Positions 1 to 23,511 of a stretch of DNA of 23,511 bases are shown piece by piece. The stretch is from Candidatus Sigynarchaeum calidifontis. GTDB taxonomy: Archaea > Asgardarchaeota > Lokiarchaeia > Sigyniarchaeales > Sigyniarchaeaceae. The position numbers were made by a program, and so were the translations under genes. Within the stretch, counting starts at the first letter, position 1. Every line of letters starts with the position of its first letter. Where the stretch lies: NCBI GenBank assembly GCA_030587475.2, contig JAUQYZ020000211.1, forward strand, positions 1-23,511. Reading direction: 5' to 3'. Under the pieces are notes generated by a model. The model saw only the letters and a list, made by a program, of their open reading frames with translations, did no database searches and had not been told where the DNA came from.

Positions 1-1363
1 GGTGTAGTCCCATGGCGTCCTTGAACCCGAGATCGCCCGTGTAGAGCACGCCTTCCTTGGAAATGGTCTTTCGCGTGGCCTCCTCGTTCCCGAAGTATCC
101 TTTAAAGACTTGCGGCCCGGTATAGCAAATCTCGCCGATTTCACCATCTGGCAAGGCATCGCCCGCGGTACCATCGGGGTTCATCGGCTTCCTGATTGAA
201 AGCGGGGTGATCGGATAATCGAAACCCACGGATTGCATGATTTGCTCGATCTTCCAGTCGATGCGCGTGTACGAGCACAAGCCAGATATTTCAGTCAAGC
301 CAAGACCGGTTCCATAATGCGGGGCCATGGTCGCGAGCCGCTCGAGGAACTTGCGCGAGACGCTTTGCCCGCCATACACGACGTACCGGAGGGAGCTGAT
401 GTCATATTTCGCGTAGTCGGGTAGCCGCCACTCCATGACGAAAAGCGACGGGATCTGGCCGAAGATCGTGACCTTGTAATCCTCGATCGCTTTCATGGTC
501 TTGTCGGCGAAGAATGCATGGAGGATCACGGCGATCCCGCCAGCGAAGATGGTGGTCATCAGCTGTTCCGTCTGGCATCCGACGTGGGACGGGGGCAAGT
601 TCACGAGCATGCGATCCTTTTGCGTGATCTCGCACGCTTTAGTCATACAGAAGTTTTGCGCTACGATGCCGACGTTCGTGAGCATCGCTGGCTTCGGGAA
701 GCCCGTCGATCCGGTCGTGTAGATGATGAAAATGGGGTCGTCCTCTTTCACCTTCGATGCGACCTCTTCCAGGTGCTGTAATTTTCCCGATAGCTCCCCG
801 GATTTCAAGTATCCCGCGTATTTTTCCCGCGCTTCCTTCACGAACTTGAGCCAGCTCAACCACGCCTTGTCCCTTGGGGCGTCTTCGATAGGCGCGAACA
901 TCATAAAGTACTTGATGGACGGGATGGCCTTGTGGATGCTCACGGCATAGTCCTTGAACGGGTAGTAGACTTGCTTCCCGTAACGGTCTTCCGTTTCCGT
1001 GTTGTCGAGATGCACGAACATCTTGAGCTTGGATTTCAAGAGATCCGCGGATTTCACCAGTTCATCTTCCTTGAGGCGGGAATCAAGGGGCGCGAACATG
1101 ACGCCGAGCTTGAAGCATGCGTATTCGAGGAAGATGTGCTCGGGAAGCAAGGGTAGCATCGATGCGACGATGTCGCCCTTTTCAAAGCCGTAATCGAGGA
1201 GCTGGAGGGCGATCATGTTGATCGCGATCTCGAATTCCTTCCACGTGATGAATCGACCCTCGTCAGCATCGATGATCGCGTAGTCGTTCGGCCGTTCTTT
1301 TGCGTGTTTGGAAACGTAATCGTTAAGGAAATGGGGGATGGTGTTGAATTCTTCGATTGACAT
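1..1363 (-). CDS. Long-chain acyl-CoA synthetase / AMP-binding (ANL) enzyme, 3' end runs off the window
   Basis: Not in the ORF track because it has no stop in the window. Manual translation from ATG 1363 gives MSIEEFNTIPHFLNDYVSKHAKERPND..., with P-loop IIYTTGSTGFPK, GLGLTE (YGxTE variant), GEIGEICYTGPQVFKGYFGN and LYTGDLG. GGAGG at 1376-1380 on the minus strand. Confidence 0.93.
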   Translation of the reverse strand, partial: MSIEEFNTIPHFLNDYVSKHAKERPNDYAIIDADEGRFITWKEFEIAINMIALQLLDYGFEKGDIVASMLPLLPEHIFLEYACFKLGVMFAPLDSRLKEDELVKSADLLKSKLKMFVHLDNTETEDRYGKQVYYPFKDYAVSIHKAIPSIKYFMMFAPIEDAPRDKAWLSWLKFVKEAREKYAGYLKSGELSGKLQHLEEVASKVKEDDPIFIIYTTGSTGFPKPAMLTNVGIVAQNFCMTKACEITQKDRMLVNLPPSHVGCQTEQLMTTIFAGGIAVILHAFFADKTMKAIEDYKVTIFGQIPSLFVMEWRLPDYAKYDISSLRYVVYGGQSVSRKFLERLATMAPHYGTGLGLTEISGLCSYTRIDWKIEQIMQSVGFDYPITPLSIRKPMNPDGTAGDALPDGEIGEICYTGPQVFKGYFGNEEATRKTISKEGVLYTGDLGFKDAMGLH

Positions 1364-1383
1364 CGTTTCATTTGGCCTCCTTT

Positions 1384-2862
1384 CTAATAATGTCCGGCGG
1401 TGAGTCCGGTCTTGATATCTTCGAGCAATTGCGCGTATTCCTTCTTGATATGGTAACCCGCGACGGGGGTCGTCCCTTCCAACGGTTCCATGCCGCCCTC
1501 GTCGATATACTCGTTCAAGTCGAAGAAATAAGCAAACCAATCGTTCACGTGTTGGAATATGAGAGTATTTTCTGGTTTCGTGTGAGATTGGGCGATGAGA
1601 TAATTGCCGACGTCCTCGAACGGTTCCCCGGGCGTGCCAAAAATGCTAAAATCGAGCCGCCGGGAGCTCGTGCTCGATGTGAGGTGGAATTTCATGTAGG
1701 TAATCTTGCTATAGCAGTGCATCGACAGGCTGCGATGCTTGATCGCCAGCCCGGGGAAGTTCGGTTCTTTTTCCTCGTTCCCCGCGATGAGCAATACTAC
1801 CGGTAAGAGGAAATACTTTTTCACGGCATAGACGATCCGGTTCTGCAGCTTGACGAGAGCGGAGTGGCCAGGCCTCGAGGAATGGTATCGTGTAAAATCT
1901 CTCAATGGTACCCAGATCGTGCGAACATAAATCTCGCATTCAAACTTATCATAATACGCGTCATCGGGGATATCCCTCGCGACTTGCAAAGCCCGATCGC
2001 CAAGGAAATCACCGAAGCGGTGCATGTCCTTGGCCTTGCCGTCCTGGCCGAGGATCTGGTTGGTGGTGAGGTGATCAAAATCCGTGCCACACGTAACGAT
2101 AGGGTTGATATCGCCTCCCGAACCGCCAAAAAAGACGGCTTTCACTGCCCCTCCCGTGAGTTTCTCGACTCGGGCCACCATGCGACCCGGGTAATCTCCG
2201 GACACCTTGTCATTCGTTCTACCAAGTGTCGTGGAATGACAAGTGAAATTCACCATGAATCCAAGCAATGTATTCGTTTTCGCATGCTTGAACGCGATGA
2301 TGCCGAGTGGCGACTTGGACCGGCGCGTTGGATGGCGCCGGTTGATGATCACGTCCTCCATAACCGTGGTTTTCGTGTATGCGACCTTGCATGGAACGAG
2401 CTCTCTCACCATTGCATCCACCATCTTCAGGATGCGATAGGTGATGAACACCATGTATTTGTCGTTCCGGTTGAGGCCGAACATGATGCCCCGCATGATA
2501 GCCGGAACGTTGCCCGGCCAGTGAAACTCGCCAGTTAAATCAGGAGCTTGATGCGTGTGGGTAGCGTGGACGATGATCTGGTTCGGGTTGATCCAGAAGC
2601 GTCTTTGCACCTTTTCCTTTATATAATCCGCGAATTTCATCGGGATCTTGAGCGTGTCGATCGAGATGAACAAGAAGCGCCTTTCAATGTTGTCCAACGT
2701 GGTATCCTCGACCAGCACGGCATGGACCATGAGAGGGTCGAGAATTCCCCTTGCATAGTGGTTCCTGGAATATCCTGCCATGGCGATCTTCGCGGCTTCA
2801 CCCTTTCCAGCCAACAACTCTGGCGGCGTGATATCTATCTTCCCGAACGCGACCTTCATCAT
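1384..2862 (-). CDS. Neutral/alkaline ceramidase-like Zn amidohydrolase (paralog A)
   Basis: N-terminal DITP...MAGY...GILDPL, HATHTHQAP (HTHSGP-like Zn motif), NRR, NFTCHSTT, SGDYPG, GSGGDINP, PGEPF: the motif order of the ceramidase N-terminal-domain family. Substrate unproven. Confidence 0.8.
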   Translation of the reverse strand: MMKVAFGKIDITPPELLAGKGEAAKIAMAGYSRNHYARGILDPLMVHAVLVEDTTLDNIERRFLFISIDTLKIPMKFADYIKEKVQRRFWINPNQIIVHATHTHQAPDLTGEFHWPGNVPAIMRGIMFGLNRNDKYMVFITYRILKMVDAMVRELVPCKVAYTKTTVMEDVIINRRHPTRRSKSPLGIIAFKHAKTNTLLGFMVNFTCHSTTLGRTNDKVSGDYPGRMVARVEKLTGGAVKAVFFGGSGGDINPIVTCGTDFDHLTTNQILGQDGKAKDMHRFGDFLGDRALQVARDIPDDAYYDKFECEIYVRTIWVPLRDFTRYHSSRPGHSALVKLQNRIVYAVKKYFLLPVVLLIAGNEEKEPNFPGLAIKHRSLSMHCYSKITYMKFHLTSSTSSRRLDFSIFGTPGEPFEDVGNYLIAQSHTKPENTLIFQHVNDWFAYFFDLNEYIDEGGMEPLEGTTPVAGYHIKKEYAQLLEDIKTGLTAGHY

Positions 2863-2872
2863 AAAACACCTT

Positions 2873-4324
2873 TCAAAAATGACCCGCAGTTAAACCCTCT
2901 TCGATATCTTCAAAGAGTTGGATAAAGTGCTTCTTTAAATACTTCCCAGCAACAGGCGTCAAGCTTTCCATCGGCTCGCCTCCTCCATACGTGTATTCGC
3001 TATAATCGAACAAGTATGCCATCCAGTCCGTCGACATCTGGAACATGAACGAGTTTTCGAAGCCCTCCTTCGTGCGCCGCTGGATGTACCTGCCAAAATG
3101 GCGCAATGGTTCCCCGGGAATGCCGATGATGTTGAACGAGCCCGTCTTGCCCGTAGCGGTGTCCGTGGCCACGAAGCGGAAATACTGGATTTTGGTGTAA
3201 CACTGGACATTCATGAGACCCCGGTGCTTGAGAGCAAGGCCCGGGAAGTTCGGCTCGTTATCGTGCGTGATCGCAAACACGATGGGTAACAAAAAATACT
3301 TCTTGCTTAAATGCCAGAACCTGTTCTGGATTCTCACGAGGGGATTGTATTTGCCCTTGAAATCATCGATTGGCAACCACGTGAGACGCGTGTAACATTT
3401 TGCCTCGATGCGATCGAAATACGCGCTGGCAGGTATGGACCTGGCAAAATCAAGCGCGATATCACCGATCATTCCACCATATTCGTCTATGGCATTTTCA
3501 CGTGCTGCTTGCGAGATGCGAAAACGCACGCGCTTGCCGGCGAACCTGGCCTTCCGGATTTTCTTGATATAGGTATGGAGGCCCGCAAACGATGGGCTCA
3601 CGTCCCCCGCTGCATCGTTAAAGAAGACCGCTTTGAATCCCGAACACGACTCGATCCGTGCGACAAGTCGCCCCGGCCATTCAGCTGAGAGCAAGTAATT
3701 CCGGTTTGACAAGATGGTCGGGTGCGCGCCGAAATTTACAGCCACGCCGATAATGGCATCTGTATCCAAGTTCTTGAAGCAGATAATACCCAAGTCTGGC
3801 ACGTAGGGTTTCGTGTAGTGGCGGCGGTTGTGGATCACGTGTCCATTGATCACGGTCCTGGCCCAGGCGATCTTGCACGGTTCCATGTGCTGCAACATCT
3901 CTCCGACCATCTTCACGATCTGGCGCGCCATCCACACGAGCAGCTTGTCGTTGCGCCCCGTGCCGAACATGATGCTGCGCACGGTGTTGCCGAGATTGCC
4001 GGGCCAGTGGTACTCTCCCGTGAGATCTAGCCCCGCGTGTGTATGGATGGCATGGATCAGGACCGCGCCCGGGGCGATCTTATATGCATCGAACAACTTT
4101 TCCTTGATATAGTCCGTGAACTTGAGCGGCACCTTCATCGTGTCGATCGAGATGAGGAGCACGCGTTTCTTGACGTTGCCAAGGATCGTGTCCTCGATCA
4201 AGATGCCCCGCGCGTAGAGCGTATCCATGACGCCTTGCACGCGCTTTTTGCGGTAGTATCCAGCCAGCGAGAGACCGGACAGGTCTGCGGGAGTTACCGA
4301 GACCTTGCCAAACGCGACGTGCAT
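2873..4324 (-). CDS. Neutral/alkaline ceramidase-like Zn amidohydrolase (paralog B)
   Basis: LAGY...GVMDTLYAR, HAIHTHAG, NRR, NFGAHPT, SAEWPG, AAGDVSP, PGEPL. Colinear with paralog A, sharing DLTGExHWPGN, KKYFLLP, EPNFPGLA and C-terminal GLTAGH(Y/F). Confidence 0.8.
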   Translation of the reverse strand: MHVAFGKVSVTPADLSGLSLAGYYRKKRVQGVMDTLYARGILIEDTILGNVKKRVLLISIDTMKVPLKFTDYIKEKLFDAYKIAPGAVLIHAIHTHAGLDLTGEYHWPGNLGNTVRSIMFGTGRNDKLLVWMARQIVKMVGEMLQHMEPCKIAWARTVINGHVIHNRRHYTKPYVPDLGIICFKNLDTDAIIGVAVNFGAHPTILSNRNYLLSAEWPGRLVARIESCSGFKAVFFNDAAGDVSPSFAGLHTYIKKIRKARFAGKRVRFRISQAARENAIDEYGGMIGDIALDFARSIPASAYFDRIEAKCYTRLTWLPIDDFKGKYNPLVRIQNRFWHLSKKYFLLPIVFAITHDNEPNFPGLALKHRGLMNVQCYTKIQYFRFVATDTATGKTGSFNIIGIPGEPLRHFGRYIQRRTKEGFENSFMFQMSTDWMAYLFDYSEYTYGGGEPMESLTPVAGKYLKKHFIQLFEDIEEGLTAGHF

Positions 4325-4401
4325 TGCATATCCCGACGGGAGAAATTATTTGATGCCAAGAAAGGTGGGCATTTATGCTTGTATAACGGAACTAGAATAT
4401 C

Positions 4402-5175
4402 ATGCGCATGCTCTTCATAGGGCCGCACCCGGATGACATTGAGTTCACGTGTGCCGGGACGTGCAAGCATGCCGTGGACCTCGGCTGGGACGTGCACGAG
4501 CTTCTTATGACGAGCGACGAATACGGGACGCCGAGAAACGAGTTCAAGGGCAAGCGGATCAAGCGGATCCGCGTTCACGAGATGATCGAGGCCGCGAAGG
4601 AATATGGAACGAACATGGACGGGACCCCGAGGCTCCAGCTGCACTGGTTCGGGGAGATCGACGGGCACTTGCGGTTCAACAACGAGGTATTGGACAAGTT
4701 GAAGCGTTTCATCCTCGAGCTGCGACCGCGTGTCGTCATCGCTCCGGACAGCTTCTTCACGATGGACTATCACGTCGACCACATGCGAACCGGCTGGCTT
4801 GCCTACATCGCCGTCAAGGCGATGCCGCCCGCGGAGCGCCCCATGCTTCTCCTCTACCATTCCACGGCGAACGACTTCTACATCCCCATCTACGACCTTG
4901 CCATTAAGATTGCCGCGTGGTCGAAGCACCGGTCGCAGACCACGCCGCTCGCTTGCAAGGTTCTCGCGAAAGTGCACGTGCTCCTTTATTTCTTGCGCCG
5001 GCGAAAGACCGGTGCGGCTATCGCGGAGGGATTCCGGCGCGCGAGGTTTGCCGATGGAGAGAACGAGCCGACCCGGCTATGCCAGAAAGCATGGCACTGT
5101 TTCTTCTATCGGAACAACAAGGGCTTCCCGCCCACGTATTATCTTCCGACTCCAGACGCGTTGGGATTGCGGTGA
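4402..5175 (+). CDS. PIG-L/LmbE family Zn-dependent de-N-acetylase
   Basis: GPHPDDIE motif, RxxE (RVHEMIEAA), DG, HVDH, and HRSQ...EGF near the C-terminus. Confidence 0.9.
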   Translation: MRMLFIGPHPDDIEFTCAGTCKHAVDLGWDVHELLMTSDEYGTPRNEFKGKRIKRIRVHEMIEAAKEYGTNMDGTPRLQLHWFGEIDGHLRFNNEVLDKLKRFILELRPRVVIAPDSFFTMDYHVDHMRTGWLAYIAVKAMPPAERPMLLLYHSTANDFYIPIYDLAIKIAAWSKHRSQTTPLACKVLAKVHVLLYFLRRRKTGAAIAEGFRRARFADGENEPTRLCQKAWHCFFYRNNKGFPPTYYLPTPDALGLR

Positions 5176-5217
5176 ATCGCGAATGAAGCTTTTAAGAAAG
5201 GATATTTTTGATAATGG

Positions 5218-5225
5218 AAAAAAAA
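5218..5225 (-). terminator. Oligo-T (T8) archaeal terminator of the small membrane-protein gene
   Basis: A8 run on + (T8 on -) about 28 nt after the TAG at 5253-5255. Confidence 0.55.
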
Positions 5226-5252
5226 GGACGGCGGGATGGGCACATCTCGTTT

Positions 5253-5489
5253 CTAGAACAGATGTCCTAACCATCCGAAAAACTGCAAGGTCCATATGAT
5301 TGCGGCGATAATTCCTAACACGAGGCCAATGATGCCAAGAACCCTGCCTGTGGACCTTCCCTTCATCGCGATAAGGCCGAGGATTATCGCGACGACTGAC
5401 ATGATTGCCCAGCCATTCTACACGGCAATGGCGATTATCCCGCAAATCAAGGAGATTATTCCTACTACCAGCGTGTCTGATTTTGCCAT
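5253..5489 (-). pseudogene. Small 3-TM DUF4190-like membrane protein interrupted by an in-frame TAG (pseudogene or readthrough)
   Basis: Manual translation: MAKSDTLVVGIISLICGIIAIAV*NGWAIMSVVAIILGLIAMKGRSTGRVLGIIGLVLGIIAAIIWTLQFFGWLGHLF*. The TAG is codon 24 (5418-5420). TATA-like TTTTAAAA upstream (~5534-5542 on -) and a T8 tract downstream. Confidence 0.75.
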
Positions 5490-5623
5490 TTTCGCATCCT
5501 TTTATGAAGTGGGAAGAAAACTTCCTCCTTCTATTTTAAAAAGGGTTTCGAAATCGTGGCATAATCATAGCGACCGTGGTGCTCGTGGACCGAATTCTCT
5601 TGAGACACGCGGTGCTGAAGGTA

Positions 5624-5636
5624 CACTTTTAAAGTG
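5624..5636 (+). promoter_or_regulatory. TATA box (TTTTAAAG) inside a near-perfect palindrome CACTTTTAAAGTG, upstream of the DMT gene
   Basis: About 20 nt upstream of ATG 5655, consistent with a leaderless transcript. Confidence 0.5.
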
Positions 5637-5654
5637 CTTAGGCGAACTCGAGGC

Positions 5655-6551
5655 ATGGAAAACTATTTTATTGGCATCATGCTGGGCATCACGGCGGGGG
5701 TTTGTCTCAACATCGGGTTCATCTTGCAGAAGAAGGCTGTCAACGACATCTCTCCCGAGGCCAGGTCAAAGAAATTGTTATGGAAGCTTATCCGCAACCC
5801 CGTCTGGCTTGTCGGGCTAGTCGTCCAGATCCTCGGGAGTGCCGTGCTGGTCATGATCGCGCAGTTCTTCATCGGGCCGGCCTTGTTACCTGGGCTTATG
5901 GCCGCGGGCTTGATCGTGATGGCAATTGGTGCCGCCAAGATCCTCAAGGAGACGTTGAAACGGGCGGAATACGTCGGGATCACCCTGATGATCCTCGCGA
6001 TCGTCTTGCTGGCACTCACCGGGCTTTCCGTGGATGTCGAGAGCCAGAACCTCCTCGATCCCGGTTTCTTATTGCGCGCGTCTCTCTTCACCATCATCCT
6101 TTTCGCGGTGATCCTCGTATGCGAGATTTTCCAACGAAAAGTCGAGCGTTTCCGCGGCATGCTGCTAGCCCTCCAGTCCGGGACCTATCTTGCCCTAGCG
6201 AATTTCTGGGTGAGCCCTTTTAGCATCAACCTCGGGCATTTATTCGGGGGGATGCTCGTGTGGCCTGACGAGTTCATCCTCGGGCTGGTGGGGGGGATAA
6301 TGCTGGCTATAACGAACGTCCTCGCGATCTCGGTGCTCCAGAAGGCATTCACCTGCGCCCAGGCGACTAATGTCGTTCCCCTCCAGCAATTACCCATCAA
6401 CATAGCCCCTGTCTTCGTGTATTTCGGGATCTTCTTGCTCGCTCCTCCCACGCCTTATGCTATCCCATTCATGATCGCCGGAATCGCAACGATCCTTGTC
6501 AGCTCCTTTTTCTTGACCAAGCGACAAGCCAAGCTCGGGGAGATAAAGTAG
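5655..6551 (+). CDS. DMT-superfamily (EamA/NIPA-like) membrane transporter, ~9 TM
   Basis: Repeated hydrophobic helices; NIGFILQKKA...LIRNPVWLVGL...GPALLPGL...ILKETL resembles the NIPA-type LQKK...WWxG...AP..LVxPL...LxExL pattern. ATG 5655 preferred over GTG 5634. Confidence 0.8.
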   Translation: MENYFIGIMLGITAGVCLNIGFILQKKAVNDISPEARSKKLLWKLIRNPVWLVGLVVQILGSAVLVMIAQFFIGPALLPGLMAAGLIVMAIGAAKILKETLKRAEYVGITLMILAIVLLALTGLSVDVESQNLLDPGFLLRASLFTIILFAVILVCEIFQRKVERFRGMLLALQSGTYLALANFWVSPFSINLGHLFGGMLVWPDEFILGLVGGIMLAITNVLAISVLQKAFTCAQATNVVPLQQLPINIAPVFVYFGIFLLAPPTPYAIPFMIAGIATILVSSFFLTKRQAKLGEIK

Positions 6552-6611
6552 CTCCATGTCGAATTCATTTTTCATTCTCCCGGAAGGTCAGACGTCGTTT
6601 AGGACATATAG

Positions 6612-6619
6612 TATAAAAG
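6612..6619 (+). promoter_or_regulatory. TATA box (TATAAAAG) of the JAMM gene
   Basis: Canonical TATA sequence about 40-55 nt upstream of the candidate starts at 6660/6666/6672. Confidence 0.6.
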
Positions 6620-6659
6620 CCCTCGTGGTAATCCAGGATTCAATTTCGAACGAAACGAC

Positions 6660-8717
6660 GTGTTGATGGACATGTCTTACACGCCAGAAGAGATCAAGCA
6701 GATCAACAAGAAACCCGTGCGCATCTTGCCGGGTGCCTACCAAAAGATGCTCATGCACGTGCTACGATTTGGTTCTCCGGGGATTCCCAAGGATCAGTGG
6801 CGAGAATGCTATGGCATGGTCATCGGGAAGTTCAGCAAGGAGGCGGGCATTACAGTGACCGATGCCCTCGCCTCGACTCATGGTTCCGACATCGGGGTCG
6901 AGTTCATGGAGAAAAACTACGTGCTCATGGCAGAATTCCAAGATCAGCTAGATAAAATAAACGCAGAGGTCGCTAATCCCGCCGACCAGGTCTTTATCGT
7001 GGGTTGGTATCACTCTCACCCCGGGATGGCACGTTTCTTGAGTTCTGTCGACGTGCGTAACCAGATCGCCTACCAGACTGCAGCGTTCCCTTTCGGCATC
7101 GCCATCGTGTTCGACAATACCTGCATCTTTCAAAAAGAACCCGTTTCCGGCCAGCTCGATCTCGGTTTCAAGATATTTCGACTCGATGACCCGACATCGA
7201 CCGAGGTCAACATCCCGTTCTCGGAGGTGCCGTTCGACCGGACGCTCCTTGACAAGCCGGATCTTATTGAGCTCTGGCGGAACGAGATGGCCATGATTGA
7301 AAACGTGCAAAAGCGCGCTCCCATTATCAAGGAATACCAGGAAACCCCTTCTGTCTTTGGCGACTTCAAGTTACCGACGACGGCCGATTTGAAAGAGGCA
7401 GGAACAGGCATCACGAGTGCCGAGCGGCAGGAGATCACGATCCTCCCCCTTGCCGACCTCGACCAGGTCTTCACCCGCGGCATGCAACTCTTCATCCAGA
7501 AATATCAAGCACTCCCCGCCGACCAGAAAAAATCCTTCGAGGGCTTCATCGAGCAAGGCATGACGCCGTTCATCGACAAGACGGTCGCGACGGTCGTCAC
7601 GGGGCTCAACGAGTGGACGAGGAAGCTGCGTGAGGACATAGATAAACGCGTGAATTACGGCATCGCCGCGCTCGACACGATGAAATCGACGATGAAAGGC
7701 ATCCAGGACAGTTTCCTCGCATATTTGAAGCAGAATGCCGATGCAAGCCGCGAGAAGAGCCACGAACTTGCGAAATCTGTTGACAAGGTCGAGCTGCTCG
7801 TTAAGAAAATATTCACGGATAATAAAAGCGACTTGCACACACTCTTCAAGGAAACGACGGCAGCCTGGCACGAGCTCATTGACAGCGCGGGTAAAAAATT
7901 GGCTCAAACCGAGCTGGCCTCAATTAAAGCCGAGCTCGAGCGGCTCGGGAGCGGCATTGTTGGCAGTGCGAAAACAAGTCCAGATACCGCGGCAAGCAAG
8001 CCCGACTTCGAGAGCCTCAACGACGTTCTCGCGCGGCATATCCAAGCCGTGAACGCAGCGATCCAGGAAGCGAATGATATCCGCGCCGCGAAGCCTGCCC
8101 CGCCGCTGCTCGGCGATTTCAAGATCCCGAGCACCGCGGAGATCAAGAGCCTCGTATCGTTCGTCGACCACGTCGACGAGGTGACCACGGACCTGCTGGC
8201 CATGAAGGATATCGCGATGGGATTCAAGCAAGGGCTTGCCGAATTCACCCGGTTTTACGATGGGCTTTCGCCCGACCAGCGGAACGACTTCCAGCTCATC
8301 AACGAGAAGGGCATCCAGCCGCTATCAGACAAGGTCATTACCAATCTCGTGAAGGGCATCAACCAGTGGACTATCAGCTTACGCGATGACATCGACCGGC
8401 GGATCAACTTGCTCGTTTCCACGGCGAACGAGATGCAGCGCACGATGAAAAACATCTTCAGCGACTATGTCGAATTTCTCGTAACATCTACCGATCCATC
8501 GGCGAAGATCGCACGCGAGGCTACCCGGATCCTGGCTTCCGTCGAAACGACCGCTATTGCCAGCTTTAACAACATCATCACGTACGTGCAACAAGTCATG
8601 GAAAATTTGATGGCGCAATATAGCGGCCAGTTAGAACAGCAGAAAGCGGCGCTCGATGCCAAGGAGTTGAAGAATATCACGAAGGCCATCGAGAACTTGA
8701 AAAAGAGCATGAAATAA
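6660..8717 (+). CDS. MPN+/JAMM metalloprotease (Rpn11/CSN5/BRCC36-like) with two tandem ~250-aa helical repeats
   Basis: ECYGMVIG (catalytic Glu) and VGWYHSHPGMARFLSSVD, an exact HxHx7Sx2D motif (7011-7052), followed by AIVFD...FKIFRL. The C-terminal part is alpha-helical and duplicated. The real start may be ATG 6666 or 6672. Confidence 0.9.
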   Translation: MLMDMSYTPEEIKQINKKPVRILPGAYQKMLMHVLRFGSPGIPKDQWRECYGMVIGKFSKEAGITVTDALASTHGSDIGVEFMEKNYVLMAEFQDQLDKINAEVANPADQVFIVGWYHSHPGMARFLSSVDVRNQIAYQTAAFPFGIAIVFDNTCIFQKEPVSGQLDLGFKIFRLDDPTSTEVNIPFSEVPFDRTLLDKPDLIELWRNEMAMIENVQKRAPIIKEYQETPSVFGDFKLPTTADLKEAGTGITSAERQEITILPLADLDQVFTRGMQLFIQKYQALPADQKKSFEGFIEQGMTPFIDKTVATVVTGLNEWTRKLREDIDKRVNYGIAALDTMKSTMKGIQDSFLAYLKQNADASREKSHELAKSVDKVELLVKKIFTDNKSDLHTLFKETTAAWHELIDSAGKKLAQTELASIKAELERLGSGIVGSAKTSPDTAASKPDFESLNDVLARHIQAVNAAIQEANDIRAAKPAPPLLGDFKIPSTAEIKSLVSFVDHVDEVTTDLLAMKDIAMGFKQGLAEFTRFYDGLSPDQRNDFQLINEKGIQPLSDKVITNLVKGINQWTISLRDDIDRRINLLVSTANEMQRTMKNIFSDYVEFLVTSTDPSAKIAREATRILASVETTAIASFNNIITYVQQVMENLMAQYSGQLEQQKAALDAKELKNITKAIENLKKSMK
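7359..8714 (+). repeat. Intragenic protein-level tandem duplication, period 753 nt (251 aa)
   Basis: GDFKLPTTADLK at 7359 vs GDFKIPSTAEIK at 8112; YQALPADQKKSF vs YDGLSPDQRNDF; GMTPFIDK vs GIQPLSDK; GLNEWTRKLREDIDKRVN vs GINQWTISLRDDIDRRIN; MKSTMKGI vs MQRTMKNI. Confidence 0.9.
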
Positions 8718-8773
8718 TTCTTGAATTCTCGGGTGTTGATAGATTTCTTCTGTTTTTCCCTTTGAAATATAGT

Positions 8774-9289
8774 TCACGAGGCCTCCCGGGTTACTTCCAT
8801 GAGGCTCAAGTCCCTGTTGAGCTTGCATTCCGTGCGTATCTTCTTCAGGATTTTCACGCACTTGACCGGTGCGCCCTTGGCAAGGGTGTTCTTCGGGAGG
8901 TCGCAATTCGGTTGATAAATGCACAGCTTCTCCGGGCAGTTTTGTCCCATGTACGTGAGGCGCATGCCTTCAAAAGTTTTACCCGACGGGAGCGAGACGA
9001 TCAGTGGCTTTTCCTTCACTTTTACGACGACCATCTCGCCGGGAAACAGCTTCCTCGGGCATTCATGTTTGATGTTATCGTTAACGTCCTTGATGACGTA
9101 GACACGGCCCTTCTCCAGGTTTTTCATGCAGATCTGGTAGAGCGGGCAATTTATACATGCGTCCGGCGTCTCGTCGTGGATGAATTCCTTGCCGATTTGC
9201 GCATTGCGCTCAAGTGCCAAGGTGACAAGGTATTCCTTCTTCCCTTGGTCGGGGATCTTGTCCGTCCGGTTCTTTTTCAAGTAGGACAT
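8774..9289 (-). CDS. UPF0179 family protein (archaeal, Cys-rich)
   Basis: VTL...AQIGKEF...CINCPLYQIC...LEKGRVY...HECP...VVKVKE, a second CxxxxCxxxxxC cluster and a terminal C...L...V: the UPF0179 pattern. Confidence 0.85.
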   Translation of the reverse strand: MSYLKKNRTDKIPDQGKKEYLVTLALERNAQIGKEFIHDETPDACINCPLYQICMKNLEKGRVYVIKDVNDNIKHECPRKLFPGEMVVVKVKEKPLIVSLPSGKTFEGMRLTYMGQNCPEKLCIYQPNCDLPKNTLAKGAPVKCVKILKKIRTECKLNRDLSLMEVTREAS

Positions 9290-9316
9290 GGCTCGGGTTT
9301 ATGAATGGTGGACAAG

Positions 9317-9498
9317 AAAAAAAAACAAACAGCTTGAACGATGAGAAAAATCTGCCGCAGCCCTGAAGGGCTCCTTACCCTTTTGCGGGCTTATTTGACG
9401 TGTTAAATGACGCTTCACCGATGAAAAAGACAGAAAACATTAACGAGAGGAGAGAAATTCCAATGGTTAACGCACGTTTAAGATGTTGAAGAAAAAGG
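9317..9498 (-). terminator. Series of U-tracts and a GC hairpin downstream of aCPSF1
   Basis: Minus-strand T-tracts at ~9492-9496, ~9424-9436, 9346-9350 and a T9 run at 9317-9325, plus a GC-rich stem region at 9355-9388. Confidence 0.55.
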
Positions 9499-9515
9499 TG
9501 AAGTTCCCGTTCTTC

Positions 9516-11411
9516 TTAATTCAAGAACATGGTTTCCAAATTCTTCGGGGCCTTGGTCTCGCATTTTACCCTTTGATGGATAGTAGACGCGAGGTTGACG
9601 CATTTCGTGGCCTCGCCGTGACAGGTGATGACCCGGTCTGGTTTCGGGCGAAGTTTTCGAAGGTAACCCATGATCTGCGACCGGCTGCTGTGGCCGGAGA
9701 AGCCCTCGATCGTCTCGACCTGGAGGTTGAGCCTTACCACGTGTCGCTTGCCCTTCTCGTCGACGGCGGTGAAGTCTTTCCATCCCTTCTGCACCCGGCG
9801 ACCGAGCGTGCCCTCTACCTGGTATGAAACGAAAAGCAAGCAGTTCTTGGGGTTATCGGCGAGCCGCTCGAGGTACTGCACGGACGGGCCGCCCTGGAGC
9901 ATGCCGCTCGTGGCCATGATGATGCACGGGTCGCCCTCGACGATGTCATCCCTGGCATTCTGGCTGTCGACCTGGTGAAACGACTCGCACAAGAACGGGT
10001 TGTGGCCTTGGTGGAAGATCTTTTCGCGCAGCTCGTCCGACAAGTATTCCGGATGGGTCGTGTGGATAGCGGTGGCCTCCGAGATCATGCCATCGATGAA
10101 CACGGGGATGTCCGGGATGCGTTTACCGAGCATTTCCTCGAGCACGATCATGATCTCTTGCGCGCGGCCGACCGCGAGCACTGGAATGAGAATTTTTCCT
10201 TTCCGGTTGATGACGTCATTGATGAGGTTCACCAGGCGGCGTTCACTCTCGTGGCGGGATTGCATGACATCGTGGGGGCCGCCGTACGTGGCTTCGATGA
10301 CGATGGTCTCGAGTCGCGGGAACTTGTACGACGCGGGCTCGAGCAGCTTGGTGCGCTGGAATTTAAAGTCGCCCGTGTAGACGATGTTGTAATTGCCGTC
10401 GCCGATGTGCAAGTGCGCCATTGCCGATCCGAGTATATGGCCGCTATTATGGAACGTGAGCTTGACGTCGGGGGCGATGTCGGTGACCTCGTTATATTCT
10501 AGCGGGATGGCCGACAAGATCTCTTTTTTTATGTCTTTCTTCGTGTAAATCGGATCCCTGCCCTCTTTATCCGCGATGTCCACGTAATCGAGCTGGAGCA
10601 TCGTGGCGAGGTTGCGTGTTGGTTGCGTCATGAAGACGGGGCCGTGATAGCCCCATTTATAAAGATACGGCACGAAACCACTGTGATCCATGTGCGCGTG
10701 GGTCACGACCACGGCATCGAGCTTGTCGAGGTTGAATTCCGGCACATCAAATCTCGGGAACTCGTTCTCCGACGAGCTGAAATTCACACCGCAGTCGATC
10801 ATGACGTTCGATTCCTTGGTCTGGAGCAGCAAGCAAGTCCTTCCCACTTCTCTAAAACCACCGAGCGTCGAGAGTCGAACCTCCGTGTTCTTGTATAACG
10901 TGGGCCGGTGTATCCGATGGCCGATGGCGAGCAAATATTTTTTCTGCAGCTCTTTCTCTTTCTTGATCAGCTCTCGAACAGAGTCTACCGTTTTTGACTC
11001 TATGGGGGGTGTGCGCACGACGTTGGGGCGCCAGAGGGTCTTCTCCCTGATAATCTTGAGGGTAAGCCCCCCCTTGCCGATGACAAGGCCTGGTTTCTTC
11101 GCTGCGATGATGACCTCCCCGAGGTTCGAGTCAAACGTGATCTTCGATATTTCCGCTTCTTGTGGGACCTCCTTCTGGATAAAGGCCATGGCTTCATCTG
11201 AAGGAGTGCGGATCGACGGGTCCGCGCGGATGACGATGCGCTTGCGGATTTCCTTGGCCAGATTCTTCAAGGCATCGCCGTTCGCGATGACTTCATTCCG
11301 GTTCTTGCTGTAAACGGCGATTTCAGGCCCTTCGAACTCGACTGCATTAAAATCCGGGATGTATCTGCGTATTATATCTTTATAATGTTCAAGAACGTCG
11401 ACAGAAGACAT
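9516..11411 (-). CDS. fttA: aCPSF1 / FttA: KH-KH-MBL-beta-CASP ribonuclease, transcription termination factor
   Basis: VEFEGPEIAVYS, KH GxxG loop (KKPGLVIGKGG), LGGFREVGR, THAHMDH, GHILGS, YTGDFK, VGRAQE, SGMLQGG, GFSGHS, CHGE. ATG 11411 (MSSVDVL) preferred over TTG 11429. Confidence 0.97.
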   Translation of the reverse strand: MSSVDVLEHYKDIIRRYIPDFNAVEFEGPEIAVYSKNRNEVIANGDALKNLAKEIRKRIVIRADPSIRTPSDEAMAFIQKEVPQEAEISKITFDSNLGEVIIAAKKPGLVIGKGGLTLKIIREKTLWRPNVVRTPPIESKTVDSVRELIKKEKELQKKYLLAIGHRIHRPTLYKNTEVRLSTLGGFREVGRTCLLLQTKESNVMIDCGVNFSSSENEFPRFDVPEFNLDKLDAVVVTHAHMDHSGFVPYLYKWGYHGPVFMTQPTRNLATMLQLDYVDIADKEGRDPIYTKKDIKKEILSAIPLEYNEVTDIAPDVKLTFHNSGHILGSAMAHLHIGDGNYNIVYTGDFKFQRTKLLEPASYKFPRLETIVIEATYGGPHDVMQSRHESERRLVNLINDVINRKGKILIPVLAVGRAQEIMIVLEEMLGKRIPDIPVFIDGMISEATAIHTTHPEYLSDELREKIFHQGHNPFLCESFHQVDSQNARDDIVEGDPCIIMATSGMLQGGPSVQYLERLADNPKNCLLFVSYQVEGTLGRRVQKGWKDFTAVDEKGKRHVVRLNLQVETIEGFSGHSSRSQIMGYLRKLRPKPDRVITCHGEATKCVNLASTIHQRVKCETKAPKNLETMFLN

Positions 11412-11660
11412 GTTAATTCCACAGTACAATATGTTGTTGTTGGTTGATGCGTTCTATGCACGGCGTGTGTTCGATCGATGCCGGCAGTGATGCGAGGAAG
11501 CAATCGAAGTGCCACGCCTTGTAACACAACTGTATTTTATGATGATTCAAGGATCGTTACTTTAACCAAATTCTAAGGTCGATTTGGGTCTTCGATTTTT
11601 ACCTAGAAGTAGTAAAACAAGTTAGGTAAAATCAACTCAAGATCGTAATGAATGACGAAC

Positions 11661-11668
11661 CTTAAAAA
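11661..11668 (-). promoter_or_regulatory. TATA box (TTTTTAAG) with purine-rich upstream flank; putative internal promoter for aCPSF1
   Basis: Minus strand reads GGGAATGG-TTTTTAAG just after the psmB stop, predicting a TSS near 11640 and a ~230-nt leader. Confidence 0.5.
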
Positions 11669-11694
11669 CCATTCCCCTTAATCGCACCACGTCG

Positions 11695-12348
11695 TCATTT
11701 TCGAGGGTCAATCGTTCGTTTCTCAATACCGTCTTTTGTTATTACCAAAATGTCAATGCCGTTGCCCGTGAATATGTCTCTGGAGATGCTTGCCTTGATA
11801 GCTTTCTTGGCGAGCTCGATGCCTTCCTCGATGGTCATCCCCTCCTTGTATCCATCTTCGAGCACGCCGTATGCGTAAACAGAGCCAGAACCAGTGCTGG
11901 TATACATTTCTTTCAAGATGGAACCATCTCCACCCACATCATAAAGTTTCGGGCCTTCGACATCAACCCCGCCAACGATGTGCTGCACCTCGTAAGGGAA
12001 CGGGTACTTTGCCCTGTACAGCTCGTTGGCGAGTATCTTCACGATCGTGTTCACGGGTGCCATCTTGCCATGCTTGAGCTCGTAGAGCCGGGCTTCCGCG
12101 TTCATGAGATCGATCAAGCACTGCGCGTCAGCCACGGCGCCAGCGATCGTCATCGCGATGCTCTTCGAAATCGGGTGAATCTTGTTCGCGGTCTTGCTCG
12201 CGATGAAAGCACCCTCGGTTGCCCGCTTATCCGCGGCTAATATAACAGCATCTTTAACGACCATGCCCAGCGTCGTCGTGCCCGTGCGCAGCGCGTGTTC
12301 TTTCGAGCGATGTGCGCCCGCGGGATTTGTATTGGTTACATCCATCAT
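11695..12348 (-). CDS. psmB: 20S proteasome beta subunit (Ntn hydrolase with propeptide)
   Basis: Propeptide cleavage site TG/TTT, AADKRAT, ANKI (Lys33), IAGAVADAQ, STGSGS, SRD...G. Start ATG 12348/12345 or 12375; the 12510 start would overlap the divergent gene. Confidence 0.96.
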   Translation of the reverse strand: MMDVTNTNPAGAHRSKEHALRTGTTTLGMVVKDAVILAADKRATEGAFIASKTANKIHPISKSIAMTIAGAVADAQCLIDLMNAEARLYELKHGKMAPVNTIVKILANELYRAKYPFPYEVQHIVGGVDVEGPKLYDVGGDGSILKEMYTSTGSGSVYAYGVLEDGYKEGMTIEEGIELAKKAIKASISRDIFTGNGIDILVITKDGIEKRTIDPRK

Positions 12349-12391
12349 CTTCACGAAGCCGGTTTTCTTAGTCATACTATGTAGAGCAGTG

Positions 12392-12399
12392 TTAAATAA
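12392..12399. promoter_or_regulatory. AT-rich TATA-like element (TTAAATAA / TTATTTAA) between divergent psmB and the radical SAM gene
   Basis: AT-rich octamer centred in the ~80-nt divergent spacer. Confidence 0.45.
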
Positions 12400-12430
12400 T
12401 GACTCTTGTGATTTTGAATTATGGGCATCG

Positions 12431-13510
12431 ATGAACATGGCATCCAAGACAAGTCCGCTGCAGATGCTTGAACGCGTCCAGGCGCGCGACCACGTGAAAA
12501 ACCACTTCATAGTTCAATCTATCCCGGCAGGGGTCGATATTCAAGGATTGTCACGTATGACAATCGAAGATGCATGGGTGCTGCACGACCGATTGCACGA
12601 GCGCTTTCTCGAAAAACGAGCGGATTCTAATGCATCCATCGATAAAGCGTCACCGAGCTATCTCGACGTGAAGATCAAGCTCGCGAGATCGATGCTGGAG
12701 TCTTGTAACTTTTGCGAGCGCCGCTGCGCGGTCGACCGGGTCGCCGGGAAAAAGGGCACGTGCCGGGTGGAAGCGTCCCCGCGCGTGAGCTCAGCTTTCC
12801 TCCACTTTGGTGAGGAGAGCCCGATTGTGCCCAGCGGTACCATCTTCTTCGCGGGTTGCAATTTTGCGTGTGTGTTTTGTCAGAACGAGGACATCTCGAC
12901 AGATCCAGAAAATGGTATGCTTGTAACGCCGCAAAAGTTAGCAAAAATCGCTATATCGCTTGCGATGGATGGTGCCAGGAACATCAACTATGTCGGTGGA
13001 GACCCTACGCCAAATCTCCACGTGATCATCGAATCCCTTGCCCACCAGTACATCCCCGTCGCGCAACTCTGGAACAGCAACAACTTCAACACTATCGAGG
13101 CCATGAAGCTGCTGCTCGACGTGATGGACATCTGGCTTCCGGACTTGAAGTATGGCAATGATTTATGCGCCAAGCGGTTATCTGGCATTAATGCTTATTG
13201 GTCTATCATCACACGGAACTTGAAACTCGTGCACGACGGGATGGTCGTGCCTGGCTATGCATCCCTTGTCATCAGGCATCTGGTATTGCCCGGACATGTT
13301 GACTGCTGTTCATTTCCTGCGATCAAGTGGATTGCCAAGGAACTCCCGCTCGCAATGGTTAACATCATGGGTCAATACCGGCCGCAGCACGAGGTTCTCA
13401 TCAAGCCAACAGAGTTCAAGGAAATTGCACGGCGTCCCACTTTCGAAGAGATCGATTCTGTGAGATCGCTCGCGACCCGGCTAGGTGTCATCTGGAAGCC
13501 CGTGTCGTGA
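12431..13510 (+). CDS. PflX-like (COG1313-type) radical SAM protein
   Basis: N-terminal CNFCERRC...GTC, HFGEE, SGTIFFAGCNFACVFCQN (CxxxCxxC), NINYVGGDPT, DLKYGN, RHLVLPGH, NIMGQYRP. Start ATG 12431 or 12437. Confidence 0.92.
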   Translation: MNMASKTSPLQMLERVQARDHVKNHFIVQSIPAGVDIQGLSRMTIEDAWVLHDRLHERFLEKRADSNASIDKASPSYLDVKIKLARSMLESCNFCERRCAVDRVAGKKGTCRVEASPRVSSAFLHFGEESPIVPSGTIFFAGCNFACVFCQNEDISTDPENGMLVTPQKLAKIAISLAMDGARNINYVGGDPTPNLHVIIESLAHQYIPVAQLWNSNNFNTIEAMKLLLDVMDIWLPDLKYGNDLCAKRLSGINAYWSIITRNLKLVHDGMVVPGYASLVIRHLVLPGHVDCCSFPAIKWIAKELPLAMVNIMGQYRPQHEVLIKPTEFKEIARRPTFEEIDSVRSLATRLGVIWKPVS

Positions 13511-13571
13511 AAAAAGATGAGCGTTGCGTTTTTCTATGCTGCGCCCTAGATGAATAAAAAGATGAGGCGTT
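13511..13571 (+). repeat. Imperfect direct repeat AAAAAGATGAG(G)CGTT, 45-nt period, upstream of AOR
   Basis: Copies at 13511-13525 and 13556-13571; GGTGA RBS at 13581-13585. Confidence 0.6.
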
Positions 13572-13589
13572 CGATTTCAAGGTGAAACG

Positions 13590-15584
13590 ATGAAAGGAGT
13601 TAATGGAAAAATTCTCTGGGTCGATCTGACGACAAAAAATCTCGTTGACGAGAAGGTCGAAGATCAAGTTTATAAGGACTGGCTAGGTGGTTATGGGCTC
13701 GGAGTGTACCAGCTTTACAAGGCGATCAAACCAGGCAGCGATCCCCTCGGCGCCGGAAACGTGCTCGGGTTCGTGCCCGGCATGTTCACGGGCTCTGCAG
13801 CCCCGATAACCGGGCGATGTTTTATTGTCGGCAAGAGCCCGAAGACGGGCGGTTGGAACGACTCGAGCGTGGGAGGATTTCTCGGCATGGCCATCAAGAA
13901 GGCTGGTTACGACGCCATATTCGTGAAGGGCGCATCGAAGGACCCGGTATACGTTTATATCGGGGACGGAAAGACGGAAATCATCGATGCGGGCGACTTG
14001 TGGGGGCTCGATACGGAAGAAACGGATAAGGCCCTCAAAGCCAAGCATGGAAATTCCGCGAGGACTTGCTCGATCGGTAAAGCAGGCGAGCTTCTCTCCC
14101 CATTGGCCGGCATCGTGTGCGACGGCGGTCGCATTGCGGCCCGTGGCGGCATGGGTGCCGTGGCCGGTTCCAAGAAGCTCAAGGCCTTGTGCCTGTCCGG
14201 TGCCGCGAGGATCGAATACGCGGATAGCAAGGCCATCGTCGAGCTGACCAAGGCGTACAATCAAAAAGTCAACAAGAACGAAAAGGATTTCATCGCCAAG
14301 ATGGCCACGGCTGTCGGCCCCAAGGCAGGCCCGTTGTTGCGTGCCACGAAGATGGACATGCTCCAACCCCATGCGATCAGTTGCCGGGTTTTCAAGAACT
14401 GGGGCACCGCGTATGCCTTGCCGATACAAGTTGCCGTCGGCGACACGCCCATCAAGAATTTCAAGGGGCATTATCAAGACTTCCCGTTCCAAATCGGGCA
14501 GCAATTCACGACCGAAGGCCTCGAAAAATGGATAACGGGGCACCAGGGATGCTTTTCATGCCCGATCCAGTGCGGTCATGTCCTCAAGATACCCGAGCTC
14601 GGCATGGAGCGAACCCACCGTCCCGAATACGAGACGCTCGCGAGTTTCGGGCCGCTATTACTCAATCCCGATGTCAAGGTCGTCGTGCAAGCCAACGACA
14701 TGCTGAACCGTGCGGGAATGGATTCGATCTCTGCCGGCGTCGTTTGCGCGTTCGTTGCCGAGTGCTGCGAGAAGGGAATCCTTGGTAAGAAGGATTTCGA
14801 GTGCAAGGAATACCCTGATGGATTCACTCCGGCATGGCGCGAGCCTAACTGGATACTCCCCCTTCTCCGCATGATCGTGAACCGGGAGGGCATCGGCGAC
14901 TTGTTGGCACGAGGTGTTTCTGAAGCCGCCCGCGTCATCAACAAGGGTGCCGAGGACTATGCCATGGCCATTAACGGCCAGGAAATACCCATGCACGACC
15001 CGCGCAAGTTTTTCGGCCTCGCGATGACCTATATCGCCGATCCCACGCCGGCTCGCCACACGGCGGCCTCCCTCGACTTCAGTTCCATGGGCCAGGTCAA
15101 TGATTTCGTCGACGGCATCTCGTTCGACCTTAGCAAGAAGGGCCGAGTCAAGGGGGACCAGCACGCCCGCTTCGCGATGTTCGTGCAGGTCTGCAACGCT
15201 GTCGGGCTTTGTTATTTCGCCCTCAACTTCGAGCGATACCCATTGTTCGAGATGTTCAAGGCTGTTGCTGGCTTGGACTTGAGCCCAGCCGACTTGTTCA
15301 CGATCGGGCAGCGCATCCAGGTCATGCGCCACATGTTCAACGCGCGAGAGGCAGCGATCCGGTACAACGTGCCAAAACGTGCCCTGGGCATCCCGCCGCT
15401 CGAGAAAGGGCCCCTCGCAGGTGTAACACTGGCACCTCGGAAGGGCATCGAGTTGTACCAAAGCACGATGGGCCTGGACGAGCGAGGTATCCCCACGAGG
15501 GAAGTGCTTGAGCGGCTCGGCCTCGGTTTCGCGGTGCCCGATCTTGCCAAGGTGGCCGGGATGGAACTGGCGTCGTTGCCTTGA
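13590..15584 (+). CDS. Aldehyde:ferredoxin oxidoreductase family (W-bis-pterin) enzyme
   Basis: KSPKTGG..DSSVGG, AGYDA, AARGGMGAVAGSKKLKA, CFSCPIQC ([4Fe-4S]), PEYET, GMDSIS, HDPR, NAVGLC. Confidence 0.93.
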   Translation: MKGVNGKILWVDLTTKNLVDEKVEDQVYKDWLGGYGLGVYQLYKAIKPGSDPLGAGNVLGFVPGMFTGSAAPITGRCFIVGKSPKTGGWNDSSVGGFLGMAIKKAGYDAIFVKGASKDPVYVYIGDGKTEIIDAGDLWGLDTEETDKALKAKHGNSARTCSIGKAGELLSPLAGIVCDGGRIAARGGMGAVAGSKKLKALCLSGAARIEYADSKAIVELTKAYNQKVNKNEKDFIAKMATAVGPKAGPLLRATKMDMLQPHAISCRVFKNWGTAYALPIQVAVGDTPIKNFKGHYQDFPFQIGQQFTTEGLEKWITGHQGCFSCPIQCGHVLKIPELGMERTHRPEYETLASFGPLLLNPDVKVVVQANDMLNRAGMDSISAGVVCAFVAECCEKGILGKKDFECKEYPDGFTPAWREPNWILPLLRMIVNREGIGDLLARGVSEAARVINKGAEDYAMAINGQEIPMHDPRKFFGLAMTYIADPTPARHTAASLDFSSMGQVNDFVDGISFDLSKKGRVKGDQHARFAMFVQVCNAVGLCYFALNFERYPLFEMFKAVAGLDLSPADLFTIGQRIQVMRHMFNAREAAIRYNVPKRALGIPPLEKGPLAGVTLAPRKGIELYQSTMGLDERGIPTREVLERLGLGFAVPDLAKVAGMELASLP

Positions 15585-15624
15585 AATCGATTCTCGTGTC
15601 AAGAGATAGACTGGTGATGTCCTC

Positions 15625-16155
15625 GTGGAAAGAGGGAATCTGCCAAGGGAAAAAATCGATACAACCGCGCCCAAGGAATCGATGAGCATCACGTCGCGGC
15701 AGCGGGCCGGGGCATCCCTCTCTGCGTTCCTGGAAGGAAAGGAGGTGAAGGAGGCCCATGCAGACTACCGGTCCTGGTCCGGCTTTTCGCCGGACCCGGT
15801 CCTGATCACTTGCGCGTCGGCGCCCCGCGAAACCCGGGCAGAATTCTTCGGCCTATCCTTCCAGATGATCAAGGAGGAATCGGGCGAGATCTTCTATCAC
15901 TTTTCTGCAAGGAAAAGGGCGCACGGTTGGTACACGCGGGACCCGTGGCGACTGGAACTCCGTGTATATGACAAATCCGGGGGGCTTGTCGATGGACTTG
16001 CACAAGGAACGCACGATGTCATTCCGGTTGCCAGGTTCTATTGCGAGGACCGCGGTGCCAAGATAAGCTTCATGAACAGCGTGTCATCAAGCATCTGGGG
16101 CAGCGCGCACGCGATCGAGATCACTTTTCCCTCGCAAACTATCCACAAGTGCTGA
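15625..16155 (+). CDS. Hypothetical protein, probably beta-rich
   Basis: Fills the gap between AOR and the kinase; GGTGA at 15613-15617 is 7 nt before GTG 15625; followed by T-tracts. No family recognised. Confidence 0.65.
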   Translation: MERGNLPREKIDTTAPKESMSITSRQRAGASLSAFLEGKEVKEAHADYRSWSGFSPDPVLITCASAPRETRAEFFGLSFQMIKEESGEIFYHFSARKRAHGWYTRDPWRLELRVYDKSGGLVDGLAQGTHDVIPVARFYCEDRGAKISFMNSVSSSIWGSAHAIEITFPSQTIHKC

Positions 16156-16156
16156 T

Positions 16157-16190
16157 TTTTCCCTTTTTTGATTCCGGCCTCTTTGTTTTT
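16157..16190 (+). terminator. Oligo-T terminator
   Basis: TTTTTCCCTTTTTTG...CTTTGTTTTTG directly after the TGA at 16153-16155. Confidence 0.6.
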
Positions 16191-16306
16191 GACAACGGTG
16201 CGGCCATCACTCTATTATTTGCATGGAATGGTCGATACGGATGTTATCCGGGTAGGTGCTTCGATATCATCATGCATTCATATCTCCCTCCCTCCAATCT
16301 TCATAC

Positions 16307-17860
16307 ATGGCCTACCGGCTCGCGTTCGATATAGGAAGCAAGAACGTCAAGTGCGCTGTCGGCAACGATAACGATGATGTCGTGGCGATGGAATCGATCC
16401 GGCCAGCGGTCTTATGCTCGGAGGATGGGTTCAGTCGGTGCCACGATCCATCGACTTATTGGAATGATATCATCGAGCTCACGAGGCGGACAATCGCGAA
16501 GGCACGTATCCCGCCCAGCGAGATCAAATACATCACGAGCTCGTCCATCCGCCCGTCGTGCGCTTTCGTTGACGCGAGCGGTAACTTGATCTATATCGGG
16601 TCGAGCTTTGACTTGCGTGGCATAAATTCCGCCGACACGGTCGAGGCAGCATTCGAAAAAAAATCCGGCAAATCATTCTTCAAGGCGACCGGGCACTTCC
16701 CGCTGCTCATGTATCCTCCAGCGAGATATGCATGGTATAAGGAGAACGAGCCCGACGCATTCAAGCGCATCGCGAAGTATATGCCCGTGGATAGCTGGCT
16801 CCTCGGGAAATTCGGTGCCGAGGATCACGCGAACATTGCAAGCGCTGCAGAGTCGGGGTTCTATGACATCGTTGAAAGGGACTGGGGCGCGGAATGGGCG
16901 GATATCTTGCGATTGCCACCCGATTTCTTCCCGCCCGTCGTCGAATCCGGCGAGATCGTGGGAGATGCATCGCAAGAAGCGCGGAAGGCCATTGGATTGC
17001 CACAAGATGCAGCCATCGTGTCCGGGATGCCCGACACGCAAGCGGCATTGGTTGGCGCTGGCGCTATTGATGAACTGGATGCTGCCATCGTCGTCGGGAG
17101 CACCACGCCCATCCAGATGCTCAAGCGCGATCTTTTCTTTGATGAAAAGGCACGGGTCTGGACGACCATGCTCAACCTAAAGCACGTGGTCGACACCTAC
17201 GTCGTGGAGGCTAGCACGGGCATAACCGGCCAGATCATCTCGTGGCTAGCCGGCTTGCTCTTCAACAAGGATGGTGTGTTTGAGAAGGATCAACTCGCCA
17301 CCATCGACGAGGAATACGCGCTTTTCGATGCTGATGAAATGGCAAGACCCTCAAACAGTAAGGACGTGCTGGCTTTTTTAGGTCCAGACGTCCTCGCTTC
17401 ATCGTCGAGCACGATCATTCCCGGCGTCTTCGTGTTCCCGACACCTGGCACCGTGGACGAGACCCTGCTGGCTCGGCGGCAGCTCATCGCGGCTGCCTTC
17501 GAGAACATCCAGTTCGCAGCATTCAACAATGTCGATTTACTAGGGCACATCATCGGTCACGGCGCAACGCGCACGTTCTTGCTCGGGGGCATGACGCGGA
17601 GTGCGACGTTTTGCCAGCGGTTCGCGGACCTCGCGAAGCACCCCGTGCTCTCCACGGTGGAGAAGGAAGCGACCTTGTCGGGATTGTTCCACGCGTGCTC
17701 CATCGCGGCCGGGGATATCAAGAGCAGCACGGATCTCAAGAAAAAGATCGAATCCCAAGATCGGGTAGTGACCATTTCTCCCCGGAAAGCCACGGCCGAG
17801 GTGCTACAAGGCCGATACTCGAAATGGCTCGCTATGCGGGGAAAAATAAAGGAATTGTAG
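16307..17860 (+). CDS. FGGY-family carbohydrate kinase, YoaC/LsrK (AI-2 kinase)-like
   Basis: FDIGS (phosphate-1), SSSIR...FVDASG..IY...DLRG (like the STSxR...D..G...DARG block of LsrK/YoaC-like FGGY proteins), ASAAESG, GMPDTQAA, GSTTP, ENIQFA, GGMTRS...Q..AD, EAT..G. Start ATG 16307. Confidence 0.88.
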   Translation: MAYRLAFDIGSKNVKCAVGNDNDDVVAMESIRPAVLCSEDGFSRCHDPSTYWNDIIELTRRTIAKARIPPSEIKYITSSSIRPSCAFVDASGNLIYIGSSFDLRGINSADTVEAAFEKKSGKSFFKATGHFPLLMYPPARYAWYKENEPDAFKRIAKYMPVDSWLLGKFGAEDHANIASAAESGFYDIVERDWGAEWADILRLPPDFFPPVVESGEIVGDASQEARKAIGLPQDAAIVSGMPDTQAALVGAGAIDELDAAIVVGSTTPIQMLKRDLFFDEKARVWTTMLNLKHVVDTYVVEASTGITGQIISWLAGLLFNKDGVFEKDQLATIDEEYALFDADEMARPSNSKDVLAFLGPDVLASSSSTIIPGVFVFPTPGTVDETLLARRQLIAAAFENIQFAAFNNVDLLGHIIGHGATRTFLLGGMTRSATFCQRFADLAKHPVLSTVEKEATLSGLFHACSIAAGDIKSSTDLKKKIESQDRVVTISPRKATAEVLQGRYSKWLAMRGKIKEL

Positions 17861-17866
17861 GAGATG

Positions 17867-19582
17867 CTAATCTTCTTTTTGCGTTTCCTTCATGATCTCG
17901 AAGATTTCCTTTTCATGGCTCTCGGCTTCCTCTGGTATCGCGTAGATGGTTCCCAATAGCGACGCATGGTACTGGATCTTCGCCGCGAACTCGACCAACT
18001 CGCAAGTTCGCCATGCATGGTCGGCAGACACCCCCACGCACACGTTCCCGTGGTTTGCGATGAACACGGCGTAGTTATCAGCGAGGGCTTTCACGGCATT
18101 TTCGGCGAGCTCCTCGGATCCCGCCTCGCCATATTCTGCCACGTTGCACCCGCCGATGAAAGGGATGATTTCATCAACGAATGGCCCGATCGGGATACGT
18201 GCGATGGAAAGAATTGTCGAATATGGAGCGTGAGAATGGATGATGAAGTGCACGTCTGGGCGCGCTTGATAGATTTTGATGTGGAGCATGCGCTCCGATG
18301 TCGGATTCCGCGTGCCATCGACCACGGTGCCCGTGCCGTCCACGAGGAGTAAATCATCGGGTTCCATGCTAGAGTAATCTTTCGTGCTGGGCGTGACCAG
18401 GTATCTCTCCGCGCCATCCGTGGTCTTTACCCGAGCCGATACATTCCCCGCAGTGGCGACCACGTACCCTTTCTGTGCAAGCTTGGAGCAGACAGCGACA
18501 ACTTTTTTCTTGAGATCGAGCAATGCCGGTTCCTCGCTAAGCGGTGGTGCACTTGCTTTTAACGGACGCGCGCCGCCCAGGACCTCCGGGTTCACGAGGT
18601 TCGTGGGTACCTTTTTCTGCAGGATCTGTTCGATGGCATCGACCATCATCATGGCATGGCGGTGGTTCGTGTCGAATGTATCCCCGCCAATATGGGGCGT
18701 GACGATGACGTTATCGAGCTTGAGGAATTCATTCTCATGATCCACGGGCTCATTGGAGAACACGTCTAATGCCGCCCCTGCTATTCGCTTGTCCTTTAAC
18801 GCCGCGAGGAGTGCGCCCTCATCGGTGACAGACGCGCGGGCGAGGTTCACGATGTATGCGGTCGGTTTCATGAGCCCGATCTGCTTTGCACCGATCATGC
18901 CATCGGTCTCGTCGGCCGGCGGGCAATGGAGCGTGATGAAATCCGATTCGGCCATGAGTGTATCGAGCGGGACGCTCTTGCCATTGACTTGCTTGAGGCG
19001 ATCGTGGTTCACGTACGGGTCGAACACGATGATCTTCACGCCGAAGGGCACGAGGCGCTTGGCGACCTCGAAGCCGATGGCCCCCAAACCGACGATCCCG
19101 ATGGTTTTTCCATGGATCTCTATGCCCTTGAACATGTTGTAATATTGAACATAATCGATGAATTCATCGACCCGGAACGCCTTTGAATGCAATGTCCGGT
19201 CGACCACTTGCAATTTCCTCGCGAGGGCGAGGATTAACGAAACGGTGAGCTCCACGACTGAGATAGTATTACGCTTGGGCGCGAAGATGACCGGAATACC
19301 CTTGCTCGTGGCCGTCTCCACATCGATATTGTTTGGGTCGTCGCGTGTTGAACCGATGATCTTCAAGTTTGTTCGTTCGATGACGTTTTTCTTGACATTA
19401 TCACCCTCGCAGATGAGAATCTCAGCACCCGTGCTCTTGATCTTCGCGATCAAGTCTTCATCATTGAAATACAAGTTCCTCGTGTCCCGCCAGCTCTCGT
19501 AGATAACCTCATCCTTCAATATAGCTCTCAAGCGGCTGAGTGCTTCTTGTGAAAATTCAGAAGTTACGAAAGCCTTCGTCAT
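17867..19582 (-). CDS. Fusion of a D-2-hydroxyacid dehydrogenase (YoaD-like, NAD) and a class II aldolase/adducin-family domain
   Basis: N domain: TRDDPNNIDV...GIPV..AP.RN, GLGAIG, FDPY, NLAR, DVFSNEP, TPHIGG. Pro/Ala-rich linker at ~18510-18580. C domain: GNVSAR, TPS, PTSE..LH, HSH, NHG. GGTGA RBS at 19586-19590. Confidence 0.92.
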   Translation of the reverse strand: MTKAFVTSEFSQEALSRLRAILKDEVIYESWRDTRNLYFNDEDLIAKIKSTGAEILICEGDNVKKNVIERTNLKIIGSTRDDPNNIDVETATSKGIPVIFAPKRNTISVVELTVSLILALARKLQVVDRTLHSKAFRVDEFIDYVQYYNMFKGIEIHGKTIGIVGLGAIGFEVAKRLVPFGVKIIVFDPYVNHDRLKQVNGKSVPLDTLMAESDFITLHCPPADETDGMIGAKQIGLMKPTAYIVNLARASVTDEGALLAALKDKRIAGAALDVFSNEPVDHENEFLKLDNVIVTPHIGGDTFDTNHRHAMMMVDAIEQILQKKVPTNLVNPEVLGGARPLKASAPPLSEEPALLDLKKKVVAVCSKLAQKGYVVATAGNVSARVKTTDGAERYLVTPSTKDYSSMEPDDLLLVDGTGTVVDGTRNPTSERMLHIKIYQARPDVHFIIHSHAPYSTILSIARIPIGPFVDEIIPFIGGCNVAEYGEAGSEELAENAVKALADNYAVFIANHGNVCVGVSADHAWRTCELVEFAAKIQYHASLLGTIYAIPEEAESHEKEIFEIMKETQKED

Positions 19583-19600
19583 TCTTCACCGCTGAGCTGC

Positions 19601-20356
19601 CTAGAACATTAATTTTCGTAACTTGAGGAGGTTTTTCATTTCTCCCTTGACCTTGAGAGCTCCGCTGGAATACGCCTTGATCGCGTTGATCTGCTTGCTG
19701 AGAAGCTTCACGAACATGTCCGAAGTCATTGTAACCTGGACGGCCGCCGTATCGTCAGATCCCTCGGACATTTGGATCCCCTCGGCTCCGTTGATCTTGA
19801 ACACGAATGACTTGTTGATATCAGGGAACTCTATGACGAGACTGTTCACCCAGCCATCGAACTTGCTCCGCACGTCGGGCCTATTGTATCGTTCTGAAAT
19901 CATGTTCAATGCCGCCTTGATCGATTCCGCATCCGCGGGGCCGCTATTCGCAATGATCGAATTCTCGGTGGGGACGGTCGATTTAGCAGCCTGGAATGGT
20001 TTATCGATCGGCTTTTCTACTACCTTTTGGACGGGAGTCGGTTCGCTTGTTCCTTTCTTGACCAGGACCGGACGGATGACGTTTGGTCCCGGAATCGTAG
20101 CGACCCGTTCACTCGGCGCGCCAATCACCATGCCGCGCTTGGCAATGCTTATCGCATTTCTTGCACCAACGAGGGTAATGCCTACCCCGATGCTGATGAT
20201 CACGAGCGAGATGGTATAGGCCGGGAATACTACAATCGGGTTCGAAACATCAAAGGCCAGGTTAGGTATGGCGAGCATCGCGACGCCAACGAATTGCATC
20301 CCGACGCCCGCGCAAAGAACGGCCTCTAAATTCCGATTATCTGGCATGAGAATCAT
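19601..20356 (-). CDS. Membrane-anchored SCP2 (sterol/lipid carrier) domain protein
   Basis: Two N-terminal TM segments, a Pro/Thr/Lys-rich linker, and a C-terminal SCP2 signature (VQVTMTSDMFVKLLSKQINAIKAYSSGALKVKGEM..LLKL). Start ATG 20356 or 20347; the 20545 start would overlap the M20 gene. Confidence 0.85.
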   Translation of the reverse strand: MILMPDNRNLEAVLCAGVGMQFVGVAMLAIPNLAFDVSNPIVVFPAYTISLVIISIGVGITLVGARNAISIAKRGMVIGAPSERVATIPGPNVIRPVLVKKGTSEPTPVQKVVEKPIDKPFQAAKSTVPTENSIIANSGPADAESIKAALNMISERYNRPDVRSKFDGWVNSLVIEFPDINKSFVFKINGAEGIQMSEGSDDTAAVQVTMTSDMFVKLLSKQINAIKAYSSGALKVKGEMKNLLKLRKLMF

Positions 20357-20375
20357 TATTTGATTATCCGGCGCG

Positions 20376-20395
20376 ATAAATAAATGACCATATAA
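20376..20395. promoter_or_regulatory. Compact divergent promoter region (ATAAATAAAT...TATAA)
   Basis: AT-rich boxes about 20-35 nt from both starts (20356 on -, 20412 on +) within a 55-nt spacer. Confidence 0.45.
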
Positions 20396-20411
20396 CGAGC
20401 ATGATGTAAGC

Positions 20412-21869
20412 TTGTCAGAAAAGGAGATTCCTGCGAGGCCCCTGTCCGAGACGGAATCGGCGCTGATCGCCCGCGTTGACGAGTACAAGGGCGAGCTAGT
20501 AGACTTGTTAAAACGCCTTGTTGCAATCGATTCGCGAGTCGTCAATCTCGAGACGTTCTCGGATCAATCGCCAATCTTCGCCTTCATCGAGGATTTCATG
20601 AAGGAAACCGGAGCAAAGTGCGAGTATTATCGGTGCCCCCACCCTTATGCGCCAGCGAATAGCGGGCAGTCGTGGCCAAGCATGATCGCGGCCATCGGCG
20701 AGAGCGGGGGCAAGACGCTTCAGTTCTGCGGCCACGTGGACGTGGTTCCGTTCACGCCCGAGAGCTGGGCGAGTGATCCCCTGATCGCGGTCGAGAAGGA
20801 CGGGAAGATCTTTGGGCGTGGCACGGCGGACATGAAAGGCGGGATCGCGAGCCAGATGATGGCGTTCAAGATCCTCGCCAAATCTGGCATCCCGCTGAAA
20901 GGCCGCTTGCAAATGCTCTTTTTTCCCGACGAGGAAATGAACGGGGAGTACGGGTCACAGTTCATGGTTCGCGAGCACAAGGCGGCCATTGACGCCCCGA
21001 CCATCATCTCTGAACCCACGGGGCAACCGCCCATCAAGTCCCCCGCCATCATCGTCGGCGAGAAGGGACACGTATGGCTCAAGCTCAAGTTCCTCGGCGC
21101 ATCTGGCCACGGTAGCATGCCAAAGCCCCGGTCGAATGCGATCAACAAAGCAAACCGGTTCATCGCGAGCCAGGCCAAGCTGAAGCTGCCGAAGGTGAAG
21201 CCCCCCCTCTCATTGGGTGCAATGCTGGGCAGCTTGCTCAAGCGATTCTCCCTCGGTTCTCTCATCAAGATTGCCCGCGCGCCGCCGGCTGAGACGCCGG
21301 ATCCGTATAACGAGGATGGTCTTGGGGTAGGAAATTTTTTCAAGTCGACGATCAGCTTCAACCAGATCCACGCCGGCACCAAGGTCAACGTTATACCTTC
21401 AATATGCGAAATGGAACTCGACATCCGGGTATTACCCGGCATCACGATTCAGCAAGTACTCGACAGCATCGTTGATTACTGCACGAAGCTGGGTTTCCGC
21501 GCGGTGGTCCCTAAAAAATTCGTCAATGCTCAAACTACCGCGGGCAAATTGAAGAAAAGACCCATCGACGTGGAAATTTCCATCATCTCCTTCACGCCCG
21601 GCACGTTCGAGGATCCTGGCCGGCCATTTACCCAGCTGTTAAGTGAAACGTTCGAGGACGTGTACCACGTGAAGGCAGTCTATTTCTTCGCCCCTGGTAG
21701 CTCCGATGCCGTTTTCTTCCGCGGGGGCGGCATCACTGACGTGGTATTGTTCGGTCCAACCGGTGGCAACACGCATGATGCCAACGAGTTCGTCGACATA
21801 GGTGACCTCGTGCGGATGTGTAAAGTTTATTTACTCGTCGCGTACCGTATGTTATGCAAAACGACATAA
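20412..21869 (+). CDS. M20 family (ArgE/DapE-like) metallo-amidohydrolase/peptidase
   Basis: GHVDVVP, GRGTADMKGG, DEE, EPT, EKG, GHGS, GTKVNVIP, DIR, GSSDA, H..NE. TTG start. Confidence 0.92.
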   Translation: MSEKEIPARPLSETESALIARVDEYKGELVDLLKRLVAIDSRVVNLETFSDQSPIFAFIEDFMKETGAKCEYYRCPHPYAPANSGQSWPSMIAAIGESGGKTLQFCGHVDVVPFTPESWASDPLIAVEKDGKIFGRGTADMKGGIASQMMAFKILAKSGIPLKGRLQMLFFPDEEMNGEYGSQFMVREHKAAIDAPTIISEPTGQPPIKSPAIIVGEKGHVWLKLKFLGASGHGSMPKPRSNAINKANRFIASQAKLKLPKVKPPLSLGAMLGSLLKRFSLGSLIKIARAPPAETPDPYNEDGLGVGNFFKSTISFNQIHAGTKVNVIPSICEMELDIRVLPGITIQQVLDSIVDYCTKLGFRAVVPKKFVNAQTTAGKLKKRPIDVEISIISFTPGTFEDPGRPFTQLLSETFEDVYHVKAVYFFAPGSSDAVFFRGGGITDVVLFGPTGGNTHDANEFVDIGDLVRMCKVYLLVAYRMLCKTT

Positions 21870-21891
21870 ATACGTCCAGATTTTGAGACAC

Positions 21892-22785
21892 ATGGCAAGA
21901 TTATTAAACGTGCCAGAGCCTGAACCGGGATTCCCCTTCGTCGACACGCATTGCCATGTCGCTGACCGCAATTTCAAGCGCTCGCTTCCCTCGCCTGCAA
22001 AGCAGCTGGCAGATTATCAGGAGGCTGGTGGTCAATTCCTCATCGTATGCTCGATCGACATGGAAAGCGCAAGGGATGGTTTGGTATTCGCAAAGGGCAG
22101 CAAGAACGTGTATTTCTCTTGTGGCTGGGCGCCCCAGACCGTGACCTTCACGCCAGTCGACAAGTACGAGCGTGAATTCGCGGAATGGACGAGATTTATC
22201 GAAACCAACATCGACGCGATAATTGCTTTCGGTGAAATCGGTCTCGATTTTCATCACGCGAAAACACTCGAAAAACGTGACTCCCAAATCAAAGCGTTTG
22301 ATGATATCTTGTCCATTATCGCCCCGAAAAAGAAGCCGATCGTGCTCCACGTGCGCAATGCCGGGCCGGGAGACGTGGATTATGGCCACCCGGACCACGC
22401 TTATAACAAGCCGGAAGGCGCAGCGCGGGTAGTCCTGGCTAAGCTTGAAAGCCACGGGATCCCGCCTTCGATGGTCTTGTTCCATTGCTATTCAGGCCCT
22501 GCGAGCATGAACGACGAGCTCGCCCGCCAGGGATTCTGGTTCTCAGTGCCCAGCTCGGCATTTGGTATCGAGCGGTGGAACAAGGTGTCGAGAACGCTGC
22601 CCCTCGACCGGCTCGTGACCGAGACCGATTCGCCGTTCCAGCACCCGCGATCCATGGAGCCAGTGAACGTGCCTGCCAATGCACGATACGCGGTCGCAGC
22701 GATCGCGCACGCGAGAAACATGGCACAAGGCATCGTGGCCAAAAAAACCGTCGAGAACGCGAAACGTTTCTTTCAGATCAATTAA
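21892..22785 (+). CDS. TatD family metallo-hydrolase/nuclease
   Basis: DTHCH, GEIGLDF, VLHVR, HCYSG, ETDSP, N.P. Start ATG 21892. Confidence 0.92.
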   Translation: MARLLNVPEPEPGFPFVDTHCHVADRNFKRSLPSPAKQLADYQEAGGQFLIVCSIDMESARDGLVFAKGSKNVYFSCGWAPQTVTFTPVDKYEREFAEWTRFIETNIDAIIAFGEIGLDFHHAKTLEKRDSQIKAFDDILSIIAPKKKPIVLHVRNAGPGDVDYGHPDHAYNKPEGAARVVLAKLESHGIPPSMVLFHCYSGPASMNDELARQGFWFSVPSSAFGIERWNKVSRTLPLDRLVTETDSPFQHPRSMEPVNVPANARYAVAAIAHARNMAQGIVAKKTVENAKRFFQIN

Positions 22786-22873
22786 ATACATGTTTGGCAG
22801 CACTTCATGTCAAGGATCGGTCTCCAGATGGCACTTTAATCGATCGATCAGTCAATCCTTCGGTGATAACAAA

Positions 22874-23511
22874 ATGGCAACCGTCGAGACAGCTTCGATA
22901 GCGTTGAAGCGATGCACGATATTCATCGTGTTAGCTTACGCGTTTACCTGGTTCTTCTGGATACCCGATGCAATGAGCAAGATGGGCATCATCCCGGCTT
23001 CTCCCTTGACGAATCTCGGTTTTATCGGGGCTTTCGGGCCTCTCGTGTCCGCTATCATCGTGACCTCCATTTATGAAGGCAAGGAGGGCATCAAGAACCT
23101 TTTCAAGAAAGCACTGGATCACCGGTTCAAGAAACGGTGGTGGTTACCGGTTTTCCTCCTGATGCCTGCCCTCGTGCTCGTCGCGTTCGCGATCGCTGTT
23201 TTAACGGATGGCGTCGTGCCGCCGCTGGAGGCATTATCCCAGCCCGCGATCCTCGTCCCCGCGTTTTTCTCTGTCTTGCTTCTCAGCGGGCCATTCGAGG
23301 AGGAATTCGGCTGGCGTGGGTATGCCTTGCCCCGCCTTCAAGCCCGGTTCAACCCGCGCGTCTCCAGCGTGGTTCTCGGCATCGTTTGGGCAGCGTGGCA
23401 CATCCCGCAATTCATGGTCCCCGGAAATGGCATGTTCTACAAGACGCCGCTCTTCACGTTCTTTCCAACCGTCATCGCCGCGACCTTTCTCTTCACGTGG
23501 ATTTACAACAA
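22874..23511 (+). CDS. CPBP (type II CAAX/Rce1-like, Abi) intramembrane glutamic protease, 3' end runs off the window
   Basis: Manual translation from ATG 22874 (GGTGA at 22862-22866): ...FTWFFW...GAFGPLVSA...GPFEEEFGWRGYALPRLQ...WAAWHIP...TWIYN. Confidence 0.92.
   Translation, partial: MATVETASIALKRCTIFIVLAYAFTWFFWIPDAMSKMGIIPASPLTNLGFIGAFGPLVSAIIVTSIYEGKEGIKNLFKKALDHRFKKRWWLPVFLLMPALVLVAFAIAVLTDGVVPPLEALSQPAILVPAFFSVLLLSGPFEEEFGWRGYALPRLQARFNPRVSSVVLGIVWAAWHIPQFMVPGNGMFYKTPLFTFFPTVIAATFLFTWIYN

Follow-up and report, generated by a model that had tools for sequence, protein, structure and literature searches.

Eukaryotic JAMM deubiquitinases almost always operate as a pair of MPN proteins, one active (MPN+) and one dead (MPN-), which are joined through their C-terminal helices. 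Such pairs include Rpn11-Rpn8 of the 26S proteasome lid, CSN5-CSN6 of the COP9 signalosome, and BRCC36 combined with either Abraxas or KIAA0157 (ABRO1), which forms the core of BRCA1-A and BRISC. The C-terminal helices of Rpn11 and CSN5 serve assembly, and in BRCC36 the MPN+ JAMM head is followed by helices that pair with those of the dead MPN protein. The archaeal JAMM1 desampylases (for example HvJAMM1 and PfJAMM1) and the Prok-JAB proteins, which are built on the MPN fold with its zinc site, are short single-domain proteins (~130-160 aa). A eukaryote-like JAMM is also found in archaea, namely CsRpn11 from Caldiarchaeum subterraneum (PDB 6fjv, 6fnn), a single domain of ~200 aa encoded in a ubiquitin operon. 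CsRpn11 processes archaeal ubiquitin, and Asgard JAMMs have been placed closest to Rpn11 (PMC6043591).

Here we analyzed a window of 23,511 nt from Candidatus Sigynarchaeum calidifontis (the whole stretch of DNA under study), which encodes an MPN+ protein of up to 685 aa with a doubled tail. Rpn11 and CSN5 have the same E...HSH-x7-S-x2-D site as this protein and resemble it in the Ins-1 region; as in BRCC36, its predicted helices lie C-terminal to the head. In contrast to the two chains and short coiled coils of BRCC36-Abraxas, it consists of a single chain bearing one head and two long homologous tail units of ~230 aa. Its tail is at least five times longer than the C-terminal helices of Rpn11 and CSN5, is duplicated and is unrelated to them in sequence; no sequence similarity was detected to BRCC36 or Abraxas either. 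Unlike Rpn11-Rpn8 and CSN5-CSN6, it was not accompanied by an MPN- partner or by PCI subunits: no PCI or Rpn8-like MPN- gene was present among the neighbours in the window, no MPN gene lay adjacent to the long MPN+ gene, and none of the six JAB loci of the genome, all of which have the full motif, encoded an MPN- protein.

The gene and its MPN head

The features of the locus are listed in Table 1. The open reading frame encodes a product of 681-685 aa. Translation probably starts at ATG 6672, or at 6666, rather than at the GTG, because the orthologs and the ESM Atlas record begin at M5 (MSYT...; the record starts at residue 5). The TATA-like box TATAAAAG suggests that the gene has its own promoter. 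At one ortholog locus the upstream gene was divergent and the downstream gene convergent.

Table 1. Coordinates of the long MPN+ gene and of its features in the window.
Feature	Position	Strand	Basis or remark
TATA-like box TATAAAAG	6612..6619	+	~53 nt upstream of ATG 6672; read from sequence
Long MPN+ protein gene	6660..8717	+	685 codons from GTG 6660; stop 8715-8717
MPN/JAMM domain, residues ~19-198	6714..7253	+	Pfam JAB, PDB sequence matches, Foldseek, ortholog identity
Catalytic Glu codon, E49	6804..6806	+	Aligns with Glu of Rpn11 EVMG motif; invariant in 22 orthologs
Zinc-binding JAMM motif H118-S-H120-x7-S128-x2-D131	7011..7052	+	PDB alignment, ortholog alignment
Tail unit 1, residues 201-432	7260..7955	+	Short helix, extended motif, helical region; hhalign vs unit 2
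Extended motif copy 1 PSVFGDFKLPTT, residues 230-241	7347..7382	+	P, F, G, F, P, T invariant in orthologs
W-x4-R-x-D-x-D-x-R-x-N copy 1, W319-N332	7614..7655	+	Invariant in both units, 12 diverse orthologs
Linker between units, residues 433-451	7956..8012	+	Variable, Gly/Ser/Ala-rich; ortholog indels; pLDDT <50
Tail unit 2, residues 452-683	8013..8708	+	BLASTP and hhalign vs unit 1; ortholog conservation
Extended motif copy 2 PPLLGDFKIPST, residues 481-492	8100..8135	+	Ortholog alignment
W-x4-R-x-D-x-D-x-R-x-N copy 2, W570-N583	8367..8408	+	Invariant in both units, 12 diverse orthologs

The sequence-only reading had described an intact JAMM set in a context typical of Rpn11, CSN5 and BRCC36 and not of JAMM1 desampylases, and our comparisons agreed with it on both counts. 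Residues E49, H118, S119, H120, S128 and D131 aligned with their Rpn11 counterparts and were invariant in 22 orthologs. Residues 19-140 matched Pfam JAB (PF01398; E 1.7e-13, 50.9 bits against a cut-off of 22.5), and the score for Prok-JAB (PF14464) was lower at 23.6 bits, under its cut-off of 25. The NCBIfam desampylase model gave no match to the protein at E 0.01, and NCBIfam was otherwise also empty. A sequence search of the PDB returned 46 matches, every one of them to Rpn11, CSN5, BRCC36, AMSH or the Caldiarchaeum Rpn11 homolog and none to a short JAMM1 or Prok-JAB protein. The top matches were CsRpn11 (E 3.2e-10) and yeast Rpn11 (E ~3e-10), followed by PSMD14, BRCC36, CSN5 and AMSH; the match to BRCC36 was significant (5cw3_A, E 1.6e-7) and limited to residues 49-208 of the query. 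Foldseek with the full-length model recovered only MPN proteins from the PDB, with Rpn11, CSN5 and BRCC36 among them. The alignments to Rpn11 and CSN5 had a probability of 1.00 and a TM score (target) of 0.5-0.6, from a query MPN model of low confidence (pLDDT 45-80). Rpn11 and CSN5 were the best eukaryotic matches by both sequence and fold. When the MPN domain alone was used as a homolog query, six proteins were returned, none of them eukaryotic. Judged by profile and PDB scores, the head is of the eukaryote-like Rpn11/CSN5/BRCC36 type and not a short prokaryotic JAMM.

Duplication of the tail

The tail of ~480 aa is a tandem duplicate of a ~250-aa unit, such that nearly all of the region after the MPN domain is doubled. 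BLASTP self-comparison aligned residues 223-429 with 474-680 (27% identity over 207 columns, E 5e-31) at an offset of exactly 251. A profile-profile comparison of the ortholog alignment with hhalign paired 201-432 with 452-683 over 232 columns (probability 99.9%, E 4.3e-35), and both alignments were ungapped. The two colinear repeats offset by 251 residues, first noticed from the letters of the sequence, are thus a significant internal repeat. The accompanying proposal that the similarity extends back to the KPD segment also held: the hhalign span reaches the helix directly after this segment. The KPD tripeptides of the two units are offset by 248 and not 251.

Mean pairwise identity among orthologs was 81% for the MPN domain, 56% for unit 1, 60% for unit 2 and 22% for the 19-aa linker. 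By this measure both tail units are under constraint and the linker is not.

We also searched for relatives of the tail among described proteins. Pfam searches with 24 single tail units identified no family in more than 4 of the 24, with all scores far under the cut-offs, and no PDB match to the tail was obtained by sequence or by Foldseek. The ESM Atlas feature search was uninformative for the tail, and equally so for a protein of the gene1 family described below. PADLOC gave marginal JAB matches only, and hence no link to a defence system. When the tail profile was compared with 1.84 billion proteins, the matches were confined to its own protein family. By these searches the tail is an orphan module, and its motifs are strictly conserved. 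No known unrelated domain family (Pfam, PDB, NCBIfam) was found behind the repeat, and the initial impression that no characterised protein has this architecture was upheld. The literature searched contained no description of the doubled-tail protein or of the gene1/gene2 paired family.

Distribution among Lokiarchaeia and origin of the second unit

Among 400 Asgard genomes, the doubled-tail module was present in one GTDB family only, that of the source genome (f1), where all four genomes carried it. A sister Lokiarchaeial family (f4; 135 genomes) has two genes, gene1 and gene2, each found in 126 of the 135 genomes. These overlapped or lay within 10 nt of one another at the 11 loci fetched from this family. 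The JAMM site was intact in gene1 in 11/11 cases; in 7 of the 11 sampled pairs, loss of the Glu or of one or more ligands had occurred in gene2. The tails of the two proteins are homologous (hhalign probability 96.8%, E 2e-10). The pair resembles the doubled-tail protein in having one active head and two homologous tails, but it consists of two genes in one operon with a second head that is often dead, whereas the doubled-tail protein is the product of one gene and has no second head. The gene1/gene2 tail profile was found in none of the four f1 genomes, and the two arrangements show a complementary distribution. Matches of P0075 (gene2) in f1, with E values of 1e-21 to 1e-24, reflected MPN-domain similarity only and were rejected as gene2 orthologs.

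Comparison of the tail profiles connected these proteins with each other. The doubled-tail units aligned with the tails of a single-tail MPN+ paralog type, represented in the source genome by P0038 on contig C133, at hhalign probabilities of 94-96% (unit 1 best, 96.4%, E 1e-9), and with gene1 tails at 73-88%; the probability for unit 2 against gene2 tails was only 25%. An ExPxxFGDxxxP motif located ~100 aa past HSHP also occurred in two related long-tailed MPN families. On these sequence grounds the doubled-tail protein is a member of a wider Lokiarchaeial superfamily with an MPN+ head, the ExPxxFGDxxxP motif and a long helical tail, to which the gene1/gene2 pair also belongs. This superfamily is undescribed in the literature searched, and the doubled-tail protein, as one of its members, is not unique in kind.

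In a tree of the tails, a branch supported at 100/100 separated unit 1 and unit 2 together from the rest, and a grouping of unit 2 with gene2 tails was rejected (p-AU 0.0155). The two units are thus each other's closest kin, and by this phylogeny the second unit arose by internal duplication. Fusion of a gene1 tail with a gene2 tail, accompanied by loss of the second head, was rejected on these two results together with the low profile similarity of unit 2 to gene2 tails.

Proposed function and predicted structure of the tail

We propose, with a probability of roughly one half, that the protein is a zinc-dependent isopeptidase for ubiquitin or a ubiquitin-like modifier, with an intramolecular pairing of its two tail units as a scaffold. 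The MPN+/JAMM head would most likely free proteins of attached ubiquitin or of a ubiquitin-like modifier; the genome encodes ubiquitin, an E1 and an E2 of its own. Contig C26 carries a Ub-like gene, an E1 (ThiF) and an E2 (UQ_con) together with a separate Rpn11-like gene (297-aa JAB), and another Ub gene is found on contig C61. The long MPN+ gene lies outside this operon, and the role of CsRpn11 fits the C26 gene rather than the 685-aa protein. In each tail unit a short helix is predicted to lead into the extended PxxFGDFxxPT motif, which is followed by a long region of amphipathic helix. Units 1 and 2 most likely pack against each other to form a two-stalk helical scaffold, whose role would be to place or control the one catalytic head and to bring in partners or substrates. 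By analogy, one polypeptide would fill the role of the sister-family tandem genes, with their always-active gene1, often-dead gene2 and homologous tails, and likewise that of the eukaryotic MPN+/MPN- heterodimers.

The tail was modelled with AlphaFold2 (AF2) and in a complex prediction. The full-length AF2 model (22-sequence alignment) was all-helical and not compact, with a pLDDT of 58.9 and a pTM of 0.33. One unit modelled from 56 sequences, including paralog tails, had a pLDDT of 69.2 and a pTM of 0.26 and formed a single 140-residue helix (pLDDT 76-90). A lone helix of this kind is what a model usually shows when the helix depends on a partner. These low-confidence models provided no usable tail fold, and a fold search on the tail was consequently not meaningful. 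The hydrophobic periodicity of the tail was 3.6-3.8 and showed no clean heptad of the kind expected for a classical coiled coil. In an ESMFold2 complex test, unit 1 and unit 2 gave an ipSAE of 0.41 against 0.00 for the best control (at least 59% of contacts common to the runs, partner pLDDT at least 55), which the test grades as weak support and which is to be read knowing that complex prediction may place homologous helical chains side by side whether or not they bind. Of 80 solved complexes, 58 attained the mark used in this test, as did 2 of 110 mismatched pairs; 7 of the 80 solved complexes attained it with values of 0.60 or below, and so did both of the mismatched pairs that passed. The suggestion of a single-chain pseudo-dimer, made earlier from the sequence, accordingly gained indirect support from the sister-family tandem pair with homologous tails, which is absent from f1, while the direct prediction of unit pairing was weak.

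The extended 140-residue helix and the non-compact full-length model could also be explained by a doubled tail that stays extended and makes a stalk twice as long, in a parallel homodimer or a higher oligomer; the result would be a dimeric isopeptidase with two heads on a stalk of ~40 nm. There is a precedent in BRCC36-KIAA0157, whose heterodimers also form higher-order 'super-dimers' (PMC4579573). We consider this arrangement rather unlikely: the ~110 residues between the long helices, which comprise the flexible non-conserved linker and the repeated extended motif, are a better fit to two modules, the unit 1/unit 2 complex scored above all controls, though weakly, and the sister lineages use two different chains.

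The partner of the doubled-tail protein might instead be P0038, and the two would then form a heterodimer that is the f1 counterpart of gene1/gene2, now unlinked. P0038 is a candidate for a real partner in that both proteins are present in 4/4 f1 genomes with no strong matches to either elsewhere, the full sequences are 30% identical over an alignment of 463 aa, and unit 1 shares homology with tails of the P0038 type, as reported above. However, the genes are unlinked with unrelated neighbours, and the JAMM site is complete in both proteins, which departs from the active/dead pattern of gene1/gene2; we regard such a heterodimer as quite improbable.

There is a similarly slim chance that the enzyme does not act on ubiquitin, and that amphipathic, apolipoprotein-like helices hold it on membranes or lipid bodies while the MPN head trims another amide-linked substrate. 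Ceramidase-like, AMP-binding (acyl-CoA ligase) and PIG-L neighbours are syntenic in orthologs at 56-69% identity, the periodicity of the tail is that of amphipathic helices, and precomputed Apolipoprotein (PF01442) matches exist on paralog tails. These neighbours, however, are on the opposite strand or have their own promoters, and their synteny carries little weight because all of the orthologs belong to one family. PF01442 was touched by only 2 of the 24 tail units (E 0.04), and the MPN domain is nearest to bona fide deubiquitinases.

It is highly improbable that the protein serves as Rpn11 in an archaeal proteasome cap and that this accounts for its location near a proteasome beta-type gene. 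Its best eukaryotic match is Rpn11, and the beta-type gene lies 3 kb away in an arrangement kept in orthologs. However, UPF0179, aCPSF1 and psmB are convergent with the MPN gene and not co-transcribed with it, and psmB beside aCPSF1 is a widespread archaeal arrangement that also occurs where an MPN gene is absent. PCI and MPN- lid partners were not found, and the ubiquitin-operon gene is the Rpn11-like candidate.

Implications for the long-tailed MPN family

Loki-type Asgard archaea hold a long-tailed MPN+ family that takes the form of a two-gene active/dead pair in most lineages and of one head with a doubled tail in the family of Candidatus Sigynarchaeum. A broader and more doubtful idea, which we put forward tentatively, is that the functional core of these Asgard enzymes is the pair of helical tails and not a second MPN head. 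Two Lokiarchaeial lineages would then have arrived independently at one active head on two homologous stalks, one by gene duplication with active-site decay and the other by duplication of the tail inside the gene. If the tail units do pair, the second head would be dispensable and the tail pair essential, and the protein would offer a simpler, single-polypeptide object for the structure and biochemistry of an archaeal ubiquitin-system enzyme. If the proposal is true, the doubled-tail protein would be a natural single-chain minimal MPN+/MPN- deubiquitinase module, and a tractable model for the working and origin of the design used by Rpn11-Rpn8, CSN5-CSN6 and BRCC36-Abraxas.

A eukaryote-like MPN+ head

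The sequence-only reading of the window had proposed an intact JAMM catalytic set of eukaryotic type rather than a short archaeal JAMM protein, and both points held. Residues 19-140 of the doubled-tail protein (one MPN+ head followed by tail units 1 and 2) matched Pfam JAB (PF01398) with 50.9 bits, and the Pfam Prok-JAB score was under the cut-off. Comparison with PDB sequences aligned E49, H118, S119, H120, S128 and D131 with the catalytic residues of Rpn11, and all six were invariant in 22 of 22 sequences. The 46 distinct PDB sequence matches with E below 0.01 were without exception a Caldiarchaeum Rpn11 homolog or eukaryotic MPN+ deubiquitinases, led by 6fjv (3.2e-10), yeast Rpn11 (3.8e-10) and human PSMD14 (1e-8), then BRCC36 (1.6e-7), CSN5 (about 1e-6) and AMSH-LP (4e-4); none was an archaeal JAMM1, bacterial JAMM or RadC protein. 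Foldseek with a low-confidence model recovered the same MPN families, and the NCBIfam desampylase model did not match the protein. These results are consistent with Fuchs et al. 2018 (PMC6043591), in which the JAMMs of Asgard archaea and Caldiarchaeum were placed closest to Rpn11. Judged by its sequence, the head belongs to the eukaryote-like MPN+ domains and lacks none of the catalytic residues.

Full-length orthologs (n = 21; 656-690 aa, 55-90% identity) begin at the position of M5 or two residues before it, and the protein itself is represented in the ESM Atlas from residue 5 on; because of these N-termini, the true start is probably ATG 6672 or 6666. An upstream TATAAAAG box, a divergent upstream neighbor in one ortholog locus and the convergent UPF0179 gene downstream make the MPN gene look monocistronic.

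The tail is a tandem duplication

BLASTP of one tail half against the other gave 27% identity over 207 ungapped columns (E 5e-31) at an offset of 251, exactly the spacing proposed earlier. Profile-profile comparison of ortholog sub-alignments matched residues 201-432 (unit 1) with 452-683 (unit 2) over 232 ungapped columns (E 4.3e-35), bearing out the suggestion that the duplication takes in almost all of the sequence after the MPN domain. Each unit comprises a short helix, an extended motif (reading PSVFGDFKLPTT and PPLLGDFKIPST in the two units) and a helical region opened by the strictly conserved signature W-x4-R-x-D-x-D-x-R-x-N. Identity across orthologs was 81% for the MPN domain, 56% and 60% for the units and 22% for the Gly/Ser-rich linker between them; both units are under selection. 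In the tail, an orphan helical unit has truly been duplicated in tandem, and this duplication is ancient and conserved.

When 1.84 billion representative proteins were searched with a profile of 24 units, the only matches were the representative of this family, two of its fragments and three marginal ones in unrelated helical proteins. Nothing was found for the tail in Pfam, NCBIfam, PADLOC, the PDB or the ESM Atlas; no well-described family matched the repeat in these searches. AF2 models of the tail were all-helical and of low confidence, and its hydrophobic periodicity was 3.6-3.8, with a clean heptad absent. One unit alone was predicted as a single 140-residue helix (pLDDT 76-90, pTM 0.26), the usual picture in such models of a helix that would require a partner.

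Long-tailed MPN proteins in Lokiarchaeia

P0038, a 497-aa paralog in the window's genome, combines an MPN+ head that is intact with the post-MPN motif of the doubled-tail protein and a single helical tail; the two proteins are 30% identical over 463 aa. Other Lokiarchaeia commonly have a third group, of 484-499 aa. All three groups carry the motif E-x-P/T-x-hydrophobic-F-G/S-D/H-x3-hydrophobic-P about 100 residues past HSHP. In profile comparisons, unit 1 matched P0038-type tails with probabilities of 94-96% (E down to 1e-9) and 484-type tails more weakly (73-88%). Weak matches of the P0038 tail to coiled-coil models (ZorA, SMC and LmuB; E 1e-7 to 1e-3, well short of the cut-offs) probably reflect the similar composition of long helices, not homology.

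The doubled-tail unit was present in four of 400 Asgard species genomes, all from the family of the window's genome (f1; 4/4, that genome included), and strong P0038-type matches had the same distribution. The 484-type tail was found in 126/135 genomes of the sister family f4, in 1/1 and 3/14 genomes of two other families (f2 and f3) and in 0/4 f1 genomes. The doubled-tail enzyme is restricted to one Asgard family.

In the sister families, a second long MPN gene (gene2, 446-479 aa) lies directly behind the 484-type gene (gene1), and the two make up an operon. Gene2 was full-length, with coordinates abutting gene1, in 126/135 f4 genomes; in the 11 loci examined, which come from different genera, the two frames overlap or sit within 10 nt of each other. 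Their tails are homologous by profile comparison (probability 96.8%, E 2e-10). All JAMM residues are retained by gene1 in 11/11 pairs; 7/11 gene2 copies have lost one or more of the catalytic or zinc residues, and the substitutions differ (Glu to Gln; first His to Leu, Ile, Ser or Cys; Ser to Val or Asn; Asp to Gly or Glu). This active/dead pattern is shared with Rpn11-Rpn8, CSN5-CSN6 and BRCC36-Abraxas.

Two further genes occur close to the pair: one is a third MPN+ gene, shorter than the others, whose 316-349-aa product has a short helical tail; the other is conserved, encodes 763-771 aa and has no Pfam match. In the window's genome this last gene has a distant homolog (23% identity, E 2e-12) that is not linked to an MPN gene.

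Origin of the second tail

In a tail tree restricted to the first 175 residues of each sequence, units 1 and 2 shared one side of a branch (100/100), and the topology joining unit 2 with gene2 tails was rejected (p-AU 0.0155). The doubled tail therefore goes back to a duplication within the gene in the f1 lineage, not to a gene1-gene2 fusion with deletion of the second head. In the MPN tree the doubled-tail clade was fully supported, with a long stem and short internal branches, and joined gene1 weakly (80/43).

Ubiquitin system and genomic neighborhood

The orthologs are recorded under Candidatus Sigynarchaeum, Sigynarchaeota, Lokiarchaeia and Promethearchaeota, names that assign the window to a Loki-type Asgard archaeon. 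The 4.99-Mb assembly contains six JAB loci. Since all six keep a complete JAMM motif, no MPN- protein is found among them. The locus on contig C26 sits in a eukaryote-like ubiquitin operon with a VWA-ubiquitin fusion nearby; its JAB gene would be the natural Rpn11-like gene of the ubiquitin system, and the window's MPN gene is a separate paralog. Another paralog (L004, 566 aa) joins an MPN+ head through a disordered linker to a TPR-like helical C-terminus; its relatives P0026 and P0057 are fusions of a like kind, and in one of the two the MPN domain is on the C-terminal side. In a single-contig f1 genome, the ortholog at L015 matches protein P0015 (99.6%) only from residue 142: the first 141 codons (Glu, HSH, Ser, Asp) are missing, and the gene upstream resembles serine hydroxymethyltransferase. 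Either the copy is truncated or the assembly is faulty here.

In the window, acyl-CoA-ligase-like and two ceramidase-like genes (-) are followed by PIG-L, NIPA-like transporter and MPN genes (+), then by UPF0179, aCPSF1/FttA and a proteasome beta-type subunit (-), and radical SAM and AOR genes (+). Most of this order was retained at 56-69% identity in the three ortholog loci checked: ceramidase-like gene(s) upstream in 3/3, acyl-CoA-ligase-like and PIG-L genes in 2/3 each, and UPF0179-aCPSF1-proteasome-radical SAM-AOR in both loci long enough to include it; none of the three had a called NIPA-like gene. This synteny carries little functional weight, because all the orthologs come from a single lineage and the genes on either side are opposite in strand or have promoters of their own.

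Coordinates of the MPN genes and associated features
Feature	Location	Strand	Remarks
MPN gene	window 6660-8717	+	685 codons open, counted from GTG
TATAAAAG box	window 6612-6619	+	53 nt upstream of ATG 6672
Two ceramidase-like paralogs, AMP-binding ligase	window 2-5175	-	PIG-L deacetylase divergent
UPF0179, aCPSF1/FttA, proteasome beta-type block	window 8774-12510	-	convergent with MPN gene
Two listed ORFs	window 11695-12510; 12182-13510		over-extended; orthologs 208-216 aa; 354-375 aa
P0038	G000:C133:3580-5070		single-tail paralog
C26 ubiquitin operon	L021:5350-11448		also 378-aa gene without assigned identity
Ub-like	L021:5350-5847
E1 (ThiF)	L021:5913-7142
E2 (UQ_con)	L021:7196-7723
JAB/Rpn11-like	L021:7681-8574		297 aa
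VWA-ubiquitin fusion	L021:9691-11448	other strand	585 aa; then coiled-coil protein
L004 paralog	G000:C54:463-2160	-	TPR-like fusion
L015 ortholog	G280:C1:3074616-3078263, frame 766-2505	-
gene1/gene2 pairs	L022:7001-9825; L023:7001-9840		also L036, L038-L041, L043, L044, L046, L047
Shorter MPN+ gene	L022:314-1363; L023:3706-4656	-
763-771-aa gene	L022:10255-12546; L023:10365-12680
Its distant homolog (L035)	G000:C4:4692-5900

Possible pairing of the two units

Complex prediction of unit 1 (alignment A6) with unit 2 (A7) gave a median ipSAE of 0.41 (best control 0.00), with contact agreement between runs of at least 59% and partner pLDDT of at least 55, and was rated as weak support. The mark used was reached by 58/80 solved complexes and 2/110 mismatched pairs; with ipSAE of 0.60 or under, only 7/80 solved complexes reached it, as did both passing mismatches. 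At this level the prediction gives a hint only that the units pair. The sequence-only reading had suggested that one head with two tails could be a single-chain pseudo-dimer or a scaffold, and it is partly supported: its eukaryote-like MPN+ head and tandem tail duplication stood, and the proposed pseudo-dimer is the best available reading, supported mainly by the fact that sister lineages obtain one active head and two homologous tails from two genes. The window protein is a previously known kind of enzyme in altered form, an MPN+ head with a doubled orphan tail, and is of interest for how MPN+/MPN- deubiquitinase modules arose and what they minimally require.

Follow-up and report, generated by a model that had tools for sequence, protein, structure and literature searches.

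A candidate catabolic module for a hydrophobic polyol in an Asgard archaeon

The locus and the question it raises

Which compound is consumed by a gene set in which an FGGY kinase faces a dehydrogenase fused to a class II aldolase, with an aldehyde oxidoreductase upstream? The question arises from a 23,511-nt stretch of DNA from Candidatus Sigynarchaeum calidifontis (contig JAUQYZ020000211.1; the window), and no published function for this gene set was found in the literature. A preliminary description had listed the oxidoreductase, the kinase and the fusion at positions 13590-19582; all three genes are intact and their content was confirmed by the open reading frames and Pfam domains, but that extent omits an SCP2 gene at 19601-20356 that is part of the module. 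The following features are considered here.

13590..15584, plus strand: AOR family tungsten/molybdenum aldehyde:ferredoxin oxidoreductase, 664 aa (Pfam AFOR_N, 223.5 bits; AFOR_C, 284.2 bits)
15625..16155, plus strand: 176-codon open reading frame that separates AOR and kinase and matches no family
16307..17860, plus strand: FGGY kinase of the YoaC clade, 517 aa; its reading frame opens with a GTG at 16256 (Pfam FGGY_N, 127.8 bits; FGGY_C, 27.5 bits)
17861..17866, no strand: 6-nt spacer (GAGATG) between convergent stop codons, read directly from the sequence
17867..19582, minus strand: fusion of a 2-hydroxyacid dehydrogenase and a class II aldolase, 571 aa (2-Hacid_dh_C, 194.7 bits; 2-Hacid_dh, 53.2 bits; Aldolase_II, 161.7 bits)
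18563..19582, minus strand: N-terminal NAD-dependent D-2-hydroxyacid dehydrogenase domain of the fusion, YoaD-like, residues 1 to ~340 (Pfam 2-Hacid_dh_C)
17867..18520, minus strand: C-terminal part of the fusion, a class II (Zn) aldolase domain spanning residues ~355-571; the stop codon is included (Pfam Aldolase_II)
19601..20356, minus strand: membrane-tethered SCP2 protein (Pfam SCP2, 41 bits)
20412..21869, plus strand: M20 (ArgE/DapE-type) deacylase, divergent from the SCP2 gene (Pfam and NCBIfam)

We give an even chance to the reading in which the window carries one version of a conserved catabolic module of five parts (an SCP2 carrier, a kinase, a dehydrogenase fused to an aldolase, and an AOR), with the SCP2 part pointing to a hydrophobic polyol as substrate. 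In this Asgard archaeon, the gene set probably removes DHAP from a greasy molecule at its polyol end and then oxidises the aldehyde that is left.

Components of the module

The kinase had been described as LsrK/YoaC-like, and phylogenetic analyses agree with this. In the IQ-TREE analysis, the kinase clade (support 98/97) has E. coli LsrK as its sister (97/91) and stands apart from XylB, GlpK, FucK and RhaB, so that the kinase does not group with xylulo- or glycerol kinases; in the FastTree analysis, Bacillus spizizenii YoaC is nested within the clade of the window kinase. On the LsrK equivalog model the kinase scores 131.9 bits against a cut-off of 528. The ATG at 16307 is its likely start because the relatives (515-522 aa) all are about 517 aa long. 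The convergence of kinase and fusion with 6 nt between their stops is borne out by the sequence, in which the kinase stop codon TAG (17858-17860) and the fusion stop codon (17867-17869) flank the spacer.

The catalytic set of the dehydrogenase domain is intact, with the GxGxxG motif (G165/G167/G170), D188, R249, E278 and H297 conserved. The domain most resembles phosphoglycerate dehydrogenase and glyoxylate reductase (TIGR01327, 250 bits; 1WWK, E 7e-58). With the bacterial fusions and YoaD it has in common a CRG/STR-x-P-x-N-(I/V)-D motif and a lengthened segment ahead of the Rossmann loop. In the aldolase domain, the equivalents of FucA N29, S71/S72, E73, H92, H94 and H155 are all kept, which supplies the three Zn histidines, the Glu73 equivalent and the phosphate-binding Asn/Ser/Ser. 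The position of FucA Tyr113 is occupied by Asp-Glu, and this Glu aligns with RhaD E171. Among solved structures the domain comes closest to chains 4C24 (102.9 bits) and 6BTD (96 bits), each of which bears the name fuculose-phosphate aldolase in its deposition; we take 6BTD to be DrdA, the 5-deoxyribulose-1-phosphate aldolase. Both domains of the fusion miss the SerA and FucA equivalog cut-offs by wide margins, and the AOR likewise falls widely short of its equivalog cut-off.

The closest solved relative of the AOR is P. furiosus AOR (1AOR, 263.8 bits). The AOR lies just upstream of the kinase, as had been noted, only in a loose sense, as the 176-codon frame intervenes. This frame had zero Pfam or NCBIfam matches and recurs only in the nearest relative, locus L012, with 73% identity over 176 aa.

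The SCP2 gene lies 18 nt upstream of the fusion. In its product, a linker rich in Pro, Thr and Lys joins two TM helices (~20150-20320) to a C-terminal SCP2 domain (~19604-19930); in Asgard loci the C-terminus carries an invariant KLRKL(M/L)F.

Conservation in Asgard archaea and bacteria

Among Asgard loci of the fused type, to which the window belongs, the kinase adjoins the fusion in 36 of 40, and because this arrangement is kept so widely, the adjacency is not due to chance. For the other four, no kinase match is present in the available DNA, which in at least three of them stops at or just past the fusion. The SCP2 gene is found directly upstream of the fusion in 39 of the 40. In a second Asgard lineage the dehydrogenase and aldolase are unfused, and the genes follow the order SCP2-dehydrogenase-FGGY-aldolase-AOR in a single operon, co-directional and with short gaps; this order is complete in 16 of 25 such loci, where a non-orthologous AOR (28-33% identity) lies directly 3' of the aldolase gene. 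The three activities thus co-occur in other genomes, as the preliminary description would have it, with the proviso that these locus counts come from related genomes, which are not independent samples. Single chains of 1281-1364 aa that unite the FGGY, 2-Hacid_dh, SCP2 and Aldolase_II domains, with SCP2 between the dehydrogenase and the aldolase (kinase-dehydrogenase-SCP2-aldolase), are spread over many bacterial phyla; among the isolates that have them are Bellilinea caldifistulae GOMI-1 and Mycobacterium persicum.

The AOR adjoins the kinase also in L012 and L002/L013, but it is adjacent in only 6-7 of the 40 fused-type loci and the host genome has about 10 AOR genes, so the AOR link in the window rests on few related loci. 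The AORs found at the module in other Asgard lineages are only 28-49% identical to that of the window, an aldo-keto reductase adjoins the kinase in 12 loci mostly labelled Heimdallarchaeota, and one Asgard locus has an Fe-ADH together with an AOR. Among 67 bacterial loci, five have an AOR, and LuxC- and LuxE-like genes occur in two to three each. On these comparisons, aldehyde-handling neighbours were recruited independently. Further neighbours in the same 67 loci include acyl-CoA ligase (14), KshA-like Rieske oxygenase (12), P450 (11) and acyl-CoA dehydrogenases (10), as well as an Ltp-type thiolase, a ChsH2 OB-fold protein, an RPE65-type oxygenase and a TonB receptor. Three Halieaceae-type loci carry a PQQ alcohol dehydrogenase, HAD phosphatases are nearby in three loci, and the Chloroflexota fusion follows a gene for a SorC-type sugar-phosphate regulator, with an MFS sugar transporter close by, a context that fits a soluble sugar substrate.

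Comparison with Bacillus yoaD-yoaC

In B. spizizenii, the Asgard kinase finds its best match in yoaC (E 2e-30) and the dehydrogenase domain in yoaD (E 6e-56, 190.1 bits). The two genes are adjacent and co-directional, and a SAM riboswitch (88.4 bits) lies some 125 nt upstream of them. The next-best match to the dehydrogenase domain, a 534-codon frame taken to be SerA, reaches 151.6 bits. The dehydrogenase is therefore rightly called YoaD-like; YoaD has the motifs of its subfamily, and YoaC falls inside the kinase clade. In contrast to the module, the Bacillus neighbourhood has neither an aldolase nor SCP2, and instead has an MFS-size gene (called by size) and the riboswitch. The comparison with this S-box operon names a family and not an activity.

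Proposed route and substrate

In the proposed route, the SCP2 domain, at the cytoplasmic face of the membrane, would pick up an amphipathic substrate ending in a 1,2,3(,4)-polyol. The kinase would phosphorylate the terminal CH2OH and the dehydrogenase would oxidise the neighbouring C2-OH to give a ketose-1-phosphate-type end, as phosphoglycerate dehydrogenase oxidises the same position beside a CH2-O-phosphate; these two steps could occur in the reverse order. The fused aldolase would then split C3-C4 to give DHAP and an aldehyde bearing the hydrophobic rest, which the AOR would turn into an acid while reducing ferredoxin; in other lineages, an aldo-keto reductase or alcohol dehydrogenase would take the place of the AOR. 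The predicted yield per ATP spent is one DHAP, one NADH and reduced ferredoxin. Release of DHAP and an aldehyde that passes to the AOR, already suggested in the preliminary description, is a coherent reading of the sequence because the FucA/RhaD-type catalytic set of the aldolase is complete.

The small substrates in that description (DPD/AI-2 and 5-deoxy/methylthio pentoses) fared less well than its subfamily calls, co-occurrence and aldolase set: they find no direct support here. A hydrophobic polyol, rather than AI-2 or a small SAM-derived sugar, is suggested by the SCP2 domain, which bacteria have fused into the same chain, by the membrane tether and by the lipid- or steroid-type genes beside the module in aerobic bacteria. 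One candidate is the ribitol-like tail of a lipid, as in bacteriohopanepolyols. Not every member of the family can act on a lipid, since some lineages have no SCP2, namely Syntrophaceae (kinase-dehydrogenase plus aldolase), Asgard family f22 and Bacillus yoaDC.

Alternative substrates and related pathways

Disposal of a small soluble SAM-derived compound (a 5-deoxy- or 5-methylthio-pentose or pentitol, or DPD/AI-2) seems unlikely, if still worth weighing. The module would then work as a modified DHAP shunt, with kinase plus dehydrogenase standing in for kinase plus isomerase and yielding DHAP and acetaldehyde or methylthioacetaldehyde for oxidation by the AOR. The SAM riboswitch before the Bacillus orthologues, the sister position of LsrK, the two nearest solved aldolases, the Chloroflexota regulator and transporter, and the HAD phosphatases are consistent with this; yet a small polar substrate needs neither a lipid carrier nor a tether, whereas SCP2 is kept at almost every Asgard locus and forms part of the bacterial single-chain enzymes, the neighbours in aerobic bacteria are of a lipid- or steroid-degradation type, the kinase is far below the LsrK cut-off, and no isomerase, which a DPD route would require, is conserved at the locus. 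Rather improbable, in our view, is a route in which the kinase makes a phospho-hydroxyacid (4-phospho-erythronate or -threonate) that is oxidised by the PGDH/PdxB-like dehydrogenase and decarboxylated in OtnC-like fashion to DHAP and CO2, with no aldehyde. D-2-hydroxyacid dehydrogenases normally use carboxylates and the carboxylate-binding Arg is kept, which also counts against the polyol reading: the true substrate could be a sugar acid, with different chemistry. Known tetronate pathways combine a dehydrogenase, a kinase and a class II-fold decarboxylase (PMC12994016). The aldolase domain does match the OtnC model, but at 89 bits it is far under the cut-off of 250 and under its scores on FucA models; the module aldolase resembles RhaD or FucA at the sites of FucA S72 and Y113, and E. 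coli YgbL does not; genes for AOR, aldo-keto reductase and alcohol dehydrogenase recur in operons with the module, which implies that an aldehyde is formed; and SCP2 would be left without explanation. Cleavage of an ether-lipid head group is very improbable. Here a monoalkylglycerol would be phosphorylated and oxidised to alkyl-DHAP, the Zn enolising domain would give an enol ether and then a fatty alcohol and triose phosphate, and ADH and AOR would oxidise the alcohol. This would accommodate SCP2 and its tether, the Fe-ADH and PQQ alcohol dehydrogenase loci and the altered Tyr113 position (the chemistry is one that we infer), but a reaction of this kind is not known from the class II aldolase fold, and ordinary aldol cleavage would suit the acidic residue that aligns with RhaD E171.

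Cleavage of a hydrophobic polyol would have its nearest parallels in several described pathways. Like E. coli L-fucose and L-rhamnose catabolism (FucK-FucA-FucO/AldA; RhaB-RhaD), the module would form a ketose-1-phosphate with an FGGY kinase, release DHAP and an aldehyde from it with a class II Zn aldolase whose metal and phosphate ligands are the same, and pass the aldehyde to a dedicated oxidoreductase. It differs in having, where those pathways use an isomerase, an aldolase-fused NAD dehydrogenase from the D-2-hydroxyacid family, a kinase of the LsrK/YoaC and not the FucK/RhaB branch, an aldolase that lacks FucA Tyr113, an SCP2 carrier, and AOR with ferredoxin in place of FucO/AldA. The DHAP shunt for 5-deoxyribose disposal (DrdK-DrdI-DrdA; MtnK/MtnP-MtnA-Ald2) also has as its final enzyme a FucA-like class II aldolase, which forms DHAP and a substituted acetaldehyde, and in the structural database only one chain matches the aldolase domain better than 6BTD; however, the module kinase is from another family, no MtnA/DrdI-type isomerase is conserved in the neighbourhood, and the module adds a dehydrogenase and SCP2 and probably acts on a larger, hydrophobic substrate. 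The Lsr system (LsrK-LsrG-LsrF) for AI-2 shares the kinase relationship and has DHAP among its end products, whereas in that system an enzyme of the class I aldolase fold cleaves the C-C bond thiolytically. No homologue of LsrG or LsrF turned up among the module's neighbours in the window. The tetronate pathways (LtnD/DenD-OtnI-OtnK-OtnC and the Ltn3D variant) likewise obtain DHAP with a dehydrogenase, a kinase and a class II aldolase-fold enzyme, but their kinase is DUF1537 and not FGGY, their dehydrogenases belong to other families and their last step is a decarboxylation (PMC12994016).

The adjacent M20 deacylase gene

The M20 deacylase may be an accessory gene of the module, although the link is weak. 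It is retained in L012, and in another Asgard family four loci (L144, L159, L167 and L168) have an M20 gene of 29-31% identity beside the aldolase.

Organization and distribution of the module in Asgard archaea

The kinase, dehydrogenase-aldolase fusion and AOR genes reported in the preliminary description are all real and intact, and the stop codons of the kinase and the fusion are indeed 6 nt apart. The module is arranged in the window as follows:

13590-15584, forward strand: AOR, intact
15625-16155, forward strand: open reading frame of 176 codons, unknown family, between the AOR and the kinase
16307-17860, forward strand: FGGY kinase, intact; the open reading frame opens with GTG at 16256, and relatives are 515-522 aa long
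17867-19582, reverse strand: D-2-hydroxyacid dehydrogenase::class II aldolase fusion, 571 aa, intact
19601-20356, reverse strand: SCP2 gene, 18 nt upstream of the fusion and absent from the preliminary description

Near the module, the window also encodes a proteasome beta subunit, aCPSF1/FttA and a JAMM protein, and the nearest database relatives are labelled Sigynarchaeum, Lokiarchaeota or Promethearchaeota, in keeping with an Asgard archaeal origin. Positions 1-5175 hold ceramidase-like, acyl-CoA ligase and PIG-L genes; these were rejected as parts of the module, since the proteasome, aCPSF1 and JAMM genes intervene and no linkage to it is conserved. The reading frame at 15625-16155 had no family match and is conserved (73%) in the closest relative only; it could encode a small protein specific to the lineage, or it could be non-coding DNA that is conserved. 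Immediately upstream of the AOR gene, a radical SAM/4Fe-4S gene (12182-13510, forward strand) is kept together with AOR, at 78% identity, in L012, the locus most closely related to the window. As listed, this reading frame overlaps the proteasome beta gene on the opposite strand, and its true start is therefore probably later. By analogy with P. furiosus, where aor likewise adjoins a MoaA-like gene, 'cmo', it could encode a maturation factor for the AOR cofactor.

The gene set is real and widespread. The fusion protein is 57-89% identical among proteins labelled Loki-, Heimdall- and Thorarchaeota. Among the 40 Asgard loci with the fusion, the SCP2 gene is found directly upstream of it in 39 (the window counted) and the kinase adjoins it in 36; the remaining four had no kinase match in the available sequence, which for at least three of them stops at the fusion or shortly beyond it. 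An AOR gene is present in the flanks of 6 of the 40 loci (7 with a partial match at locus L013), and an aldo-keto reductase gene adjoins the kinase in 12. A further 25 loci, matched by the dehydrogenase only, carry an unfused, co-directional operon with the order SCP2-dehydrogenase-FGGY kinase-aldolase-AOR. The gaps in this operon are mostly about 10-90 nt, with a few of 150-320 nt and with SCP2 about 3 kb off in five loci; AOR follows the aldolase immediately in 16 of the 25 and is near in 2 more. The kinase, the dehydrogenase-aldolase and AOR thus keep company outside the window, with kinase and fusion together in 36/40 loci and aldolase and AOR together in 16/25, counts that come from related genomes and so represent non-independent samples. 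In the five unfused loci with a distant SCP2 gene (L158, L160-L162 and L164), about 3.2 kb separate it from the dehydrogenase gene; in L164, the one of the five that was scanned, this interval (4665-7816, reverse strand) is occupied by a divergent unit that encodes a winged-helix regulator, an unknown protein of 317 aa and a transporter of the ABC-2 type.

In a phylum-wide sample, the YoaD-like dehydrogenase was matched at E <= 1e-100 in 94 of 301 species genomes, and in 28 of 90 among the high-quality ones; about one third of the matches in the 301-genome sample span the dehydrogenase alone. A universal Asgard housekeeping gene was rejected as an explanation, given that only 94 of the 301 species genomes carry a match and several families have none.

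Kinase phylogeny and the Bacillus yoaD-yoaC pair

The kinase belongs to the FGGY family, with 127.8 bits for FGGY_N (Pfam cut-off 28.8) and 27.5 bits for FGGY_C, which barely exceeds the cut-off of 27. Subfamily calls were based on NCBIfam equivalog cut-offs, including NF008187 (LsrK) and TIGR01327 (SerA), and no curated equivalog cut-off was reached by the module proteins.

Table. Scores of the module proteins against subfamily models (protein or domain; model; score; cut-off); all scores are below the cut-off.
Kinase; LsrK (NF008187); 131.9 bits; 528
Kinase; XylB; 116 bits; 380
Dehydrogenase domain; SerA (TIGR01327); 250.4 bits; 454
Aldolase domain; best FucA model; 129.1 bits; 308 (Tyr113 also not kept)
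Aldolase domain; OtnC; 89 bits; 250
AOR; AOR subfamily models; 191.9 bits; 868

An IQ-TREE phylogeny was built from 40 FGGY kinases, among them six E. coli references (annotated K-12 record) and the six further FGGY paralogues encoded by the window's genome. In this tree, which did not include YoaC, the module kinases (Asgard proteins, bacterial fused proteins and free relatives) fall into a single clade supported at 98/97, and E. coli LsrK is sister to this whole clade (97/91) rather than within it. XylB, GlpK, FucK and RhaB fall elsewhere, so that the kinase does not group with xylulo- or glycerol kinases in a tree whose references comprised no FGGY gluconate kinase. Bacillus spizizenii YoaC nests inside the module kinase clade in a FastTree phylogeny, where the exclusion of LsrK has a support of only 0.68. 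The description of the kinase as YoaC/LsrK-like therefore stands, with YoaC inside the clade (FastTree) and LsrK as its sister (IQ-TREE). Elsewhere in the window's genome, on contig C140 (about 45274-47847), another AOR gene adjoins, in divergent orientation, the gene for a GlpK-like FGGY kinase (paralogue L006).

The Bacillus genome used for comparison was that of B. spizizenii TU-B-10. The best match of the Asgard kinase in this genome is a 487-aa gene (E 2e-30) and that of the Asgard dehydrogenase domain is a 341-aa gene (E 6e-56, 190.1 bits); the second-best dehydrogenase match (151.6 bits) is a 534-codon frame taken to be SerA. The two best matches are neighbouring, co-directional genes, and a SAM riboswitch (RF00162, 88.4 bits) precedes the dehydrogenase gene by about 125 nt. 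They correspond to the S-box pair yoaD-yoaC, as named in B. subtilis 168. YoaD shares the motifs of the dehydrogenase subfamily, namely CRG-x-P-x-N-V-D and a longer segment ahead of the Rossmann loop. The likeness to YoaD that had been seen by eye is thus upheld both by these motifs and by a best B. spizizenii match located beside YoaC behind a SAM riboswitch. No aldolase or SCP2 gene was found near yoaD-yoaC in B. spizizenii. The sole literature match for yoaC/yoaD was a speculative annotation that offers a guess at function (PMC2885750).

Catalytic domains of the fusion and the SCP2 protein

With a Pfam score of 194.7 bits, the dehydrogenase domain is a member of the D-isomer-specific 2-hydroxyacid dehydrogenase family. 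G165/G167/G170 (GxGxxG), D188, E278 and H297 are invariant in 11/11 Asgard fusions, and R249 is nearly invariant among these 11, with Lys in the deepest clade; as judged from the alignment, the domain keeps the predicted NAD-selecting Asp and Arg/Glu/His triad. The generic motif RxGxGxDNxD is replaced by STR-D-D-P-N-N-I-D in the Asgard domain.

The aldolase domain of Asgard and bacterial members was aligned with E. coli FucA, RhaD, AraD and YgbL. Equivalents of the three Zn-binding His of FucA (H92, H94 and H155), of E73 and of the phosphate-binding N29 are present in all aligned members, and the S71/S72 positions are Ser/Thr, except for Val at S72 in one aligned row (P0120) and in the Syntrophaceae aldolase. 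On these residues, the domain belongs to the class II (Zn) aldolase/adducin-head superfamily. At the position of FucA Tyr113, the Asgard members carry Asp-Glu and the bacterial members Thr-Glu; the Glu lines up with RhaD E171, which is presumably the aldehyde-side acid/base. The two best matches among solved structures, 4C24 and 6BTD, were both deposited as fuculose-phosphate aldolase. A dehydratase of the MtnB type was ranked below an aldolase as the activity of this domain, since the MtnB model covers only the N-terminal half and scores 87 bits against a cut-off of 137.

In the SCP2 protein, a linker rich in Pro, Thr and Lys joins two transmembrane helices to a C-terminal SCP2 (sterol/lipid-carrier) domain, a putative lipid binder that scores 41 bits (Pfam cut-off 21.3). 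Positive charges after the second helix suggest, by the positive-inside rule, that the SCP2 domain would face the cytoplasm. In an alignment of 21 Asgard loci, the linker is hypervariable and the C-terminus is near-invariant (AYSSG-x-(L/M/I)-x-V-x-G-x-(M/I)-(K/R)-x-(L/M)-(L/I)-KLRKL(M/L)F); a tail so fixed suggests a putative docking surface or lid. A complex prediction for the fusion and the SCP2 domain returned a score of 0.00, which bears neither for nor against binding.

AOR and the proposed aldehyde product

The AFOR_N and AFOR_C domains score well over their cut-offs and place the protein in the AOR family; the nearest solved structure is the P. furiosus AOR. As the window's genome carries about 10 AOR genes, AOR adjacency in this window alone is unconvincing. 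The AORs of the unfused operons are only 28-33% identical to that of the window, which indicates that different members of the AOR family were recruited at the same operon place, and in our reading no other observation speaks as strongly for an aldehyde product as this independent recruitment. A second aldolase-AOR unit of the window's genome (contig C247, locus L215, 4739-8269, forward strand) comprises, in this order, a gene of the DHDPS family (class I, KDG-aldolase-like), the best-scoring AOR gene of the genome and a gene for a 220-aa class II aldolase, which are co-directional and almost abutting. In this organism, the coupling of aldolases to AOR seems to recur.

One-chain forms in bacteria

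With the kinase as query, an exhaustive profile-free search identified two kinds of bacterial fusion: proteins of 1281-1364 aa with FGGY, 2-Hacid_dh, SCP2 and Aldolase_II on one chain, and 888-aa fusions of kinase and dehydrogenase, after which the aldolase is encoded by its own gene. In a scan of species-representative genomes, the best 80 loci of at least 572 matched stretches belong to Chloroflexota, Myxococcota, Halieaceae, Actinomycetota, Spirochaetales, Syntrophaceae/Smithellaceae and others, and include the isolates Bellilinea caldifistulae GOMI-1 (Chloroflexota) and Mycobacterium persicum (Actinomycetota). Identity of the Asgard proteins to the corresponding parts of the Chloroflexota protein is 36% for the dehydrogenase, 31% for the aldolase and 26% for the kinase. 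As classical Rosetta-stone cases, the one-chain proteins are evidence for a common substrate of all four activities. M. tuberculosis presumably carries an unfused fucA-serA2-xylB cluster (Rv0727c-Rv0729).

Neighbours at 67 bacterial loci include acyl-CoA ligase (14/67), KshA-like Rieske oxygenase (12/67), cytochrome P450 (11/67), acyl-CoA dehydrogenases and Amidohydrolase_2 (10/67 each), glyoxalase-fold protein (8/67), CoA-transferase III (6/67) and AOR (5/67). Genes for an Ltp-type thiolase, a ChsH2 OB-fold protein, enoyl-CoA hydratase, an RPE65-type oxygenase and a TonB receptor and LuxC/LuxE-like genes were also found among them. Genes for a regulator of the SorC type and for a sugar transporter of the MFS family flank the Chloroflexota gene. 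Syntrophaceae, one Asgard family (f22) and Bacillus lack SCP2.

Proposed mechanism and candidate substrates

In the mechanism proposed here, the kinase and the dehydrogenase would yield a 2-keto-1-phosphate end, with the dehydrogenase oxidizing the position beside CH2-O-phosphate much like phosphoglycerate dehydrogenase; the fused aldolase would free DHAP and an aldehyde, and the aldehyde would pass to AOR, an aldo-keto reductase or an alcohol dehydrogenase. Such a module would work like FucK/FucA and the DHAP shunt and would be a member of neither. It differs from both in that its kinase is found in another branch, a dehydrogenase takes the place of the isomerase, and SCP2 and AOR are added; moreover, no MtnA/DrdI-type isomerase or non-FGGY kinase was found among the conserved neighbours in the 40 and 25 Asgard loci. 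It differs from the Lsr system in that no LsrG or LsrF homologue was found among the genes next to the module in the window and the kinase misses the LsrK cut-off. It is also distinct from the tetronate pathway (PMC12994016), which uses a DUF1537 kinase with OtnC. Literature searches, including those for Asgard FGGY, FGGY/class II aldolase/SCP2 and Rv0727c/Rv0728c/Rv0729, found no paper describing the gene set.

The SCP2 domain, the membrane tether of the Asgard protein and the neighbours at the 67 bacterial loci point to a substrate that would carry a hydrophobic rest. At the same time, the SorC and MFS flanks, the lineages with no SCP2 and the S-box control in Bacillus caution against a single substrate across the family. 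The family might be unified by action on 5-substituted 5-deoxy-pentitol-like ends, where the substituent may be small and SAM-derived in Bacillus and a lipid elsewhere. A more specific guess, drawn from the neighbourhoods of the bacterial one-chain forms and in our estimate improbable, is that the module provides a missing enzymatic route by which ribitol-type lipid tails, for instance that of bacteriohopanetetrol, lose their three terminal carbons to give DHAP and a C32 hopanoid aldehyde, which AOR would convert to C32 hopanoic acid. Five bacterial carrier genomes and the window's genome (89% complete) were searched for squalene-hopene cyclase (PF13243), and none of them had a match; remodelling of the cell's own hopanoids was therefore rejected for these genomes, and a hopanoid substrate would need an external source. 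Titles and abstract openings of the literature on hopanoid side-chain degradation describe no such gene set. C32 hopanoic acids and hopanols have been reported in sediments. If hopanoid tails were the substrate, Asgard archaea in sediments and many bacteria, anaerobic as well as aerobic, would be consumers of other bacteria's membrane lipids, which would provide a biological source of the sediment C32 hopanoic acids and hopanols, and Bacillus yoaDC would be a small-molecule cousin acting on a SAM-derived 5-substituted 5-deoxy-pentitol.

Should the general mechanism hold, the module would represent an undescribed and widespread harvest of triose phosphate from polyol-ended, probably lipid-like molecules by a new combination of familiar enzyme families, with a dehydrogenase for the isomerase, a lipid carrier and ferredoxin-linked aldehyde oxidation. 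It would also provide a function for the Bacillus yoaDC pair and for a large family of 1300-residue bacterial enzymes, as well as a concrete catabolic trait for Asgard archaea, about one third of whose 301 sampled species genomes carry the YoaD-like dehydrogenase. With B. caldifistulae GOMI-1, M. persicum and Bacillus as cultured carriers, the question is directly testable.

An M20 (ArgE/DapE-type) deacylase gene (20412-21869, forward strand) adjoins the module in the window, and an M20 gene with 29-31% identity also lies by the module in L144, L159, L167 and L168 (loci of a distant Asgard family without SCP2 and AOR). In Anaerolineae loci, genes for a class III aminotransferase and an M28/M20 peptidase are close to the one-chain enzyme. 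Such neighbours could point to a substrate with an amide or amine group, or they may be due to chance.
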